Part shown: positions 1 to 54,838 of the stretch, piece after piece
Layout of the letters: every line of letters starts with the position of its first letter
How positions within the stretch are numbered: position 1 is the stretch's first letter
NCBI GenBank assembly: GCA_018303365.1
Contig: JAGVYI010000021.1
Coordinates: 1 to 54,838 of the forward strand
Source: Candidatus Woesearchaeota archaeon
GTDB lineage: Archaea; Nanobdellota; Nanobdellia; SCGC-AAA011-G17; JACPNG01
DNA length: 54,838 nucleotides
Direction of reading: 5' to 3'
Made by a program: the position numbers and the translations under genes
Notes under the pieces: model-generated
Databases searched by the model: none
Seen by the model: the letters and a program-made list of their open reading frames with translations, nothing else
What the model was told of the DNA's origin: nothing

Positions 1-62
1 ATTGTCTTACTATGTAATATTTTATATTTCAATATTTTGGGCTCCTTTCAAACTATGTGAGA

Positions 63-590
63 TTAATATGACCAGAAAACATTCTTTATTATCTTTCCAT
101 AGACGTTTAACCCATCTGTTGTAACAGTCTTGATTTGATTATCCGTTTTCTCTTTTATTAGTTTCATAACTTGCTTTATCTCTCTCCCATTTCTTGTTTT
201 TGCATAATTTGACGCAACCATAAACCTTGTTTCTGTGTCTATACTGTCAATAAACCAATTCTTGTCCGTTCCTCTTTTCGCCTCATAGCTCTTTCTTCTA
301 TGATATTCTACTTCATCCACTTGGACTTCAGAACCTACCTTTAATTTTAAAACACCTGTAAATTTGCTTATATTTTCTGCATATTTTATGACCCACTTAT
401 ATATTGAGACATTGCTTACATTATGGGGATAAAACGCTTGTAAATGCTCTTGCACCTTTCTCGTTGAAATCCCTCTATAAAACAAGTCCAAACAGCGCGT
501 GATCTTTTGAGGGCTATTTCTCATCCTATAAAATCCATCATCAACAACAAAGCGTTTTTTGCACTCCCTACAGAGGTACCTCTGTAGCAT
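63..590 (-). pseudogene. IS6-family-like DDE transposase, C-terminally truncated
   Basis: N-terminal CxxC (CRECKKRF). First catalytic D in QVDEVEY and second D in TTDGLNVY. ORF stops ~15 aa after the second D, so the catalytic E region is missing. Confidence 0.6.
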
Positions 591-636
591 TCCCCTGTTT
601 TTGGTGATTCTAAAACCTCGCTTAACAAGGTTGCTA

Positions 637-657
637 CCTTTGCAATATCAACAAGTT
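637..657 (-). repeat. putative IS terminal inverted repeat (TTGCAAAG core)
   Basis: Minus strand reads CTTGTTGATATTGCAAAGG about 50-65 nt upstream of the transposase ATG. It resembles IS6-family IR cores (..TGTTGCAAAG..), recalled from memory; no second copy in the window. Confidence 0.3.
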
Positions 658-697
658 ATTTTCTGTTCCATTTTTGACCTTGATTTCCTCTGAATTT

Positions 698-805
698 CAT
701 TCATTATAATGAATGTGGTAGTATATATACTTATTCATTATAATGAATGGTAGTTATTCATCAAAAAGAATAGTAACATTTAAATAGTCGTTCATTATAC
801 TGAAT
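698..805. promoter_or_regulatory. three copies of a palindromic ATTCATTATAATGAAT motif flanking a TATA box (TTTAAATA, 779..786)
   Basis: Perfect 18-bp palindrome CATTCATTATAATGAATG at 698..715. ATTCATTATAATGAAT at 733..748. Degenerate GTTCATTATACTGAAT at 790..805, between the TATA box and the ATG at 811. Confidence 0.6.
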
Positions 806-810
806 AGACT

Positions 811-2289
811 ATGGAATGGAAGGACTATCTTCAAGAAAGGATTAACGCCGCACCAAGCCTAATCAAAGAACATCTAAGAAATGTGAAATTTGAAAGAGCG
901 ATTATTTTACGTATGACTCGCTTCGCAAACTCTTTTTTAGAAGGGGGGGGTGGCGAAGTACGTATAATGATTTTGTACGGTCTAAGAGGAATCGGAAAAT
1001 CCACGATTCTTTTTCAGTTCTATAAGCGACTGCGAACAGGAAATTTCCTCAACACTCCTGATTCTACAAAAGAAGTCCCTCAGGAAAACATACTTTATAT
1101 GTCCATAGATCAAACCTTGCTGACAACGCAATCAAAATCAGAAAGCCCGATATATGATGCGGTCAAAAACTTTTGCGAGGCAATACATAATCAAACATTA
1201 GAATCCTTAAATAAAAAACTTTTCATCTTAGTTGATGAAGCACAATTTGATAAACGATGGGCCATAGCCGCAAAATCTCTATTCGACGCATCAAAAAATA
1301 TTTTTATTGTAATAACAGGTTCGTCCGCTTTAGCTCTTAACATAGACACAGATATGGCACGAAGGTCTATTAAAGAGCCACTCTTTCCTCTTAGCTTCAT
1401 GGAATATCAAATGATAAAAAATTGGATATTCCCTCCAAAAGGAACTGCGGAAAATATGAAAAATTTAGTATTGAATAACGACAAGTCTGCGATTGCAGAT
1501 TTAAACTTAGCTATTAAAAAAATCAAAGAAGACATGAATAAAAAAGGGTTGAATATTGAAAAGGAATTGAATGAATATATTGCTATTGGCGGTTTTCCCT
1601 ACGGCATGCTTACTTCAAAAGATATTTCTTATAGAAGAATTGTTGACATGATAAACCGCATTGTTGCACAAGACATGCCTGAAATCTCAAATTTCGAAAC
1701 CAACAGCATTCCCGATATAATGAGAATTATTGGTGCAATTGCTTTAAAACCCTCTGGTGAATTATCCCAAACAAAATTATCCCAAAACTTAGGAATTCCT
1801 TCTGCCAAAGTAAACACAATCATAGCCACTTTAGAAAAAACACATTTGATACTTACAGTAAAGCCTTACCTTGAAAGAGCGGGAGGGGGAGGATTCAGCA
1901 AAGGGCATAAATATTATTTTATGTCACCTACGCTTCTAAGTGCAATTAAACATATGAATGGAGTTACTACAATTTCTCCAGAGCACAAAGGTTTATTTTG
2001 GGAAAATGCTGTCGCTTCAACTTTGTTCAAATTATGCTATACAACAGGAACAATTAATACGTTATTTTATGATCCAAGAAAAGAAACCAATGCCGATTTC
2101 TTGTTGCAAAATCCTCTTTCAGGTAGAATCATACCTATTGAAGTTGGATTAAACAAAGATAATAAACAAATAAGCAACGCAATAGATTATTATAAAACGG
2201 GACATGGTATTTTAGTTTCTGATTTTGAAGAGATAGGAATAGACGGAAAGGTTATCAAAATTCCTTTTTGGCTATTTTTTTATTTATAA
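811..2289 (+). CDS. AAA+ ATPase of the COG1373 type (AAA_14 plus DUF4143-like C-terminus)
   Basis: Walker A in LYGLRGIGKST, Walker B in FILVDEAQ, and the ~490-aa length typical of this archaeal ATPase family. Confidence 0.75.
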   Translation: MEWKDYLQERINAAPSLIKEHLRNVKFERAIILRMTRFANSFLEGGGGEVRIMILYGLRGIGKSTILFQFYKRLRTGNFLNTPDSTKEVPQENILYMSIDQTLLTTQSKSESPIYDAVKNFCEAIHNQTLESLNKKLFILVDEAQFDKRWAIAAKSLFDASKNIFIVITGSSALALNIDTDMARRSIKEPLFPLSFMEYQMIKNWIFPPKGTAENMKNLVLNNDKSAIADLNLAIKKIKEDMNKKGLNIEKELNEYIAIGGFPYGMLTSKDISYRRIVDMINRIVAQDMPEISNFETNSIPDIMRIIGAIALKPSGELSQTKLSQNLGIPSAKVNTIIATLEKTHLILTVKPYLERAGGGGFSKGHKYYFMSPTLLSAIKHMNGVTTISPEHKGLFWENAVASTLFKLCYTTGTINTLFYDPRKETNADFLLQNPLSGRIIPIEVGLNKDNKQISNAIDYYKTGHGILVSDFEEIGIDGKVIKIPFWLFFYL

Positions 2290-2370
2290 TAAATGAGGCA
2301 AGGAAAATAATTACTAATCTTGAGTAAATAAAGTCCCTTTAACTTAACAATGTAGTGTCAATAATTGCCC

Positions 2371-2631
2371 TCATTTTTTCCGGGTCTGTTTGATTGCTTC
2401 TTCTGCATCAGACTCTTTTATCCCCCTTTCTTTAGCAAAATCTCTTGTTTTTTTGAGTAACTTATCAATCCCGTTAAAAGAGGGCATTTCTAACTTTCTC
2501 AATACAATTGTATTATCTTCTCCAATGACAACAAACTTTTCTCCGGCGTGAATCTTCATTCTATCTCTTAACCTTTGAGGGATAACTATCTGTCCTCTTG
2601 AACTTACGCTTGTTATTTCAACATTTTTCAT
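2371..2631 (-). CDS. AbrB/SpoVT/MazE-fold DNA-binding protein (antitoxin-like)
   Basis: SSRGQIVIPQRLRDRMKIHAGEKFVV matches the swapped-hairpin AbrB motif. GGAGGT sits 5 nt upstream of the ATG. Confidence 0.7.
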   Translation of the reverse strand: MKNVEITSVSSRGQIVIPQRLRDRMKIHAGEKFVVIGEDNTIVLRKLEMPSFNGIDKLLKKTRDFAKERGIKESDAEEAIKQTRKK

Positions 2632-2649
2632 TTTAACCTCCTGATAAGT

Positions 2650-2931
2650 TTATACGACTGGTAAGATTATCTTATTTATAACCCTTTCGTTTTGTATTTT
2701 TTTAGAAAAAAAGCAAAAAAGCGTGCGTCTTTCTAATACCTTGCCCACACCAAAGGATATTATTTCAAAATAATGAAAATCGGCGTCTGAATTACAAATA
2801 AATAGAATACGATTTGCATATTTTATATGGTGTGTGGGTTTGATTTCTTTGAAGTGGTATAATTGGATTCCTATTGTTATGACTTTTAAATTACCGGCTC
2901 TATGAACGCCTGTGTAAATCTTTTTAAGCAT
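2650..2931 (-). CDS. hypothetical protein (doubtful ORF)
   Basis: 93-aa ORF upstream of the AbrB-like gene. No recognisable motif and a weak coding appearance. Confidence 0.2.
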   Translation of the reverse strand: MLKKIYTGVHRAGNLKVITIGIQLYHFKEIKPTHHIKYANRILFICNSDADFHYFEIISFGVGKVLERRTLFCFFSKKIQNERVINKIILPVV

Positions 2932-3188
2932 GTTTTTATCCTTTCTTTTGATGCGACTTTTGGTTTATGTACTCTTTTTTCTGTTTTTTCAATCTGTTAA
3001 ACCCATCTGGAGTGTAGTATAAGAAATCTATTGGATAATCTTATGTCCTAGCCTGTAAACTTAATTAATGATAAGGCCCACAAATCGGAATGTTTATATA
3101 TATATAATTAGATTATATGCATCTATGATGGTATGGATGGAAGCAAACTTATTGTTCTTGCAGCTTTTATTCTTACTTGGAGGTTCAA

Positions 3189-3407
3189 ATGGAAGTATTT
3201 GAAGCAATTCCAAAGCAATGGGGGAATTCATTAGGAGTTACTATACCCAGCGAGATAATCAAGAAAGAGCATATATCTTCAAAAAAGAAAGTAAGATTCT
3301 TGGTTGTTGGTGCAGAGATGGTCAATCTAAAAAAAGCCTTTGGTACCATGAAGCTCAAGAAGCCAACACAAAAGGCAATGGCCGAGATAGATGAAGGATA
3401 CGACTAA
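3189..3407 (+). CDS. vapB: VapB-type antitoxin (AbrB/MazE fold)
   Basis: WGNSLGVTIPSEI motif. ATG at 3189 is preceded by GGAGGT (the track start at 3177 is TTG). Overlaps the downstream PIN gene by 17 nt. Confidence 0.75.
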   Translation: MEVFEAIPKQWGNSLGVTIPSEIIKKEHISSKKKVRFLVVGAEMVNLKKAFGTMKLKKPTQKAMAEIDEGYD

Positions 3408-3774
3408 ACTAAAAGTCTTCTTGGCAGACACTTATGCGCTTATAGAACTGTTAGGAGGTAATCTAAACTATAAACCTTATTTAGATCATACTTTGATAAC
3501 CACCCAGTTTAATCTTATAGAGTTATACTATCATTTTCTCCATAATTACGGCAAGAAAACAGCCGATAAATACCTACATTTATATTCAAAATTCACGATT
3601 CCAATAACCTATAGCAGTATAAAAGATGCTATGGAATTCAAGTTAAAACATAAGGAAGAAAAACTTAGCTATGTGGACTGCGTTGGCTATGCCCTTGCTT
3701 TGGAACTTGGAATAAGGTTTTTAACAGGCGATGGGAAGTTTAAGAATAAACCTAACGTAGAGTTTGTTAAGTAA
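3391..3774 (+). CDS. vapC: PIN-domain toxin VapC
   Basis: Acidic PIN positions in FLADTYALIE, SYVDCVGY and LTGDGKF. ~127 aa, translationally coupled to the antitoxin. Confidence 0.8.
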   Translation: MKDTTKLKVFLADTYALIELLGGNLNYKPYLDHTLITTQFNLIELYYHFLHNYGKKTADKYLHLYSKFTIPITYSSIKDAMEFKLKHKEEKLSYVDCVGYALALELGIRFLTGDGKFKNKPNVEFVK

Positions 3775-3925
3775 TCTCTATGAACTAAAACGCGCACCTA
3801 TCATAAAATTAGGGTGTTTCTGGATACTAATAGTGAATACCCCACCTATTATTATGCGGGATTGTCCCATAAACTATAGGAGTATCCTTGTAAACCTTTT
3901 TAAGTATGTTTTTGTTTTTTCTTTT

Positions 3926-4906
3926 ATGCGTTTTTTCGTAGTACTTCTTTTCCTTATATTTCTTGTAGCGGTAGCATTTGCACAGCCTGCTCAGGAGCCT
4001 GAGCTTCGCCTTCGTTATCACTCAACCACGCAAAATGTTACTATTGACTTATCAGAGTATCTTCCTGGCGATGCTTTTGTTGTTGGGCCAACTACCCATG
4101 TTCGGGTTTTTCTAAACGGAAGCTTTGCTACGCTTGTCTCTGAAGAGGGTTGGAGGGGGGTTGAAGAGATTGTTTTTCGTGTCCATTCTTTAGAAGCGGT
4201 CCATCCTCAAGAGAGCATCATTGTTGAAAGCACTTCTCTTTCCTTTAAGCCGCCACGCCTTTTTTCTGAGGATATGTTTGGTGCTGACCTTTCTGAAATC
4301 CTTCTTTCTTCTTACAGGCGCATTCCCCTTGAGGGTGTAGCAAGCGGTATTTATGAAGACAATTTGTTTGTTGTTCTTAATAATAACACCCAACTTTTAC
4401 TTCCTCTGTTTCAGGCTTCCCCTTCAGCAACGCTCAATATTTCACTTGGCAGTGGCCGGCGCCCTGTTGTTATTTCCCCCTCTTTTGACATTAGGTATTT
4501 TTTCTTTCTTCCCCTAATTGTCCTTAGTTTTGTTGCTGCCTTATTTTTGCTTAACCCATTTGTTTTCCGCCGCCTTCCAGTATCTTTCGAGGTCCAAGCC
4601 GCACGCGCAGAGTTTCTTGCTGACTTAACCTCGCTTTTGCGACGTCGCGGTATTTCTGAGCGCACTGCACACCCATTTCTATCCAAAGGATTTTCTCTTT
4701 TTTTTGGAGTCAACTCCAGATCAAGCTCTCTTGAACTTTTAGAAATTCTACGGCGCCAGGGTGTTGGCGGCGACCTTCGCCAGCGCATTATCTTTATGTT
4801 TGAGCATTCCTTGCGTTCACAGCGTCTTCCGGGAAGTCCAAAGGAGAATCTTGTTGAACTTTCAGAAATTCTTCGCCATGTTTATGCACTATCACATCCT
4901 GGATAA
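3926..4906 (+). CDS. orphan secreted/membrane protein (signal peptide, ~190-aa ectodomain, TM, Arg/Ser/Leu-rich cytoplasmic tail)
   Basis: Internal ATG at 3926 gives MRFFVVLLFLIFLVAVAFAQP, a Sec signal ending AFA-Q. TM at YFFFLPLIVLSFVAALFLL. No family recognised. Confidence 0.6.
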   Translation: MRFFVVLLFLIFLVAVAFAQPAQEPELRLRYHSTTQNVTIDLSEYLPGDAFVVGPTTHVRVFLNGSFATLVSEEGWRGVEEIVFRVHSLEAVHPQESIIVESTSLSFKPPRLFSEDMFGADLSEILLSSYRRIPLEGVASGIYEDNLFVVLNNNTQLLLPLFQASPSATLNISLGSGRRPVVISPSFDIRYFFFLPLIVLSFVAALFLLNPFVFRRLPVSFEVQAARAEFLADLTSLLRRRGISERTAHPFLSKGFSLFFGVNSRSSSLELLEILRRQGVGGDLRQRIIFMFEHSLRSQRLPGSPKENLVELSEILRHVYALSHPG

Positions 4907-4997
4907 TAAGATTAACTACCGCTTTATATTGTTATATTTAACCATATGGTTTATAATAGAAAATTTAAATAAAAGTGTACAGAATCAACGCTTGGAG

Positions 4998-5476
4998 ATG
5001 ATAGAAACAGCAGATGAAAAGAAGGCAAATATAAGTTCGCAATAAAGGAAGTTTGTGAGATTTCTAAGAATGAGGAGAGAATATTAGAACTTGTAAAAAA
5101 AGCCAAAGAAATAGTTTTCAGAGAGGGTAAGGTATTACCTAGAGAGTTATCAAGGTATTAAATATATCTAAACAGAGGATTGCCAAGCTAAGATTGTAGA
5201 TTCTGAAACCAATGTAAGGTTATACTTTATGTGGAGGATTAATTCAAAACAGCTCTTGTTGATACCGGAATTCTTGATGTAAAACTTTTCGAAATTTACA
5301 AAGAGATGGTTGTAAAAGCAGATGAATTCTTGGAAATATTCAAAGAGGAAAAATGGAAAAGGGGAAACTTCACTTACAAAACAATCCTTCAAGCAAACAA
5401 AGAGCCAGCTGAAGATTCTTTAAATAACGCAAAAATCTTCCTTTCAAACATCTCTAAAGTTATAAAGAAGAATTAA
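4998..5476 (+). pseudogene. decayed gene remnant (several short purine-rich reading-frame pieces)
   Basis: Pieces are MIETADEKKANISSQ*, KEVCEISKNEERILELVKKAKEIVFREGKVLPRELSRY*, and a 77-codon stop-free stretch at 5243..5476 (FKTALVDTGILDVKLFEIYKEM...NAKIFLSNISKVIKKN*). They lie in different frames. Confidence 0.3.
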
Positions 5477-5670
5477 ATACATGAAAGCAGGATTTAGCAG
5501 CATCAAAGGAAGATTTTGGGTAAGTGTAAGTTCTAAAAAAGCAAAGACCATTGGGCAGGGCTATATGGGCGACTGCCCACCCATAATCTATTCAGTTATT
5601 TCAAAAGAGATTTAGGACAGAGCTATTAACTACAAAAACTTTTTATAGCCCTATTTGTTTTATCTATTTC

Positions 5671-8184
5671 ATGCGTCTTGGGCTGATTGTCACTTTTTTA
5701 TTTCTTATTCCCTTAGCTTATGCCCAAAGTGTTGATATTGCTGGTCAAGAGGTCCCGTTTGTTCTTTTGGTTCCTCTTGGGTTTATTCTGCTCGGCATCT
5801 TTTTTTTCCTTGTTATCTTCCTGAAAGACCACCTTAAGTCTCTTCGGACTTTTCTTTCCTTCTTAAAACCAACTTTGCCAAGGCGTTCTTCGCATAGGTC
5901 ATCACAACCACTTTCCAAGGATTATGCCCAGGAGCTTCACCTTTTTTCAAAGAGGGCTTCTAGTCTTCCTTTAGAGAATGCTTTCTCACAGCTTCACGGT
6001 CTTTTTCGAGATTACCTTATTGAGAGATACCATTTTTCTCCAGGCACAACCAATGAAGAGATTGCTATGAAAGTATCTGACCGCAAGATTGTGGCGCTTC
6101 TTCAGTCCCTTTCTGAAATACAATACAGTGGCAGTTCGCTTTCCTCGGCAAAGTTCTCTTCTTTTCTTTCCTCATTTCACAAAATTATTAATCGCCACAT
6201 AGATGTGAAGCCGAAGTCTATTTTCTCTTTTCGCTCTAAACCAAAGTCTTTTCCTTTGGCAGGCAAAAAGAAGTTTTCTGGTAAAACAATAAACCTTTCT
6301 TTTCTCTACTCTTTTTTTCCTAAAATCTTTTCCAAAATTCATATTCCCCGCATTTCTTTTTCTTTTCGTAGAAAAACCTCAAGGCAGCTTCCTAAAAACA
6401 TTTTGCAGAAGAAGTCTCCAGCAAAAGAACCTAAAAAAGCAAGCAGGCATATTCTTCGCTCCTTTTTCAGGATTCTTTATAACAACCGTATTCATCACCA
6501 TATAAAATCCTCGTTCAGGCTTCCTTTGCGCCGTAGGCATTCTATAAAAAAGCAAGGGCAGGTAGTATCACATAGAGTTACCTCTTCGGCTATTTCCCGT
6601 TCTTCTCGAGTTCCATCTTTCTCTTTGAAGAAGGGATTATTCTCCTCATTTAACTCTGCTATAAAATCCTGTACAGGGGTCGTGAAGAAGGGATTACATT
6701 TTTTTTCTAAGGGCTTTCTTAACTGTTATGCAATCCTGCCTTTTTCATATCATAAAATCCAGTCAGTTTATGCTGTTATACCAACTTTTTTCTACGCAAC
6801 CCATGCGCGTTATTTTTACTGGCGTGTATCATGGCTTATTGACAAAGGCTTCCGTGTTGCTCCTTCTTCCCCATCCAAGGCGAAGGAGATTTACTTTCGT
6901 GCGCTTGCATTTTATACAAAACTTACTGTCCCATCTTTAGACCCTTTAGGTGTTCGCTTACTTGAGCTTTATGATGCTGCAGAAGCTTCGCAGCTTTCAA
7001 AATCACAACAGCGCCTGAGTGTGCTTTCGCGTTACCTTGACCGCTTTGAGAAGGAGGCATATGTTCTTGGCTCTGCGCCGCCTGTTGTTCTTATTAAATG
7101 CCGCGAAGTTCTTGAACACCTTACCCTCAGCAGCTCTTTCCGGATTCATCAGATTCAGGACCATGTTCGCTCTCTTTCTAAACTTGTTCCTGATCTGTCT
7201 TTCAAGGGCATATCAGGGCACTTCTCCAATTTACCAAAACCATCTTCACACCTTTCGAAAGTTTCTTTTTCAAAGTTATTTGTGCACACTTTACGAAACA
7301 AACCCCAAAAGAAGAGACACCTTCGCTCTGTTTCAAAACCACACCACCTTTTTGAGCGCTTCTTCGCGCTTTCCCACTCATACGGCCTTCTATCCTCTGC
7401 ACTGCAATGGTCACGCTCTCGCTTATTTTTCAGGCATATTCCCCGCTATTTCGCTTCTTTTTCCATAAGGCGTCCAAGTTTATCCAAATTAAAACCTACT
7501 ATTCCTTCTTTTTCTTTCAGTAGGTTTCTTAACTCATACCGTGCATTTCTTCATAATGAAGAGAAGGCATTTTTGCGTCATTTAAAGCGCCTACAGGGTT
7601 CTATGCATTCTATCAAGCGTGATTCTTCCCACTCTTTTTCAGAATTTTTCTCCCACCTTGAGGGGCAATTAGTCCACAGACTTCATGGCGTTGAGCAAGG
7701 CATTTTATACCACCTTCATGCGCTTGAGCGTGAATTTTCACGTATTGAGCGAAAAGGAATTGACAGCCTTTCTTCCTTGCATCCTCTTGAGAAAAAAGTG
7801 GCTTTTAGAATTACATGGTCCAGCCTATCCTCTTCAGAGAAGCGGATTGCCCACCATCTTGGAGAACTTCTTCATCTTTCTTCGCAGCGAAAGCAGCCAT
7901 CTATAGAAGAACATAGCATTCCTTTTTCCTCTGAACCAATTGTTACCATTCATGAAGACCTTGCAGACCCTATCTTTTCAGTACTTACTGAGATTCATCG
8001 GGAGCGGCAAAGCACACTGTCGCATATGCCTTCTATTGCCCCTTTGCCCCGCAAGTTAGATAGCAAAACCTTTAGTGACGATTCTCACATAGTACAGCAG
8101 CCTTCTCTTTCCCGCCAACTTAAAGCCCTCACCAAAGAAGAAGAGGTCCTTTTCCAGAAACTTATCGAGCTTGACTCTTCTTAG
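5671..8184 (+). CDS. orphan 837-aa membrane-anchored, highly basic Ser/Leu/Phe/Arg/His-rich protein
   Basis: 2.5-kb uninterrupted ORF with no competing antisense ORF. N-terminus MRLGLIVTFLFLIPLAYAQS (signal), then TM FVLLVPLGFILLGIFFFLVIF. Low-complexity runs such as HHHIKSSFRLPLRRRHSIKK. Confidence 0.7.
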   Translation: MRLGLIVTFLFLIPLAYAQSVDIAGQEVPFVLLVPLGFILLGIFFFLVIFLKDHLKSLRTFLSFLKPTLPRRSSHRSSQPLSKDYAQELHLFSKRASSLPLENAFSQLHGLFRDYLIERYHFSPGTTNEEIAMKVSDRKIVALLQSLSEIQYSGSSLSSAKFSSFLSSFHKIINRHIDVKPKSIFSFRSKPKSFPLAGKKKFSGKTINLSFLYSFFPKIFSKIHIPRISFSFRRKTSRQLPKNILQKKSPAKEPKKASRHILRSFFRILYNNRIHHHIKSSFRLPLRRRHSIKKQGQVVSHRVTSSAISRSSRVPSFSLKKGLFSSFNSAIKSCTGVVKKGLHFFSKGFLNCYAILPFSYHKIQSVYAVIPTFFYATHARYFYWRVSWLIDKGFRVAPSSPSKAKEIYFRALAFYTKLTVPSLDPLGVRLLELYDAAEASQLSKSQQRLSVLSRYLDRFEKEAYVLGSAPPVVLIKCREVLEHLTLSSSFRIHQIQDHVRSLSKLVPDLSFKGISGHFSNLPKPSSHLSKVSFSKLFVHTLRNKPQKKRHLRSVSKPHHLFERFFALSHSYGLLSSALQWSRSRLFFRHIPRYFASFSIRRPSLSKLKPTIPSFSFSRFLNSYRAFLHNEEKAFLRHLKRLQGSMHSIKRDSSHSFSEFFSHLEGQLVHRLHGVEQGILYHLHALEREFSRIERKGIDSLSSLHPLEKKVAFRITWSSLSSSEKRIAHHLGELLHLSSQRKQPSIEEHSIPFSSEPIVTIHEDLADPIFSVLTEIHRERQSTLSHMPSIAPLPRKLDSKTFSDDSHIVQQPSLSRQLKALTKEEEVLFQKLIELDSS

Positions 8185-9637
8185 TTTTCTGCACTTTTTT
8201 TAGCGTGTATTGGAGGGGGTTTTTTATTGTCCTGCACCAATTGTCCGGATTACACACCCCGAACTCCAAGTAATACGCCTTGTTTGCGCAGTTGGGGGGT
8301 GGGATTTTTTCTTTTTGTCTTCTATGCCAGCTTTGCTGTGCCCTGATGTATCCTTCCCTAAGAGGCTCACTATTTTTTTTATTCCATTCTTCCAGCTTTT
8401 CCTGTATTTCGTTGTCTTTCCATCCCAGACCTTTAAAAAAGTTGATAAGAATAAATACAGATCTTTTTTTCCCGTCTTTTTGTATTCCTTCAAGTATTTT
8501 CCTGATGCATGGTGGAAACTGCTTTTCATCTTTTATTGCTATTTTTGGAACTTCAAATTCCTTTTGGGGATTTTCATCCTTTTCTTCAACAAACTTGGGA
8601 TTATAATCAAATGCCTGGATGATGAGCCTGTCTGCTTCACCAGATGTTGCTTTAGCTGCATCAAGAAATTTGAATCTAGATATGATTACCTTTTCAGGCT
8701 GGGCCTTTGTCTTGTTAAATTCTTCTATCCTATCGAGGTTTATCGGTATTGAGACAAGCCCTGATTTTTCATGCAAGCTATATACACTCCTATATAAATG
8801 GCGCTGGCTTATAAGCAACGTGTCGATTGCAAGGTCTATCTTCTCTTTGAACTTGACGCCTTCACATGCGCTACATCTCTCGTTTATTTCACCTATTTTT
8901 TGCATTAATTTTCCACAATGTGGGCATGTTATATAATTCTCACTGCTTTTTTCCTCCTTTCTACACCATTTGCAGATAAAGGCCTGGTTTTTTTCTTCCT
9001 CTTTCTTTTGCCTACCGCAATCTATACAGATAACTTTAACATATCCTTTTGTATCTTCTCCGTTTCCTTCAAGTATCCTCTTTATTTCCTCGGTTATGTT
9101 ATACTTTTCCTGAATGTAACCTTCAAGGTACATTACAATCCTCTTGATTCCTTCTGGAAATAGGTTACGCAATGGTTTGCTGTTTATTGTGAGGTCTTTT
9201 GAGAATGCTTCGTAAGGCACCCCTATATGAAATCCTTTATTACCCGAGAATTTTATGCTTATTGCCTTTATACCATGGTCTTTGATTGCCCTGACCATCT
9301 GCTTTGCCACATGCTTTGCCACATCCCATACTTCAAAGTCAATATCAACTATCAAGTCCCATCCTGACCTAATCCTTTCTAATTCTCTTTTTGTCATTCC
9401 TGCAGCAAGTTCCAAAGGATTTAGCCAATGCTCTTCTGATACGTGAATGGATGTTGCGCCTTGTCTTGCCAGCTCAAGAATGTCCCCTTCAAATTGTAAT
9501 ATATCCGGCCTTCTTCCAAAGCCTTTTTCCGCATATTTTGCTGCTACTTCCCTTCCCCGGGTTGTTCTTAGAATTTCTCTTTGAATGTCCTTTCTAGTGT
9601 AAAACGCCCATGCTTTTGTTTCATTTTTCTCTTTCAT
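8162..9637 (-). CDS. priS: DNA primase, single-chain PriS catalytic domain fused to a PriL-CTD-like Fe-S domain
   Basis: AEP motifs LIVDIDFE, FSGNKGFHIGV and AIDTLL..LYRSVYSLHEKSG. Zn knuckles CIDCG..CKWC and CPHCG..CSAC. C-terminus has FPPCIRK..PPPNC..GVCNPDNWC..IKNPLQY as in PriL-CTD. Confidence 0.85.
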   Translation of the reverse strand: MKEKNETKAWAFYTRKDIQREILRTTRGREVAAKYAEKGFGRRPDILQFEGDILELARQGATSIHVSEEHWLNPLELAAGMTKRELERIRSGWDLIVDIDFEVWDVAKHVAKQMVRAIKDHGIKAISIKFSGNKGFHIGVPYEAFSKDLTINSKPLRNLFPEGIKRIVMYLEGYIQEKYNITEEIKRILEGNGEDTKGYVKVICIDCGRQKKEEEKNQAFICKWCRKEEKSSENYITCPHCGKLMQKIGEINERCSACEGVKFKEKIDLAIDTLLISQRHLYRSVYSLHEKSGLVSIPINLDRIEEFNKTKAQPEKVIISRFKFLDAAKATSGEADRLIIQAFDYNPKFVEEKDENPQKEFEVPKIAIKDEKQFPPCIRKILEGIQKDGKKRSVFILINFFKGLGWKDNEIQEKLEEWNKKNSEPLREGYIRAQQSWHRRQKEKIPPPNCANKAYYLEFGVCNPDNWCRTIKNPLQYTLKKVQKTKKSQAR

Positions 9638-10034
9638 CCTCTTCTTGCAGTCCTCTTTGAAGGGTTATAGCTTTTTCTATTCTCTTTTTTATCTCACTTT
9701 CTATTTCTTCCAGGCTATTTCTCACTTCTTTTTCATGCTTTGCTATGCTTTCCTTTGTTTCTTTATGGGTTTTTTCTATGATGATATCTGCTCCAACATT
9801 TACAAAGTACTTGTCTGATTTTCCTAGCTTCGCCCTTGTAAATATCCCTTGCCCTACCGCTACGAGGCTGTCCTCTTCTTTTTGTCTTTGCAGGTCTTCG
9901 ATATTTTGCGCCAAGGTTATAAGTTCAGTTATTTGATGCTTCATCTGATCTTTGTGCTGCTCTAATAGCTCCAATTCCTTTCCGATTGCCTGAAGATCTG
10001 CATACTCTTCACGCTTTTTTTCTGTCTCTTCCAT
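9621..10034 (-). CDS. pfdA: prefoldin alpha subunit
   Basis: Coiled coils flank the double beta-hairpin LVAVGQGIFTRAKL..DKYFVNVGADIIIEKT. Confidence 0.8.
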   Translation of the reverse strand: MEETEKKREEYADLQAIGKELELLEQHKDQMKHQITELITLAQNIEDLQRQKEEDSLVAVGQGIFTRAKLGKSDKYFVNVGADIIIEKTHKETKESIAKHEKEVRNSLEEIESEIKKRIEKAITLQRGLQEEDEREK

Positions 10035-10335
10035 TTTTGTCCTGTTTTTTTCCTCTGTTTTTTTCCGGTTTTTGTGTTTTCTGCTTCTCCTTTTTCACCT
10101 TCTTTTTTATTGGAATCCCTTCTTTTTTGAGAATTTCCTGCACCTTTTGTGTTGTTGTGTCTTTTCCTATTTCATATTTTTTTTCAAGAGGCTCAACGTG
10201 TTTTCGGTTGGTTTTTCTTCTTCTTGTATTTCCATCAATCAGTATTCTATCCTTACCCAACACTTCCAAGATGATTCCGTACTCCCCTTTATCCCGCCCT
10301 GCAATTTTCTTACACAATCTTCCTTTTTCAAACAT
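10009..10335 (-). CDS. rpl14e: 50S ribosomal protein L14e with Lys-rich C-terminal tail
   Basis: KOW-like GRLCKKIAGRDKGEYGIILEVL..RILIDG. Confidence 0.85.
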   Translation of the reverse strand: MFEKGRLCKKIAGRDKGEYGIILEVLGKDRILIDGNTRRRKTNRKHVEPLEKKYEIGKDTTTQKVQEILKKEGIPIKKKVKKEKQKTQKPEKNRGKKQDKNGRDRKKA

Positions 10336-10348
10336 TTTCCCCCCTTTG

Positions 10349-10783
10349 TCAGTGAACTTTAAGGACTTTTCTTATTATTATACTAAATAATACTGAGGCC
10401 ACAAGGTATACGATTATCCAATTTAGTGGCCCTATCAGTGGTCCCAAAGGGGAATAAGCCCCCCTTAACCAGTTAAAGACAATTAAAAATGGAATAAAGG
10501 TTACCAGTAACGGCTTGAAGCTGTGGGTTAGATACTGGAGGTTTTTCTCCATAGCTTTTTTCTGTAGGTCTAACCTCTCCTGGTTGTCTTTGGATTCCTT
10601 CATCATTTTTTGGTGTTCTTTTAGCTCTTCTTTGAGAGACTTCATCTTTTCCTGATCTGTTAACCATTTATAGGCTAAACTTGAGAGCAAGGTTAATATG
10701 AAGGCAACCAGTACAAGGCCCCCTAATGGAGACGCTTCAATTACCTTCCCGAAAATTGTATTAAAGAACCCTTCAAGTACCAC
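10349..10783 (-). CDS. DUF106/EMC3-like membrane protein (archaeal YidC/Oxa1-like insertase)
   Basis: TM, then coiled coil (KMKSLKEELKEHQKMMKE..QKKAMEKN), then two TMs. In the usual position just downstream of secY. Confidence 0.75.
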   Translation of the reverse strand: MVLEGFFNTIFGKVIEASPLGGLVLVAFILTLLSSLAYKWLTDQEKMKSLKEELKEHQKMMKESKDNQERLDLQKKAMEKNLQYLTHSFKPLLVTFIPFLIVFNWLRGAYSPLGPLIGPLNWIIVYLVASVLFSIIIRKVLKVH

Positions 10784-12238
10784 TTATTTCCCCCCTGCTA
10801 TTACTTTTCTTAGCGAGGGATGCATATCCATCATATGGTCTTTCGCTATTTCTTCATATAGCTTGTAGATTATCATAACAGCAAGCAGTATTCCTGTTCC
10901 TCTTGACAGGGCACCAAGAACGTCTGCTGTTGCTGCAAGCAGCCCTACCGTGGCCCCTCCCATTATCGTGAGTGGAAATATATATCTTGAAAGGATCTGC
11001 TCTATTACCCTTGGATCTCTTCTAAACCCGGGTACTTGCAATCCAGAGGCCATAATCTGCTCTGCCTGCGACCTTGCATCCATTCCTGATGTCTGTACCC
11101 AAAATATTGAGAAGATAGTTGATCCTATGATTAATATAAAGGTATATACTGCCGCCTGCCCGACTGCCCCAAATGGAAACAGCCCAGATCTTATGCCTAT
11201 AAATATTTCCTGAATAAGATTTGGGGGGTTTAGGTAAAACGCAAGGCCAGAAACCGGTACTTGCCCGACAAATTGGCCAAGGATTTTCTGGGAAAAGAAT
11301 GCCAATAGTCCTGCCTCTCCTGCCCTATTTTGTACCAGCTGTGCAAGAAGCTGGAAATTTGCAAGAAGCGCTGCTATAAGTATGACAGGGATGTTTGAAG
11401 TGTACATAAAATTGAGGGGCCACCTAATTCCATGCCCCCTTATCCTTCCAAACGAGAGGGGAATCTCTACTTTCATTGCTTGAGCGTAAACCGCTATTAC
11501 AAAGACGAGGATTGTTGCAAGTATTGCTGCAAGTGCCAAGAATCCAGTATCCAGCTGCCTTGAAAAAATAGCTCCGATAAGCGCCCAAACCCTTCCTACG
11601 GGGTCTGCTCCTGCACCAAGGGCTATTGTTCCTGTTGAACTTAGTGGAGAGAATGCCCTTACAAATATCTCTGTAGAGACCTGGGCTGCAATGAAAAGGG
11701 ATATTCCAGACCCGAATCCCCATTTATTTATCACTTCGTCCATATAGAGCACAATTATACCACCTAAAAACAGCTGGAAGACAATGAACCATTGCATGAG
11801 TACAAACTGAGATGGTGGAAGCGCTGCTGATGGAGCGAGGCTTCCAATAAAGACAAAGACCACTGCTTCAAATATTATGAAAAATATTGCCAGTATCTTT
11901 TGCACTCCTTGGAAAAATGCCCTTCCCTCTGGAGTTTTGGTGTCAAATTTTACTATCCCTGAACCATTTAGGAGTTGCAATACTATAGATGCTGTAACGA
12001 TAGGTCCTATTCCAAGCGAGAGTATTGTTCCAAAACTTGCTGCCAGAATAATCTGGAACTGCGCAAACTGGTTTTCAAAAGCTGAGGACAGTCCAAAAAG
12101 GCTTATGTTTGAAAGTATAAAAAAACCCGTGAGAATTATGAGCGTCCACTTGAGTTTTTCTTTAAATGAGAGTCTTTTCTGCTCCGGACCTTTTACTTCA
12201 GGAAGACTCGTTATTATCTTTTTGAGTAGTTCTTTCAT
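10784..12238 (-). CDS. secY: preprotein translocase subunit SecY
   Basis: 10-TM protein follows rpl15. N-terminus LPEVKGPEQKRLSFKEKLKWT and a typical SecY TM pattern. Confidence 0.95.
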   Translation of the reverse strand: MKELLKKIITSLPEVKGPEQKRLSFKEKLKWTLIILTGFFILSNISLFGLSSAFENQFAQFQIILAASFGTILSLGIGPIVTASIVLQLLNGSGIVKFDTKTPEGRAFFQGVQKILAIFFIIFEAVVFVFIGSLAPSAALPPSQFVLMQWFIVFQLFLGGIIVLYMDEVINKWGFGSGISLFIAAQVSTEIFVRAFSPLSSTGTIALGAGADPVGRVWALIGAIFSRQLDTGFLALAAILATILVFVIAVYAQAMKVEIPLSFGRIRGHGIRWPLNFMYTSNIPVILIAALLANFQLLAQLVQNRAGEAGLLAFFSQKILGQFVGQVPVSGLAFYLNPPNLIQEIFIGIRSGLFPFGAVGQAAVYTFILIIGSTIFSIFWVQTSGMDARSQAEQIMASGLQVPGFRRDPRVIEQILSRYIFPLTIMGGATVGLLAATADVLGALSRGTGILLAVMIIYKLYEEIAKDHMMDMHPSLRKVIAGGK

Positions 12239-12638
12239 TTGCCTTTTGCTCTTTTACTTGACCACCTTTTTTTTCAATTTTCTCTACTGCCTTTTTTGTA
12301 ACTTTTTCTACGATTATACTCAACTTTTCTTTTACTTCTCCTTTCCCTAGAAGTTTTGTGTACCCTTTCTCTATGAGATTTATCTGGTTTGTTTGGAAGC
12401 TCTTCAATTCCCCCACGTTTATCGCTTTTTCATATTTCTTATTTTTCTTGACAAAACCCCTTTTTCCAAAATAAGTTTCTTCCAAGCGCAAGATTGTAGG
12501 TTTTTTCTGATCTGCTCTTTTTCCAGATCCAGCCATTCCTCTTCCTCCACGGTTTCCTGCTCCCCTGTGCTTTTTCTTACTCCCCCAACCGTGAGTCTTG
12601 TGACCCCTTTGCTTTGTCACCTTTTTCTTTTTCTGCAT
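12198..12638 (-). CDS. rpl15: 50S ribosomal protein L15 (uL15)
   Basis: RGHKTHGWGSKKKHRGAGNRGGRGMAGSGKR, and operon position. Confidence 0.95.
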   Translation of the reverse strand: MQKKKKVTKQRGHKTHGWGSKKKHRGAGNRGGRGMAGSGKRADQKKPTILRLEETYFGKRGFVKKNKKYEKAINVGELKSFQTNQINLIEKGYTKLLGKGEVKEKLSIIVEKVTKKAVEKIEKKGGQVKEQKANERTTQKDNNESS

Positions 12639-12639
12639 T

Positions 12640-13116
12640 TTAGAGCATCCTCATAATCAATTCATTGATTTTATCCTTTCTGTATCCAAGCACTCCTCCG
12701 ACGGCATACGTTTTTTTGATTCCCTTTCTTTCGAATCCTTTTTCAGGAGGCCTGAGTCTGAAGAATCTCTTTAAACCAGGGATGTCCTTCAATTCTTTTT
12801 TACCTTCGAAATATTCTTTCGTAAACCCGTCTATTGTTGTCTTGGTCTTCTCCTCAAGATATTTTTCTGTTAGTGACTTACTTCCTGGGAGCTTTCCTCT
12901 TTTTTTTAGCAGCTCTGTAAACGTTTTTTCATTAATCTCCCCCCACGTCACATAATCTTTTACTTTTTTTATCATCCCATGTGCTGCTTTTGCGTTTGGC
13001 ACTACTGTACATGTGTTTTTATTAAATAATCTTAACATTCGCATTGTCCCTTCTATCTCTTTTCTTACGTTTATTTTTCCCCTTATCCTAACTATTGCTA
13101 TTTTTATGTTTGTCAT
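12640..13116 (-). CDS. rpl30: 50S ribosomal protein L30 (uL30)
   Basis: IAIVRIRGKINVRKEIEGTMRMLRL, and operon position. Confidence 0.93.
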   Translation of the reverse strand: MTNIKIAIVRIRGKINVRKEIEGTMRMLRLFNKNTCTVVPNAKAAHGMIKKVKDYVTWGEINEKTFTELLKKRGKLPGSKSLTEKYLEEKTKTTIDGFTKEYFEGKKELKDIPGLKRFFRLRPPEKGFERKGIKKTYAVGGVLGYRKDKINELIMRML

Positions 13117-13816
13117 CCTTGATTTTCTCTTCTTCTCCCACTTTCATTTCAGTCAGCTTTTTTAGAGCATCAAAACAAGCATAAATAAGATTTATTTTTG
13201 TCCCTGTTTTTCCCCTTGTTTTGGAGTAGATGTCCTTGATACCTGCTAGTTCAAGCATTTTTGCGCACTCTCCTTCTACTCTTAGACCGGTTCCCTTTGG
13301 GGCAGGCATGAGTTTTACCCTTACAGAACCACACTTTCCCTCTACCCTGAAGGGGATTGAATGTGGTTCATTAATATTTGATTCCCATGAGCCTGAGCCT
13401 CTTTTGACTTTTATTATGTCCAGTTTTGCCCTTCTTGTAGCTTTCTCTCTTGCAGGCACAGTTTCCTTTGCTTTTCCCTTTCCAATACCAACGTATCCGT
13501 GCCTATTCCCTACAACAACTATTGCAGAGAATTTTGGCTTATTCCCCTCTTTTGTCTTTTTCTGTGTCTGTTTCCAAATACTACTTTTTCCTCCACCGAA
13601 CTTTCCTTTTGACTGTCCACTTCTAAAGATATCCACTTCCATATCTGGCATAAGGCTTTCTGTAATCTCTGGCTCAAGTATCCGCATTCCCCTTCCTACG
13701 ACTTCTTCAATATCAGTTATTTCTCCTGCTTTTACCCTCTTTCCAAGGTCAGTTTTTGGTTTCCAAGCTGTCCCTTCTTCTTTTACTTCTTCTTTCTCAG
13801 TTTGTTTTTCTTCCAT
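13088..13816 (-). CDS. rps5: 30S ribosomal protein S5 (uS5) with acidic/basic N-terminal extension
   Basis: FSAIVVVGNRHGYVGIGKGKAKE..AIRRA-like core, and operon position. Confidence 0.95.
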   Translation of the reverse strand: MEEKQTEKEEVKEEGTAWKPKTDLGKRVKAGEITDIEEVVGRGMRILEPEITESLMPDMEVDIFRSGQSKGKFGGGKSSIWKQTQKKTKEGNKPKFSAIVVVGNRHGYVGIGKGKAKETVPAREKATRRAKLDIIKVKRGSGSWESNINEPHSIPFRVEGKCGSVRVKLMPAPKGTGLRVEGECAKMLELAGIKDIYSKTRGKTGTKINLIYACFDALKKLTEMKVGEEEKIKDDKHKNSNS

Positions 13817-13819
13817 TTT

Positions 13820-14332
13820 TTAACTTCCAGTGATTTTGCTTTTTACTTCTTCATAAATCTTTTCCATTGCTACATGTGCAGATTTTGTGTAGGTCGTCTT
13901 TGTGTTTTTTTGAATATGTTCACCTCTTATTCTAGTTTCATCTGGGAATGCTTTTTCATCTGCCGTAATTTCAAGGCCCGCATCCTTTGCTCCCTTCACA
14001 ACTGCAAATACAACCCCCTTTTTTACAGGGGTTCTTCTTCCAATGTCTACCACCACCTTTGTTATCTTCTTTTCCTTTGATTTTTTTGCAATCAGGCTTC
14101 CAAGGAGATAGCCTGCCGGAATATTTCTCGTTGCCCCGGTCCATCCAAATTCTTTTAGCTCTCCTGTTGAAGCGCTTGTTATTACCTTGTCCCCTCCTTT
14201 ATTGTATTCTACTACTTGGGACATAATTTTTTTATTTGACGCTCTTATGACTAGACGGGCTGCGCCTGATTTTAGCAGCTCCAAACGTTTCTTGTAGTCA
14301 GTTTTTCCCTGCCTTTTTCTTTTCTGCATCAT
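13820..14332 (-). CDS. rpl18: 50S ribosomal protein L18 (uL18)
   Basis: RKRQGKTDYKKRLELLKSG..RLVIRASNKKIMSQVV. Confidence 0.95.
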   Translation of the reverse strand: MMQKRKRQGKTDYKKRLELLKSGAARLVIRASNKKIMSQVVEYNKGGDKVITSASTGELKEFGWTGATRNIPAGYLLGSLIAKKSKEKKITKVVVDIGRRTPVKKGVVFAVVKGAKDAGLEITADEKAFPDETRIRGEHIQKNTKTTYTKSAHVAMEKIYEEVKSKITGS

Positions 14333-14786
14333 TTTCTTTCTTTTTTATTAGACCCTTCTCTTCAATATAGATTTTAATGTGCCTTTTGTTTCTAAAGAAC
14401 CCACCCTTAACCTTAGTATAGAGTTCTTTGAAATCCTCCCTTGCAATCATCCCTTTTTCCTTGAGCTTTCTTAGTAATTCTCTTTGTACCCTTACTTTTT
14501 GCATCCACATTCTCTTTCTTGGAAGGCGACTCGTTTTCCTTCCTTTCCTAGACCCAGCCCCCTTTTTCCTCCCTTTTCTTTTTTGCTGGAGGCTCTTTCT
14601 TTTTCTACCCCTTGAATTTTTCTTTTCAGGCATCTTTTTAATAGCTTTTTTTGCAATTAGCGACCTCACGTCCGCCTTTGTTATTGCTTCTTTTACATCC
14701 TGCAATTTATCATTATCAAATAATACCCTTGACTGTCCTACTTTAAGGACTTGTGCAGCTATTCTTCTTTGGGTTGTTAATTTCAT
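14298..14786 (-). CDS. rpl19e: 50S ribosomal protein L19e
   Basis: LTTQRRIAAQVLKVGQSRVLFD..SRGRKRK..GAGSRKG. Confidence 0.95.
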   Translation of the reverse strand: MKLTTQRRIAAQVLKVGQSRVLFDNDKLQDVKEAITKADVRSLIAKKAIKKMPEKKNSRGRKRKSLQQKRKGRKKGAGSRKGRKTSRLPRKRMWMQKVRVQRELLRKLKEKGMIAREDFKELYTKVKGGFFRNKRHIKIYIEEKGLIKKKENDAEKKKAGKN

Positions 14787-15313
14787 TTTGTCTTCTTTTC
14801 AAGCACTTTTCTCTTTTCTTCCTTCTCTTTTTTTTCTTTGTCTTCTTTTAACTCCTCTTTTGCCTTCTCTTCTTTCTCTTGTTTATTCGCTTCTTCTTTC
14901 TTTTCTTCTTTCCTCTTCCTTTTTTCCTTATTTTTCTTACGTTCTTCTTCTTCTCTCTCGATAAAGGCTTTTGTGTCTTTTATTCCGAGAATTGTCAGAT
15001 CTTTTTTTCCTGCTTCTTTTATTATTTGTATCTTCTTTTTTAATCCAACCTTCCCGCTAAGGTATATTACTCGTCCCTTCTCTACCATTCCCAATTCCTT
15101 TATCGAACTTATTCTTGCCGGCTTTTTTTCTACGGGCTTCTTTTTACTTCCATATCCGATAGATGGAATGTTTCTTTTTCCCCTGCCAGTCCTTCGCAAT
15201 TTTGAATGAATTCCTTTGGGCTTTCTCCATACATTCTTTAACTTCTTCTTTTTGTATATGTCCTGTCTTAAGAATACCGGTTTCTTTTTTGTTTTCTCTG
15301 CTATCTGTTTCAT
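14783..15313 (-). CDS. rpl32e: 50S ribosomal protein L32e with ~58-aa K/E-rich C-terminal tail
   Basis: FLRQDIYKKKKLKNVWRKPKGIHSKLR core, then a tail EREEEERKKNKEKRKRKEEKKEE... Confidence 0.92.
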   Translation of the reverse strand: MKQIAEKTKKKPVFLRQDIYKKKKLKNVWRKPKGIHSKLRRTGRGKRNIPSIGYGSKKKPVEKKPARISSIKELGMVEKGRVIYLSGKVGLKKKIQIIKEAGKKDLTILGIKDTKAFIEREEEERKKNKEKRKRKEEKKEEANKQEKEEKAKEELKEDKEKKEKEEKRKVLEKKTK

Positions 15314-15834
15314 CTTTTCGCTCTTTTTACAATATATATCCCATCTTGGAACCTTCGCCTGTCAAAACCTGTTCTTTTTGTAGCTTTTTCTATATTTGCC
15401 GCTGTTTGCCCTACTTTTTCAATATCTTTCCCTTTTACAGTGACCATCGCTCCTTCTACCTTAACCTCTGTTCCAGCGATAACCTTTGCTCTTCGCGGTA
15501 CTTTCTCTCCAAGGTAGTTCTTTATGACTACACTATTCCCTTCTACACTTACCATCATTGGGAAGTGGCTTGAGCATATCTTTAGGCAAACTTCAAACCC
15601 ATTTGTTTCACCCTTTATCATATTCTGGATGTGTGCCTTGAACGTATAGAGCATCTTCTTCTCCCTTTTTGTTGCTCCATTTGCCATGATGGATATCTCA
15701 TCGTCTTTTCTTTGCAGCTTTACTCTTGGGTGCGCAAATCTCCTTTCTTGCTCACCTATTTTTACAACATTACCAACTACCTCATACTGAAGGTCTGCAG
15801 GCACTTTTACCTTTTCTGCGATTGTCTGTTTCAT
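15310..15834 (-). CDS. rpl6: 50S ribosomal protein L6 (uL6)
   Basis: Two-domain uL6 pattern (VKVEGAMVTVKGKDIEKVGQTAANIE), and operon position. Confidence 0.93.
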   Translation of the reverse strand: MKQTIAEKVKVPADLQYEVVGNVVKIGEQERRFAHPRVKLQRKDDEISIMANGATKREKKMLYTFKAHIQNMIKGETNGFEVCLKICSSHFPMMVSVEGNSVVIKNYLGEKVPRRAKVIAGTEVKVEGAMVTVKGKDIEKVGQTAANIEKATKRTGFDRRRFQDGIYIVKRAKR

Positions 15835-15837
15835 CGT

Positions 15838-16227
15838 CTAGTACACATAAGAGATTAATTTCCCACCTATCTCTTTCTCCTTTGCTTTTTCATGGGTCAT
15901 AATCCCTTTTGATGTGCTTACTATGATGATTCCAAAATTCCTTGCAGGAAGGAACCTTTTTTCATATTTCTCGAAATTTTCTTTCTTGACTGAGAACCTT
16001 GGTTTGATTGTCCCTGTCTTGTTAATCCTTCCTCTAAGTGTTACCTTGGCTATACCTCCCTTTTTATCATCAATATACTCCACTTCTCCAAGATATCCTT
16101 CCTTTTGCATAATCTCAAATACACTTTTCGTTACTCTTGATATTTTTCTTACTATACATCCTTTTTTCCCTACCTTCTCTGCATTTTGGATGCAGCAGAG
16201 AGCATTTGCTAAAGTGTCGTTTAACAT
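15838..16227 (-). CDS. rps8: 30S ribosomal protein S8 (uS8)
   Basis: MLNDTLANALCCIQNAEKVGK..GIIIVSTSKGIMTHEKA. Confidence 0.95.
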   Translation of the reverse strand: MLNDTLANALCCIQNAEKVGKKGCIVRKISRVTKSVFEIMQKEGYLGEVEYIDDKKGGIAKVTLRGRINKTGTIKPRFSVKKENFEKYEKRFLPARNFGIIIVSTSKGIMTHEKAKEKEIGGKLISYVY

Positions 16228-16228
16228 C

Positions 16229-16459
16229 TTAATTGTATTTTTTGAATCCTATTTTTGTTGCATTTAATCTGAAGCATCTGCGACAAAGGTGAATCCCATA
16301 TCGCCCTATAAAACCTCTTGCGCTTCCACAGTACCTACATTTTTTTGTGCTTTTTCCGAAGTTCCTTTTCTTTGGAGCATTGTGCTTTATGAATTTCTTC
16401 AACTTTGCTGGTTTTCTTTCAAGCTGTTTGAATACTTTGCTGTGATTGCTTGTTGTCAT
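16229..16459 (-). CDS. rps14: 30S ribosomal protein S14 (uS14), Zn-ribbon type
   Basis: CRYCGSARGFIGRYGIHLCRRCFR. Confidence 0.93.
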   Translation of the reverse strand: MTTSNHSKVFKQLERKPAKLKKFIKHNAPKKRNFGKSTKKCRYCGSARGFIGRYGIHLCRRCFRLNATKIGFKKYN

Positions 16460-16962
16460 GCCTGTTCACCAACCTTCACCTTGAACTTTTCTTGCATAAA
16501 CCTTATAGCTTCTTCTTTTGTTATCCTTTGTTTTTGCTTGATTCTCCTCTTTTGATTGTGCCTTCTTTTTATCCTAAACCCCATTCTTTCCAAAGTTACT
16601 GCCATTTCAAGCCCAATGATTCCTATTTGTGGATCATAGTCTACTCCCGGTACTTCAAGATATTCCTTTATCCCAAATGATACGTTGCCCTCTTTGTCGA
16701 ATTTACTTTCTTCAAGTTTGTTCTCTTTTGCAACAAGAATCCTTGCTAATACTTCCTCTGCCCTCTTTTTTCTAAGCGTTACTTTGCATCCTATTTTTAG
16801 CCCAGGTCTCACACCCCATGTCGGAATTCTCTTTTTTGCCTTTGTCTCGATAGGCTTTGATTCTGTGATTTTTGCCAAAAGTCTTTTTGCTTTCTCAAGT
16901 TTGTCCCCTGGCTCTCCAGTTCCGATATTCAATGTCAGCTTTTCTATTCTTACTTCTTTCAT
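16456..16962 (-). CDS. rpl5: 50S ribosomal protein L5 (uL5)
   Basis: VRIEKLTLNIGTGE..FGIKEYLEVPGVDYDP. Confidence 0.95.
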   Translation of the reverse strand: MKEVRIEKLTLNIGTGEPGDKLEKAKRLLAKITESKPIETKAKKRIPTWGVRPGLKIGCKVTLRKKRAEEVLARILVAKENKLEESKFDKEGNVSFGIKEYLEVPGVDYDPQIGIIGLEMAVTLERMGFRIKRRHNQKRRIKQKQRITKEEAIRFMQEKFKVKVGEQA

Positions 16963-17646
16963 TTATCCTTTCACCACAAAGACATATTTTTTGAGAGTTT
17001 CCATCTTTCCCTTCCCTGTCCCGCAAATTATCCTCTGCGGTTGTACGCCCTTTCTTTCTTTCATTTCTTCTACTTTAGTCGCTTCCCCTTTGTGCTTTCC
17101 TTCTATAATCCTTGCCGGAGCTTTCTTTTCTAATTTCAAATGCTCAACTATCCTCTTTTTTTCGAGGTCAAAGATGATTGAGTCTCCAACTTCATATTCG
17201 TCTTTTTCTACAAGGATATTCTTTCCATCATAAAGGTTGAGCTGGGTCTTTTTTTCCTTCAATAGTGTCTTTCCCATTATGCGGCAAGTCTTTTTTGTTG
17301 CTTCTTTTATGTCAACTTTTTTTGGGATTAACCTTCCTCTTGTGTCAAGGTCTATTACATAAGCTTCTTTTATCCTAGGTATTTCTATAACATCCATAAA
17401 CCCGATAGGGAATCTGTGGTCCTTTCTTGCTTTTTTGTCAACCATAACCTCTTTATGTGCGAGTATTTTCTTTACTTCTCTAGTTGTAGCTGCGTACTTT
17501 AGTATATCTTTGAGGAGTATGTTCAGGGTTATTGCCTTTCTTAAGCTGTGAGGTCCAGGTCTTGCTCTTGCTACAAATTCCTGTTCCTTTCTTTTGATTG
17601 GCCAATGTGCGGGTGTGTTGAGTCTTTTCAGGTGCCCTTTTGTCAC
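16963..17646 (-). CDS. rps4e: 30S ribosomal protein S4e
   Basis: GHLKRLNTPAHWPIKRKE..FVARARPGPHS. Confidence 0.95.
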   Translation of the reverse strand: MTKGHLKRLNTPAHWPIKRKEQEFVARARPGPHSLRKAITLNILLKDILKYAATTREVKKILAHKEVMVDKKARKDHRFPIGFMDVIEIPRIKEAYVIDLDTRGRLIPKKVDIKEATKKTCRIMGKTLLKEKKTQLNLYDGKNILVEKDEYEVGDSIIFDLEKKRIVEHLKLEKKAPARIIEGKHKGEATKVEEMKERKGVQPQRIICGTGKGKMETLKKYVFVVKG

Positions 17647-18032
17647 TTTACTCCTCCAGATTTCTCTAACGCATTTTTCCTCTTCTGGTCATTTAACTCT
17701 AGCTCTATTATCTGTATTTTTGAAGGCTCCAATGACCTTTGTGTTCTTGTTCCGTCTTTTCTTACTTGCTCTATTCCTTCTACAAACACTTTACCTTTTG
17801 TGGTATCAACCTTCAGTACCTTTCCAGTTTTCTTCTTGTTTTCTCCGCGGAGAATCTTTACTTTATCCCCCTTTCTTACCAATGCACTTCTTCTTCTGTA
17901 CTTTTTTTGGAGTTCTTTTGTAAGGTTTACTGCTAGGAATTTTCTCTTGATGTGAAGCGGTGCGTTCTTCCTATATTTTCTCTGTTTTCCCGGTTGTTTG
18001 CTTGCCTTCCAGGTCTTTGACCATTCCCTCAT
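17643..18032 (-). CDS. rpl24: 50S ribosomal protein L24 (uL24)
   Basis: KOW motif VRKGDKVKILRGENKKKTGKVLKV. Confidence 0.93.
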   Translation of the reverse strand: MREWSKTWKASKQPGKQRKYRKNAPLHIKRKFLAVNLTKELQKKYRRRSALVRKGDKVKILRGENKKKTGKVLKVDTTKGKVFVEGIEQVRKDGTRTQRSLEPSKIQIIELELNDQKRKNALEKSGGVK

Positions 18033-18033
18033 C

Positions 18034-18435
18034 TTATACTACCGCCCCTGCTACTTTTCCAACTCCCGGCCACCTTTCGGCAGCTTCTTTTGCTATTGGT
18101 CCTTTGAATATTGTTCCTTTTGGATTTCCTTTGTTATCCTTTAAGACTACAAGGGCGTTATCTTCAAATTTTATCCTCTCCCCGCTTGGTCTTTGATATT
18201 CTTTTTTTTGCCTGACAACGATACCAAGGACTACCTGTTTTCTCATATCTGGTCTTCCTTTTACTACGGATCCCATAATAAGGTCGCCGACTCCTGCTGC
18301 TTGTCTTCTTCTTCTTACGGTTTTATGTCTAAAGACAGTGAAAATTTTCACCACTTTGGCCCCTGAGTTGTCACAAGTCTCTATACGAGATCCAACAGGG
18401 ATTGCCCTTCCTACTCTTGATTTTACGGCTTTCAT
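18034..18435 (-). CDS. rpl14: 50S ribosomal protein L14 (uL14)
   Basis: CDNSGAKVVKIFTV..GDLIMGSVVKG..FEDNALVVL. Confidence 0.95.
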   Translation of the reverse strand: MKAVKSRVGRAIPVGSRIETCDNSGAKVVKIFTVFRHKTVRRRRQAAGVGDLIMGSVVKGRPDMRKQVVLGIVVRQKKEYQRPSGERIKFEDNALVVLKDNKGNPKGTIFKGPIAKEAAERWPGVGKVAGAVV

Positions 18436-18755
18436 TTGATAACTTCCACCACCACGAAGTTCTTTGTTTTACTTATTGGTCTTGTTTGCACGGCTTTTAC
18501 TTTATCTCCAACATTAATGTTCAAACAGGCTGGAAGGTGCACGTGCAACCTGCTCCTTCTTTTCTCGTATCGTTCATACTTTTGTATGTAGTATGCTCTT
18601 TGCCACTGGATTGTGCCTGTCCTTGTTGAGGATAATCTGATTATCCACCCCCTGACACTTCGCCCCTTTACTGTAAGTTTTCCATGAAAGGGACACTTTC
18701 TATCTTTACACTCTTTTCTTGGTGTTTCTATTCCTATTCCAATTGTATTTTTCAT
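18432..18755 (-). CDS. rps17: 30S ribosomal protein S17 (uS17)
   Basis: CKDRKCPFHGKLTVKGR..GDKVKAVQTRPISKTK. Confidence 0.95.
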   Translation of the reverse strand: MKNTIGIGIETPRKECKDRKCPFHGKLTVKGRSVRGWIIRLSSTRTGTIQWQRAYYIQKYERYEKRRSRLHVHLPACLNINVGDKVKAVQTRPISKTKNFVVVEVIK

Positions 18756-19027
18756 GTGTTTCTTCTCACTTTCTTTACTCTTTCTTCCGGACGATTTTCT
18801 AGCACTTTCCCCTTTAGCTCGTAGGTCAGATTATTTATTCTTGTCTTGAATGTAATCTGCCTTTTGATGATTTTTCTTTCCCCCTTTGGTGTAAGTATTG
18901 TAAATGTACCTTTTGTCTCGTCGATGACCTTTCCTTTCATTCCGACCAAACTTGAGTTGCTTGCAGCTGTTATTGCTATTTGCTTTCCGATAAACTCCTG
19001 TTTTTGTATACTCCCTTTTAAGATCAT
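18752..19027 (-). CDS. rnp1: RNase P protein component 1 (Rpp29/Pop4)
   Basis: FIGKQIAITAASNSSLVGMKGKVIDETKGTFTI. Canonical position between SUI1 and S17. Confidence 0.85.
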   Translation of the reverse strand: MILKGSIQKQEFIGKQIAITAASNSSLVGMKGKVIDETKGTFTILTPKGERKIIKRQITFKTRINNLTYELKGKVLENRPEERVKKVRRNT

Positions 19028-19028
19028 T

Positions 19029-19337
19029 TTATTCTATTGTAATTGTCTCCTTTGCAAATCCCATTCTTATGAGTTCTTCCTTAACTCTCTGTGCATGGTT
19101 CCCCTGCAGTTCTATCGCCTCTCCTTTTGTGGTTCCTCCACATGCCAGTTTTGACTTCAACTTTTTTGCCAGCTCTTTTAAGTTGATATCTTTCTTGTTT
19201 ATCCCTTCCACGATTGTTATTATTTTTCCAAACTTTCTTTTTACCTTTCTTACCTTGATGCGTTGTTCTTCTTTTGTTATCTCTTCCCATACCCCCAATT
19301 CTTTGGGAAGGCCTGTGATGGGGTCTATATTACTCAT
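19029..19337 (-). CDS. sui1: translation initiation factor SUI1 (aIF1)
   Basis: RIKVRKVKRKFGKIITIVEGI..LKSKLACGGT. Confidence 0.9.
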   Translation of the reverse strand: MSNIDPITGLPKELGVWEEITKEEQRIKVRKVKRKFGKIITIVEGINKKDINLKELAKKLKSKLACGGTTKGEAIELQGNHAQRVKEELIRMGFAKETITIE

Positions 19338-19552
19338 GATTCCTTTTTCTTAACCTCCTTTTTTTCATTCTCTTTCTGTATAAGGCGCACTATTGTTTTT
19401 CTTATAGCTTTAACCCTTCCGGGGTTTTCTGGAGCAGTTCCTGTAGATATCTGCGCTCTTAGCTTCATGAGTTCTTTTTGTAACTCCCTCTTCTTCTCTT
19501 CAGCCTGCTTTTCTGTTAGGTTCTTTAGTTCACTCTTCTTTATTATCGCCAT
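19334..19552 (-). CDS. rpl29: 50S ribosomal protein L29 (uL29)
   Basis: SELKNLTEKQAEEKKRELQKELMKLRAQ. Confidence 0.92.
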   Translation of the reverse strand: MAIIKKSELKNLTEKQAEEKKRELQKELMKLRAQISTGTAPENPGRVKAIRKTIVRLIQKENEKKEVKKKES

Positions 19553-20216
19553 TTTCTTCCTGCTTTACTTTCCTTGCCCCCTTTGCCTTCTTTGGTTTTT
19601 CCTGTTGTACCTCTTCTTGCTCTTTTATTTCAATCTTGTCTGGCAATTCGGTTCCTGGCAACAGGATGGATACCTTTATTCCAACTGTTGCTTTTTTGAG
19701 TTTTGCAATTGTTTGTGCTTTTTGAACAACATAATTAGACACATATCCTGTTTTTTTGAGGTAACCTCCTTTAAACCTCCACGTTCTTGCTCTTGAACTT
19801 GGAACTCCACTGCCACTGATGACAATTTCTGCACCCATCGCCCCTGCCTCCAGAATTGCTCTTAAGGTGTCATAACCGAGGAATTTGAATCTTTTTGGTC
19901 CGAACCTTTCTAGGGTGTAGGCTATTTTGTCCGCTACTGTGCTCGCATCAAGGAGAGGATTTCCTATTTCCCCCACCTCTACCTGAGGATTTTCCATCTT
20001 GAATTTGTTTTTGAGGGTGATTGTTAGTCCCCTTATGTTTTCTCCTTTTCTTCCTACAACCATACCTGGCCTTGCTGAATAGACTATTATTTTTTCTCCA
20101 AGAGGGATTTTTTTTACTTCGACACGGCTATGGCCTTTTCCGCCAACATTTTTCATTACAAAAGACTCTACTTCTAACTCCCTTATCTTCTCTGCAATGA
20201 ACTTTCTCTCTATCAT
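19530..20216 (-). CDS. rps3: 30S ribosomal protein S3 (uS3)
   Basis: KH domain IIVYSARPGMVVGRKGENIRGL, and operon position. Confidence 0.95.
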   Translation of the reverse strand: MIERKFIAEKIRELEVESFVMKNVGGKGHSRVEVKKIPLGEKIIVYSARPGMVVGRKGENIRGLTITLKNKFKMENPQVEVGEIGNPLLDASTVADKIAYTLERFGPKRFKFLGYDTLRAILEAGAMGAEIVISGSGVPSSRARTWRFKGGYLKKTGYVSNYVVQKAQTIAKLKKATVGIKVSILLPGTELPDKIEIKEQEEVQQEKPKKAKGARKVKQEENGDNKEE

Positions 20217-20671
20217 TTTTTATCCTCTTTCTTTTCCTTTGTCGCTTTCTCTTTTTTCTTCTCCTGTTCTTCAATGACAACTTTGATGTGCGTCCTTTTC
20301 ATCTTTCTTCCTCTTTGTCTTCCAAAGTGCATTGGTCTTGATGCTTTGTTAGGTATTATTTCCTTAATGCAGATTTTTTCCTGACTTAATCCTTTAAATT
20401 TTGCATTTGCTTCTGCAGCCTTAACAATCTGCAGGATTTGTGTACATGCCTTGATTGGATATCTTCCAGGACCATACTTTCCTTTTCTGTGCCCTACTCC
20501 CCCTCTAAATCTCTTGAAGGGTACAACCTTTTTTTTATTTATGATTTTCTGCAGGATTTCCTTTGCTTTTTGCACTTCTTTTCCCTTTATGGCGTTACTC
20601 ACTTCAATACTTTGTTTTGTTGAAATTGACAAGTCCATTCCCTGCGCTACTGCTTGTTTTTGGTTTTCCAT
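20213..20671 (-). CDS. rpl22: 50S ribosomal protein L22 (uL22) with K/E-rich tail
   Basis: LSISTKQSIEVSNAIKGKEVQKA..PFKRFRGGVGHRKG. Confidence 0.95.
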   Translation of the reverse strand: MENQKQAVAQGMDLSISTKQSIEVSNAIKGKEVQKAKEILQKIINKKKVVPFKRFRGGVGHRKGKYGPGRYPIKACTQILQIVKAAEANAKFKGLSQEKICIKEIIPNKASRPMHFGRQRGRKMKRTHIKVVIEEQEKKKEKATKEKKEDKK

Positions 20672-20673
20672 TT

Positions 20674-21069
20674 TTACTTTGCTGAGGTTGCTGCGCTTGA
20701 GCGCGTCGCACCCACTCCCGGTGCTGAATGTTCAGTCTTCTTTCTTGTCAGACTAAATTCCCCTAAATAATGTCCCAAGGCCTGTTCCAACAACTCGACT
20801 TGTTTGTACTCTTTGCCGTTGTATACCTGGAGTTTTGCACCTATCATTATTGGAAGGACAACAATGTCCCTTACATGTGTCTTGATTGGCTTTTTTCTCT
20901 GTCCTGCTTTTGCTTTCTTAATCTTTTCCACTAGTTTCTTCTGCTCTTCGGTCATCCCCCTTGTCAATGACCTTCTCTGTCTTGCAGGGAGCAGCCTTGC
21001 GAATTCTTTGACATCCATCTCATTGAGTTCCCTTATTGTTTTTCCCTTAAATATGAATTCTTTTGCCAT
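20674..21069 (-). CDS. rps19: 30S ribosomal protein S19 (uS19)
   Basis: IKTHVRDIVVLPIMIGAKLQVYNGKEY..GHYLGEFSLTRK. Confidence 0.95.
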   Translation of the reverse strand: MAKEFIFKGKTIRELNEMDVKEFARLLPARQRRSLTRGMTEEQKKLVEKIKKAKAGQRKKPIKTHVRDIVVLPIMIGAKLQVYNGKEYKQVELLEQALGHYLGEFSLTRKKTEHSAPGVGATRSSAATSAK

Positions 21070-21070
21070 T

Positions 21071-21784
21071 TTACCTTTTTCTTCCAGTTCTCTTTGCTCT
21101 TAGTAATCCAATGTTTCTACCAGGAGGTGCATTTCTTGGAGGTATCTTTGATTTTCCAACATGCCTTCCCCTTCCTGAACCAAACGGGTGGTCTACAGCA
21201 TTCATTGCTACACCAGATGTTTTTGGATATAGCTTGCCTTTTGCATGCATTAAGTGCCAGGCCTTGCCTGCTTTTACCAGCGGCTTCTCTTTTCTTCCTC
21301 CACCTGCGATGATACCTATTGTTGCCCTACATTCTGGGTGGAACTCCTTTTGTTTTTTCGATGGAAACTTTACGACAATCTTTTCTGGATACTTGGCCAC
21401 TACCCTTGCAAAACTTCCTGCAGCTTTACAGAATGCGACCTTTCCGGGTGTTGATTCTATGTTTGATATTTCTGTTCCTTCTGGGATGCTTTTAAGAGGA
21501 AGGCTATTTCCTGCCTTTATTTCCGCTTCAACTCCTGATTGAACTTCTTGCCCTGCATATATTGCTCCTGGTGCGGCAATAAGCGCGAATGATTTATCTT
21601 CATACTGGATTTTTGCTAGTGGCGCTGAATGACCCGGGCAGTGGATGATATCTATAATTTTCCCTACTTTTCTTACATCTCTTCCAACAGGACTGTATAC
21701 TATCTTGCCTTTGTGGCGATGACTGTGGGCCCTGTAGGTCATCGTTCCTCTTCCTCTTCTCTGTTGAATTATCCTTTTTCCCAT
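21071..21784 (-). CDS. rpl2: 50S ribosomal protein L2 (uL2)
   Basis: GRGTMTYRAHSHRHKG..MNAVDHPFGSGRGRHVGK. Confidence 0.96.
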   Translation of the reverse strand: MGKRIIQQRRGRGTMTYRAHSHRHKGKIVYSPVGRDVRKVGKIIDIIHCPGHSAPLAKIQYEDKSFALIAAPGAIYAGQEVQSGVEAEIKAGNSLPLKSIPEGTEISNIESTPGKVAFCKAAGSFARVVAKYPEKIVVKFPSKKQKEFHPECRATIGIIAGGGRKEKPLVKAGKAWHLMHAKGKLYPKTSGVAMNAVDHPFGSGRGRHVGKSKIPPRNAPPGRNIGLLRAKRTGRKR

Positions 21785-21785
21785 T

Positions 21786-22046
21786 TTACATCAGCCCAAG
21801 TTGGGTTGCTACATCTACTGCGGGTGTACTTTTTTCAAGTGTTGCATATGCCTTTTTCTTTCCTTTCAGTGTTCTTAGTGTGCTTACCTTTTTTACCTTT
21901 ACCTTGAAAACTTCTTCTATTGCTTCCTTGATTTCTCTTTTTGTTGCTTTTGGCTCTACTATAAATACCAGTTTGTTTTCTGTTTCCATTATTTTCACTG
22001 CTTTCTCTGTTGCCAGTGGATTTTTTATAACTGTATATGCTTTCAT
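21786..22046 (-). CDS. rpl23: 50S ribosomal protein L23 (uL23)
   Basis: PLATEKAVKIMETENKLVFIVEPKATKREIKEAIE. Confidence 0.95.
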   Translation of the reverse strand: MKAYTVIKNPLATEKAVKIMETENKLVFIVEPKATKREIKEAIEEVFKVKVKKVSTLRTLKGKKKAYATLEKSTPAVDVATQLGLM

Positions 22047-22852
22047 TTTGTTTGAAATAGGCCCTCATCCCTAATTTTTTTGATTGCTTTTTCTGACCAT
22101 ACCACAAGTCTTCCTGACTCAGTTCCGGGTGCGAGGTTACTTGTGTTAAGGTACTTCACTTTAACTATATCTACCCCATATATATTCTTCATTGATTTTT
22201 CTGCATTGCATTTATCTGCGACAACAATAAGTGGGCCTTTTTTTATTTTGTATTTTCTTGCCCTTGCCTTTCCTTTTCCTGCCCTCACTTTTTTCTGCTT
22301 CACCCTTATCAGCTCTTCTTTTAACCCTATTTTCTCTAATAGTGCCCTTGCCTTCTTTGTTGTTTCTATTGTTTCTATTTTCTCTTCAACTATCAGCGGC
22401 ACCTTCTCGACTTTGTGCCCTCTCAGTTTTACTATTCCTAGGATCGTACTTGCGTTTAATGCTGCACGGATTGCTTTTTGTTTTTCCTTTTTGTTTATTT
22501 TCTTATCCCAGATCTTGCTTGCTTTGGGGGGGTGTGCTCTTCTTCCTCCGACTGTTCCTGGAGCAACAGCACCAACCCAGTAAAAGTTTTGTCCTCTTGC
22601 TGACATTGTTTTTCTTGGTATCCTTGAGATTCCTTTTCCATAAGCCCCTTTGTATTTTCTTCTTCTCCTTGAGAGTTTTGCTACCTGTCTCATGCCTGCT
22701 TTTTCTTTTGCCCCATAGGCCTGCCTTTTATTAGCCTGAATTGTTTGTACTGCTTTTTTGATTACATCTGGTCTGTATGTCTCTTCAAATTGCTCTGGCA
22801 GTTCAATACTTCCTGTCTTTTTCCCTTCAATGTCAAGAACATCAACTTTCAT
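22043..22852 (-). CDS. rpl4: 50S ribosomal protein L4 (uL4)
   Basis: RQAYGAKEKAGMRQVA..GGRRAHPPKA, and operon position. Confidence 0.95.
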   Translation of the reverse strand: MKVDVLDIEGKKTGSIELPEQFEETYRPDVIKKAVQTIQANKRQAYGAKEKAGMRQVAKLSRRRRKYKGAYGKGISRIPRKTMSARGQNFYWVGAVAPGTVGGRRAHPPKASKIWDKKINKKEKQKAIRAALNASTILGIVKLRGHKVEKVPLIVEEKIETIETTKKARALLEKIGLKEELIRVKQKKVRAGKGKARARKYKIKKGPLIVVADKCNAEKSMKNIYGVDIVKVKYLNTSNLAPGTESGRLVVWSEKAIKKIRDEGLFQTK

Positions 22853-23802
22853 TGTTTGCTCTCCTTTGAAACATAAACTATCTCTGGTTGCATTATTTTT
22901 GTTTCTTTTCTTATTGGTTCTGTTAGAATCACTAGCCTCTTTTTTGGACCAGAGACTGACCCTTTGAGAAGGACTGTGCTGTTCTTTAGCAGACCATAAT
23001 GCGTGATTCCACCTTTTTGGTTGAGGTCTTGTGGTTTTTTTGTAATGGCCATCAGCCAGCGATTGTATTCTGTTCTCATATGGTATCCCATTTTTCCTGG
23101 TTGCGGTACACTAAATGCTACCCTTTTTGGAGTCCATGGTCCTAAGCTTCCTACACCCCTTTTCGTTTTCTCTGCTTTATGCTGCCTTATTTTTACACCA
23201 AAGCGCTTTACAGTTCCTTGAAACCCCTTTCCTTTGGTTATTGCGTGCACGTCTACTTTTTGCCCTTCTTTGAAGACATCCTCTATTTTGATGTCTTTTT
23301 CTAGGAAGGCCTTTGCCTGCTCAATTTTATTCTTTTTTTCTCCAGATAAGGCTATTTCAAATATTTCTGGCTTCTTTTTGCCGATGCCAGTTAATTTAGG
23401 CTGGGTATAGACTAGGAGTCTTAAATCATCAAACTCTTCTGGTTCTAAGCCTTTTTTAGGTATATTTGATTTTCTTTGTAACTCTTTTTCTACTTTTTTT
23501 GCTGGAAGCTGCCCAATTACCTTAAAAATCTCTCCATCCTTTTTGTAAAACCTTATTGCTAATGGCTTTATGGGAGGACACTCAATTATTGTTACAGCTT
23601 CACTGACTATTTCCCCTTTTGTGGTCTTTTGAGAATTATCCCTTATTTGAATGTGGGTCATTCCAGCTTTGTAACCAGCAAATGCCAACAATCTTGGCTC
23701 TTTTCGCTCTGCCCATTTCCTTACTCTTGCATATGGTCGTTTTGCCCTCTTTCTAGGCCAAAACTGCATACTTCCTCTTCTGGGTGACCTTGTTCTTGGC
23801 AT
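22849..23802 (-). CDS. rpl3: 50S ribosomal protein L3 (uL3), first gene of the r-protein operon
   Basis: MPRTRSPRRGSMQFWPRKRA..FAGYKAGMTH..GKGFQGTVKR. Confidence 0.96.
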   Translation of the reverse strand: MPRTRSPRRGSMQFWPRKRAKRPYARVRKWAERKEPRLLAFAGYKAGMTHIQIRDNSQKTTKGEIVSEAVTIIECPPIKPLAIRFYKKDGEIFKVIGQLPAKKVEKELQRKSNIPKKGLEPEEFDDLRLLVYTQPKLTGIGKKKPEIFEIALSGEKKNKIEQAKAFLEKDIKIEDVFKEGQKVDVHAITKGKGFQGTVKRFGVKIRQHKAEKTKRGVGSLGPWTPKRVAFSVPQPGKMGYHMRTEYNRWLMAITKKPQDLNQKGGITHYGLLKNSTVLLKGSVSGPKKRLVILTEPIRKETKIMQPEIVYVSKESKQ

Positions 23803-23911
23803 ATTATTTTCCTCTGAAAAGCGACTCTATGTTATTTGTCGCAATTGCCTCTAGAATCAGCGGCTGGTTACTTGCATTCAGTTAGGGGGGGTGAGTGGGC
23901 CTTTTGAAGTG

Positions 23912-23919
23912 TTTATAAA
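23912..23919 (-). promoter_or_regulatory. candidate TATA box (TTTATAAA) for the rpl3 operon
   Basis: Palindromic TTTATAAA in the 161-nt gap upstream of rpl3. It would imply a leader of roughly 85 nt ending in GAGGAAAATAATATG. Confidence 0.35.
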
Positions 23920-23963
23920 TATTTTGCTTTTTCTGGCCTTCTTAAGATTTGATGGTCTTTATT

Positions 23964-24458
23964 TTATGTTGTACAATATTCAAGGACCATCTCGAATCTT
24001 TCTTGTTGTCCACTTGAGGATCCTGTTATTATCCTTCTTTCTACGGTCTTTTCTCCAAGGCAGGAATTTCCTACCAATATGATATCTTGCGGGTTCTGAG
24101 TGTTCTTTATCAAAATCTGAAGGTTTACTTTTTGGTTTGTGTTTACCCTCCCTTTAATTATTTGCAATTCTTTTGCCAGATATTCTTGCCGCGCTTCTCC
24201 GTTTCCACAGGTGCTTTGCCTTGGGATTCCCCTTCTGATAATTTCTTCGATAGATACTGGACGCGCGGGAATTGTATCCGTTCTTTCGCAGGGTGTCGCT
24301 TTCAAGATTGCTGTAAGTAAACTTGCAGTATATGCACTTTCCCTTCCAATAGCTTTCTCCTGAGGCTTTGTTCGTAGTGTTACAAATAAGATTATTATGA
24401 AAATAAGCAGTACCACAATTACCAGAAGTCCAATGATCTCTGTCTGCCCCTTTTTCAT
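23964..24458 (-). CDS. type IV pilin-like protein with class III signal peptide (164 aa)
   Basis: MKKG|QTEIIGLLVIVVLLIFIIILFV: a short basic leader ending KG, Q at +1, E at +3, then a ~20-aa hydrophobic helix. 4-nt overlap with the upstream gene. Confidence 0.75.
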   Translation of the reverse strand: MKKGQTEIIGLLVIVVLLIFIIILFVTLRTKPQEKAIGRESAYTASLLTAILKATPCERTDTIPARPVSIEEIIRRGIPRQSTCGNGEARQEYLAKELQIIKGRVNTNQKVNLQILIKNTQNPQDIILVGNSCLGEKTVERRIITGSSSGQQERFEMVLEYCTT

Positions 24459-25045
24459 CTGTAGCTTTCTATAATAAGTTCTCCTATCCTATACTCATTT
24501 TTTCTGTCTTCTGCAGCATTTGGAAAATAGAGTGACACTGGTACTGATATTTTGTTTACTTCTGTTATTGTTGCCGGTCTGCTTTCATAGATTATCCAAG
24601 TATCACAGTTGTTCGGATATACCTCTTGGTTGTACTTTTCCTGGGTGCATTCCTGGTTTTCAACCTGCCCTTGTAGTTCTGGGTATACTTGCTTTACCAA
24701 AACCCTTTTTCTACCAAATATTGTTGCATAATACCCCTTTTCTTCTCCATCTATTACTTCTTTTGCTATGAGCAATTTTAATGTGTCAATACAATCCTCT
24801 CTTCTTACATTCTTGCTGCATTCAATTTCCGGCATGCCCTGAATTGCTCTGAGTTCCACTTCTGCTTTCTGACTTAATATTTCCCCACCTTTCTTTTGAA
24901 TGCTTTGTTTTAACACTCCAGTATAGAAAACGATTCCAACGACGATGAGCACAGTAACAATAAAAATGACCATAATCATCTCTATAAGCCCAATTTGACC
25001 TTTCTTAGAATACTTGGCCTTTCCCCTCACTTCTGAGTACCTCAT
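24455..25045 (-). CDS. type IV pilin-like protein with class III signal peptide (196 aa)
   Basis: ..KYSKKG|QIGLIEMIMVIFIVTVLIVVGIVF. 41-nt overlap with the upstream gene. Confidence 0.7.
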   Translation of the reverse strand: MRYSEVRGKAKYSKKGQIGLIEMIMVIFIVTVLIVVGIVFYTGVLKQSIQKKGGEILSQKAEVELRAIQGMPEIECSKNVRREDCIDTLKLLIAKEVIDGEEKGYYATIFGRKRVLVKQVYPELQGQVENQECTQEKYNQEVYPNNCDTWIIYESRPATITEVNKISVPVSLYFPNAAEDRKNEYRIGELIIESYR

Positions 25046-26069
25046 TAAGATTTTGTATTATCTCTTTCTGTTGAGCTATTTCCTGTAAGTCTGCCTGTGT
25101 TAGCTGCCTAACTTTTATCTTTTTATTTTCAAGGGTGGTTATTAACGTATGCAGGCTTTCCTTTATACGAAGATAGGTTGGATTTGGGCTTAATTGGTCT
25201 TGCATATCCTTTGCAAATAGTTTTTCAGCCCTTTTTTCGTATACTTTGGTTACCTTTTCCATTCTTTCGAATGCAGCCTCAAGAGAGCAGTCATACGACT
25301 TCTTATCTTTTGCAAATATAGACCCATAGAGCATTGCCTTTCCAAAAAAGACTGTTGTTTCCTGCCCTTCTTCTTTGTAGAAAGTCACAACCCCTGTGCA
25401 TTCGCTGTCTTCTCTGTTTCCCTGTTCGTCACACTTTTCTCCATCTGTTTGAATTTTGAGAACCTCTGCTGTTGGTGCTGGAGCAACTGTCGGTTCCTGA
25501 TTGATAAAAACATATTTTTTTACTTGTCCTGATTGTGGGGTATAGCTGTTTGTTTTTACGTTGAATATTTTTGGTATAAACTCAAAGTTATCACAGCATG
25601 GTTCTCCTTGTCTTTGGATTCCAACCAACTCTTCAGCTAGTCTTCCTGTTCCTTGAACAATGTATTCTGTCTGCCCATCTGCCAGAAAAAAGAAATTCAT
25701 TATCCTGTAAGGGTACTCCCAACTTACAGTCCATACCTTTAGTTTGTCCGCTTTTAATTCTGTGTTACTAAATATTGCTTCCTGGGTGCGTATTTGTGGT
25801 GAATTTTCTACACGCAGAACGCCGCATACTGGTTTGTTGACAGTAATTCCCTGTTTCGCAGCTAGTTGAATCTCCTTATTCGCGTTTGTTGCTACTTCGA
25901 GGGCCCTAAGATTATCTTCTAGCGCATTTACTGTCTGGATATTTCCTACCTCTTTAGAGATGTTTGATTGTCTTAGCGCTGACTGTACAAAGAAAGATAA
26001 AATGATTATCCCTGCAATTGCTACAAAAATATATTGAAATACCGGAGCGATACCTCTTTTTTCTTTCAT
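25005..26069 (-). CDS. large pilin-like protein with class III-type signal peptide (354 aa)
   Basis: MKEKRG|IAPVFQYIFVAIAGIIILSFFV. Globular Cys-containing head and a C-terminal helical region. Confidence 0.6.
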   Translation of the reverse strand: MKEKRGIAPVFQYIFVAIAGIIILSFFVQSALRQSNISKEVGNIQTVNALEDNLRALEVATNANKEIQLAAKQGITVNKPVCGVLRVENSPQIRTQEAIFSNTELKADKLKVWTVSWEYPYRIMNFFFLADGQTEYIVQGTGRLAEELVGIQRQGEPCCDNFEFIPKIFNVKTNSYTPQSGQVKKYVFINQEPTVAPAPTAEVLKIQTDGEKCDEQGNREDSECTGVVTFYKEEGQETTVFFGKAMLYGSIFAKDKKSYDCSLEAAFERMEKVTKVYEKRAEKLFAKDMQDQLSPNPTYLRIKESLHTLITTLENKKIKVRQLTQADLQEIAQQKEIIQNLNEVLRSEGKGQVF

Positions 26070-26076
26070 TATTCAT

Positions 26077-29000
26077 TTATTGTGCTGGTTGTACCTTAAT
26101 TGTTCTTTCGTTTCCAAACACATCCTGACACCTGACAGTGTACGGCTCTCCTGCCCAGTTTGCCTGATGCTCTTTGCCTTCGTCTATCATTGGTGTTCCT
26201 TCTCCAAACCTAAAATTATCTGTTGCTGCATATTCGCATATTGCATCTTCACTTGTTTGAATGTGTAAGATTTGCTTGTTATTTTCAAGATAAATTCCAG
26301 TAATTATTGGAGCGTCTAAGTCTACACGAACATTGACTGTTGTCTGACCGTCTGCCTCATTTCCTGCGTCATCTCTGCATTTTACATTGAATGCATACCT
26401 TCCTGTTTGAAGAGTTTCAAATGTTTGAGTATGGATGCTTTGTCCGGTATTCTTGAATGGGGCCATACTTTCAAAAATCGTATCTTCTCCACCATATCCA
26501 CAGATTGCCTGTCCGTTTCCTGACCCCCCTCCTGTCTCTACAGTTAAAGTTAGGTTGTTTACAAACAACGTTCCACTTGGGCTTATTTCTTTTATGGTTA
26601 GGGATAGTGTTCCTATGATCGTGAATTCAAATGCTTCTTCGTTTGTATTTCTCTGGTCTTCTGGAGCACTTGGCTTATCTTGGCACTTAAAGAAGAACTC
26701 ATTTTCGTCTTCTATAAGTCTTGTTAGTGTTGTTTGACATTCGTATAATCCGCGCAGACTTGGTGATGTTGCAAATGAGCTTCTTGCGCAGTTGAACTCT
26801 TCTTCGAGATCATTGTACGGTTTATCTGCTCGTGACCAGCGACATAGACTTGGTTCGTTTACATAAATACTTAGTGGAGCTTCCTCTGTTCCATGGGGTA
26901 TAAATGCTCCGTTCTGAATACTCGTCCTCTCGATTTTCGGTGCAGTGAGGTCTGGTCCTGGTTTTACCCTGAATTTTATAAAATAGTCTCTTTCATTTTT
27001 GTTTCCAGTGGCGTCTTGGCAGCGGATATAGATTGTATTTACCCCGCCATTTGTTATTCTTAATGCATCTTCTGCCACTAATTCACTTGTTATCCCTAAT
27101 GCAGTGGTGTGATTATAAGAGAATGCAGATGCTCCGAAGTATCTATTCATCATGTCTTCAAATCTTATTGAATGATTTGTATCGTACTTGCACTGTGCCG
27201 GCTCGTTTGTGTTGATGCCGATTGTTATCGGACTGAATGGCTCTATTCTTTCGTTTATTTGGTATCCTTTGTTCCCCTGCTCTGTTACTTCCCTTAAGGT
27301 TAATCCCCTTGCAAGGTCTTCTGGCGCAGGACTAATAATTGGGGAGTTCACATCATTCGGATTTAAGTTTACACAACGCTCTTCACTTGTTCCCTGATTG
27401 ATTAAGCCACAAAGTTGTCCCAAGGATTTACAACGATACTCTGAGCAGGGCAAGTTTCCCTCATTGCAGAGTTCACATTTGTTTCCTCCTGTTGGCGCTT
27501 GCCAGGCAGAGCATTGAACTGCATAAGTTACTTCTTTTACTTGTTCTGTTGCGGCATTGATGATGCTTGCTATTGATATTGCTATAAAGGCCGGTCCTAT
27601 GAATCCGATAGGATTTAGACCTACTCCTGCAAATGGATTAAAGAGTGCGCTGAACCCTCCTACTGGTGCTAATATAGCTGGTGATCCTCCCGCCACACTA
27701 CCTGTTACTGCTGTTGCTACAAGACCTCCCACCTGCTTTCCTGCAAATGCCGCAACAAGGGTTGTTGCTGTCAGTCCTCCAAACCCAATTGCTCCAGAAA
27801 CACCAAGTCTTCTTACAAATCCTGCTTTGGTATAATCTTCATCTGAAATTGTTGAGAGCGTATCGAAATCCCCGATATCTTCTCTTGTCAGGGCGTATCC
27901 GTGAAAGAAATTCCTTTCTTCTGAAGCTGTATTCCCATATCCATCTAAAGTTATGTCTCCTGCAATGTTGTAATATGCCCCACAATCTCCAAGGCTTTTA
28001 CAATAATTATTTCCTGCGACAACCCAGTCTTTTGTTATGCACTGGCAATTATTGACACATTCCCAATCATCCCCTGCAAATATTCTTGTAACTGCTCCTT
28101 TCTTCTTGAATGTGACTGTGCACTCTTTATTTCCAATATCACAAGCACTTTCTGCGTTTGTAGTGGGGGTTCTTTGGATTGCAGATGGAACTCCTTCTCT
28201 TTGGGACTGCTGGTTTGTATTCTGCTGCGTCTCTCCAGACCAGAATGCAAGGCCTGGCGGTACTTGTGGAACGCATACTCCTGCGTTTGCAGGTATGACT
28301 GCGTTTCCATCCTCATCAGTATTGGGTGTTGTTATAATCCCAGCTTCAAGCCAAGAGCAATCCCTTTGTGCGTTGTTTTCACAGCATTTTCTTGCACAAC
28401 ATGCAGTTTTTTCTGCACCTGAGAATTGGTCGCATTCTGAACCACATGTTTTTACATCATTGCATGTTTGGCATGTCTCCCACCTATTGTCCCTACACGC
28501 AGCTTCTACGTATTCCCCTCGTGCTTTGAAACTTTCCTGGGTTCCTAGGATGTCTTGTCCTAATACCCCTTGTACACAAATTTCTTCTCTAAAGTCGCGG
28601 CATGGTTCAATTATCTCTTCCCCATTTATACAAGTGTTTCTAAAGTGGCGTGAGCCGACGAGATCTTTTCCTTGTCCGACATCACCATCATATAAACACC
28701 AACTCTCTCCATTTTTCTTTGTCCCTCCACTACTTGGACTACTATCATCATCTAATGTGGTCTGGCAGTCTATGCTTTGACATATATATTCTCCAAAGGC
28801 GGGAGTTATGCTTCTTGGTGCCTTTTTGCACAGTGTTCCCTGGGCATAATTGCAGTTTCCACAAGAGGGGTCATTTACCCCCCCTTGACAGCTTCTCTCT
28901 TGCTGCAGGACAAATCCTCCATTGTAAGCGCGTTCTTTGTTTGCATCATATATATTTTCTGGATTTCCACAGGAATCAAACCAGTAAACATCTTCTTCAA

Positions 29001-29673
29001 AGCATCCTGTTCTTTGCTGGGGGGCACATTCAGTTCCTAGTTCCTGGTTACTACAAAGGGTATCTTTATGAAACCCCACCCTCACAGTTCTTGTAACATT
29101 GCCCCCTAGTTCTCCTTCTTGCTCCTGCGCATTGCACGTCTCTCTTGTAGTAAACTGACATGTTCCATCTGGTATTACACAGGCCCCTTTGTCTTGGCTT
29201 CTGCTTTTATCAATGCAGGCCTGCTCTGTTGTTATTGTTTCATCAAAACTTATTTCTGCATTTGGAAAGTTGCTTGCTTCCCGTCTGCATTGCGTCTGGG
29301 TTACAAAGAAACTTTCTGTTCCTACAATGCAGCATCCTCTGGTACACTCTGAAACCTGACACTCAGACTGCGGCCTCCACGTACCACCTTGGTTTTCGCA
29401 AGTTGCTTGCGGAGCGTTTTTGTAACATATCCCTTTTTGTGCATCCACGCAACACCCTATTTGGCAGTAGGATGTTTCTTCACAAGTTGTCGGGACTGCG
29501 AATTTTCCACTACTGGTATCGCAGTTGCTGATCTCTGTGTATACACAGGAGTCTCCGTTTAGTGTCTCTTGGCAACATGCTCTTTGCTGGGCGTAGGCTG
29601 CTACTTTTGGGGCTATTAAAAATAACCCCAAGAAAAGTAATATCATTACTAAGGTATGCACGCTTTCTTTCAT
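26077..29673 (-). CDS. giant Cys-rich surface protein, paralog A (1198 aa): signal peptide, Cys-rich domain, Gly/Ala hydrophobic segment, Cys knot, four two-Cys modules
   Basis: Signal peptide MKESVHTLVMILLFLGLFLIAPKVAAYA|QQ. About 51 Cys by hand count in residues 31-570. Clearly paralogous to 30487..33729. No named family recognised. Confidence 0.85.
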   Translation of the reverse strand: MKESVHTLVMILLFLGLFLIAPKVAAYAQQRACCQETLNGDSCVYTEISNCDTSSGKFAVPTTCEETSYCQIGCCVDAQKGICYKNAPQATCENQGGTWRPQSECQVSECTRGCCIVGTESFFVTQTQCRREASNFPNAEISFDETITTEQACIDKSRSQDKGACVIPDGTCQFTTRETCNAQEQEGELGGNVTRTVRVGFHKDTLCSNQELGTECAPQQRTGCFEEDVYWFDSCGNPENIYDANKERAYNGGFVLQQERSCQGGVNDPSCGNCNYAQGTLCKKAPRSITPAFGEYICQSIDCQTTLDDDSSPSSGGTKKNGESWCLYDGDVGQGKDLVGSRHFRNTCINGEEIIEPCRDFREEICVQGVLGQDILGTQESFKARGEYVEAACRDNRWETCQTCNDVKTCGSECDQFSGAEKTACCARKCCENNAQRDCSWLEAGIITTPNTDEDGNAVIPANAGVCVPQVPPGLAFWSGETQQNTNQQSQREGVPSAIQRTPTTNAESACDIGNKECTVTFKKKGAVTRIFAGDDWECVNNCQCITKDWVVAGNNYCKSLGDCGAYYNIAGDITLDGYGNTASEERNFFHGYALTREDIGDFDTLSTISDEDYTKAGFVRRLGVSGAIGFGGLTATTLVAAFAGKQVGGLVATAVTGSVAGGSPAILAPVGGFSALFNPFAGVGLNPIGFIGPAFIAISIASIINAATEQVKEVTYAVQCSAWQAPTGGNKCELCNEGNLPCSEYRCKSLGQLCGLINQGTSEERCVNLNPNDVNSPIISPAPEDLARGLTLREVTEQGNKGYQINERIEPFSPITIGINTNEPAQCKYDTNHSIRFEDMMNRYFGASAFSYNHTTALGITSELVAEDALRITNGGVNTIYIRCQDATGNKNERDYFIKFRVKPGPDLTAPKIERTSIQNGAFIPHGTEEAPLSIYVNEPSLCRWSRADKPYNDLEEEFNCARSSFATSPSLRGLYECQTTLTRLIEDENEFFFKCQDKPSAPEDQRNTNEEAFEFTIIGTLSLTIKEISPSGTLFVNNLTLTVETGGGSGNGQAICGYGGEDTIFESMAPFKNTGQSIHTQTFETLQTGRYAFNVKCRDDAGNEADGQTTVNVRVDLDAPIITGIYLENNKQILHIQTSEDAICEYAATDNFRFGEGTPMIDEGKEHQANWAGEPYTVRCQDVFGNERTIKVQPAQ

Positions 29674-30444
29674 TTATCTTGGTTCACCTTGGACTGCAAA
29701 TTGGAAGGTATATGGGCTTCCTTCTTTTTTTATTATGTATATCTTGTCTGGATAAGGCCTTTGTTTGTATATCTTTATTCTTCCTTTCTTGTCAATCATG
29801 TAGAATAAAGTCTCAAACTCTCCGTCTGTTGTCTCTGCATCAAGAATATCATTTGTTACCTCTAGTATCTCCCCCAGTGGCACTTCTAATTTTGTTTGTA
29901 CTTCTTCTAGGCTAACTCTGTTGTTACTTGCTACCAAAGTTATCGGAGCCTTTACTGTTACCTGCACTTCTTCTCTTCTAATTGTTGTGTTGATTGTCCT
30001 TTCATTCTCTTGGATATTATAAGGTCTTAGCTGTCCAAAACTTTGTATGTCAAGGCATCCTTCAAGGACATTACTTATTTCTGTCGCTATTTCTTTTTCT
30101 ATTTCCTGAGATGTTCTGAGACGGTTGTAACATGCTTCTGTCTGTGGTATGTTAAAACATAGATAACTTACTTTAGAATCATTCCATAATCTGAATGTAT
30201 CCTGGGCTGGCTGAAGGTATCCTCCTTGCTTTCCAATTTTGTTAACTATTTCTAATAGTCCATAATCATTCTTACCACGTTGCACACATTCTTCAATGTG
30301 ATTTCTTATTGAAACTAGTTCTCCTTGGAGGTTTTCTGTTGTTGTTGGTAGCAGTACGGTCCTCCTTGCAAAAAAGAATAGCGAGGCTAGGGCAATAAGA
30401 ATAATTCCCAATACGACAAAGATTGTTACCTGCCCCTTTTTCAT
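29674..30444 (-). CDS. type IV pilin-like protein with class III signal peptide (256 aa)
   Basis: MKKG|QVTIFVVLGIILIALASLFFF. Its stop codon directly abuts the ATG of the 1198-aa gene. Confidence 0.7.
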   Translation of the reverse strand: MKKGQVTIFVVLGIILIALASLFFFARRTVLLPTTTENLQGELVSIRNHIEECVQRGKNDYGLLEIVNKIGKQGGYLQPAQDTFRLWNDSKVSYLCFNIPQTEACYNRLRTSQEIEKEIATEISNVLEGCLDIQSFGQLRPYNIQENERTINTTIRREEVQVTVKAPITLVASNNRVSLEEVQTKLEVPLGEILEVTNDILDAETTDGEFETLFYMIDKKGRIKIYKQRPYPDKIYIIKKEGSPYTFQFAVQGEPR

Positions 30445-30466
30445 TTTCTTATTCCTTTTTACGGAT

Positions 30467-30474
30467 TATATAAA
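30467..30474 (-). promoter_or_regulatory. candidate internal TATA box (TTTATATA on minus strand)
   Basis: Lies 23-30 nt upstream of the ATG at 30444, in the 42-nt gap after the 1080-aa gene. The geometry fits a leaderless or short-leader start. Confidence 0.35.
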
Positions 30475-30486
30475 TATTTTGTCTTT

Positions 30487-33400
30487 TTACGGGTGGATTA
30501 CCATTTCTTGCATTCTGTTCTGTTTTGCATCTTCACAGATTAAGTGATACTCTGCTGCTTCTAGTCCTATTATAAATTGTTCCTGTTCTTGCCCTATTAT
30601 CGTACCTTCTTCATAACTAAACGACTTTGTGTCTATTTTGCAAGTGCCTTTTTCATTTAGAATTATTACTAGCTGACCCTGTTCTTTGTATATATTCTTT
30701 ATTTTCGGAGGGGTTCTATCTTGCTTTATTTCAAAACTTACCTCGCGTTGCGCTTGGTTCCCAATTTCATCTTCGCACCTTATCGGAATGTTATACTTGC
30801 CTTCAGGCAAGGTAAGTTGCTGAATGTGGACTGTGCTTTGTGTATTTTTCATGTTGACCCAATGTCCACCTTGTATTTGCATTTGACATATTGCTTTGCC
30901 ACCTTCCGCCCCACCTGTTGTTTGTATTTCAATGACAATCTCATTTTCAAGAAGTTCACCTTGTGGCTGGATTCCTGCGATTAGTAGTTCGCTTGTTTTT
31001 TCTATTCTTTTTTGTATTCCTTGGGTGTTTATATTTCCTTGCTGGTCCTGGCATCGGATGTAATATGTTGTTGTCTGGTCCAAGTTTATGTTTGTGCTAC
31101 ATATATATTTTCCATTACTTCTAGGGGTTTGATCGCAAAGAAGTGGGTCACCCATATCTTCAAAAGGGGCATCTACTTTTGCATACCTGCACACTGCTTG
31201 TTCGTTAACCTGAACTTCTAAGATTGTTTGGTCAACTCCGTTTGGAAGCTTGTCTGTTTCTCTTAGTAATTCTACTCTTGGAGGGCTTAGGTCTACAGTA
31301 CTTACTTGGTAGCTTATGCGATAATCTCTTTCATTTTTGTTTCCTGCTACGTCCTGGCATCGGATGTAAATATCTTTTTGTCCACCTGTACCTTCACTTT
31401 TTGTTAGTGAGTGGGTTGTTTTTAGACTTGACCCTTCTATTGTTGATATCATATCATCGAATCTTTGGTTTGGTTGGTTTGCATATTTACACTTAGCTAG
31501 CTCATCTGTTTCTATACCGAATTCAATTGTTTGGTGTATTTCTACTTCCGGGGTAATATCATATCCTACTTCCGTATTCCTTAGCTGAAATCCTTCTGTT
31601 AGTTTGCCTTGCAATGGTCTTATTACCGGGCTTTTTGTATCATTTCTTCCTGCGTTGAAACAAGACTGTCTTGTTGTGCCTTCATTTTCTGGGATGTACT
31701 GGCATGCTTGTCCTATGGACTTACAGCGATATTCTGTGCATTCTTTTCCATCTTGTCCGCATATATCACAATTTGCCCCTCCAGGCGGAGCTTGCCAAGG
31801 TTGGCATGTTACGCTATAGTGTTTTTCTTTTACTTTTGCAAATAGGTGGATTATAACAAAGAAAACCGCAACTGCGAGGACAATCCATGGTATTGCAGCC
31901 AGTATTGTTCCTGCTGCACTTGCTCCAGTAGCAGTGCTTCCTGCTGCAGCATTTGCTGCACTGATTGCATTTCCTGTTGCAAATTCTGCTATTCCAGTGT
32001 ATACCGGTGCTGCGGTTTCTGCTGCAGCTAAGCTTGAGAGTGTTACTGTTGCTGTGCCTGTTGTTGTGGCTGCGGTTCCTATTCCGATTGCTTTTCCAAG
32101 CAGGGCACTGATGCTAGGCAGGCCTATCTTTGGTCCAATAATTCCAAGTGTTGCGAATCCTAGTTGGATCCATGCTTTCGTAGGGACAGCATCTAGTCCT
32201 CGATATTGACTTGCATCAAAGTCTTCTGTGCTTAGTCCTCTTCCTGCGCTTTGCAGCTTTACAAATTCTTCTTGTTGTGGCGCTCTTGGTGGGTTTGTCT
32301 CCAGTCCTTCTTTTGTATAATCTCCGTCGACATTGTAATATGCTCCACAATCTCCAAGGGATATGCAATATGCATTTGCTTGGTCTATCCATGGCTGCCT
32401 TTCACATTCACAATTAGCTTCACATTTCCAGCTGGAAAGCAGTGTGCGTTTTACGTAATAAACTGTGCACTCTTGGCTTGCTTGACTACAAATTTCTTTA
32501 GCATCTTCTACATGGACCTGCCCTGTTGTTTTTGTTTCCCAGAACTTTAGACCAGGTGGTACTTGGGGTATACACCTTCCTTGGTTTTCGTTTCCAATCC
32601 AGCTACAGCTTTTCTGTGGATCTAGACAACACTCTCTATCCTCTTGAGACTTTTGCTGAAATTCCCTATTGTTCCTTGCATCTTTTGCTGTGTTGCATGT
32701 GGTTGCACATTCTTCCCAATTGTTTGTTACACACAATGCTTCATTATATGTTCCCCTTCCTGTTCCAGTTACTCTTGTTTGTACGCACGCCTGCTCACGA
32801 TAGTCTCTACAAGGTTCAATTACTTCTTCTCCGTTTACACAAAGTCTTCTAAAATGGCGTGAGCCAACGAGGTCTGTGCCACTTCCAGTGATTCCTTCAT
32901 ATTCACACCAGCTTTCTCCATTCTTTCTTAGTCCTCCATCGCCTTCTGTTGCAGGGCTGTTGTATGTTTGTAGGCAGTCAATGCTCTTACATACAAACTG
33001 CCCGTTTTCCTCGCCACATGTTAATCCTTGGTCATAACTGCACTCTTGAATTATGTCTTCTTTGTTATTACACGAATCGAACCAGTATATATCTCCTTCA
33101 AAACATCTTTTGTGATCTTTTGGTCTACATGTACAGGACTCAACTCTGCTACAATGCTGGTTCTGAAAGAAGTCTCCTTCTTGTTGTATACAATCCCCCC
33201 TTTTTTCTATGGTACACACGCCTTCTTTTTCACAACATCCTCCTTCTTCTTGCTGACAGAAACCAGCACATTCCTGTTCACTTAGGGTTTCCCTAAACTC
33301 TGAGTTTGCCCTCCCAAATGTTGCGGCTTGCCCAATACATTCCAGATTGGTTTCGATGCTGCATTGGTTTTCAATAATACAACATCCTTGCCTACATTCT

Positions 33401-33729
33401 TGGGTGTTACAATCCGCTCTTGGATCAAATATCCCCCCTTGATTTTTACAGGTTGCTTTTGGTGTGTTTGCTTGGCAGTTTCCTTCATTATTGCGGCAAC
33501 AGCCTACTTGGCAGAAATCAGTCTGAGCGCAGTTTAATCCTTGTACACTCCTGTAGTCTGGGTTACATTGTTCCTGACCTGTTTGTATGCAGGTTTCTCC
33601 TACGATGGTCCTTTCGCAACAGACTGTTTGTTTGGCATATGCCTGTTCTGGATTGTATACAGCGAATATTGTTAGAATGAGAATTATTATTTCTAAACAG
33701 GCTTTTACCTTTTGACCTCTTTGTTGCAT
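30487..33729 (-). CDS. giant Cys-rich surface protein, paralog B (1080 aa), same architecture as paralog A
   Basis: Signal peptide ..CLEIIILILTIFAVYNPEQAYA|KQ. Motifs shared with paralog A include CFEGDIYWFDSC, KNGESWC..DLVGSRHFR..C.NGEE.IEPCRD, PQVPPGL.FW, SLGDCGAYYN and IYIRCQD..GNKNERDY. Confidence 0.85.
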   Translation of the reverse strand: MQQRGQKVKACLEIIILILTIFAVYNPEQAYAKQTVCCERTIVGETCIQTGQEQCNPDYRSVQGLNCAQTDFCQVGCCRNNEGNCQANTPKATCKNQGGIFDPRADCNTQECRQGCCIIENQCSIETNLECIGQAATFGRANSEFRETLSEQECAGFCQQEEGGCCEKEGVCTIEKRGDCIQQEGDFFQNQHCSRVESCTCRPKDHKRCFEGDIYWFDSCNNKEDIIQECSYDQGLTCGEENGQFVCKSIDCLQTYNSPATEGDGGLRKNGESWCEYEGITGSGTDLVGSRHFRRLCVNGEEVIEPCRDYREQACVQTRVTGTGRGTYNEALCVTNNWEECATTCNTAKDARNNREFQQKSQEDRECCLDPQKSCSWIGNENQGRCIPQVPPGLKFWETKTTGQVHVEDAKEICSQASQECTVYYVKRTLLSSWKCEANCECERQPWIDQANAYCISLGDCGAYYNVDGDYTKEGLETNPPRAPQQEEFVKLQSAGRGLSTEDFDASQYRGLDAVPTKAWIQLGFATLGIIGPKIGLPSISALLGKAIGIGTAATTTGTATVTLSSLAAAETAAPVYTGIAEFATGNAISAANAAAGSTATGASAAGTILAAIPWIVLAVAVFFVIIHLFAKVKEKHYSVTCQPWQAPPGGANCDICGQDGKECTEYRCKSIGQACQYIPENEGTTRQSCFNAGRNDTKSPVIRPLQGKLTEGFQLRNTEVGYDITPEVEIHQTIEFGIETDELAKCKYANQPNQRFDDMISTIEGSSLKTTHSLTKSEGTGGQKDIYIRCQDVAGNKNERDYRISYQVSTVDLSPPRVELLRETDKLPNGVDQTILEVQVNEQAVCRYAKVDAPFEDMGDPLLCDQTPRSNGKYICSTNINLDQTTTYYIRCQDQQGNINTQGIQKRIEKTSELLIAGIQPQGELLENEIVIEIQTTGGAEGGKAICQMQIQGGHWVNMKNTQSTVHIQQLTLPEGKYNIPIRCEDEIGNQAQREVSFEIKQDRTPPKIKNIYKEQGQLVIILNEKGTCKIDTKSFSYEEGTIIGQEQEQFIIGLEAAEYHLICEDAKQNRMQEMVIHP

Positions 33730-33755
33730 CAGAATTCTTCTTTAGAGGTCTTTCG

Positions 33756-33763
33756 TTTAAATA
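33756..33763 (-). promoter_or_regulatory. candidate TATA box (TATTTAAA on minus strand) for the pilin/giant-protein block
   Basis: Lies 27-34 nt upstream of the ATG at 33729, in the 62-nt gap after PCNA. Confidence 0.4.
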
Positions 33764-33791
33764 GTTTGCTTTAAATTATATTTTAGAATCC

Positions 33792-34541
33792 TTAATCTGT
33801 TGAGACTCGTGGTGCTAATATAAATGAAAGCCTAAGTTTATCTTTGATGGTGTACTCGGTCTTTAGCGGATACTCTTTGTCAAATTCAAGTGTTGCCATG
33901 TCTGCTAACTTAGCTCCTTTGACTATTTTTTTAAGATATTCTAGTGAATACTTAGAAGGTATTTTTTCACTTCCGTTCAAGCTGATACTTGTTTTATCAT
34001 CTCCCTTTATTTGCATGTGGGCCGCGTTGAACTTGCTTTCTGCCTGAATTGAGAAGAGGCCTTTTTCTGCTTCAAACTTAACGGATTCTGCCACTACCCC
34101 CATATCTTCAATTGCTTCTTCAAGAAGGTTTGATGGTAGCTCTATTCTTGTTGAAAACTTTAGCTCGGGTATCTTTTGTTCTCTTCCCTCAGCTTCAATT
34201 AAAGTGAGTTTAAATGTCCTTGTTATTTCTCCCTTTATTCCTACAACAAGTTGGTTGTCTTTCTGGTCTATTCCTATCTCTAAGGTGTCTGAAGGTTTTG
34301 CTCTTCGTAGGATTTGTTTGAACTGGTCGAGATTTATGGCTATTTTAGTTTCTTTCTCTACACTGTATTCTACAAAAGCGCTTGCAAGCATATGGAATAT
34401 TACCATTGCTACATTTGCAGGATCCATTGCTATGAGTTCTATTCTGTTCTTGTCAATACTAATATTGACCTCGTTGACTAACTCAGAAATTATACTTATG
34501 CTCTCTTTGAGCAATCTTGGTTCTGCGAGTACAAATTTCAT
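33792..34541 (-). CDS. pcn: DNA polymerase sliding clamp PCNA
   Basis: MKFVLAEPRLLKESISIISELVNEVNISIDKNRIELIAMDPANVAMV. ATG at 34541 is preceded by GGGGATAGG; the track start at 34556 is TTG. Confidence 0.9.
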   Translation of the reverse strand: MKFVLAEPRLLKESISIISELVNEVNISIDKNRIELIAMDPANVAMVIFHMLASAFVEYSVEKETKIAINLDQFKQILRRAKPSDTLEIGIDQKDNQLVVGIKGEITRTFKLTLIEAEGREQKIPELKFSTRIELPSNLLEEAIEDMGVVAESVKFEAEKGLFSIQAESKFNAAHMQIKGDDKTSISLNGSEKIPSKYSLEYLKKIVKGAKLADMATLEFDKEYPLKTEYTIKDKLRLSFILAPRVSTD

Positions 34542-34598
34542 TTTTCCTATCCCCAAATCTAGATATATATTCTTTATTGTTATGTTTCCTATATTTTA

Positions 34599-34919
34599 TT
34601 ACTCTTTTTCCAGCTTTCTGAGCACTTCTTTATATACTTCTTTGTTAACTTTTGAGAAGTCCTGCACCACTTCTGCCTGGAGCTGCTTCTCCTCACTGCT
34701 TTCAAGCACGGTTCCAAATACCCTAATAAACTCTCCTAGACTTTGGTTTATATCCCCTCGGATTGTTATTTGCCCGGTGCCATCATCAATTAGAGAGGTC
34801 CCATTATCTTTTGCAACAATCGTTCCCGCAATTGCTACCTTTGTTTTAGGAAAATCCACTTTTATGATCTGCTTTATTTCAAATGGTCTTATTTCACTCA
34901 TCAGTTGTAGCTTCTCCAA
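34599..34919 (-). CDS. small OB-fold nucleic-acid-binding protein (RPA-like)
   Basis: KVAIAGTIVAKDNGTSLIDDGTGQITIRGD..FIRVFGTV is an OB-barrel pattern. An alternative ATG at 34901 would form a TGATG stop/start overlap with tfs. Confidence 0.5.
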   Translation of the reverse strand: MEKLQLMSEIRPFEIKQIIKVDFPKTKVAIAGTIVAKDNGTSLIDDGTGQITIRGDINQSLGEFIRVFGTVLESSEEKQLQAEVVQDFSKVNKEVYKEVLRKLEKE

Positions 34920-35215
34920 CGATTTTTACATTTTACACATTCAAAGAAACGTGTTTCAGCTTCATCTCCAGCACGTGTCTGCACTGTCCAAAAATATGCT
35001 TCACCATGTTTACATCTAGGACACTCTTCTTTTGTCTTTGGGAGTGTCTCAATCTTTTTGTCAACCACCTCTATTTTCTCTTCTTTTCCTAGTTGCACTT
35101 TTTCTTCAATTATGACATTTTGTTTTTGCTTTGAAGAATATCCGCAGGCACAGGACATCCTTTTCCCATCTTTCTTTGGTACGAGTATGGCACCGCACCG
35201 TGGGCAAAATATCAT
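34901..35215 (-). CDS. tfs: transcription factor S (TFS / RpoM)
   Basis: N-terminal Zn ribbon CPRCG..CACG. C-terminal CPRCKH..YFWTVQTRAGDEAETRFFECVKCKNRW. Confidence 0.92.
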   Translation of the reverse strand: MIFCPRCGAILVPKKDGKRMSCACGYSSKQKQNVIIEEKVQLGKEEKIEVVDKKIETLPKTKEECPRCKHGEAYFWTVQTRAGDEAETRFFECVKCKNRWRSYN

Positions 35216-35227
35216 CTTATTTTTCTC

Positions 35228-35800
35228 CTATATTCCTTTTCCTATTCCCAGTTTTTGGAGAGCCATCACCGCACTTATCTTCACCCAACCAAGGAACGGT
35301 ACTTTTAACCTAGCTTTTCCTACGATGTTTTCTGGAGAAACCCTTTCCTTGTCAGGAGATGGGTTGTTATCCCCTTTGGTAGTTTGAGGGTTCTTTGCAA
35401 CAACCCTATGAATTATCGGGATTGTTCTTGTATCCTCTTGTTTCATATATACTATGACCTCCCCCCTTTTTATGTTTTTTGACCCAGTAAGGACTATAAT
35501 GTCTCCTTTATTAAAACCATTTTTAAATGAATATCCTTTAAACTCTTCTTTTGTTATCCCTTCTTTTTCATACCATTTCCCGTTGTTCTCCCACCATATT
35601 TCAAATCCTTGGCTATTATGCTCCATGCTTCCAGAGACAACAGCAACTACTGGCAGGGGAGTTCCAAGTAATAGGCCTAATACTGGGTAGATTGCGAACT
35701 TTACGAGAAAAAAGGCAAGAACAATTGTGACTAACCAAGAGAGAAGGCTGTCTTCCTTCCATAAAAAGTGCCATATCCTTCGCACAGTCTTTGAGAACAT
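35228..35800 (-). CDS. signal peptidase I (archaeal/eukaryal S26B type)
   Basis: VVSGSMEH (catalytic Ser box), GDIIVL, IIHRVV and TKGDNN boxes. N-terminal TM. Confidence 0.88.
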   Translation of the reverse strand: MFSKTVRRIWHFLWKEDSLLSWLVTIVLAFFLVKFAIYPVLGLLLGTPLPVVAVVSGSMEHNSQGFEIWWENNGKWYEKEGITKEEFKGYSFKNGFNKGDIIVLTGSKNIKRGEVIVYMKQEDTRTIPIIHRVVAKNPQTTKGDNNPSPDKERVSPENIVGKARLKVPFLGWVKISAVMALQKLGIGKGI

Positions 35801-35837
35801 ATTCTGGGCTTTTCTGTGCCCTATAAAAAGATTTGTT

Positions 35838-36107
35838 TTATTTTAGACTTTTTTCAAACTTTTGCTTTACTTCCGCATTCTTCTTTTGCAGCCTTTGTGC
35901 TGCTTCTTTAAGACTCTTTTTTGGGTCTTTTGATTCTACAAATAGGATTGGGGTGTCTACTAGGGCATGTTTCATCTCATAGCCCGCTGCTTGAACGGTT
36001 TTATCTTCCCACAACTCTTTTCTTATCAGATTTACAAGGGTGTGTCCTTCTTTTTTTATTTCTATTTTAAGTGATTCTTTTTCTTTGTTTCGCACTTCAA
36101 TTTCCAT
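35838..36107 (-). CDS. rpoL: DNA-directed RNA polymerase subunit L (Rpo11)
   Basis: LKIEIKKEGHTLVNLIRKELWED..AAGYEMKHALVDTPILFVES. ATG at 36107 follows GAGAGGGGAAAGG; the track start is TTG. Confidence 0.85.
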   Translation of the reverse strand: MEIEVRNKEKESLKIEIKKEGHTLVNLIRKELWEDKTVQAAGYEMKHALVDTPILFVESKDPKKSLKEAAQRLQKKNAEVKQKFEKSLK

Positions 36108-36132
36108 CCTTTCCCCTCTCAAGAAGCTGTTT

Positions 36133-36771
36133 TTAAACCTTTCTCCTTCTTTTTTCTAACATCCACACCCCTACATCTGTGTAGTATGTCTTTTTTCTAT
36201 GGAAGGTTAGGGTGGGTTTAAGAGGGAATTTTATAGGTATAATCCCCTTTATACTAAATCCATTATCTTCTGCGAGCGTTGCAATAAACCTTTCTCCTGC
36301 TATTTTGTGAATACTGTATATTGTCGGCGCCAACTCCATAGCTTTAAGTAGAAATGCTTTATCTGCATGGGGCTGCTTTGTACCAAATGGCGGATTTTGA
36401 ATGATGACCTGCGCTCTTTTTTTGTAGAGTCTAATCTCTCTTTGTACAAACTCTGCTCTATATTTTCTTTTTAGATTTTTCTCTACTGCTATTTTGTTTT
36501 CTTCTGCCTTCTTGAGAGCTTCAAGATCGATGTCAACAAATGTTACTTTTCTTGCGCCTAGGATAAGCGCACCTATTCCTAGGATACCGGTTCCGCACCC
36601 TAAATCAATGCAGGATTTGCCTTCTATGTCTCCGTTGAGAAATGCTTTCCAAATGACCTGTGCAGCTATTTCTGCTTCTGTCTGATATTGCTCTAGCTTA
36701 ACTTTAGGATTCTCGAAGGTGGCTAGCTTTGTTAATTCTACTGCCACTGATTTTTTTGTTATTTTTCCCAT
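36133..36771 (-). CDS. SAM-dependent N6-adenine methyltransferase, METTL5/COG2263-like
   Basis: DLGCGTGILGIGALILGA..VTFVDID (SAM motif I/II) and IIQNPPFG (NPPF catalytic motif). Confidence 0.8.
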   Translation of the reverse strand: MGKITKKSVAVELTKLATFENPKVKLEQYQTEAEIAAQVIWKAFLNGDIEGKSCIDLGCGTGILGIGALILGARKVTFVDIDLEALKKAEENKIAVEKNLKRKYRAEFVQREIRLYKKRAQVIIQNPPFGTKQPHADKAFLLKAMELAPTIYSIHKIAGERFIATLAEDNGFSIKGIIPIKFPLKPTLTFHRKKTYYTDVGVWMLEKRRRKV

Positions 36772-37240
36772 TTCCCCCTATTGTGATAATGTCTCCTATC
36801 GTCATCTCATCTTGCTTCTTCTTCTGGACCCTTTTGGTTTCTTCTTCTACTTCTTTTTGGAGTATTATATTTAAGTTTTGTTCGAGTTTTTTTGTTAGTT
36901 CAATAGATGGCTCTATTTGATTGTTTTCTATTTTTTGGATTAGCGACTCTTTTTGTGCCATTCTTGTTGCCAACTCTCTTTGTGTCAACCCTTTTATTTC
37001 CCGCGCTTTTCTTACTCTTTCCCCGATATTCTCGACAAGAACTACTGTATTCTTATCTCTTTTTGGTGGTCTAGAAATGTTCCTTTGCTTTACAAATGCT
37101 TTTTGAGCTGGCTTTATTACTCTTCCATAGCCGCTACATTCTTTGCATGTTTGGAGTGTCGTACCTTCTATTTTCACTTGCGCGAGCTCATCTTCTCTAC
37201 CACACAGCTCGCAGCTGCCCATTTTATTGTAATTTCTCAT
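36704..37240 (-). CDS. mbf1: multiprotein bridging factor 1 (aMBF1): Zn ribbon plus XRE-type HTH
   Basis: CELCG..CKECSGYG, then RVRKAREIKGLTQRELATRMAQKESLIQKIENN. Overlaps the methyltransferase ORF by 68 nt. Confidence 0.85.
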   Translation of the reverse strand: MRNYNKMGSCELCGREDELAQVKIEGTTLQTCKECSGYGRVIKPAQKAFVKQRNISRPPKRDKNTVVLVENIGERVRKAREIKGLTQRELATRMAQKESLIQKIENNQIEPSIELTKKLEQNLNIILQKEVEEETKRVQKKKQDEMTIGDIITIGGNGKNNKKISGSRINKASHLRES

Positions 37241-37273
37241 AAACTATTTAAACCTTTCTTCAGAGGGTTTTCT

Positions 37274-38668
37274 ATGCGAAAAGACCTACTCTTTCTAAGC
37301 ATTATTTTTGGACTTTTTGTAACATTTCGTATTATTCATATTTTAACTTATTTCCACTTCATCTTGTGGGACGAGGCAGTCTATCTTTCAATTGCCAAGT
37401 ATTTTTTTTCAGGCGGTCAATATGGTTTGTTTGAAACTATCCGACCTTTGGGACTTCCACTTTTACTGAGCCTCGGCCTTCATCTTCCTTTTGACCTTGT
37501 TTTATTCTCTGACATTATTATAATCCTTTTCTCTTTAGGTACACTCTTTGTTGTCTATCTTCTTGGCAAAGACCTTTTTTCCCCAGGTGTTGGCGTGCTT
37601 TCTGCATTACTCCTTTCTTTTCATCCTATATTTTTTTCAAACAGTCTTCGTATACTAACGGGGATTCCTTCTGTCTTTTTCTCGCTTCTTGCCGTTTACT
37701 TTTTTATACGTCACTCTTATACCTTGTGTGGGGTGTTCTCTTTTTTTGCTTTCTTTTTTCGCTATCCTCATGGGCTTTTGGTCCTTGTTTTTGGCTTTTC
37801 TCTTCTCTCTTTCTTTCTCAAAGACAAGGACTGGAAATATTTTATTTCCTCTTCTATTCGTTTGTTCTTGCCCTTTTTTATACTCCTAACTTCTTTCGCT
37901 GTTTTGTTTTCTCTTTTTTTTGATAATTTCTTTCTATCTTTTTTCAGTGCTGCATCACATCAAAATAACCCATTTTACACTGTTGTTGGATTTTGGAGAA
38001 ATCTCTTTTATTATCCTGGGGTAATTTTCTCTGGCTCTCTTGTTATGCTTTTTTCTGCCTTAGGCATTATCTCCTCTAGTTTGCGTTACCGTCTTACTCC
38101 CATCTACTTTTATCTTTTTTTCTATCTTTCCTACTTCACCTTGGTTGTTAATAAACAGCCTCGTTTTGCTATTTTGTTTCTTCCATTTTTTGCCCTATTC
38201 GCTTCTTTTGGGGTTTTTTCTGCTTACTCTTTCCTTTCTTCGCGTCGCGTCAAAACCGTATTCCTTATTTTTTCTATTTTCTTTCTGCTAAGTTCAACTC
38301 TTTCTTTCTATTCCTCTTTTGTCTCTTACTCGTCTTTTCCTAAGTCTGCACCACCCATTGTTTCTGAATATTATTCTTATTTTCCAGACTACCTCCCATC
38401 TCCTATTCTTACCAGTGATCCTGTTCCTGGGGCCTATCGCAATGTTCTTTTCATACCTTATTATAGTTCTTTGGACACTGCTTTTCAGACTGTTAACTCT
38501 TCTACCCCTTTTGTGGCCGGTGCTTACTTTAGTCGTGCACCTTTTCCTTGCTCTTCCCCTTATTGCAATGGCCAACTAGAAGAGATTTTTTCTCTACTTT
38601 CTCTAAAATTCGATCTTGCTTTTGCAGGCTCCTATGAGGAAGAGAAATATATCTTTATTCGGCCTTAA
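37274..38668 (+). CDS. GT-C fold glycosyltransferase (PMT_2/ArnT-like family 39)
   Basis: Start taken at the internal ATG, MRKDLLFLSIIFGLF. First-loop motif HFILWDEAVYLSIAKYF. Many TMs. The track's upstream 107 codons run antisense through mbf1. Confidence 0.65.
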   Translation: MRKDLLFLSIIFGLFVTFRIIHILTYFHFILWDEAVYLSIAKYFFSGGQYGLFETIRPLGLPLLLSLGLHLPFDLVLFSDIIIILFSLGTLFVVYLLGKDLFSPGVGVLSALLLSFHPIFFSNSLRILTGIPSVFFSLLAVYFFIRHSYTLCGVFSFFAFFFRYPHGLLVLVFGFSLLSFFLKDKDWKYFISSSIRLFLPFFILLTSFAVLFSLFFDNFFLSFFSAASHQNNPFYTVVGFWRNLFYYPGVIFSGSLVMLFSALGIISSSLRYRLTPIYFYLFFYLSYFTLVVNKQPRFAILFLPFFALFASFGVFSAYSFLSSRRVKTVFLIFSIFFLLSSTLSFYSSFVSYSSFPKSAPPIVSEYYSYFPDYLPSPILTSDPVPGAYRNVLFIPYYSSLDTAFQTVNSSTPFVAGAYFSRAPFPCSSPYCNGQLEEIFSLLSLKFDLAFAGSYEEEKYIFIRP

Positions 38669-39317
38669 ACTTCCTTTCAATCTGTTTTTTTAACTCTGCA
38701 CTTCCAATGAATCCTTCTTTTATTACTTCATCATTTACCACTACCGTCGTGGGGTGGGTAATGTTATACCCTTGTTTTAGAGTGTCTACTAATGGTTCAT
38801 CATGGTAATCTTTATCTATCGAGAGCACAATGAGGTTGTCTTCATATTCCTTTTCAAGGTTTGTCAACACATACCCCTGTTTTATGCTCTCTTGGTTATC
38901 AATCGTGTAGAAAAACAAAATATAAACAATATCTTCATCACAGTGTTTTTGGAGGTCTTGGATTAGCATCATAAACTGTACTTCAAGTATAAAATACTTC
39001 CTTTTCAAATAGTCAAAATCTTTTTCATAACTCACCCTCTTTTTTGAATATTCACCTAATTGTTGTCCAATCTCTACAGTTGCATATTTCATCTTGTTGA
39101 TTCTTGTACTGAGAATTTCACATGCATTCTGTTTGAAATCTCTTAGAAGCCTTTCTTGTAGCAGGTAGCTTTCAGTCTCCAGTTCATTTCGCTGGAGGTT
39201 TTTGAGTACTTCTTTTGAGCGCAGGTTGTCAATACCTACCCCTAAACCAAGCCCTCCTATAAAGATGAGGGATGCAATTGCGAGACTTACTAGAATGTTC
39301 TTTTTGGGACTTACCAT
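38655..39317 (-). CDS. hypothetical membrane-anchored protein
   Basis: Start taken at MVSPKKNILVSLAIASLIFIGGLGLGV (single TM), then a coiled coil and an alpha/beta domain. No family recognised. Confidence 0.5.
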   Translation of the reverse strand: MVSPKKNILVSLAIASLIFIGGLGLGVGIDNLRSKEVLKNLQRNELETESYLLQERLLRDFKQNACEILSTRINKMKYATVEIGQQLGEYSKKRVSYEKDFDYLKRKYFILEVQFMMLIQDLQKHCDEDIVYILFFYTIDNQESIKQGYVLTNLEKEYEDNLIVLSIDKDYHDEPLVDTLKQGYNITHPTTVVVNDEVIKEGFIGSAELKKQIERKFKAE

Positions 39318-40537
39318 TTGTTTTTGCTTCTCCTTGCTTCTTTTGTTACTGCAGTTATCCAATGAAGAGTTCTGACTATGGGATATACTGTCATATAAAT
39401 TACCAATATGCCTAGATTTGTCCATTTTTCATTTACTAGTTTATGCGCCTCATTGTACATATAAAGAGAGAGCAGAATTGTTATCGCTATCGGAAACATT
39501 ATTTTTATATTTAGACCAAGAAAAACTTCTTTGAGAGAGGGTATATCTATAAGACGGATTATGTTTACCCCCAATACTCCTACCTTTACCGAAGTAGTGT
39601 GTATTTTTTCTATTAATTCAATTCCTATCAACATTGCCATAGTGATTGTCACAATGATTGTTAATACATTCACAGGATACTGAAACATCCCTACCATTCC
39701 GTGCTTTTTATTAAAGAGGAATTGCTTGTACTTTACCGTATTGTAGATAAACCCTCTAAACCACCTTACTCTCTGATTCCAGAGTGTTCTAAAACTGTTG
39801 GGTACCTTTGTAAATGTTATGCATTCAGGAGCAATTTTTATTTTATGCCCTTTTGCAATTAGGTGTAGCGCTACTTCAAGGTCTTCTGTAAGATTGTTTT
39901 CATCAAACCCCCCAATTTCTCTTAATCTATGGGCCCTATACAGACTTAATGCCCCGGGTGTGTTGTGAAGAGTATTTATTTTTGCCATGAGTTTTCTTGA
40001 AAATGTTGATATGATGTACTCAAGGCGCTGGACTTTTTCATAGATATTTTTTGTTTCATCTACTTTAATTGCGCTAATTACTGCTGCTACTTTTTCATCT
40101 TCAAAGTAGGTAAGCATGTTATCTATAGACCCGAATGTTACTGTAGAATCTGCATCAACACATCCAATTATTTCCCCTGTTGCATTATTTACGCCCATAT
40201 TTAGGGCGGCTGCTTTTGTTCCACCATTCTTCTCCCTATTTAATAACTTGATTCTTGCACCCTCTTTGATGCATTCTTCTATTATTTCTTTTGTTTTATC
40301 GGTTGATCCATCATTGACTGCAATAATCTCTAACTTATCTTGCGGGTAGCCTGTGTTTTGGAGGGCCTGTAGGGTTTCTTTGATAACCATTTCTTCATTA
40401 TATGCTGGGACTATTATACTTACTTTCGGTTTCCACGGCCCTTTTTTTTCTTCCACCTCTGCGTAGAGGACTCTAATCCAAAATATCCCGAGAAATAGGC
40501 TTAGGAAAGAAACAAACCATACAGCAATTTCTATCAT
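39311..40537 (-). CDS. processive family-2 glycosyltransferase (PgaC/NodC/chitin-synthase-like)
   Basis: SIIVPAYNEE, AVNDGSTDKT, GGTKAAALNMG, CVDADS, TEDLEV and the QRVRWFRG (QxxRW) motif. N- and C-terminal TMs. Confidence 0.85.
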   Translation of the reverse strand: MIEIAVWFVSFLSLFLGIFWIRVLYAEVEEKKGPWKPKVSIIVPAYNEEMVIKETLQALQNTGYPQDKLEIIAVNDGSTDKTKEIIEECIKEGARIKLLNREKNGGTKAAALNMGVNNATGEIIGCVDADSTVTFGSIDNMLTYFEDEKVAAVISAIKVDETKNIYEKVQRLEYIISTFSRKLMAKINTLHNTPGALSLYRAHRLREIGGFDENNLTEDLEVALHLIAKGHKIKIAPECITFTKVPNSFRTLWNQRVRWFRGFIYNTVKYKQFLFNKKHGMVGMFQYPVNVLTIIVTITMAMLIGIELIEKIHTTSVKVGVLGVNIIRLIDIPSLKEVFLGLNIKIMFPIAITILLSLYMYNEAHKLVNEKWTNLGILVIYMTVYPIVRTLHWITAVTKEARRSKNKW

Positions 40538-41988
40538 CTTTCAATTTCCAAGATCTGTGTATTCTCACTTTCATAAATCTTTTTAAAATCTTTTCCGTAG
40601 GTCAATAGGAAGAGAAGACCATCCTCTTCGTTTTTCCACAGTTTCTTTTTCATGTTAGCATCAATCCAAATGTGAGTAATGCCATATTTTTCTATGACCT
40701 TATCGGCTTCTTTAATCTTTCTTGTTGCTGTTAAGTTTTTGAAATCTATGTTTCTTTCTTTTATGTCCCTAACCAGTTCAGTGTTTGAGTCCCAAACATT
40801 TTTCCTTTCCGCTATTGCGCTAATCCAATTTCCCTTTGTGATGTCTGAGAAGACAACTGCACTTTGATTACTTTGCTCCTTGAGAAACTCTAGGCTTTCT
40901 TTTATCTCATCTGTAGGTTGTGCTACTGTTAACGCTTTTACATGGGAAAATGAAGAGAATAGAAGGCCTGTTATTAAAACAAGGAGCGTCAAATTCTCTA
41001 TAAGCCTTATCTCCCAGCGTATTTTTAATATTTCTTCTATGCCCAGCGCTGCAAGTGCTGCAATTAGGGGGGTAAGATAAAAAAGGGTATCTTTGATGAA
41101 AATAGAAGTGATACTGAATACGATTATAGTTATATATATTATGCTGTGTTTGTACTTTTCTTTCCATAAATATACGAACCCGAATATTGCAAGAATTATC
41201 GCAAATATATTTAGTCCGAAGATCCCTCCCATATCTGCTAGCATGGTTTGTAGGGTTTGCACAAACCTTATTGGTGTATCTTGAATTATATGTGATGTTC
41301 TTGCAAGTGCCATTTGTATAACTATAACCGTACCGATAATAACCCCCGCTAGCCAAAGTTTTTTCTCTTTTTTTAGAAGCACATATATTGCAATGGATAG
41401 GAGACTGACGATTGCCGGTATGATTCCAAACGCAGCTGTTGCTATCAGCGCAAGATTCGCTCGTCTTGTATTTTCTTTTAGCATACTATCCATTGAAATC
41501 AGTAGCAGGAGAAGTGGAAATGCATTTTTGTTTACCGTTACAAAAAGATAAGTAAATGCAGGAGATAATACAAAGATTATCGTTGCAAGGAAAGCAATTG
41601 TTCGTGTTCTTTTTAGTGTTTTCACTATTGAAAAGAAAGTTAATGTTGTTAGTGCCCCTAACACTATCATCAGAAGATTTGCGATAATTCCTACCTGTAC
41701 GCTTCCATTCAAGCTTAACCACCTTATTATCTGTGGCAAGATATTAAATGAGTGAATTCTTCCACTAAAGCTCAGTTGGTCTTCCATTGTGTATTGAGCC
41801 TTTGCTTGTCTGAGGAAAAGATAGGTTTCATCCCCGATTGGTGTTGTATGGGGTCTGAGAATTAGCACCATCCCTAAGATTCCTACTGTCAAGGCTATAA
41901 GAATGACCGCGATTATCTTATCTACACTTGACGCGGTAAACTGTTGCTTTATCAGTTTCCTTGATTTTTCTGAAACAGTCCTGATCAT
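40534..41988 (-). CDS. polytopic membrane protein with C-terminal soluble domain (possible GT-C/oligosaccharyltransferase-like)
   Basis: More than 10 predicted TMs. First-loop GDETYLFLRQAKA is reminiscent of the DxD..YY..R loop of STT3/AglB-like enzymes. No WWDYG motif seen. Confidence 0.45.
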   Translation of the reverse strand: MIRTVSEKSRKLIKQQFTASSVDKIIAVILIALTVGILGMVLILRPHTTPIGDETYLFLRQAKAQYTMEDQLSFSGRIHSFNILPQIIRWLSLNGSVQVGIIANLLMIVLGALTTLTFFSIVKTLKRTRTIAFLATIIFVLSPAFTYLFVTVNKNAFPLLLLLISMDSMLKENTRRANLALIATAAFGIIPAIVSLLSIAIYVLLKKEKKLWLAGVIIGTVIVIQMALARTSHIIQDTPIRFVQTLQTMLADMGGIFGLNIFAIILAIFGFVYLWKEKYKHSIIYITIIVFSITSIFIKDTLFYLTPLIAALAALGIEEILKIRWEIRLIENLTLLVLITGLLFSSFSHVKALTVAQPTDEIKESLEFLKEQSNQSAVVFSDITKGNWISAIAERKNVWDSNTELVRDIKERNIDFKNLTATRKIKEADKVIEKYGITHIWIDANMKKKLWKNEEDGLLFLLTYGKDFKKIYESENTQILEIER

Positions 41989-43390
41989 CTATGTATGGAA
42001 TTTGTGACTCGTTATATATTCTTTTTGTTTTATCTGAGAAATAAATAAGGCTTACATTATATTCTCTAAACACTTCTCTAGCCCTTTTTCCTGAGATAGT
42101 TGTAAACAACCTTGTCAGATCATTGTACCTTTCGTTTATTTCCGGGGCGAGCATAAAGTTTGTATCCATGACATTTCTTCTCTCAGCTATACTCGTTATG
42201 TAATGTCCCTCTTCAGGAGATGCTGCTACTACTTCATGTGCTGCTGCTGTAGTTTTGATGTGGAGCAATGCTTCTTTTTCTTGAGGAGTAACTGCTTGAG
42301 CCATTGCCTGCTCTGCTTGGGTGTATGAAGGTACAATTAGTGTTGCAAGTATTGCAAGAACAATTGCTGGTTTTATAATGTGTTTTGCCTTATCGGCCTT
42401 TGTGAGGCGAAGGTACTGCGTTGTTCTCTCAAAGCCAGCAGCAGCCATCGTTGCCATTGCAATTCCAAGGATTGTTACCCCTGTATTGAAATTCATTACC
42501 TTAAAAAACAACAAGGTAGAAGTTGCCAATATTGTTGAAGAGAATGTTAGAAAAGCGTGGGATGTTTCTTTTGTAATCGCGAGAAATCTTCCGATTCCTC
42601 CAAGAACAATGGTTACAATCCCTGTCTGAACAAGAATATCCTTTATTTCTATATTCCTGAAGTATTCCCCTCTTATTACCATAGGTGTGTTATTCCATAT
42701 AGCATTCACCCCGTTTATGATAAAAGCCTCTTTGTATACTGCCAATTCAATAATGCTTACAAATAGAATTGTGAAGAGTATCACTTCTTTTTTTGCTTTT
42801 GTTACTACAATGCCTTCTACTGCCGCAAGAAGCAAGTATACTGCTAGACCAGATGCCAATAGTATCGCCAGTGGATGGAGCACAGCAAGTATCGCTGTTG
42901 TGAGTATGAACAGGTTGAGGTAGAATCCTCTTTCCATCTTTATAAAACAATAAAGGGCAAAGAATAAAAGTGGCAAGGCTATAGTGTATGGACTTATTTT
43001 ATTCAGCGTTTCTCTGATGATTATTGGGGTAAATCCTGAAATTGATGCTGCTACAATTTGCGCAGTTTTGTCCTTTGTTATTTCCTTTGCTGCAAGGTAT
43101 GTGATTAGAACTAATGTTGCAATCATAATACTTGTTAATATCTTAATGCCGTAAGGAATAACGCTCACAGGTGCAAGAATATAATAGAGGAGTGGCGATC
43201 CCACACTTTCGCGCCCACTATAGCTTAATGGATCGTATACTACGTGAGCGTATTTTTCTTTTACATTTTCAATATTTTTTAGAATATAATATGAGTTGCT
43301 ATCACTCCATTCTGGAGTTTGTAACATAAAAAAAACACGGAATAGTACAACGAATATGAAGACTCCCAGCACCAGTTTATAGCTTTTCAT
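41918..43390 (-). CDS. polytopic membrane protein, same architecture as (putative paralog of) 40534..41988
   Basis: Same architecture: first loop EWSDSNSYYILKNIENV, many TMs, and a C-terminal soluble domain ending ..ATVYRVKC. Confidence 0.45.
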   Translation of the reverse strand: MKSYKLVLGVFIFVVLFRVFFMLQTPEWSDSNSYYILKNIENVKEKYAHVVYDPLSYSGRESVGSPLLYYILAPVSVIPYGIKILTSIMIATLVLITYLAAKEITKDKTAQIVAASISGFTPIIIRETLNKISPYTIALPLLFFALYCFIKMERGFYLNLFILTTAILAVLHPLAILLASGLAVYLLLAAVEGIVVTKAKKEVILFTILFVSIIELAVYKEAFIINGVNAIWNNTPMVIRGEYFRNIEIKDILVQTGIVTIVLGGIGRFLAITKETSHAFLTFSSTILATSTLLFFKVMNFNTGVTILGIAMATMAAAGFERTTQYLRLTKADKAKHIIKPAIVLAILATLIVPSYTQAEQAMAQAVTPQEKEALLHIKTTAAAHEVVAASPEEGHYITSIAERRNVMDTNFMLAPEINERYNDLTRLFTTISGKRAREVFREYNVSLIYFSDKTKRIYNESQIPYIDDQDCFRKIKETDKATVYRVKCR

Positions 43391-43961
43391 CTTCCTGTTC
43401 TTTTTCTGCTTCCTTTCTATCCTCTAACTCTTCAGGAGCAGATCTTATCTCTTCTGGTATTTGGCTTTCTATTTTATCCTTTAGTTCTTCCTCTACAACA
43501 TCAAAATAATCGAAGAACTTTGATGTCAACTTCAAGAGTCTTGTCCTTCCCTTTTTCTCCGATGTTATAAATTTATTCTCCCTTAATGTTTTTATGTGAT
43601 CATATGCCGAGTTTCCCCTTATTTCAATTATTCCTGATTGCATTACTGGTTGTTTGTAAGCAATGATCGCCAATGTTTGGGTTGTAGGTCTATCGAATTC
43701 TGAATCTGATAGAAGGCTGGTTGTGAGGTAGCTGTATTCCTTTTTTATGTTGAGCTTCCATTTTCCATTTTCTTCTTGAATCTCGAGTGCAGTGTCCTTT
43801 CTTTCATAATTTTTTTTTAGTTCTTCTAGAGTGGTCTTGACATATCCCAGTGAGCCAATATGGCAGAGTCTTGCAACTTCTTCTATTTCCATGAATCTTC
43901 CGGTTGTGAACAGAATAGCCTCTACCTTTTTTATCTCCGATTCCATTTTATTATATTGCAA
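43377..43961 (-). CDS. scpB: segregation and condensation protein B (ScpB)
   Basis: VEAILFTTGRFMEIEEVARL..TLAIIAYKQPVMQSGIIEIRG indicates two wHTH domains. The track start is TTG; an in-frame ATG lies at 43946. Confidence 0.8.
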   Translation of the reverse strand: MQYNKMESEIKKVEAILFTTGRFMEIEEVARLCHIGSLGYVKTTLEELKKNYERKDTALEIQEENGKWKLNIKKEYSYLTTSLLSDSEFDRPTTQTLAIIAYKQPVMQSGIIEIRGNSAYDHIKTLRENKFITSEKKGRTRLLKLTSKFFDYFDVVEEELKDKIESQIPEEIRSAPEELEDRKEAEKEQEDEKL

Positions 43962-45426
43962 ACCTTAAGATTGCCGCAACCCCTCCCAAGCTCTTTAACT
44001 GACTTCCTTCTCTTGACTCTATTGAGATGATGTGGGTTTGGGTGCTGAACTCTTCTGCTTTTTCTTCAAACTCTTCTATCAGCTGCTCATCTAAGCCTTC
44101 AGAAAGGAGCAGTTTTTCTACTACCCCCATTTCAAGCGCTTTCTTTACAGCTTCTTTTCCATAACTTGTTTTCTCTGGCTCTTTTGCAAGCAACTCAAAA
44201 AACTCGGTCATTACCTGTTTTTCCTGTATAATCTCTTCTTTTAGCAGAATATCATAAGACTTTTCTACCAGCTCATGTAAACCTGTTTCGTCTGTATAAG
44301 GAACGTCTTTTATTCCTAAAACTTTCCTTTTTAGTTCATTATTGAGATAATCCATGAACTCTTCTTTTGTTGGACCGGGTCCTCCGATGATAATCCCCTT
44401 GATTTCTTTGTTTTCGAGAAACTCTTTATTTGCCGCTTCTGCTATTCTTTTGTAGAACTCCTTTGCTGCTCCTTCCCTTATTCTGTGAAACCGCTGTGCA
44501 GAATTATGCACAACAAATCCGTTTGCTATGAAGTTTCCTTTTTCTACTTCTATGTCAATGAGTTCTATTTTTTTATCTGTCTTTTTTATACTTTCTATTT
44601 TTTCTCCTGTCCCTTTTTCTGTGAGAAGCTTATCTTCTGTTGTTAATTCTTCTGCTATCTTTGTACTTCCGTCTTCAATAAAGAAAATATGGTCTTTTGA
44701 GCTTTCAATCTCTTTTGTTTGCGTCCTTATTAGTATTGTTCGGTCCACACTTTTTTTCCATATCTTATTTACCTTGCTTTCTTCTGCCTTTTTTCCTTTC
44801 ACATTCCAAGACTTCACTATGTCTTCTTCTTCAAGTTCTTCAAGAGGTATTAGCTGACTGTCTGCCAATTCAATGATTGTATCCTGGTTTAAGCACTGCC
44901 CTCCTGCTCTTGTTTTTCCGGGTACACCTGATGTAAGGTGTCTGTCTGCTGTAATCCTTGTTCCTTTTAGAAAACCTAGTGAGGCTTCTCGCCTGTCTAG
45001 CACGATAAGACCGAACATTTCTTTTGTGTCAAGCATCTCTTTTAATATGTCGAGCACAAAGGTCTGGTCGCAACGATACATCCTTGTGTTGAGTGGTCCA
45101 GGTGGTTCAATGGACCATACTCTGATATCTATCTTACTTTCGTTCTCTGACGCATTTCCTGCAAATACTGCTAATCCATTGTCCGGTGTTTTCTTGAATA
45201 GCTTTAGGTGTCTTATTGTTTTTTCAAGAGAATCTATTACGTTTTTTCTTGTACGCGCATCTTTGATGTTTGTTGCTGTTCCTTGTTCTTGTTGCAGATG
45301 ATTAATTATCTTATTCATGTCATACCCTGCTGGGATGTAAACCGATACTAACTCGGTATGTCTTCCCCTAATCACTTCAAGTTCTCTCAAGAACTTTCTT
45401 AATATGTGTCTTTGTTTTCTATTCAT
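43951..45426 (-). CDS. prf1: peptide chain release factor aRF1, interrupted by a mini-intein
   Basis: NIKS-region TATNIKDARTRKNV. GVPGKTRAGGQ / intein / SAQRFHRIREGAAKEFYKRI. The ~360-aa extein aligns with aRF1. Confidence 0.9.
   Translation of the reverse strand: MNRKQRHILRKFLRELEVIRGRHTELVSVYIPAGYDMNKIINHLQQEQGTATNIKDARTRKNVIDSLEKTIRHLKLFKKTPDNGLAVFAGNASENESKIDIRVWSIEPPGPLNTRMYRCDQTFVLDILKEMLDTKEMFGLIVLDRREASLGFLKGTRITADRHLTSGVPGKTRAGGQCLNQDTIIELADSQLIPLEELEEEDIVKSWNVKGKKAEESKVNKIWKKSVDRTILIRTQTKEIESSKDHIFFIEDGSTKIAEELTTEDKLLTEKGTGEKIESIKKTDKKIELIDIEVEKGNFIANGFVVHNSAQRFHRIREGAAKEFYKRIAEAANKEFLENKEIKGIIIGGPGPTKEEFMDYLNNELKRKVLGIKDVPYTDETGLHELVEKSYDILLKEEIIQEKQVMTEFFELLAKEPEKTSYGKEAVKKALEMGVVEKLLLSEGLDEQLIEEFEEKAEEFSTQTHIISIESREGSQLKSLGGVAAILRFAI
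44503..44895 (-). other. 131-aa mini-intein inserted between GGQ and Ser of aRF1
   Basis: Begins Cys (CLNQDTIIEL). Block B-like SSKDHIFF. Block F/G ELIDIEVEKGNFIANGFVVHN followed by Ser +1. No endonuclease domain. Confidence 0.8.
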
Positions 45427-45427
45427 C

Positions 45428-47812
45428 TTACGTTGCTTTTACGACTTTTTCGTTCCCCTTTCTTATTTCCTGTGCTTGTACCACACTTTTGATATCCTCT
45501 AAACAGTCTTTTAACATATTGTAGTTCTCTTCTTTAAGTGTTACTATAACCTTCTGTTTCATAGATACTCCCTGCTCTGCCTTGAATTTCCTTACCTTTG
45601 ATATTATCTTCCTTGCTACTTCCCCTTTCTTTTCTGCATCTTCATCGATTTTTCCTTCTAGGTACCTTGGCCACTGCGCTTTGTGAATACTTTTGCCTTC
45701 TTTCCATCTACAATGCTGGTAAATCTCTTCGGTTATATGTGGCAGAATTGGAGCAAAAAGCTTTATTTGGGTAAGAATGGCTGTATACAGGGTGTACTGC
45801 GCAGATTTCTTTGCTTCTTTTTTTCTTCCATTATTATACAACCTGTCTTTGACAATTTCAAGATAATAATCGCAAAAGATATTCCAGAAGAAGTTATCTA
45901 CTTCTTGGCGTACCTTTGAGTATTCGTACCTTTCAAAATACCCTGTACATTCCCTAACCAACTTTTGTAATTTACTTAGTATCCATCTGTCTAGGATTTC
46001 AAGCTTTTTTGGCTCTTTACCCTCGAACCCTTCCAGATTGTTCATTATGAGCTTTGTTGCATTCCACAGTTTTGTTATTGTCTTTTTTCCGGCTACAAAT
46101 TCCTTTTCCTGAAATGGCATATCCTCACCGAGTTTGACTGATGCTGCCCAGAATCTAGTTATGTCTGCACCATACTTATCTAAGTACCCCCTTGGTTCTA
46201 TTACATTTCCAAGTGATTTAGACATTTTTCTCCCTTTTGGGTCTAAAACCCATCCGGAGATTATTACATCTTGCCATGGGTTTTTGTTGTGATGGAGTTG
46301 ACTTTTTACCATTGTGTTAAATAACCAGAACGATATGATGTCGTGCGCTTGGGGTCTCAAATTCATAGGAAATAGTCTTTTGTGAATTTTCTTTTCTTTG
46401 AGAAGGCTTTGTGCTATCTGGGGCGTTAGTGCGGATGTTGGCCATGTGTCCATAACATCTTTCTCAGGTTCAAACTCCTTTCTCTTACATTTGGGACAAG
46501 GTCTTTTCGGGTTTCTTTCTGTTGGGTCTACAGGTGTTTCATTTTTTTCTGCAATAATTATCTCCCCACAGTTTTTACAGTACCATACTGGAAATGGTAT
46601 TCCAAAATGCCTTTGCCTTGAAATACACCAATCCCACTGGAGCCCTTTAATCCAGTTATCCAACCGGTTTCTCATATGGGCCGGATACCAGTTGAGTTCC
46701 ATTCCATTTTCTAGTAGCCTGTCTTTTAGATCAAGGTATTTAATGAACCATTGTTTGCTTTCTAGAATTTCAATTTCTGTCTTACACCTTTCATGTACAT
46801 TTACTGTGTGCTTTATTGGCTCTTGTTTTGTCAATAACTTTTGTTTTCTGAGATCTTCTATTATTTCTTTTCTTGCTTCCTTTACTTTCTTTCCTGCATA
46901 TTTCCCTGCTTCTTTTGTCAGCTTTCCTTCTTCAGTAATCGCCTTTTTCAACGGCAGCCTGTATGCTTTATACCATTCAATATCTGTCTGGTCCCCAAAG
47001 GTACAACACATGACTAACCCTGTTCCTTTTTCTTTTTCTACCCTATTATCTTCTAGGATCGGTATTTTGTACCTGAATATTGGCACTGTTGCCATTTTTC
47101 CTTTGTAGATTATGTACCGGTGGTCTGTTGGATGGTAGAAGAGTGCAACACATGCAGGAAGTAATTCTGGTCTTGTGGTTGCAATCTTTAATTTGTCTTT
47201 TCCTACTTCGAACTCTATTTCATTAAACGTTGTTTCTTGCTCTTTATCTTCTAAGTCAACCTGTGCAATTGCTGTCCTACATTCAGGGCACCATATTGTT
47301 GGGGCAATTGCCCTGTATTCCCTGTTCTGATAATAAAGGTCTATAAATGATTGCTGAGAAATCTTTTGTACATTCTCTTCTATTGTGGAGTATGTTAATG
47401 ACCAATCACAACTCATTGCTATGTCTTTCCAACCTTTAATGAACTCTGGCCTTATCTCTTTTAGTGTTTTCAGGCAAAGGTTAACAAACTCCGTTCTTGA
47501 CATTTCTTTTGAGCGCACTTTGTTGATTCTTTCAACAAGTTTTTCTGTTGCAAGACCGTTATCATCTGTTCCGAATGGATAGAAAACATTTTTTTGCTGC
47601 ATACGCTGATAACGGGCAACTATATCCTGCTGTGTGTATGATGCTACATGGCCGATATGCATCTTCCCAGATACTGTTGGAGGCGGCGTGTCAATAGCGT
47701 AGATTTCTTTTTTCAGATCTTCTCTGTCAAAATTATAGGTTCCATTCTTTTCCCATTCTTTTTGCCAGTAAGCCTCTCTCTCCTTTATTTCGTAGGAGGG
47801 CGGTAGTTCCAT
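45428..47812 (-). CDS. valS: valyl-tRNA synthetase
   Basis: PPPTVSGKMHIGH (HIGH), FGTDDNGLATE, CPECRT editing/Zn region, GRKMSKSLGN (KMSKS). Confidence 0.85.
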   Translation of the reverse strand: MELPPSYEIKEREAYWQKEWEKNGTYNFDREDLKKEIYAIDTPPPTVSGKMHIGHVASYTQQDIVARYQRMQQKNVFYPFGTDDNGLATEKLVERINKVRSKEMSRTEFVNLCLKTLKEIRPEFIKGWKDIAMSCDWSLTYSTIEENVQKISQQSFIDLYYQNREYRAIAPTIWCPECRTAIAQVDLEDKEQETTFNEIEFEVGKDKLKIATTRPELLPACVALFYHPTDHRYIIYKGKMATVPIFRYKIPILEDNRVEKEKGTGLVMCCTFGDQTDIEWYKAYRLPLKKAITEEGKLTKEAGKYAGKKVKEARKEIIEDLRKQKLLTKQEPIKHTVNVHERCKTEIEILESKQWFIKYLDLKDRLLENGMELNWYPAHMRNRLDNWIKGLQWDWCISRQRHFGIPFPVWYCKNCGEIIIAEKNETPVDPTERNPKRPCPKCKRKEFEPEKDVMDTWPTSALTPQIAQSLLKEKKIHKRLFPMNLRPQAHDIISFWLFNTMVKSQLHHNKNPWQDVIISGWVLDPKGRKMSKSLGNVIEPRGYLDKYGADITRFWAASVKLGEDMPFQEKEFVAGKKTITKLWNATKLIMNNLEGFEGKEPKKLEILDRWILSKLQKLVRECTGYFERYEYSKVRQEVDNFFWNIFCDYYLEIVKDRLYNNGRKKEAKKSAQYTLYTAILTQIKLFAPILPHITEEIYQHCRWKEGKSIHKAQWPRYLEGKIDEDAEKKGEVARKIISKVRKFKAEQGVSMKQKVIVTLKEENYNMLKDCLEDIKSVVQAQEIRKGNEKVVKAT

Positions 47813-47870
47813 TGTCTTTACCTTCTGTAGTTGTTTTAAATAGATTGTCCTCTTCTTTTTATAAAAAACT

Positions 47871-47878
47871 ATTTAAAA
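47871..47878 (+). promoter_or_regulatory. candidate TATA box (ATTTAAAA) for tRNA-Phe
   Basis: Lies 24-31 nt upstream of tRNA position 1. Confidence 0.35.
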
Positions 47879-47901
47879 CCGTCTTATGGACTTTTTGCTA
47901 A

Positions 47902-47975
47902 GGGACGGTAGCTCAGCCTGGGAGAGCACATGGCTGAAGACCATGGTGTCGAGGGTTCAAATCCCTCTCGTCCCA
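47902..47975 (+). tRNA. tRNA-Phe (anticodon GAA)
   Basis: Hand-folded cloverleaf. Acceptor GGGACGG/TCGTCCC; D arm GCTC-AGCCTGGGA-GAGC; anticodon arm CATGG-CTGAAGA-CCATG; T arm GAGGG-TTCAAAT-CCCTC. Discriminator A, no encoded CCA, followed by a T6 run. Confidence 0.93.
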
Positions 47976-47988
47976 TTTTTTAGAAATC

Positions 47989-47996
47989 TTTATATA
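47989..47996 (+). promoter_or_regulatory. candidate TATA box (TTTATATA) for the pilin-like gene
   Basis: Lies 13 nt after the tRNA end. AAGAGG at 48021..48026, then the ATG at 48034. Confidence 0.4.
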
Positions 47997-48033
47997 GCTG
48001 TTTTCTTGTGTATGTTTGAAAAGAGGTTTATCG

Positions 48034-48612
48034 ATGTATTCCCACCATAGGAAAAAGAGAGGTGCACTTGAACTTTCTATTAGTACAATCATCATTGTCG
48101 TGATTGGCATTACTCTTCTTACTCTTGGAATTGTTTTTGTAAAAAATATCTTTGGTAAACTTACCAACCTTTCTGATGATGTCTTTGATACAGCTAATGT
48201 CGAGTTGGGACAGCTTGGTGCAGGTGATGCTCGGCTCAAGGTTCCTACGACTGTGACTGTTAATCAAGGAAAATCTAAGCGATTCGATATTGTAATTGGT
48301 AATGATGGCACCACAACAGGTAGCTCTTTTACCCTTAGGCTCACTAGAAGCGGAAGTGCAGCAACCATCCCTGAAATCCAAGTCCAGGCCCGCATTATTG
48401 TCGGGACAACAGGAAATTCTCATACACTCACAATTTCTCCTGGTAGGACCGCCAAAGTCCCCCTGCAAGTTATAGCCATTTCTACAGCTCCGTTGACAAA
48501 TGGTGCTAATGATCCAGCGTATGCTGTTGAGGTAACTTCTGCTAACGGTGATCCATACGAGACTTCTGCTTTTGTCATCAATGTTGAGAAAGGCGCTGGA
48601 TTTTTCGGATAG
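48034..48612 (+). CDS. type IV pilin-like protein with class III signal peptide (candidate major pilin)
   Basis: MYSHHRKKRG|ALELSISTIIIVVIGITLLTLGIVFV, then a Thr/Gly/Ser/Val-rich beta-strand domain without Cys. The track start at 48016 is TTG. Confidence 0.7.
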   Translation: MYSHHRKKRGALELSISTIIIVVIGITLLTLGIVFVKNIFGKLTNLSDDVFDTANVELGQLGAGDARLKVPTTVTVNQGKSKRFDIVIGNDGTTTGSSFTLRLTRSGSAATIPEIQVQARIIVGTTGNSHTLTISPGRTAKVPLQVIAISTAPLTNGANDPAYAVEVTSANGDPYETSAFVINVEKGAGFFG

Positions 48613-48651
48613 TTGATAAATTTTATATAGCTTACATACTCTTTATTTTTC

Positions 48652-50055
48652 ATGACAATTCGTTTTTACAATACCCTTACTCGTAAAAAACAAGTTTTTC
48701 GTCCACTATCTGATAAGCGAGTTTTGATGTACAATTGTGGACCCACTGTTTATACTTATCCTCATATTGGGAACTACCGCGCTTATGTATTTGCTGACCT
48801 TCTTCGGCGTTACCTTGAGTACAGGGGATTTGGTGTTAAGCAAATTATGAACATCACCGATGTTGATGACAAGACCATTCGAGATTCTAAAAAGGCTGGA
48901 GAGTCTCTGCATGTTTTTACCCGCCGCTTTGAAAAATCTTTTTTTGAAGATATAACTACCCTCAATATTAAGAAGGCTTCTTCTTACCCACGTGCTACTG
49001 AACATATACCTTCAATGGTCAAACTTATTGAAAAACTCCTCTCCATTGGAGTTGCTTATCGTAGCGAGGATAGGAGTGTTTATTATAACATTTCCCGCTT
49101 TGGCTGTTACGGCTGTCTTTCTCGCCTTGATACTTCCAGATTAAAGGCTGGTGCTCGAGTTTCCCAAGATGAGTACGAAAAACAAGAAGCAAAAGATTTT
49201 GCACTTTGGAAAGCTTGGGATAAAGAAGATGGTAATGTTTTCTGGAAAACCTCGCTTGGAAAGGGAAGGCCTGGATGGCATATTGAATGTTCTGCAATGT
49301 CTATGAAACACCTTGGTACGACTATTGATATACATACAGGGGGTATAGACAATATCTTTCCTCACCATGAGAATGAAATTGCCCAAAGCGAAGGTGTAAC
49401 AGGTAAACCCTTTGTTCGTTATTGGCTTCATTGCGGACATTTACTTGTTGATGGGAAGAAAATGAGCAAATCCTTAGGCAATTTCTACACCTTAAGAGAT
49501 GTTCTTTCAAGAGGTTATGATCCTATTGCTATTCGTTACTCTCTTGTTTCAGTTCATTATCGCCAGCCTCTTAATTTCACCTTTGAAGGCCTCAATGCGG
49601 CAACCCAATCTCTTTCTCGTGTGCAAGACTTTATTTTGAGGCTCAAGGAAGTTAAGAATCACTCAGGAGTTCCTGTTAAAAGACAGCTATCTAAGGTTCA
49701 CACCAGATTTGAATCTGCACTTGATGATGACCTAAATATTTCTGTTGCTCTTGCAGCCATATTTTCTTTTATTAGAGAGATTAACTCTCTTTTAGATGAG
49801 CATAAAATATCTAGAAAGTCTGCTAAAGAGGTTTTATCCATGCTTCAACTATTTGATACTGTCTTAGGTGTTCTTTATTTTGACCAAAAACCCCTTCCTT
49901 TGCGACTTCGCAAATTGATTGAAGAGCGAGAGATTGCTAGGGTCGATAAAAGTTATGAAAGGGCTGATGCTCTTAGAAGAAAGCTTCTTGATCAAGGGGT
50001 TGTTTTAGAAGATACTTCCAACGGGGTGAGATGGAAGTGGAAGAAGGATTCATGA
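48652..50055 (+). CDS. cysS: cysteinyl-tRNA synthetase
   Basis: CGPTVYTYPHIGNYR (HIGH), GWHIECSAM, GKKMSKSLGN (KMSKS). Confidence 0.95.
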   Translation: MTIRFYNTLTRKKQVFRPLSDKRVLMYNCGPTVYTYPHIGNYRAYVFADLLRRYLEYRGFGVKQIMNITDVDDKTIRDSKKAGESLHVFTRRFEKSFFEDITTLNIKKASSYPRATEHIPSMVKLIEKLLSIGVAYRSEDRSVYYNISRFGCYGCLSRLDTSRLKAGARVSQDEYEKQEAKDFALWKAWDKEDGNVFWKTSLGKGRPGWHIECSAMSMKHLGTTIDIHTGGIDNIFPHHENEIAQSEGVTGKPFVRYWLHCGHLLVDGKKMSKSLGNFYTLRDVLSRGYDPIAIRYSLVSVHYRQPLNFTFEGLNAATQSLSRVQDFILRLKEVKNHSGVPVKRQLSKVHTRFESALDDDLNISVALAAIFSFIREINSLLDEHKISRKSAKEVLSMLQLFDTVLGVLYFDQKPLPLRLRKLIEEREIARVDKSYERADALRRKLLDQGVVLEDTSNGVRWKWKKDS

Positions 50056-50123
50056 GTTGCATATTTTTTAATCAATTAACACCAAAAGAAAGGTTTTTAA
50101 ATCCTTAATAAAGTTTATAGTTT

Positions 50124-50564
50124 ATGACCCTTTTTGATGTTTCTGCACAGGAGGTTGTTGAAAAAGCTTCTGTTGAGCTTGAGAAAGTCATTACCGCTCC
50201 ATCTTGGAGTTCCTTTGTTAAAACAGGGGCTGGTAGAGAGCGTCCTCCAGAAAACCTTCAATGGTGGTATTTTCGGGCAGCTTCTGTTCTTCGTAAGATT
50301 TATCTTCATGGGCCTATAGGTGTTTCAAAGCTCAGTATTAAGTATGGAAATAAAAAGAATAGGGGTCATAAACCAGAAAAGTTTTATGCTGGTTCTGGAA
50401 AGGTGCTCCGTACAATTTTACAGCAACTTGAACAGGCAAGCCTTGTTCAACAGGCCCAGAAAGGAGTTCACAAAGGTCGGATTATTACTCCAAAAGGTAA
50501 GAAATTTCTTGACTGCGTCGCTGTAGGTAAACCTGTTCCTTCTTTCCAAAAAAATGAGTCCTGA
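50124..50564 (+). CDS. rps19e: 30S ribosomal protein S19e
   Basis: PSWSSFVKTGAGRERPPENLQWWYFRAASVLRKIYLHGPIGV. Confidence 0.93.
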   Translation: MTLFDVSAQEVVEKASVELEKVITAPSWSSFVKTGAGRERPPENLQWWYFRAASVLRKIYLHGPIGVSKLSIKYGNKKNRGHKPEKFYAGSGKVLRTILQQLEQASLVQQAQKGVHKGRIITPKGKKFLDCVAVGKPVPSFQKNES

Positions 50565-50886
50565 TGATATTAGAAAGAAAAAAATTGCTGAACTCCAAGA
50601 ACGCGCTTTGCGTGAGCAGGCACAAGCTGAGCAGGAAGAAGTTCAGTTGCAGCAGCAAATACACCAACTGGAACAAGCGGTTAGACCTTATTTATCAAAA
50701 GATGCCTTGATTCGCTACCATACCCTTAAAACAGCGCATCCTGAGAAGGCAATAAAGGTTCTTGTTAGCCTTTTTCAACTCATCCAGCAAGGTAGCCTTC
50801 GCGAATCCATTACAGATATGCAATTTCGTGACTTTCTTTATCAATTTGACTCTCCCAAGAGGAAGTCTTCTATTAAGCGGGTGTAA
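50554..50886 (+). CDS. PDCD5/TFAR19-like DNA-binding protein
   Basis: ALIRYHTLKTAHPEKAIKVLVSLFQLIQQGSL matches the PDCD5 pattern. Conserved position after rps19e. Confidence 0.75.
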   Translation: MSPDDIRKKKIAELQERALREQAQAEQEEVQLQQQIHQLEQAVRPYLSKDALIRYHTLKTAHPEKAIKVLVSLFQLIQQGSLRESITDMQFRDFLYQFDSPKRKSSIKRV

Positions 50887-51036
50887 TTAACCAAGGCTCT
50901 GTTCTGTTGGTTATCCCGATAAGCTGGCGGATTAAGAAGAAATAGATCCCTCAATGAGGTATCATTAATCAAGTCTTGATTATACGATATTACCCTTAAT
51001 CGATACTCTTTTATATTGGTCTTTTTTGAAATTGTT

Positions 51037-51207
51037 ATGGGTATTAAATGGTTAGCTAAAAAACTTCGTCTTGCAAAACGCAGTCGTCAAACCCGTTGGG
51101 CTCCCTTCTGGACTGTTCCAAAAATTTACGGAAAAGGGCGACGTGTTCATCCTGGCAGACATACAGCTGTCAAACGCCACTGGCGTCGCATCAGGACTAA
51201 GGCTTAA
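51037..51207 (+). CDS. rpl39e: 50S ribosomal protein L39e
   Basis: KKLRLAKRSRQTRWAPFWTVPK..HPGRH..RHWRR. ATG at 51037; TATA-like TTTTATAT at 51009..51016. Confidence 0.9.
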   Translation: MGIKWLAKKLRLAKRSRQTRWAPFWTVPKIYGKGRRVHPGRHTAVKRHWRRIRTKA

Positions 51208-51251
51208 TTTCTGTCCATAAATTTTATAAATGGTCTTCTTGCTTTCTTTTT

Positions 51252-51794
51252 ATGGCTTCTCTTGAACGCACTTACATAATTCCTTTGCGTAAGGAATGGC
51301 TTAAGGTACCAATTTATAAACGTAGTCGAAAGGCCATTGTTGCTATTCGTGATTTCTCTCTTAAGCATATGAAGGTTCCAACTGTTAAGATTGGCCGTTT
51401 TCTTAATATGAAGGTTACAGAGAAAGGACGAAAGAGTCCTCCTCCCCGCGTTTACGTGAAGATGTTCAAGTATGAGGATAAGAAAAAAGGCCCCTATGCC
51501 TTTGTTGAGCTTGTGGATGCTCCAATTCCTAAGCTTGATACCGAAAAGAAGAAATCCCTTGTAAGCCGCGTTGGAGAAAAAATTGGTGTCCAGGTTCAGA
51601 AAGATAGCAAAGCTGATGTTGGAAAAGGTACCTCTAGAACACTTACTAAAGAAGAGCAGGATAAAGAGAAACACGAAATCCTTACACATGCTTCTCCTCT
51701 TCAAAAGAAAACTATAAGAGAGACAAAACTTCCAGAGAAAGCCCATTCTCACAGAAAGAGCGAGAAAATTATCGGTGATACCTCAAAAAAGTAG
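51252..51794 (+). CDS. rpl31e: 50S ribosomal protein L31e with ~85-aa C-terminal extension
   Basis: LERTYIIPLRKEWLKVPIYKRSRKAIVAIRDF..VKIGRFLNMKV core, then a Lys-rich tail. Confidence 0.9.
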   Translation: MASLERTYIIPLRKEWLKVPIYKRSRKAIVAIRDFSLKHMKVPTVKIGRFLNMKVTEKGRKSPPPRVYVKMFKYEDKKKGPYAFVELVDAPIPKLDTEKKKSLVSRVGEKIGVQVQKDSKADVGKGTSRTLTKEEQDKEKHEILTHASPLQKKTIRETKLPEKAHSHRKSEKIIGDTSKK

Positions 51795-51824
51795 TTTTTT
51801 AAATCTTCTTTTATATCCTACATT

Positions 51825-52784
51825 ATGAATCGTTATCCTGTCGTTGTTCATTTTGAATCTTCTTCTAACTCGGATTATGGCTGTCATCCTTCTAACCGTC
51901 CTATCTCTACACTTCTTTCTTCTGGAGTAATTTGCCTTAACAAGCCTGCAGGACCGACAAGCCACCAGGTGGCAGATTATGTTAAAAGCATTCTTCACCT
52001 TTCTCGCTGCGGTCATGGGGGTACTTTAGATCCAGGTGTTTCTGGTGTTCTTCCGCTAGCTATTGGCAGCTCAACGAGGATCTTACAGACCCTTCTTCTT
52101 TCTCAAAAGGAATATGTAGGTGTTATGCGACTTCATAAACCAGTACCCCTTCCCCTTCTTCATTCTACTTTTTCCAGTTTTACTGGAAGAATATCTCAAC
52201 TTCCTCCTGTTCGCTCCGCAGTCAAGAGACAACTTCGCCAGCGTACAATATACTCTTTCGGTATCCTTGAAATGTCAGAGAAATATGTCCTTTTTTCTGT
52301 TAGCTGTCAAGCAGGAACTTATGTTCGTAAACTCATTCATGACGTTGGCAAGAGGCTTGGTGTTGGTGCTCATATGCAGGAGCTTGTCAGGACGCGGGCT
52401 GGACCTTTTTTAGATAGGCAATGGGTAAACTTGCACGACCTTGCTGATGCTTATGCTTTTCATAAAGAAGGAGACTCTTCGTTTTTATCTAGGATTATCC
52501 TTCCTTTGGAGTTTGCTGTTTCTCACCTCCGGAGTGTTTGGGTACTTGATAGTGCTGTTGATACACTATGCCATGGTGCCTCTCTTGCTGTGCCGGGTAT
52601 ATCCAAGCTTCATGCAGGTATTCAACATGGAGAAGTTGTTGCCATATTTACACTTAAAGACGAGTTGGTCTGCCTTGGGGAGGCTCTTCTTTCTTCAGAG
52701 GAGATGCTTTCTTCTTCAAGGCGTCTTGCTGTTCGTACAACAAAAGTCTTTCTTGCTAGAGGGACTTATCCAAAGATTACATGA
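51825..52784 (+). CDS. cbf5: H/ACA RNP pseudouridine synthase Cbf5 (TruB family) with PUA domain
   Basis: GVICLNKPAGPTSHQVADYVK..GHGGTLDPGVSGVLPL (catalytic Asp). C-terminal PUA (GEVVAIFTLKDELVCLGEAL). Confidence 0.93.
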   Translation: MNRYPVVVHFESSSNSDYGCHPSNRPISTLLSSGVICLNKPAGPTSHQVADYVKSILHLSRCGHGGTLDPGVSGVLPLAIGSSTRILQTLLLSQKEYVGVMRLHKPVPLPLLHSTFSSFTGRISQLPPVRSAVKRQLRQRTIYSFGILEMSEKYVLFSVSCQAGTYVRKLIHDVGKRLGVGAHMQELVRTRAGPFLDRQWVNLHDLADAYAFHKEGDSSFLSRIILPLEFAVSHLRSVWVLDSAVDTLCHGASLAVPGISKLHAGIQHGEVVAIFTLKDELVCLGEALLSSEEMLSSSRRLAVRTTKVFLARGTYPKIT

Positions 52785-54771
52785 CTGTTTTACTATATGT
52801 TACTAACCAACATTCTTTATCGTTGATAACTTTTGTAAATTTTCTCAATAGACTTATTATATTGTTTTCATCCACTTTCTTTTCTTGTTTCTGGTCGTAT
52901 TCTGTTGCCTTGTATTCTACTTGTTCGAAAGTTGCATATTCTTTGAGATTCTGCAACGTCTCGAGGCTTTTTGCCAATCTGAATCTGTCCCCCACTTTTT
53001 CAAATATGCCCTTCTTTGTTAGGGATGTTATACTATCATAAATTTGTGAGAACTGTAATCCTGTCTTCTCAAAAAGTTCTGCTGCTTTGAACTCTTTTAA
53101 TGCTAGTGCGGCATCAGCTACTCTTTGCTGCTGCGGGGAAAGCTGCTCCTCATTTACTTCAATTCTCTTACCCTTTCCTTTCTCTATATCTGTTACTATT
53201 TCTTTTGTGTTAAGATTGACAAGGATGTTGAATTTCTCTTTTTCTTTGCTGCAGGTTAGCATCAGACAAGGTATTAGGATTTTTTGAATCTTTCCACCTT
53301 TGCCGTATATCAGTTCAATGTCCTCTTTTGTTATCTTCTGCTCTATGACTGGCAGAAGTTCTTTTTCATTATCTATCTCTTCTTTGCCTTTCTCTTCATC
53401 AAATATATTTACTGTGTAGCCACCGTGACTTGTTTTTCTCGGTCTGATGTCTACTAGGAGGGGCGTATCTACAATTCCAGTGACCCATGCTGTCCCAACT
53501 GGGATATTTTTTATTTCTCTTTCTGCTTCTTGAGTCATTCCTTCTACTGAATTTGCAATTGCTCGCACGTCGTTTGGATTTGTTACTTTAAGAATTATTT
53601 GTGTACTACACTGGCTTAGCACACTTTTATCAACCCTTGATGGTCGTTGAGATACAACCACCAGCCCGATGCCAAACTTTCTGCCTTCTGCTGCAATTTG
53701 TCTGATTATTGATGAAGACTTTGTCTCCTTAAAGCTTCGTTCTGGACAGTAATTATGCGCTTCTTCTGTAACCAAAAAGCATGGTGGGACATTCCCTTTT
53801 TTTCTTTCTTCAAAAAGGTCTTTTATAATCTTGTAGACTATCACCTCCTGTACTTCTTGCGGTGTTCCTTTGAGGTTGATGATTGTTGCAAGCCCCGGCT
53901 GGATTAATTGTGAAATCCTTGTCGGGCTTTCTGAAAAGAGATCTAACTTTTTTATGTATTCGAGAATATTGATGAGTGTCCACTTTGCCGGATTATCTTC
54001 TGCTTCTATTTCAAGAATTATATTATCAATATCTAACACTTCAAGATTTTTTACTGCGGCATAGAGCAGCCCTATTTGCGCATTTGAGAGTTTTGCTGGC
54101 AGGAGGTGTATTATCTCTGTTGGTCCTAGGTTTTTCCCGTTTAGTTTTAGAGGAGTTGCTTCAGGATTTGTCTCTATATCTGGGCTGTACTCTCTTATTT
54201 TCTTTTTATATCCTACTGGGTTTATCCCGAACTCGTCTATTTTTCCTTTATCCTTTTCATTTGGATACTTTAATGAGGTATACTCTCCATGCGGATCTAT
54301 TATTAAGATCGGCACGTTTCTCTCAATAAGTTCCTCTAGAATCACACCTAGTGTGTAAGACTTACCTGCTCCGGTTTTTGCAAGAATGCTCACATGCTTT
54401 GTGAGCATTTTGTTGATATCTATGAAGACTGGAATGTTTCTCCTTCCATTCAACCTTCCAATAAATGCTGCTTTCTTTGTCTTTTCTACACCTAGCGTTC
54501 TTGTAATTGTTGTATCCTCTGCCCTTAATACCTCTGTTTCTGGTTCAAGGGGCACTCTTAACTGATTAAGTCCCTCTTTGTCTCTGTAACCTATTACCTG
54601 ACAGTGAGCTACCTGCCTCTCTTTTTCCTTTTCTATATCTGCTATTTGTCCAAGTACAGTGTATCCTTCCGGGTGCTCTATTTGTACATACTGGAATTTT
54701 TTTGCCTCTCCTGTTACAATGAAACTAAACTGGTTTGTTCCAACCTTTCCTACAATTTTTCCAAGTATCAC
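52777..54771 (-). CDS. herA: HerA/DUF87-like hexameric ATPase with ~200-aa C-terminal extension
   Basis: HAS-barrel-like N-terminus (ILGKIVGKVGTNQFSFIV..YVQIEH). Walker A ILAKTGAGKSYT, Walker B FLVTEEAHNY. C-terminal wHTH-like QIYDSITSLTKKGIFEKVGDRFRL. GTG start. Confidence 0.8.
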   Translation of the reverse strand: MILGKIVGKVGTNQFSFIVTGEAKKFQYVQIEHPEGYTVLGQIADIEKEKERQVAHCQVIGYRDKEGLNQLRVPLEPETEVLRAEDTTITRTLGVEKTKKAAFIGRLNGRRNIPVFIDINKMLTKHVSILAKTGAGKSYTLGVILEELIERNVPILIIDPHGEYTSLKYPNEKDKGKIDEFGINPVGYKKKIREYSPDIETNPEATPLKLNGKNLGPTEIIHLLPAKLSNAQIGLLYAAVKNLEVLDIDNIILEIEAEDNPAKWTLINILEYIKKLDLFSESPTRISQLIQPGLATIINLKGTPQEVQEVIVYKIIKDLFEERKKGNVPPCFLVTEEAHNYCPERSFKETKSSSIIRQIAAEGRKFGIGLVVVSQRPSRVDKSVLSQCSTQIILKVTNPNDVRAIANSVEGMTQEAEREIKNIPVGTAWVTGIVDTPLLVDIRPRKTSHGGYTVNIFDEEKGKEEIDNEKELLPVIEQKITKEDIELIYGKGGKIQKILIPCLMLTCSKEKEKFNILVNLNTKEIVTDIEKGKGKRIEVNEEQLSPQQQRVADAALALKEFKAAELFEKTGLQFSQIYDSITSLTKKGIFEKVGDRFRLAKSLETLQNLKEYATFEQVEYKATEYDQKQEKKVDENNIISLLRKFTKVINDKECWLVTYSKTVM

Positions 54772-54838
54772 TTTTTTGCTCTTTTAGGATAGTTTTATTA
54801 ATATTTGTGTTCATTTTTACCTTATGGGTTCTATTCTT

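Follow-up and report, generated by a model that had tools for sequence, protein, structure and literature searches.

A putative type-IV-filament-related envelope gene cluster of DPANN archaea with giant cysteine-rich proteins

The Epd pilus (TFF system 1) of Methanococcus maripaludis combines accessory and adhesin-like proteins with many different pilins whose class III signals have Gln at +1, and its locus also contains the genes for an ATPase and the EppA peptidase together with two platform genes. Substrates of EppA in Methanococcus have a Q at +1. TFF system 1, with EppA as its dedicated peptidase, occurs in DPANN (bioRxiv 10.64898/2026.04.22.720090; PMC4858521). Archaeal T4P loci commonly join minor pilins, large signal-peptide 'adhesins' and S-layer-like proteins, with conserved cysteines (PMC4858521). 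In Thermoproteales clades 4B and 4G, two large proteins, one S-layer-like and one a signal-peptide 'adhesin or minor pilin', are encoded with several small predicted minor pilins, almost all of which have conserved cysteines (Makarova, Koonin & Albers 2016, PMC4858521). A secreted DPANN-specific 'dark matter' family, cls.004306 (NEQ255), is found only in DPANN (43 of 67 genomes), often beside genes for predicted S-layer-like Ig-domain proteins, and has been called 'enigmatic' (Makarova, Wolf & Koonin 2019, PMC6393860).

The window analyzed here is a 54,838-nucleotide stretch of DNA from a tiny, probably symbiotic Candidatus Woesearchaeota archaeon. It contains six tightly packed, co-directional minus-strand genes bordered by PCNA and rpl3 (Table 1). 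An earlier note had located all six at these positions and lengths, between PCNA and the rpl3 operon, and the N-termini it quoted for the small proteins are exact against the translated ORFs. The cluster is best read as an envelope module related to type IV filaments and coupled to the S-layer. We assign a probability of roughly 0.5 to its being a cell-envelope gene cluster that Woesearchaeota/Nanoarchaeota-type DPANN archaea inherit vertically, genetically coupled to an S-layer gene and encoding type-IV-pilin-like proteins together with two giant surface proteins that are membrane-anchored and disulfide-rich. G1 and S1 are 42 nt apart, S1 abuts G2, G2 and S2 are separated by 7 nt, and S2/S3 and S3/S4 overlap by 41 and 4 nt, respectively. 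These gaps and overlaps match those claimed before, save that the start codon of G2 is ambiguous within its first 9 codons; in public gene calls the protein has 1189 or 1194 aa, and the ATG that abuts the S1 stop is thus true of the longest ORF only.

Table 1. Features of the cluster, its flanks and a stand-alone ORF in the window (a slash marks the predicted cleavage site).
Feature	Coordinates	Strand	Description	Basis
PCNA	33792-34556		cluster flank	
G1	30487..33729	-	giant Cys-rich surface protein, 1080 aa	ORF
S1	29674..30444	-	pilin-like protein, 256 aa, MKKG/QVTIF...	ORF
G2 (whole gene)	26077..29673	-	giant Cys-rich surface protein, 1198 aa	ORF
G2 N-half, residues ~30-600	27874..29586	-	disulfide-rich ectodomain	AF2, invariant Cys columns
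G2 central linker, residues ~601-710	27544..27873	-	Gly/Ala-rich, hydrophobic, probable membrane hairpin	
G2 C-half, residues ~711-1198	26080..27543	-		AF2 secondary structure, Foldseek, Big_13
S2	25005..26069	-	pilin-like protein, 354 aa, MKEKRG/IAPVFQYIF...	ORF
S3	24455..25045	-	pilin-like protein, 196 aa, ..SKKG/QIGLIEMIMV...	ORF
S4	23964..24458	-	pilin-like protein, 164 aa, MKKG/QTEIIGL...	ORF
rpl3	22849-23802		cluster flank	
Stand-alone PilA-like ORF	48016..48612	+	..HHRKKRG/ALELSISTIIIVVIGITLL..	ORF, class-III-like pattern

The gene order PCNA-G-S1-G-[S0]-S2-S3-S4 recurs in related DPANN genomes, for which we compiled a synteny set of 82 related loci. A synteny check had been set beforehand, and it revealed strong conservation. 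S0, a fifth pilin-like gene (~165 aa) between G2 and S2, is present in most relatives and absent from the window. In 15 of the 16 loci long enough to show it, an S-layer gene without a membrane anchor lies downstream of the cluster; the window lacks this gene. Because the cluster recurs, unannotated, in hundreds of related genomes and usually beside the S-layer gene, it probably represents a core cell-surface structure.

Among described archaeal systems, the Epd pilus resembles the cluster in its Gln-bearing class III signals and in its many pilins with accessory proteins. The cluster nonetheless encodes none of the Epd assembly components, its small proteins do not match the Class_IIIsignal/DUF361 HMM, and the giants have no counterpart described in the Epd system. 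The Thermoproteales 4B/4G loci, which belong to another lineage and are compared here by their described composition, follow the same general recipe but center on an ATPase and TadC; the cluster lacks both and sits between PCNA and S-layer/ribosomal genes. The genomic context of cls.004306 also matches that of the cluster, a likeness drawn from the published description, and that account does not describe the cluster.

All four small proteins have a class-III-like start in which [K/R][G/A] precedes ~20 hydrophobic residues, with Q at +1 in S1, S3 and S4. Across the 82 loci, 148 of 228 cluster small proteins have the [K/R][G/A]/Q motif with its hydrophobic segment, versus 4 of 246 other N-anchored ORFs (Q at +1 in 65% versus 1.6%), and the motif is kept in orthologs of every small-protein family. 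By itself, [KR][GA] ahead of a hydrophobic segment is common (80 of the 246 control ORFs). As a chance test, we scanned all six frames of the window for the class-III-like pattern in ORFs of at least 90 aa, which returned the four module proteins, the stand-alone ORF and one antisense artefact, and nothing else; four of the five real ORFs with the pattern are thus those of the module. An acidic residue lies inside the hydrophobic helix at +3 in S4 and +6 in S3. The class-III-signal architecture first noticed in these four proteins is real. A check against pilin HMMs had also been proposed, and here 101 small proteins were compared with the curated models of Pfam and NCBIfam, none of which matched; profile searches against PDB sequences on the same question gave no match.

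The S1 family, present in 68 of 82 loci, always adjoins a giant gene. It has Q at +1 in 72 of 79 cases, lacks a conserved acidic residue, and has invariant Q5, C53, C96, C105 and C130 in its alignment. Structure models were made with AF2 for two of the six proteins, S1 and G2. The high-confidence S1 model (pLDDT 93) has an N-terminal TM helix (residues 3-29), a break at residues 30-35, helices at 36-56 and 63-72, and then a globular alpha/beta head. The model found no PDB fold match, neither to pilins nor to any other protein. The S2 family (38 loci, the [KR][GA] motif in 36) has conserved cysteines and is homologous to the shorter S0 family. S3 has 33 orthologs, 22 of them with a recognizable motif (Q at +1 in 21 of 22, E at +6 in 14 of 22), and gives a weak, below-cutoff match to the ComGC-pilin N-terminus. 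S4, also with 33 orthologs, has Q at +1 in 27 of 29, an acidic residue at +3 in 26 of 32 (E in the window), and invariant Q5 and G10. The N-terminal 55 residues of S3 and S4 are homologous (hhalign probability 95%) and their heads differ, a combination seen in pilins that points to a pilin-like relationship.

The bacterial T4aP fimU-pilVWXY1E and T2SS GspH-K sets share with the cluster four to five differently sized pilin-like proteins, a fixed order and large non-pilin secreted proteins. The presence of a conserved acidic residue in the N-terminal helix of S3 and S4 and its absence from S1 parallel GspK/PilX-type tip subunits. The bacterial sets nevertheless have no sequence or fold homology to the cluster, whose cleavage motif is of the archaeal [KR][GA]/Q type and which has no adjacent assembly genes. 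Gene searches bore out the earlier note that pilus ATPase, platform and prepilin peptidase genes are absent from the window; no TFF ATPase, TadC/FlaJ platform or prepilin peptidase was found within 10 kb of the cluster in the 82 loci, nor in the window plus 8 kb.

The small proteins could instead be ordinary type II signal-anchor or Sec-cleaved proteins whose basic-Gly-Gln start mimics a class III signal, which would leave the cluster as a collection of envelope proteins unrelated to each other and to type IV filament biology. The missing pilin HMM matches, the S1 model without a pilin-like fold, the lack of TFF machinery in the neighborhood and the frequency of the bare dipeptide among control ORFs are consistent with this explanation. 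We consider it unlikely in view of the enrichment of Q at +1 over controls, the invariance of this Q in the S1 and S4 alignments, the conserved acidic residue within the S3 and S4 helices and the homology of S3 and S4 over ~55 N-terminal residues. The canonical stand-alone pilin encoded in the window further implies that the organism processes class III signals.

G1 and G2 are full-length paralogs (32% identity) with 67 (6.2%) and 68 (5.7%) cysteines, respectively, compared with 1.03% in housekeeping proteins of the window. Both begin with a Sec signal and a Cys-rich N-half, after which come a hydrophobic linker and four tandem Ig-like domains. The claim that the giants are secreted, Cys-rich paralogs without a named family stands. 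G2 has 642 homologs at the 90% clustering level, and the giant family comprises 2,904 representatives at the 50% level, all "hypothetical" and from Woesearchaeota/Nanoarchaeota. Across relatives, identity is steady at ~40% and more than 60 cysteines are invariant.

In the G2 model (pLDDT 77.7), the N-half is predicted mostly at pLDDT 80-93, with short strands and few helices; it has 'CC..T..G..C' repeats and, after them, a conserved core whose last residues are GDCGAYYN, and no Pfam match. The C-half contains a small Cys-knot-like domain and then the four Ig-like beta-sandwiches; a Cys pair is conserved in every one of the four. Its best Foldseek matches are tandem Ig/FN3 proteins, and Big_13 matches 26 of 35 giant-family members (best E 7.5e-10); in G1, Big_3_3/Big_13 matches at residues 950-1012 are sub-threshold. 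The linker of G2 has pLDDT ~30 except for a helix at 693-708, with TM-like windows at 625 and 681-709, and that of G1 is Ala/Gly/Thr-rich with a strong TM-like segment at residues ~600-635. In 50 giant homologs, the linker is 149-399 aa long and includes a Gly-rich segment; ~10 aa before the C-half, a 'W.YT.Y..D' helix is conserved. In distant lineages, the giant is split at the linker into Gn and Gc, each with its own signal sequence, which indicates that both halves are extracellular. The giants are probably anchored in the membrane of the cell that makes them, through a hydrophobic hairpin at their center; this topology is not secure because half of the homologs lack a strongly hydrophobic segment in the linker.

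These features bear on the proposed parallel to PilY1, which did not hold up: the giants are Cys-rich proteins with tandem Ig-like domains and a probable central hairpin, rather than a vWA domain and beta-propeller. The probable hairpin also weakens the idea of a pilus-borne tip adhesin. The earlier interpretation is thus supported in part: its signals, giants and synteny stand, and the pilin HMM and fold searches and the comparison with PilY1 do not back it.

An improbable use of the linker would be as a fusion peptide-like segment that enters a partner membrane, the pilin-like set pushing the giants through the S-layer in a host-membrane contact, fusion or pore apparatus that helps form the cytoplasmic bridges seen between DPANN archaea and their hosts. 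The cluster-bearing organisms are DPANN archaea, the Gly/Ala-rich central segments are only moderately hydrophobic (in half of the homologs, too weakly so to form a classical TM helix), and the Gn/Gc split falls exactly at this segment. This idea is, however, entirely inferential: the giants have neither heptad repeats nor a C-terminal anchor, no fusogen-like fold appears among the Foldseek matches listed, which are dominated by Ig tandems, and the linker is poorly conserved and length-variable, like a loop or anchor.

The S-layer gene in 15 of 16 loci and the steady conservation of the giants argue for a core envelope role at least as much as for host attachment, which remains a plausible function. 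A somewhat more credible alternative, though still a doubtful one, takes the cluster as a scaffold that purely anchors the S-layer; it would form no filament, need no dedicated ATPase and not serve host adhesion primarily. The giants would be SlaB-like pillars tethering the anchorless S-layer protein, and the small proteins would be monotopic, N-anchored subunits that bind the S-layer or the giants, as ArlF/ArlG do in the archaellum. Besides the adjoining S-layer gene, this proposal would account for the lack of a nearby ATPase or platform gene, for the central membrane anchor and long Ig-like ectodomains of the giants, and for a degree of identity and Cys invariance that fits a structural partner better than a host-specific adhesin. 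It also has a precedent in ArlF, a beta-sandwich protein that is anchored by its N-helix and binds the S-layer (PMC4425475). ArlF/ArlG (FlaF/FlaG) and SlaB-type proteins are helix- or membrane-anchored beta-sandwich proteins functionally tied to the S-layer (PMC4425475), much as the cluster adjoins the S-layer gene in relatives. They have no homology to the cluster proteins, however; the cluster lies outside any archaellum operon, and the giants, which are dissimilar to SlaB-type proteins, have a central rather than C-terminal anchor and an additional 570-aa Cys-rich domain. A mere anchor would require neither a strictly conserved [G/A]/Q site nor a fixed buried acidic residue in S3 and S4, and in the window the S-layer gene is not adjacent.

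The genes make up a single compact co-directional unit whose order, G-S1-G-[S0]-S2-S3-S4(-S-layer), is conserved. Under our preferred reading, that of a filament-related module with ties to the S-layer, the conserved motif suggests that the N-terminal helix puts the small proteins into the membrane, where an EppA/PibD-type class III signal peptidase from another locus would trim them to an N-terminal Gln. S3 and S4, with their homologous alpha-1 region and conserved buried acidic residue, would stack with S0 and S2 via their helices to give a short pseudopilus or a complex like that of minor pilins. Its assembly would probably take place on a type-IV-filament ATPase and platform whose genes lie elsewhere. 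S1, which has no acidic residue and always lies beside a giant gene, may be an adaptor between this complex and the giants. The giants carry Sec signals, and their Cys-rich N-half and four Ig-like domains would lie outside the cell, held by the central hydrophobic hairpin. The assembly could then bridge the membrane to the anchorless S-layer, tethering or organizing it and/or presenting the giants for cell-cell contact.

The complex may also be lengthened by the stand-alone PilA-like pilin. This protein has no Pfam match, is Thr/Gly-rich without cysteines and corresponds to a 192-aa gene in the public annotation; we regard it as a candidate major pilin of this organism, with a putative tie to the module.

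Open reading frame calls confirmed a six-gene module on the minus strand with the coordinates and lengths claimed in an earlier note, and the N-terminal sequences quoted there proved exact. The module encodes two giant Cys-rich paralogs (G1 and G2) and four small pilin-like proteins (S1 to S4), and lies between PCNA and the rpl3-rpl4-rpl23 operon, which forms its downstream flank. From G1 to S4, successive genes are separated by 42 nt, abut, are separated by 7 nt, overlap by 41 nt and overlap by 4 nt. This spacing is as had been described, with a caveat for the G2 start codon: public gene calls from the same species give G2 a length of 1189 or 1194 aa, and no public record identical to the exact G2 product was found. 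AT-rich intergenic stretches with TATA-like strings 5' of G1 and of S1 provide a weak hint of promoters. A mobile-element or viral origin was rejected on three grounds, namely a GC content (0.39-0.43) equal to that of the flanks, a fixed core-genome position and the lack of mobile-element genes inside the cluster. None of the six proteins scored above a Pfam or NCBIfam family cutoff, in line with the earlier note, which could assign neither giant to a named family.

Coordinates of the cluster, its counterparts in related loci (L numbers) and other features of the window; Gn and Gc are the N- and C-halves of giants split into two genes
Feature	Sequence	Position	Strand	Remarks
G1	window	30487-33729	-	ORF, 1080 aa
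S1	window	29674-30444	-	ORF, 256 aa
G2	window	26077-29673	-	ORF, 1198 aa
S2	window	25005-26069	-	ORF, 354 aa
S3	window	24455-25045	-	ORF, 196 aa
S4	window	23964-24458	-	ORF, 164 aa
PCNA	window	33792-34556		upstream flank of cluster
Stand-alone PilA-like ORF	window	48016-48612	+	adjoins tRNA-Phe and CysRS
837-aa ORF	window	5671-8184	+	N-terminal signal-like segment and second hydrophobic segment
Envelope-biogenesis genes	window	35228-43390	-/+	just 5' of PCNA
Signal-peptidase-I-like protein	window	35228-35800		5' of PCNA
PMT_2-like multi-TM protein	window	within 36953-38668	+	
GT2 glycosyltransferase	window	39311-40537		
Two unannotated proteins	window	40534-43390		~490 aa each, many TM segments
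eRF1 homolog	window	43951-45426	-	491 aa; Intein_splicing match, E 4e-9
Fused PriS-PriL primase	window	8162-9637	-	one 491-aa protein, small and large subunit domains
Transposase fragment	window	63-590		left end
AAA_14/DUF4143 ATPase	window	811-2289		left end
Split giant, Gn and Gc	L027	14357-15994, 17830-20523		
Split giant, Gn and Gc	L063	14947-16416, 17043-19097		
Split giant, Gn and Gc	L072	14336-15844, 15831-17969		
Giant with class III-like start	L028	1173-4640		
Giant with class III-like start	L033	2652-6053		
Giant with class III-like start	L035	7744-11193		
Giant with class III-like start	L043	3592-7506		
S-layer gene 3' of S4	L001	16338-19073		
S-layer gene 3' of S4	L002	16003-18255		
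Inserted small genes	L030	4658-7745		order kept
Inserted small genes	L010	3313-5712		order kept
Inserted small genes	L005	13638-14162		order kept

The small proteins had been proposed to have the architecture of class III signals, the archaeal prepilin-type leaders with [K/R][G/A] before the predicted cleavage site, and all four do have this architecture. Each starts with a basic leader ending in Gly or Ala at -1, followed by ~20 hydrophobic residues, and the [KR][G/A] pair and hydrophobic segment are kept in orthologs of S1, S2, S3, S4 and S0, an extra small family present in relatives. A six-frame scan of the whole window for ORFs >=90 aa long with a basic leader, [KR][GA] and at least 14 hydrophobic residues returned six ORFs: the four module proteins, the stand-alone PilA-like ORF and an antisense artefact inside PCNA. 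The scan thus excludes chance as the source of the pattern in the module.

Glutamine at +1, a feature of EppA substrates, occurs in 72 of 79 members of the S1 family (in which Q5 is invariant in the family alignment and the motif has no further conserved position), in 27 of 29 members of the S4 family (with an acidic residue at +3 in 26 of 32) and in 21 of 22 members of the S3 family (with E at +6 in 14). This position is more variable in the S0 and S2 families, for which no other conserved position was noted. As a control, we took every other ORF of the related loci with a hydrophobic segment at its N-terminus (n=246). The [KR][GA] dipeptide near the hydrophobic segment is by itself common, being found in 80 of these 246 ORFs, whereas the further requirement of Q at +1 leaves 148 of the cluster's 228 small proteins and 4 of the 246 controls. 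All four of the latter are giants from distant lineages (L028, L033, L035 and L043) that begin 'KKA↓QxSYxQI...', or more fully 'KKA↓Q(A/M)SY(L/T)QI(L/I)...' (arrow, predicted cleavage site), where a plain Sec signal would otherwise stand. Some lineages may thus have giants that are themselves modular pilins.

Formal membership of the small proteins in known pilin families is argued against by searches with curated models. Neither the Pfam models Class_IIIsignal, Pilin_N and N_methyl nor the NCBIfam pilin models reached their cutoffs on S1-S4, the best match being that of the S3 N-terminus to ComGC (E 6e-4; 19.9 bits versus a cutoff of 75). A Pfam and NCBIfam scan of 101 small proteins likewise matched no curated pilin model and yielded no recurrent pilin family, so the pilin-like label of the earlier note finds no footing in HMMs of this type. 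Profile searches with S1-S4 against PDB sequences gave no matches. Pilin families are related by homologous N-terminal helices that carry divergent heads. The N-terminal 55 residues of S3 and S4 are homologous (hhalign probability 95%) and their heads unrelated, while S1 and S2 have only the leader and TM segment in common by hhalign. Every small family has conserved cysteines in its alignment, and these are consistent with an extracellular location.

An AF2 model of S1 built from a 26-sequence alignment (pLDDT 93, pTM 0.82) contains a helix at residues 3-29, a break, helices at 36-56 and 63-72, and then an alpha/beta head. The model has an N-terminal helix, though a broken one, and a globular head, but Foldseek against PDB returned no significant match for it, pilin or other (best E 4e-3, TM <0.2). 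With S1 as one whose fold is confidently predicted yet unmatched in PDB, at least six new protein families are defined here.

G1 and G2 are full-length paralogs with 32% identity, and contain 67 (6.2%) and 68 (5.7%) cysteines, respectively, compared to 1.03% in the housekeeping proteins of the window. Clustering at the 90% level yielded 642 G2 homologs, typically 37-50% identical and 1,100-1,400 aa long; all are annotated 'hypothetical', and their named sources are Candidatus Woesearchaeota, Nanoarchaeota and Nanoarchaeia. An exhaustive phmmer search with the single G2 protein against 1.84 billion representatives of 50%-identity clusters gave 2,904 matches at E <=1e-3, 2,300 at E <=1e-10 and 1,540 at E <=1e-30, which puts the family at no fewer than 1,540 strongly related clusters. 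More than 60 cysteines, spread over both halves of the giants, are invariant in alignments of 50 and 35 family members, which also contain such conserved motifs as VYWFDSCGN, GDCGAYYN, CxPWQAPxGG and EYRCKSLGQ. N-glycosylation sequons number one in G1 and four in G2, which seems few given their length and next to the 6-12 in the S-layer proteins of relatives, and the giants appear to depend on disulfides in place of glycans.

The AF2 model of G2 (mean pLDDT 77.7, 50-sequence alignment) divides into four regions: a signal sequence, a confident, Cys-rich N-half of short strands and a few helices (residues ~30-600), a Gly/Ala-rich segment modelled with low confidence (604-696) and closed by a helix at 693-708, and a C-half in which four beta-sandwich domains come after a small Cys-rich one. 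Among the matches listed by Foldseek for the whole model against PDB and BFVD, only generic tandem Ig/FN3 structures occur (query-normalised TM-score <=0.17). Sub-threshold Ig-like Pfam matches fall near the C-terminus of both giants, and across the family Big_13 matches 26 of 35 members (best E 7.5e-10) and DUF4625 and Y_Y_Y match many. The C-half, ~40% of each protein, is accordingly modelled as tandem beta-sandwich Ig-like domains. No Pfam or NCBIfam match to a PilY1/Neisseria_PilC beta-propeller or vWA domain was found in the giants, nor one to the S-layer C-terminal domain (S_layer_C, PF05124) in G1 or G2. PilY1 homology of the giants was rejected, given the lack of a PilY1 HMM match, the tandem beta-sandwich C-half and the Ig/FN3 character of the Foldseek matches listed.

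Further evidence on the topology of the giants comes from some type B loci (one of two gene orders, described below) of distant lineages, in which two proteins, Gn and Gc, take the place of the second giant, with the break at the hydrophobic linker. Gn corresponds to G2 residues ~28-574 and carries a signal peptide of its own and an acidic tail, but no anchor; Gc opens with a separate hydrophobic segment, followed by the linker and G2 residues ~623/710-1189. Small unrelated genes separate the two at some loci. Since Gn and Gc each have an export signal, both halves of the giant are very likely extracellular, and the linker of a fused giant would then need an even number of membrane passes. Over 50 homologs, this linker is 149-399 aa long, with a Gly-rich semi-hydrophobic segment ~45-75 residues past GDCGAYYN and a conserved 'N..W.YT.Y..D' helix ~10 residues ahead of the C-half; in 25 of the 50, neither segment reaches a Kyte-Doolittle value of 1.6. 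G1 has a single strong TM segment (600-635). From these sequence features we infer a putative central membrane hairpin in the giants.

The earlier note had asked about recurrence of the gene order in related DPANN genomes, and it does recur. We assembled 82 related loci (1.13 Mb), of which 79 came from a metagenome scan with the alignment of giants and one from a genome-contig search with the single G2 protein, and we called ORFs, built family HMMs and derived gene-order strings. Two orders emerged: type A, to which the window belongs, is PCNA-(x)-G-S1-G-[S0]-S2-S3-S4-[S-layer], and type B is PCNA-S1-G-S1-G-S0-S2-S3-S4-[S-layer]. Unsupervised clustering of 1,021 ORFs from the related loci recovered as recurrent families the giants (77 loci), S1 (68), S0 and S2 (38 each), S3 and S4 (33 each), PCNA (30) and an S_layer_C-type protein (15). 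S0 is a fifth pilin-like family, a homolog of S2 of ~165 aa that is missing in the window, L002 and L058. The window's species is present at >99.87% nucleotide identity in several public samples; the giants are 37-38% identical to those of L001 and L002, and PCNA identity is 50-57%. In several relatives (L030, L010 and L005), toxin-antitoxin-like and HTH small genes lie between cluster genes. As the order is unchanged there, the cluster tolerates insertions, and co-transcription may not extend to all of its genes.

Sixteen loci reach at least 3 kb past S4, and in 15 of them a PF05124-type S-layer gene comes next, within 1.5 kb (L001, L002 and 13 more loci). The relatives' S-layer protein has a Sec signal, no membrane anchor, few cysteines and 6-12 N-glycosylation sequons. 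No S-layer homolog was found in the window, where the rpl3 operon comes after S4; the adjacency has been lost in the lineage of the window. The 837-aa ORF was considered as the missing S-layer protein and rejected, having no match to Pfam or to the S-layer HMM of relatives; perhaps it encodes a further envelope protein that lacks annotation.

That the window lacks an assembly ATPase, platform protein or prepilin peptidase, as noted earlier, was confirmed by Pfam and by a scan for the Walker A motif 'TGSGK', which is absent from the window and from the 1.13 Mb of related loci. Extension of the window via its edge proteins, by ~3 kb at the left end and 8 kb at the right, brought in no gene for any of the three. 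Among the cluster neighbours in the 82 loci, clustering found no recurrent ATPase, platform-like or multi-TM family, and Pfam listings contain no PilB/FlaI-type ATPase and no PilC/TadC/FlaJ-type platform. The stand-alone PilA-like ORF begins '..HHRKKRG↓ALELSISTIIIVVIGITLLTLGIVF', continues into a Thr/Gly/Ser-rich, Cys-free body and has no Pfam match. It is a candidate major pilin, and its presence implies that the organism possesses a class III signal peptidase.

We put at about 50% the probability that the module is an envelope cluster related to type IV filaments (TFF), in which pilin-like subunits and giants are coupled to an S-layer gene. Pilin-like subunits and accessory surface proteins of the TFF kind, encoded away from the motor, fit the evidence best, because the cluster shares its recipe with archaeal T4P loci, TFF system 1 occurs in DPANN and the Q at +1 is that of EppA substrates. 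Several archaeal T4P loci combine pilin-like, large signal-peptide and S-layer(-like) proteins with conserved cysteines, as this cluster does, and nanoarchaeal T4P ATPases have been described whose cognate pilins are not identifiable (PMC4858521). TFF system 1 has been placed in DPANN, and the Epd pilus has a dedicated peptidase (bioRxiv 10.64898/2026.04.22.720090), namely EppA (PMC4858521). New relative to the described T4P loci are the two giant paralogs with a bipartite ectodomain and predicted central anchor, the pairing of S1 with a giant, and the fixed core-genome position closely adjoining an anchorless S-layer gene.

The earlier interpretation is, as a whole, partly supported. Its analogy to the fimU-pilVWXY1E operon is reasonable for architecture and fails for family membership; the mechanics probably differ, since proteins anchored in the membrane of their own cell would not ride at the tip of a pilus. 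The output may be host adhesion or the tethering and organisation of the S-layer; that the giants are steadily conserved speaks for a structural partner. A bolder and improbable reading is that of an undescribed Nanoarchaeota/Woesearchaeota nanomachine, in which a five-subunit pseudopilus would drive or position the giants through the S-layer and the Gly/Ala-rich segments would engage a partner membrane; if true, it would supply the missing hardware of DPANN-host attachment and cytoplasmic bridging.

DPANN need contact with other cells, and their envelope and contact-site proteins are almost all 'hypothetical'. The TFF-related cluster favoured here has a fixed order and a core-genome position beside PCNA and the S-layer gene, is represented in neither Pfam nor NCBIfam and had no match in the PDB searches that were run. 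It spans ~10 kb, about 1% of the contigs on which relatives carry it, which approach a megabase (0.5-0.9 Mb). It provides testable candidates for how an anchorless S-layer is tethered in DPANN and for the role of pilin-like proteins encoded away from a pilus motor. In the literature searched, no paper describing the cluster was found. The nearest mention there, likened to it by description only, is cls.004306 (NEQ255), a DPANN-specific 'enigmatic' secreted family that often adjoins S-layer-like proteins (PMC6393860).

The rest of the window encodes archaeal housekeeping functions, including SecY, ribosomal proteins, eRF1, ValRS/IleRS-type and CysRS synthetases, Cbf5, HerA and a fused primase. 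Envelope-biogenesis genes lie just 5' of PCNA, and two of them recur there in relatives, the GT2 gene in L001 and the signal-peptidase-like gene in L001 and L002. In the eRF1 homolog, domain 2 is matched as two stretches; this division and the Intein_splicing match suggest an insertion or a mini-intein remnant. What looks like a variable island, with a transposase fragment, an ATPase and MazE/PIN toxin-antitoxin genes, occupies the window's left end (63-2289, and 2371-3774 per L088).

Follow-up and report, generated by a model that had tools for sequence, protein, structure and literature searches.

Two giant cysteine-rich paralogs and four pilin-like proteins probably contribute to an undescribed cell-surface apparatus of Woesearchaeota and their relatives

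Two giant cysteine-rich proteins, A and B, probably form together with pilin-like proteins encoded alongside them an undescribed apparatus for attachment or anchoring at the cell surface. Both are encoded in the window, by which we mean the entire 54,838-nt stretch of DNA analyzed, from Candidatus Woesearchaeota, a tiny archaeon of the DPANN group. The giants are no local oddity; they represent a very large unnamed family confined to MAGs of Woesearchaeota, Pacearchaeota and Nanoarchaeia. A has 642 matching homologs, all of them unnamed, and the family comprises 3,222 clusters at 50% identity when E≤1e-3 is applied (about 1,190 with E≤1e-30); GTDB species representatives contain at least 434 of its loci. 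The titles of these loci nearly all name one of the three groups just mentioned, and a few read only 'archaeon' or 'bacterium'. The genes, and the parts of the giants as read from sequence and from structural models, are as follows (a slash marks the predicted processing site).

30487..33729, minus strand: giant paralog B, 1080 aa, intact ORF, 67 Cys
About residues 1-32 of B, minus strand: predicted signal peptide (...EQAYA/KQ), from the sequence
About 32305-33633, minus strand: Cys-rich N-half of B, about residues 33-475
About 31810-32304, minus strand: Gly/Ala-rich region of B with a strong hydrophobic segment, about residues 476-640
About 30490-31809, minus strand: 7-Cys knot and four Ig-like domains of B, about residues 641-1080
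29674..30444, minus strand: p256, 256 aa, 4 Cys, class III (pilin-type) signal peptide MKKG/QVTIFVVLGIILIAL..., motif present in orthologs
26077..29673, minus strand: giant paralog A, whole gene, 1198 aa, intact ORF, 68 Cys
29590..29673, minus strand: A residues 1-28, predicted Sec-type signal peptide (...APKVAAYA/QQ), from sequence reading, hydrophobic window at residues 1-29
29119..29583, minus strand: A residues 31-185, four tandem 'CC units' of ~40 aa, each modeled (AF2) as a beta-hairpin plus a short helix
27934..29076, minus strand: A residues 200-580, Cys-rich core (~350 aa) of no known fold, pLDDT 93-97 over most of it
27529..27933, minus strand: A residues 581-715, variable region rich in Gly/Ala/Ser/Thr, from hydropathy, with glycine-zipper-like segments
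27364..27528, minus strand: A residues 716-770, small 7-Cys knot, pLDDT 85-93, Cys 99-100% conserved
26080..27351, minus strand: A residues 775-1198, four tandem Ig-like beta-sandwich domains, AF2 pLDDT 90, Foldseek
25005..26069, minus strand: p354, 354 aa, 6 Cys, pilin-like (...KRG/IAPVFQYIFVAIAGIIILSFF...), N-terminus conserved in orthologs
24455..25045, minus strand: p196, 196 aa, pilin-like (...SKKG/QIGLIEMIMV...), alignment A7
23964..24458, minus strand: p164, 164 aa, 4 Cys, pilin-like (MKKG/QTEIIGLLVIVVLL...), alignment A8, last gene of the cassette

The initial annotation of this DNA had described two paralogous giant ORFs, and we found both on the minus strand exactly in the sizes claimed. 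Their relationship is borne out by one end-to-end BLASTP alignment (32% identity, E 2e-179); a global alignment yields 37.6% identity across 1043 aligned pairs and contains every motif pair that had been quoted. Orthologs of the A type share 36-41% identity with A and those of the B type 29-31% with B, with 28-32% between A and B themselves; B-type orthologs are present in the related loci L001 and L002 and account for 69 ORFs in the set of loci. That either copy is a pseudogene can be dismissed, as had been argued from the intact frames, since other genomes contain separate orthologs of each. Judged from their sequences, A and B are ancient, intact and true paralogs, and the dN/dS analysis that had been suggested for the pair would be uninformative at such divergence. 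An approximate hand count of 51 Cys in residues 31-570 of A proved exact. The view that these are secreted archaeal proteins agrees with the Sec-type signal peptides that we read on both giants, and AxA-like sites equivalent to the predicted cleavage site of A occur in its orthologs. While the giant pair thus stands, its pilin-like partners and the conserved cassette, the most important context, had been overlooked.

Giant B, p256, giant A, p354, p196 and p164 follow each other in this order on one strand in the window as well as in L001 and L002, and all six genes are orthologous between genomes. According to the ORF coordinates, the genes in the window lie end to end or overlap: the gaps measure 42, 0 and 7 nt, the end of p354 and the start of p196 share 41 nt, and the p196 stop and the p164 start share 4 nt. 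Among the 30 long related loci (≥19 kb), 26 contain a fixed co-oriented cassette in which p354-p196-p164 come in order after the giant genes. Most of these 26 display the plain B-p256-A arrangement and others extra or split giants; p256 is the constant partner gene ahead of a giant gene, and in Pacearchaeota-type loci this two-gene unit is repeated. Castelle et al. (2021; PMC8204110) described Module 98, a set of 51 families that are widespread in Pacearchaeota/Woesearchaeota, mostly absent elsewhere and for the most part without an assigned function, and they predicted many lineage-specific DPANN families to be membrane-bound or extracellular. The six cassette families fit the description of Module 98, to which we infer that they belong. 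The giant family singled out in that study, a murein transglycosylase (fam00969), is a different one from the A/B family, and none of the 36 giants searched has an SLT or transglycosylase match in Pfam.

Common to all four small families is a conserved [KR]G/Q, or a similar residue in place of the Q, ahead of a ~20-aa hydrophobic helix. For p256 this takes the form [KR][KR]GQxTxFxIxG in 34 orthologs, with Q5, F9 and G13 invariant, and for p354 that of a conserved N-terminus KKG-x-x-x-x-FKYIF in 63 ORFs. The hydrophobic helix of p196 contains an invariant Glu, and the protein has 4 invariant Cys; in p164, Q5 and G10 are invariant and E7 is nearly so. In p256, p196 and p164 a Gln directly follows the Gly, an arrangement typical of EppA substrates. 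Searches of the four proteins against the pilin families of Pfam, arCOG and NCBIfam gave nothing above threshold, with p196 matching the N-terminus of the NCBIfam ComGC pilin weakly (E 6e-4, far under the cut-off); p256 has no Pfam, PDB or named homolog, and p354 no match in Pfam or PDB.

These properties lend themselves to a reading that we put forward tentatively and at somewhat less than even odds: A and B may be the large non-pilin subunits of a lineage-specific, type-IV-filament-like surface complex in DPANN archaea of the Woesearchaeales/Pacearchaeales type. With the same reserve, the giants could be compared, by analogy and not by homology, to PilY1 and its minor pilins. In bacterial type IVa pili (PilY1 plus FimU/PilV/PilW/PilX) and in type II secretion (GspH-K), an operon combines large Sec-exported non-pilin protein(s) with four small ones, as is the case here. 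The small cassette proteins likewise possess prepilin-type N-termini (basic residue, Gly, ~20-aa hydrophobic helix), two of the four families (p196 and p164) with the prepilin-type Glu, and a fixed gene order and translational coupling are shared features as well. In contrast to PilY1, to which they have no sequence or fold similarity, the giants lack a vWA domain and a beta-propeller, possess a central hydrophobic segment and occur in an archaeon, with no assembly ATPase or platform protein gene nearby. The cassette also resembles the clade-1 or 'system 1' (Epd-type) pilus loci of Methanococci and Thermococci, which encode two large adhesin-like, PilY-like proteins together with five or more 'minor pilins' that carry class III signal peptides, and also proteins resembling those of the S-layer (Makarova et al., 2016; PMC4858521). 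However, the large clade-1 proteins are defined by DUF2341, which is absent from the giants, and the cassette is detached from genes for the ATPase, TadC and EppA. System 1 type-IV-filament (TFF) machinery has been reported in some DPANN (bioRxiv 10.64898/2026.04.22.720090).

In such a filament-like complex, each giant would be exported via Sec and lose its signal peptide, and each half would take on its fold extracellularly, as a module stapled by disulfides. The front half, consisting of the CC units and a core of a new fold, would provide a rigid Cys-rich 'head', in which invariant acidic and polar residues hint at a conserved binding site, and the back half, with its Cys knot and four Ig-like domains, would serve as a stalk. 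Membrane hold would be afforded by the central Gly-rich hydrophobic segment, which is strong in B-type and weak in many A-type proteins. The giants would act jointly, probably as an A/B hetero-complex, with the co-translated p256, p354, p196 and p164, following a logic that resembles that of bacterial type IV pili, where four minor pilins and PilY1 prime and tip the pilus, and that of the archaeal clade-1/Epd loci. The resulting assembly may resemble a short pilus or pseudopilus and expose the heads through the S-layer for attachment.

Several observations speak against a filament. TFF machinery was not recognized near the cassette: neither an ATPase nor a platform protein nor a prepilin peptidase of this kind turned up in the window, no TFF-machinery Pfam family among the neighbors of the cassette in L001 and L002, and no hit in a crude GxxGSGKTT Walker-A scan that covered 10 kb on either side of 81 loci. 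No PilY1 or DUF2341 domain was detected in the giants with Pfam. A membrane segment, strong in B-type giants, is missing from tip proteins of the PilY1 type. The 40-57% identity of the giants across sampled homologs is unusually high for adhesins, and a single stop-transfer topology would leave the Ig half in the cytoplasm.

The main rival explanation, which we consider unlikely, is that the giants and pilin-like membrane feet anchor an otherwise anchorless S-layer and set the width of a pseudo-periplasm in a SlaB-like fashion. Its details are equally doubtful: the gap would be bridged by the Ig stalk, with the Cys-rich head bound to the conserved ends of the S-layer protein. In 24 of the 30 long loci the cassette is immediately followed, on its own strand, by an S-layer gene (PF05124), and those full-length S-layer proteins that were inspected possess a signal peptide and no hydrophobic anchor. 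The giants are highly conserved core-genome genes, usually present in two copies, and their neighbors are housekeeping genes such as those for PCNA, TFS and rpl3; high conservation and this neighborhood fit a structural role in the envelope better than host-specific adhesion. Four Ig-like domains would also approximate the expected length of such a stalk, and the depletion of sequons in the head, p256 and p354 is consistent with buried protein-protein interfaces. In the window, however, it is rpl3 that comes after the cassette, and no S-layer homolog was found in the 54.8 kb, so linkage to an S-layer gene is not obligatory; the need for four distinct pilin-type proteins would be left unexplained as well. 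The SlaA/SlaB pair of Sulfolobales provides the closest parallel in that a membrane-anchored beta-sandwich protein is encoded beside an anchorless canopy S-layer protein. SlaB is a small protein that combines a coiled coil with a C-terminal TM and lacks a Cys-rich head. The cassette, in contrast, encodes two giants with a central hydrophobic segment and models free of any long helix, together with four pilin-like partners, and the giants have no sequence or fold likeness to any solved S-layer anchor.

The middle region of A and B, presumed from its sequence to be a membrane anchor, is the least conserved part of the giants; it measures 111-395 aa in the family and has a G+A+S+T content of 0.32-0.46. 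The hydrophobic stretch of B reaches a Kyte-Doolittle (KD) index of 3.0 at about residues 600-637, and 55 of the 147 A-type proteins have no segment with KD≥1.6. In Pacearchaeota-type loci, the giant gene is split at this site into a separate secreted head without an anchor, which must consequently dock on a partner, and a 'C gene' with its own Sec-like signal peptide upstream of the hydrophobic segment. The strong segment of B-type proteins directly ahead of the back half, and the C genes, would be compatible with a type I receptor-like topology, in which the head and the variable region lie outside, one stop-transfer TM follows, and the knot and Ig domains are cytoplasmic; we regard this as improbable. 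The same low credence applies to its extension, in which the CxxC-x6-C-x4-C cluster after the segment would bind metal and binding outside would be coupled to the inside. The sequon ratios (observed/expected) of 0.34 in the head, 0.15 in the middle region and a near-neutral 0.82 in the back half agree with such an arrangement. The second, glycine-zipper-like segment that usually lies upstream would, however, restore an outside location, and split heads that lack an anchor need an external docking partner.

A cytoplasmic back half is also at odds with its cysteines and its folds. The seven knot Cys of A (C721, C733-x2-C736, C743, C748, C755, C767) are all invariant, each Ig-like domain closes with a C-x-D-x-x-G-N motif, and the domains contain the Cys pairs 828/885, 944/997 plus 962/979, 1058/1099 and 1146/1182. 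Across the family, Cys numbers vary by steps of two (17, 19, 21 and 23 in the back half), 59 of the 68 Cys of A are at least 80% conserved, and 1058/1099 and 1146/1182 are lost together across homologs. This pairwise loss supports disulfides in both halves, in keeping with the cross-linking that the initial annotation had expected; where homologs lack C172, the odd Cys of the N-half, they retain the C-half Cys, which lends no support to a disulfide linking the two halves. Foldseek with the back-half model retrieved 529 PDB matches with E≤1e-3, every one of them a string of Ig-like domains (best probability 1.0, E down to 7e-12). The domains match the extracellular bacterial families Big_13, Y_Y_Y, Big_3_3 and DUF4625, with weak HMM matches to Big_13 in 29 of 36 members and to Big_3_3/Big_13 at residues 952-1012 of B; the Ig scores of the window's giants, 20-26 bits, lie below the gathering cut-offs of 26.6-27 bits. 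Strings of this kind (Big_13, Big_3_3, Y_Y_Y) are known from surface adhesins, the GhpA 'grappling hook' and the HPI S-layer; the likeness covers the stalk of the giants only, and each of their domains has an invariant Cys pair.

The architecture had been called unrecognized at first, which holds for the front half and not for the four ordinary Ig-like domains of the back half. No Pfam match was found in the front half of any of the 36 members and no PDB match by sequence, and its model (pLDDT 87) gave best Foldseek E-values of 1.3 in PDB and 0.64 in BFVD; as modeled, it is a large domain without a known relative. At its N-terminus, three tandem units of ~38 aa had been noted. The CC doublets (A33/34, 74/75 and 114/115) are indeed conserved, but their spacing is ~40 aa, and the three units are succeeded by a fourth, which is degenerate. 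The unit motif reads GCC-x5-6-C/F-x-[YF]-T-x3-C, and hhalign relates units 3 and 4 clearly (probability 87%) and other pairs weakly. Cys co-loss among homologs (pairs 33-64, 34-51, 74-105, 75-92 and 83-110) suggests an equal disulfide connectivity of 1-5, 2-4, 3-6 in units 1 and 2.

The adjoining core carries most of the invariant non-Cys residues of the N-half, in VPPGLxFW and in the short motifs WFDSCGNxEN, GESWC, DxVGSRHxR, DFREE and GDCGAYYN. The many polar and acidic residues of the latter five (Asp, Glu, Ser, His, Arg, Asn) could form a catalytic or Ca2+/glycan site, with the Ig domains as spacers; that the giants are extracellular enzymes or lectins strikes us as rather improbable, and so does the envelope or host glycan target that such a function would imply. 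Conservation far above the usual adhesin level would fit such a role, as would the glycosylation genes that lie a few kb upstream of the giants in the window; it is countered by the absence of similarity to enzyme or lectin families in sequence or fold, by the retention of the motifs in both diverged paralogs, and by the obligate pilin-like link, which it does not explain. Least probable of all is a device for insertion into or fusion with the host membrane, in which the Gly/Ala-rich stretch would act like a viral fusion peptide and help to form DPANN-host cytoplasmic bridges: the composition and glycine-zipper-like runs next to a disulfide-rich ectodomain, the A-type proteins without a KD≥1.6 segment, a middle region that looks externally exposed from its sequon depletion, the separability of head and stalk and the episymbiotic lifestyle of the lineage (PMC8204110) could be cited for it, yet it rests purely on analogy, finds no structural match among class I, II or III fusogens or fusexins in PDB/BFVD and no heptad-repeat or coiled-coil region in the models, and would require a fusion peptide in the least conserved part of the protein.

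The islands shared by A and B had initially been described as near-identical and taken as a sign of differential selection on ligand-binding surfaces. They are in fact 67-75% identical in protein and 63-75% in DNA, and the same codon is used for 56% of identical residues inside the islands and for 46% outside. They give no sign of differential selection on ligand surfaces, nor of recent gene conversion. VYWFDSCGNxENIY, NGESWC, VGSRHYR, EPCKDFREEIC, VPPGLKFW, GDCGAYYN, CSEYRCKSLGQ and RCxDxxGNxNxRDY are invariant in the whole family and not specific to either paralog, which points to old purifying selection on a shared core.

The two giant Cys-rich paralogous proteins, A and B, are encoded by intact open reading frames and are embedded in a cassette of six genes that abut or overlap in the window, the other four of which encode small pilin-like proteins:

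30487-33729, minus strand, giant B, 1080 aa
29674-30444, p256, pilin-like protein, between the giants
26077-29673, minus strand, giant A, 1198 aa
25005-26069, p354, pilin-like protein, after the giants
24455-25045, p196, pilin-like protein, after the giants
23964-24458, p164, pilin-like protein, after the giants

Each giant is composed of a head (the N-half, with CC-doublet units and a Cys-rich core), a Gly/Ala-rich hydrophobic mid region, and a back half or stalk consisting of a Cys knot and Ig-like domains. Judged by analogy with known surface systems, the best-supported interpretation is that A and B would be the large, non-pilin components of a surface complex that also contains the four pilin-like proteins.

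A and B can be aligned end-to-end with 32% identity (BLASTP, E 2e-179) and possess 68 and 67 Cys residues, respectively. The hand count of about 51 Cys in residues 31-570 of A proved to be exact, and every motif pair quoted in the initial annotation was recovered in the A/B alignment. These islands are not peculiar to the pair: in an alignment of 121 sequences the island positions correspond to near-invariant motifs of the entire family (VYWFDSCGNxENIY, NGESWC, VGSRHYR, EPCKDFREEIC, VPPGLKFW, GDCGAYYN, CxPWxAPxGGxxC, CSEYRCKSLGQ and RCxDxxGNxNxRDY), and their DNA identity between A and B is only 63-75%. Codon sharing at identical A/B residues amounts to 56% inside the islands and 46% outside, which is barely above background. 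On the strength of the low DNA identity and near-background codon sharing, gene conversion is rejected as the origin of the islands, which point to old purifying selection acting on a shared core. In two other genomes, the A-type orthologs share 36-41% identity with A, B-type orthologs share 29-31% with B, and A-versus-B comparisons yield 28-32%; by this sequence criterion, the A/B duplication is old. A pseudogene or a recent duplicate is rejected, as A and B each have a separate ortholog group. The A/B divergence is saturated for a dN/dS comparison.

The giants belong to a large family. A matches 642 unnamed proteins in a database clustered at 90%, and B matches 3,222 clusters at 50% identity (E≤1e-3), 1,190 of them at E≤1e-30; when each GTDB species is represented by a single genome, a giant relative is encoded at no fewer than 434 loci. 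Nearly all of the listed loci stem from metagenome-assembled genomes titled Woesearchaeota, Pacearchaeota or Nanoarchaeia, and the homologs of A, where source-labelled, are 'hypothetical proteins' of Woesearchaeota, Nanoarchaeota or Nanoarchaeia. A viral origin is rejected, since a tblastn search of 50,697 phage records found no relatives of the giants and Foldseek gave no match in BFVD. No description of the giant family was found in the open-access papers and bioRxiv preprints covered. Castelle et al. (2021; PMC8204110) reported a Pacearchaeota- and Woesearchaeota-specific module of 51 families, most of them unannotated, and stated that many lineage-specific DPANN families are predicted to be membrane-bound or extracellular; the cassette families probably belong among these. 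Neither the head domain nor the cassette as a whole appears to have been described; the stalk is ordinary.

We mapped the cassette with HMMs of its six families onto 81 related loci, 30 of which are long (≥19 kb). The usual order on one strand is B, p256, A, p354, p196, p164, and the trio p354-p196-p164 follows the giants in this order in 26 of the 30 long loci. Twenty loci carry two giants, and four loci carry three or four. In Pacearchaeota-type loci the p256-giant unit is repeated, and the last giant is split in two (L067, L069, L071, L074, L077, L078, L080, L081): the head gene (about 515-620 aa) encodes a signal peptide and the Cys-rich half without an anchor, and the stalk gene (about 680-890 aa) has its own signal peptide, followed by the variable region, hydrophobic segments, the knot and the Ig domains. 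An extra pilin-like gene (about 160-180 aa) is found between giant A and p354 in some related loci (L002, 13676-14167, and the 'bb' loci L023, L034, L041 and L048); it is absent from the window.

The four small proteins begin with a basic residue, Gly and usually Gln, after which comes a hydrophobic helix some 20 residues long; this amounts to a predicted class III (prepilin-type) signal peptide. The pattern is kept in all four families (34-35 orthologs each), and the helix of p196 has an invariant Glu, which in p164 is almost invariant. None of the four proteins matches a curated pilin model of Pfam or NCBIfam above its cut-off; sub-threshold matches were obtained to ComGC (19.9 bits vs a cut-off of 75) and T4SS_pilin (15.6 vs 26.6). 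Profiles of p256, p354, p196 and p164 had no sequence match in the PDB, and the homologs of p256 are all unnamed.

Both giants start with Sec-type signal peptides whose AxA-like sites can be read from the sequence (AYA|QQ in A, AYA|KQ in B) and have equivalents in the orthologs. Where the initial annotation had seen three tandem units of about 38 aa, each opening with a CC doublet, the three doublets are indeed conserved (A positions 33/34, 74/75 and 114/115), and the number of units has to be raised to four, each about 40 aa long (A residues 31-185). A modelled CC unit consists of a beta-hairpin and a short helix; units 3 and 4 are clearly related in a profile comparison (probability 87%), the remaining pairs weakly. 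The units are followed by the Cys-rich core (A residues about 200-580) with many invariant acidic and polar residues, which is modelled at a pLDDT of 93-97 across most of its length; the AF2 model of residues 25-600 has a mean pLDDT of 87.3. Foldseek searches with this model, whose sensitivity is modest for a multi-module, disulfide-rich head, recovered no fold relative among 350,542 PDB chains (best E 1.3) or in BFVD (best E 0.64), and EGF-containing PDB entries were matched only at E>1. Likewise, the head has no Pfam match among 36 family members, no NCBIfam match, and no PDB sequence match either as a single protein or as the 121-sequence profile. Specifically, EGF, laminin-EGF, furin-like, hevein/CBM18, FN2 and kringle domains gave no Pfam match at E≤1, nor in the 36 members. 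Known Cys-rich repeats or metal clusters are thus rejected as the identity of the head. As modelled, the head represents a new domain, some 540 residues long with about 50 Cys, that folds confidently in silico.

The Cys residues of the giants behave as disulfide partners. Of the 68 Cys residues of A, 59 are at least 80% conserved in the 121-sequence alignment. Cys counts move in steps of two, being mostly 41, 43, 45, 47, 49 or 51 in the N-half and 17, 19, 21 or 23 in the back half, and among 224 aligned homologs conserved Cys residues are lost in defined pairs. These are 33-64, 34-51, 74-105, 75-92 and 83-110 in the CC units, with a 1-5, 2-4, 3-6 connectivity common to units 1 and 2; 216-235, 358-393, 518-545 and a quartet (401/431/439/467) elsewhere in the N-half; and 1058-1099 and 1146-1182 in the Ig domains. 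The stepwise counts and the paired losses indicate disulfide behavior, the back half included, which in turn argues for predicted folding of both halves outside the cytoplasm. In 145 of 175 members each half has an odd number of Cys, a finding that raises the prospect of a disulfide between the halves. This proposal is unsupported, since about 20 sequences have lost the odd N-half residue, C172, on its own, without a corresponding loss in the back half. A disulfide pattern open to testing can already be read from the co-loss map.

The back half is built from a small Cys knot with seven invariant Cys and from four Ig-like domains, every one of which has an invariant Cys pair and ends in C-x-D-x-x-G-N. 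The stalk model (pLDDT 90.3) is unmistakably Ig-like in fold, with 529 Foldseek matches in the PDB at E≤1e-3, all of them chains with Ig-like domains, including titin, DSCAM, PTPδ, GhpA and the HPI S-layer. Among the 36 members, Pfam matches were found to Big_13 (29; best E 1e-8), Y_Y_Y (20), DUF4625 (19) and Big_3_3 (10); the Ig HMM scores of A and B themselves are 20-26 bits vs gathering cut-offs of 26.6-27 bits.

The mid region of the giants is 111-395 aa long, rich in Gly, Ala, Ser and Thr, and contains hydrophobic glycine-zipper-like segments. In B-type proteins the segment preceding the back half is a strong transmembrane candidate (median Kyte-Doolittle index, KD, 2.54; 34 of 37 reach ≥1.6); in A-type proteins it is often weak (median KD 1.68), and 55 of 147 have no segment ≥1.6. 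Observed/expected ratios of N-glycosylation sequons (N-x-S/T) are 0.34 in the head, 0.15 in the mid region and 0.82 in the back half, with p256 (0.36) and p354 (0.13) being depleted as well; S-layer proteins (1.12) and other ORFs (1.26) served as controls. This depletion may reflect selection against N-glycosylation of interfaces. The disulfide-type Cys, the extracellular Ig-family match and the split giant genes favor a location of both halves outside the cell; the single strong hydrophobic segment of the B-type and the near-neutral back-half sequons favor one transmembrane segment with the back half inside. A simple two-segment hairpin with a cytoplasmic loop is weakened by the sequon depletion of the mid region, which argues against such a loop, and by the weak A-type hydrophobicity. 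These data would be consistent with one another if a short helical hairpin or a re-entrant insertion is assumed.

The proposed complex of giants and pilin-like proteins follows a logic similar to that of PilY1 and four bacterial minor pilins. PilY1/DUF2341 adhesins are encoded in an operon with several minor-pilin genes, a feature shared by the giants' cassette. Its composition also resembles that of archaeal clade-1 (Epd-type) pilus loci, which are described (PMC4858521) as encoding S-layer-like proteins and at least five minor pilins alongside two large adhesin-like proteins; system 1 has been reported in DPANN (bioRxiv 10.64898/2026.04.22.720090). The domains of PilY1/DUF2341 proteins are absent from the giants, whose head has no Foldseek match in the PDB and whose back half is Ig-like only: DUF2341, vWA and beta-propeller domains gave no Pfam match in A or B at E≤1 or in the 36 members at E≤0.1. 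No type IV filament machinery (assembly ATPase, platform protein, prepilin peptidase) was recognised in the 54.8-kb window, no Pfam family of this machinery was found in the flanks of L001 and L002, two related loci, and a crude Walker-A scan detected no motif of the filament-ATPase type within ±10 kb of the 81 loci. Because these domains are lacking and the assembly machinery is unlinked, we regard the likeness to pili as a functional analogy; the giants are, on this comparison, not members of the PilY1/DUF2341 class.

The main rival explanation, in which the giants would tether an S-layer, draws on the gene next door. In 24 of the 30 long loci (L001, 16075-18255; L002, 16368-19073; and 22 further loci) the next gene after the cassette is an S-layer gene (PF05124), and the full-length cassette-adjacent S-layer proteins examined have a signal peptide and nowhere a hydrophobic anchor. 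The core-genome position and unusually high conservation of the giants would also suit a tether. Yet a tether does not account for four pilin-type partners, and the S-layer gene is missing in the window, where no homolog was found and rpl3 follows p164 instead. The adjacency resembles that of the SlaB anchor gene, which likewise adjoins its S-layer gene. However, SlaB has a C-terminal transmembrane segment and a coiled-coil stalk, whereas the giants have a central hydrophobic segment and AF2 models without a long helix. Receptor-like proteins, an enzyme or lectin, or a fusion device have a low probability. For a fusogen (class I-III or fusexin), the head lacks a structural match in the PDB and BFVD and the back half is Ig-like; moreover, a conserved fusion peptide would be expected, yet conservation is lowest in the hydrophobic mid region. 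We consider it highly improbable that the giants form a host-engaging machine of Woesearchaeales/Pacearchaeales, with a pilin-like base, a disulfide-locked head of new fold and a fusion-peptide-like Gly-rich insertion into the partner membrane; if true, they would be the long-sought DPANN device for host attachment and cytoplasmic contact.

Whether surface complex or tether, the two giants and the four pilin-like proteins, in most cases together with the S-layer gene, define a seven-gene envelope module that is located in the core genome and conserved in the large majority of the sampled related loci. Few uncultivated archaea are as widespread as Woesearchaeota and Pacearchaeota, and at stake is the way in which their envelope is put together and partner cells are held. 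A pilus-like attachment organelle or S-layer tether would offer targets for cryo-ET, proteomics and enrichment antibodies, and a new disulfide-rich fold for structural work.

The window represents part of the core genome of a DPANN archaeon. On the downstream side, the cassette is followed by the rpl3/rpl4 operon and, further on, SecY; upstream lie PCNA and an ORF positionally orthologous to the TFS gene of L001 and L002 and, still further upstream, a methyltransferase, glycosyltransferases, ScpB, an intein-containing aRF1 and two aminoacyl-tRNA synthetases. The aRF1/eRF1 gene (43951-45426, minus strand, 491 aa) has Intein_splicing and PT-HINT matches at residues about 197-308, between eRF1 domains. 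In an envelope-glycosylation neighborhood (36953-43390), 3-10 kb upstream of the cassette, a GT2 and a plus-strand PMT_2-like GT-C are accompanied by two unannotated ORFs of about 485-490 aa that overlap each other; one of the two ORFs weakly matches chlor_Arch_YYY. Beyond SecY, a 491-aa ORF (8162-9637, minus strand) matches both primase subunits as a fused PriS-PriL, and two plus-strand ORFs (5671-8184, 837 aa; 3764-4906, 380 aa) have no Pfam and no significant NCBIfam match. At the left end, where the GC content falls to 0.33-0.34, a transposase fragment (63-590, minus strand) with weak Mutator/IS66/IS240 matches adjoins an AAA_14/DUF4143 ATPase (811-2289, plus strand). The 54.8 kb carry a single tRNA gene (Phe, 47902-47975), and between 8000 and 48000 nearly all long ORFs are on the minus strand and the GC and AT skews are persistently negative.

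Follow-up and report, generated by a model that had tools for sequence, protein, structure and literature searches.

Class I release factors share the GGQ motif in every domain of life, and the locus analysed here raises the question of how an archaeal factor could work when its reading frame runs from GGQ straight into 131 additional residues. The window, i.e., the whole 54,838-nucleotide (55-kb) stretch of DNA that we analysed, derives from a DPANN archaeon of the Woesearchaeota/Nanoarchaeota type and had previously been the subject of a sequence-only reading, which placed a mini-intein at 44503-44895 and named no strand. These coordinates proved exact, since minus-strand translation yields the quoted 131 residues, CLNQDT...NGFVVHN, followed at the C-terminal junction by SAQRFHRIREGAAK...; a plus-strand reading of the same interval is stop-ridden and was rejected. 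The insert lies in frame between Gln177 of GGQ and Ser309, and the minus-strand ORF of the precursor thus reads ...SGVPGKTRAGGQ / C...HN / SAQRFHRIREGAAKEFYKRI. The features are collected in Table 1.

Table 1. The aRF1 precursor gene and its parts, in coordinates of the window
Feature	Position	Strand	Details and evidence
aRF1 precursor gene (N-extein, mini-intein, C-extein)	43951..45426	minus	491 aa and stop; ORF list, TIGR03676, Pfam
N-extein	44896..45426	minus	177 aa, ends in catalytic GGQ (44896-44904), -1 residue Gln177; aligns to PDB 4af1 aRF1 from residue 12
C-extein	43951..44502	minus	183 aa and stop, starts with the +1 nucleophile Ser309 (44500-44502) of SAQRF; colinear with aRF1/eRF1 structures
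Predicted class 1 mini-intein	44503..44895	minus	131 aa, HINT domain without endonuclease; translation, PF14890/TIGR01445/TIGR01443, AF2, Foldseek
Block A, CLNQDTI	44875..44895	minus	nucleophile Cys1 at 44893-44895; Cys1 in 117/117 clustered homologues and 77/77 GTDB loci with readable junctions
Block B, Ser66-Lys-Asp68-His69 (SKDH)	44689..44700	minus	TxxH-type with Ser replacing Thr; conserved in relatives
Blocks F/G, ELIDIEVEKGNFIANGFVVHN	44503..44565	minus	residues 111-131, with Asp114, penultimate His130 and terminal Asn131; conserved in relatives

An HMM search with the aRF1 equivalog profile TIGR03676 gave the host protein 395.9 bits (cut-off 234.7), the match being broken into three stretches by the insert, and all three Pfam eRF1 domains (eRF1_1/2/3, PF03463/4/5) are found in it, together with the motifs NIKD (residue 53), YRCDQTF (residue 117) and GGQ (residue 175). 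Judged by these matches, the host gene is aRF1, the archaeal class I release factor. An assembly artefact or chimera is ruled out because two further ENA assemblies contain a near-identical locus, with 11-12 mismatches per 13-21 kb and, within the gene, one synonymous change. The G+C content is 40% in the exteins and 33% in the intein; the lower value would fit foreign origin and relaxed constraint alike and does not discriminate between them. The view that this is the only release factor visible holds for the 55-kb window, in which a search found neither a second aRF1 nor a pelota gene and in which aRF1 is the sole class I release factor gene, but its scope is the window and does not reach the rest of the genome.

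When the insert is conceptually removed, the resulting 360-aa product aligns to Halobacterium aRF1 (PDB 4af1) without gaps through GGQSAQRF (E=1e-75; alignment around the junction 'vpgk.r.GGQSAQRF.R.R'), and it also aligns with the structures of Aeropyrum aRF1 and eukaryotic eRF1. The expectation that removal of the 131 residues restores the GGQ loop is thus borne out by a colinear aRF1, and the comparison with intein-free aRF1 orthologues that had been recommended points the same way, with a gap-free extein alignment and an intein-free orthologue at the syntenic locus.

Taken alone, the insert scores above the cut-offs of all three profiles used for the proposed Hint-domain scan: Pfam Intein_splicing (PF14890; 42.2 versus 35.8 bits), TIGR01445 for the intein N-terminal region (33.5 versus 24.5 bits) and TIGR01443 for the intein C-terminal region (20.8 versus 15.6 bits). 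At the level of these profiles, the match to inteins is far above chance. The class 1 residue set is complete, comprising Cys1 (Cys178 of the precursor), Ser66-x-Asp68-His69, Asp114, His130-Asn131 and the +1 Ser. Both SKDH (residues 66-69) and the block F/G segment lie exactly where the sequence-only reading had put them, and the class 1 hallmarks that it listed are catalytic residues that are invariant among relatives. Since the intein contains no cysteine besides Cys1, a class 3 (WCT Cys) arrangement is excluded. The 131 aa form a single HINT domain, in which we found no homing endonuclease domain, in agreement with the earlier statement that none is present, and the notable Pfam matches are all to intein/HINT families. 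Block F has Gly (KGNF) at a position where His is usual (HNF); N, G or H is found here in relatives, and, as far as the aligned sequences indicate, Gly in place of His is tolerated throughout the aRF1 intein family.

An AlphaFold2 model of the insert, built from 34 homologous inserts, is all-beta, with a mean pLDDT of 97.4 and a pTM of 0.88. Foldseek comparison of this model with the PDB returned 63 matches at E<=1e-3, of which the best 50 all belong to the HINT superfamily (inteins, intein-like (BIL) domains and two Hedgehog autoprocessing domains; TM 0.74-0.92), the query-normalised TM of the best matches being 0.83-0.92. The inteins among these 50 include those of Ssp/Npu DnaB, gp41-1, CDC21, RecA, VMA, PolII and RadA, and BIL2 is also present. 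In the model, therefore, the insert folds as a HINT (Hedgehog/intein) domain; the lack of a Hint fold in structure prediction, which would have spoken against an intein, was not observed. In a model of the complete precursor, the three aRF1 domains are each folded, as is the HINT domain, with pLDDT below 50 at residues 169-175 alone, just before the N-terminal junction, and an average of 56 over residues 311-320, just past the C-terminal junction.

Hence, with a probability of roughly 0.9, we regard the insert at the aRF1 GGQ^S site as a mini-intein of the canonical class 1 type that splices in cis, with splicing deduced from sequence and fold. The best-supported reading, and very probably the correct one, is that the element splices constitutively and autocatalytically by the class 1 route and so restores the GGQ loop, the activity being derived by applying established intein chemistry to the residues present. 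Translation would give a 491-aa precursor, in which the HINT domain would promote an N-S acyl shift at Gln177-Cys178. The N-extein would then be moved onto the side chain of Ser309 (+1), cyclisation of Asn308, assisted by His307, would free the 131-aa intein, and an O-N shift would create the Gln177-Ser peptide bond, leaving a 360-aa aRF1 with an intact GGQSAQRF peptidyl-tRNA hydrolysis loop. The GGQ loop must enter the peptidyl-transferase centre, and the way in which eRF1/aRF1 act on the ribosome leaves no space for a domain of 131 aa at the tip of this loop. The precursor therefore cannot be catalytically competent, because it has a 15-kDa domain at the tip of the very loop that enters this centre. 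With a self-splicing element within the GGQ motif, the production of active release factor in these organisms would depend on protein splicing.

The gene neighbourhood supplies further evidence. The order ValRS - aRF1 - ScpB - large membrane protein is common to the window and to two other loci, which together represent three states of the site: the window carries the mini-intein, L083 is empty and encodes the intein-free P0126, and L084 carries the full-length form, in which P0048 contains a 431-aa LAGLIDADG intein with PF14528 (LAGLIDADG_3). The flanking DNA of these loci is homologous, and the in-frame insert lies exactly between the Gln codon (CAA/CAG) and the Ser codon (TCx), the empty site of L083 reading ...GCTGGAGGACAA / TCAGCTCAAAGATTT.... 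As read from these sequences, such precise insertion together with three states is what one classically expects of a homing element and of its derivative that lacks the endonuclease. Empty, mini and full-length alleles at one syntenic locus make a good system for the homing cycle in uncultured archaea. L084 additionally contains a reverse-transcriptase gene between aRF1 and ScpB.

The intein is far from unique to the window. In a clustered protein database, 119 of the best 120 matches to the precursor were intein-bearing aRF1s, and the spliced-extein query added at least 107 intein-free aRF1s of 353-376 aa; among the matches listed, the nearest extein relatives of the window protein (70-73% identity) are intein-free. 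The junction GGQ/C...HN/S is found in 117/117 of the intein-bearing homologues from the best 120 matches whose junctions are readable (two more are not), and their inserts are 104 mini-inteins of 128-138 aa and 13 longer ones of 421-483 aa that bear the LAGLIDADG_3 domain PF14528. A junction-spanning pattern scan of GTDB species representatives identified 138 genomes encoding a relative. Eighty loci were kept, and the same junction was seen in 77/80, the remaining three being unreadable; these 77 comprise 51 mini-inteins (130-151 aa), one insert of 275 aa and 25 full-length inteins (421-508 aa). By this junction pattern, at least 77 GTDB species representatives have an intein at the exact aRF1 GGQ^S site. 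The +1 Ser is present in all relatives compared, both intein-bearing and intein-free. Homologues carrying the segment as a non-excised domain would have weakened the case for splicing, but the segment-bearing relatives keep all splicing residues.

The GTDB loci come from records labelled Woesearchaeota/Nanoarchaeota, Aenigmatarchaeota (L048, L066, L069) and Iainarchaeum (L052, L058, L081). The exteins with the latter two labels share 36-45% identity with the window extein, which is consistent with truly distant hosts. Loci labelled 'Methanosarcinales' or 'bacterium' have exteins 51-62% identical to that of the window; because the other loci span 36-70% (mean 57%), which includes these values, such labels are likely mis-assignments or the result of mis-binning. 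A viral reservoir is without evidence, since a scan of viral contigs gave one marginal partial match.

Within the intein, C1, S66, D68, H69, D114, F122, V129, H130 and N131 are invariant in a 34-sequence alignment (A1), and S66, D68 and H69 are conserved in at least 95% of the 104 mini-inteins. The mean pairwise identity among these 104 is 44%, versus 64% for their exteins, and intein and extein identities are correlated (Spearman 0.62), which fits mini-inteins that were co-inherited mostly vertically with their exteins, the intein drifting faster. A mini-intein profile, since it responds to HINT similarity in general, matched about 19,000 representative proteins at E<=1e-3; its best per-domain scores (108-131 bits) belong to five aRF1 GGQ-site inteins and to the free-standing protein P0348, and other HINT domains reach at most 83 bits. 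This gap in score indicates that the aRF1 inteins are a distinct family. P0348 itself has 134 aa and is close to the aRF1 mini-inteins (108 bits); neither Cys1 nor the block B His nor the terminal His-Asn is present in it.

We also compared intein and extein trees; both are quick distance trees drawn from a sample biased by search design, hence the counts of changes given here are indicative only. On the intein tree (neighbour-joining, 194 splicing domains, concatenated N and C splicing parts), only 3 switches between mini and full are counted, so that few endonuclease-loss events would lie behind the mini-inteins, and the mini state forms one coherent group. On the extein tree, intein presence/absence changes at least 36 times, versus about 74 in shuffled data, and there is one pure intein-bearing clade of 60 members. 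The distribution thus appears clade-structured yet patchy, as expected from homing gain with occasional precise loss. The most likely history is that of a homing intein minus its endonuclease, retained since precise loss is hard and splicing essential. In such a history, the aRF1 mini-intein would derive from LAGLIDADG homing inteins at the identical site in related archaea; the endonuclease would have been lost, inheritance would now be mostly vertical, and the splicing residues would be held by purifying selection. Only a precise deletion leaves a working release factor, which is why the mini-intein would be retained. Loss of the homing endonuclease (HEN) as the route to mini-inteins is the standard model according to a general review (PMC7765530), where selection is likewise described as maintaining splicing after endonuclease loss because imprecise deletion destroys an essential catalytic loop.

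The same retention could also be taken to mean that splicing is conditional, i.e., that the mini-intein is kept as a post-translational switch (responding to redox, temperature or starvation) that gates active aRF1, with the precursor as a hydrolysis-dead competitor for stop codons. We consider this improbable. It is true that the HEN-less mini-inteins have endured while their hosts diverged deeply (extein identity falls to 36-45%, in three labelled DPANN phyla), with their catalytic residues kept and as one coherent group on the intein tree, but retention and residue conservation are expected of any intein in an essential catalytic site and are therefore no specific evidence for a switch. The position of the insert in the catalytic loop, with the stop-codon-recognition motifs (NIKD, YxCxxxF) and the C-terminal domains intact in the precursor, would suit such a competitor, and eRF1(AAQ)-type mutants are known to stall termination complexes. 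Catalytically dead eRF1(AAQ) is also seen in the ribosome-bound PDB entries 5lzv and 6hcf. However, a dominant-negative precursor would rather favour fast constitutive splicing, many close relatives do without the intein, and the precursor has two cysteines only (Cys119 and Cys1 of the intein), and the intein offers no further conserved Cys that could form a disulfide trap. Hence, it seems doubtful that the aRF1 mini-intein is a conserved DPANN conditional-splicing switch, and not just a stranded parasite, in which a signal slows splicing and the precursor lowers or poisons termination. Were this nevertheless true, a precursor with intact stop-codon-recognition and aEF1alpha-binding domains and a blocked GGQ could tune growth or dormancy in host-dependent cells.

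Splicing could, on the other hand, have been lost altogether, the former intein now being a permanent domain of aRF1 or the gene a pseudogene or a paralogue with another role. Decay products of the aRF1 intein family do occur, as P0353, a full-length-intein aRF1 with GGF replacing GGQ, and the degenerate free-standing HINT relative P0348 demonstrate. At the locus studied here, however, every splicing residue is present and invariant in relatives that are otherwise about 44% identical, the stop-codon and GGQ motifs are intact, the gene occupies the conserved ValRS-aRF1-ScpB position of its orthologue, and the window offers no second aRF1 or pelota; together with the steric incompatibility of the unspliced loop, this makes a non-splicing relic very unlikely. 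The remaining candidate is a BIL-type HINT domain that would cleave without ligation, leaving two aRF1 fragments. BIL domains, and not inteins, are the top PDB matches by sequence as well as by structure (6y75, i.e., BIL2, and 6tmm with TM 0.90-0.92; 2lwy with TM 0.91), and they likewise begin with Cys1 and end in His-Asn. BILs are generally known from variable proteins, many of them secreted or built of repeats, and not from the conserved motifs of enzymes that are essential; membership in this group goes with a non-conserved location and with neither empty-site orthologues nor endonuclease-bearing alleles. The aRF1 insert differs in each respect, as it lies between the invariant Gln and Ser of a catalytic motif in an essential single-copy gene, where some orthologues have an empty site and others an insert with LAGLIDADG. 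Moreover, were the domain to cleave without ligating, the only release factor in the window would be lost, so that we judge this explanation extremely unlikely.

With class 1 splicing as the preferred reading, close counterparts with solved structures are the class 1 mini-inteins Ssp DnaB (1mi8), Npu DnaB (4o1r), gp41-1 (6qaz) and Spl DnaX (7cfv), which have the same HINT fold (TM 0.83-0.87) and share Cys1, the block B His, the block F Asp, the His-Asn end, the +1 nucleophile, the absence of an endonuclease and a size of about 125-140 aa. Unlike the aRF1 insert, they reside in replication proteins and not at aRF1 GGQ^S, identity is 23-27%, and block B of the aRF1 insert opens with Ser, not Thr. 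Closer in position are the full-length LAGLIDADG aRF1 inteins of other DPANN archaea (such as P0041, P0048/L084, L057-L082), which have the same insertion point, junction residues and synteny and whose splicing blocks are homologous to those of the mini-inteins (identity mean 35.8%, maximum 54%), but in which an endonuclease of 300-400 aa (PF14528) separates block B from block F and which stand apart from the mini-inteins on the tree.

To our knowledge, the InBase registry lists no aRF1 intein, and a full-text literature search found no published description of an aRF1/eRF1 release-factor intein. The main texts of the prokaryotic survey of Novikova et al. (PMC4760082), of two eukaryotic surveys (PMC5784728, PMC10710043), of the general review PMC7765530 and of a preprint on insertions in universal archaeal proteins (10.64898/2026.06.17.729505) mention no release factor. 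According to the main text of the prokaryotic survey, core transcription/translation components 'contain few inteins' (PMC4760082); the archaeal aIF2/IF-2 inteins that it describes likewise lie within conserved motifs of translation-machinery proteins, but their hosts are P-loop GTPases. Thus, the sequence-only reading, to which an intein at the aRF1 GGQ site was unfamiliar, was right insofar as such an intein is apparently undescribed in the literature, yet the site is not rarely occupied, with hundreds of public DPANN sequences containing an insert there, some of them machine-annotated; the JGI pipeline, for instance, labels one family member 'peptide subunit release factor 1 (eRF1)/intein/homing endonuclease'. 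What is reported here appears to be a familiar type of element in a new host and at a new site, involving no new mechanism.

Genes with the aRF1 intein frequently bear erroneous or uninformative names in databases ('hypothetical protein', 'polymorphic toxin-type HINT domain-containing protein', 'ribosomal L7Ae... family protein'), and aRF1 can therefore look absent from DPANN genomes. Possibly, these compact natural mini-inteins (127-138 aa), a large and diverse family with a Gln(-1)/Ser(+1) junction, could also serve protein engineering. A search of the window found no other inteins of the aRF1 family. A small methyltransferase gene (36133..36771, minus strand) was considered as a possible GGQ-glutamine methyltransferase (Mtq2/PrmC), but its matches are weak and far below the cut-offs, and we therefore make no such claim. 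The window also encodes several very large ORFs without a family match and a probable fused PriS-PriL primase.

In the window, the genes for ValRS, aRF1 and ScpB are packed very tightly on the minus strand, an order that is kept in relatives. The ValRS stop codon has its first base at 45428, and aRF1 starts at 45426. The last 11 nt of aRF1 (43951..43961) are overlapped by the ScpB ORF as listed, with a TTG start. The intein within aRF1 (44503..44895) has a G+C content of 33.3%, the extein segments that flank it 40.1% and 39.3%, and the whole window 38.9%.

A single GTDB locus, L068 (match at 3001-3138), carries at the aRF1 GGQ site an intein of intermediate size, 275 aa, which may represent a decaying-endonuclease stage on the way from a full-length intein to a mini-intein. 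P0353, an aRF1 from outside the window, has its LAGLIDADG intein of 428 aa at this site too, preceded by the motif GGF and not GGQ. Its spliced product would be devoid of the catalytic glutamine; a pseudogene, a variant or an error could each explain this. At L084, a locus with a full-length LAGLIDADG intein in aRF1, a reverse-transcriptase (RVT_1) gene (8044..9300, plus strand) and two unannotated ORFs are situated between aRF1 and ScpB; thus, a second mobile element may adjoin the intein-bearing gene.

The search of representative proteins additionally returned a free-standing protein of 134 aa, P0348. On the profile of the aRF1 mini-intein it scores 108 bits, level with true aRF1 inteins; Cys1 is replaced by Gly, the block B Asp-His is missing, and the C-terminus reads VIS in place of VHN. 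P0348 may be a copy residing outside aRF1, either decayed or domesticated.

Many intein-bearing aRF1s, including P0022, P0056 and P0105, carry misleading or empty names in their source records, among them 'polymorphic toxin-type HINT domain-containing protein', 'ribosomal L7Ae/L30e/S12e/Gadd45 family protein' and 'hypothetical protein'. Automatic naming of the release factor seems to be thrown off by the intein.

Other features of the window, with the basis of each call
Feature	Position	Strand	Length	Basis
Putative fused PriS-PriL primase ORF	8162..9637	-	491 aa	weak PriS and PriL matches
Small class I methyltransferase (MTS/PrmA-like)	36133..36771	-		family matches
Large ORF	26077..29673	-	1198 aa	ORF and Pfam search
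Large ORF	5671..8184	+	837 aa	ORF and Pfam search
Large ORF	30487..33729	-	1080 aa	ORF and Pfam search

The small methyltransferase is encoded approximately 7 kb away from aRF1 and weakly resembles the PrmC, HemK and Mtq2 families, which methylate the GGQ glutamine. Since all scores are far under the cut-offs (e.g., 21 bits vs. 87 for TIGR00537), it is not assignable to any of these families. A Pfam search at E<=1e-5 returned no family for the three very large ORFs, the sole exception being a sub-threshold Ig-like match in the 1080-aa ORF. The 491-aa ORF listed first looks like a fused primase, judging from weak matches to the small subunit (PriS, residues ~103-312) and the large subunit (PriL, residues ~349-489), every one of them far under the curated cut-offs of the NCBIfam models.
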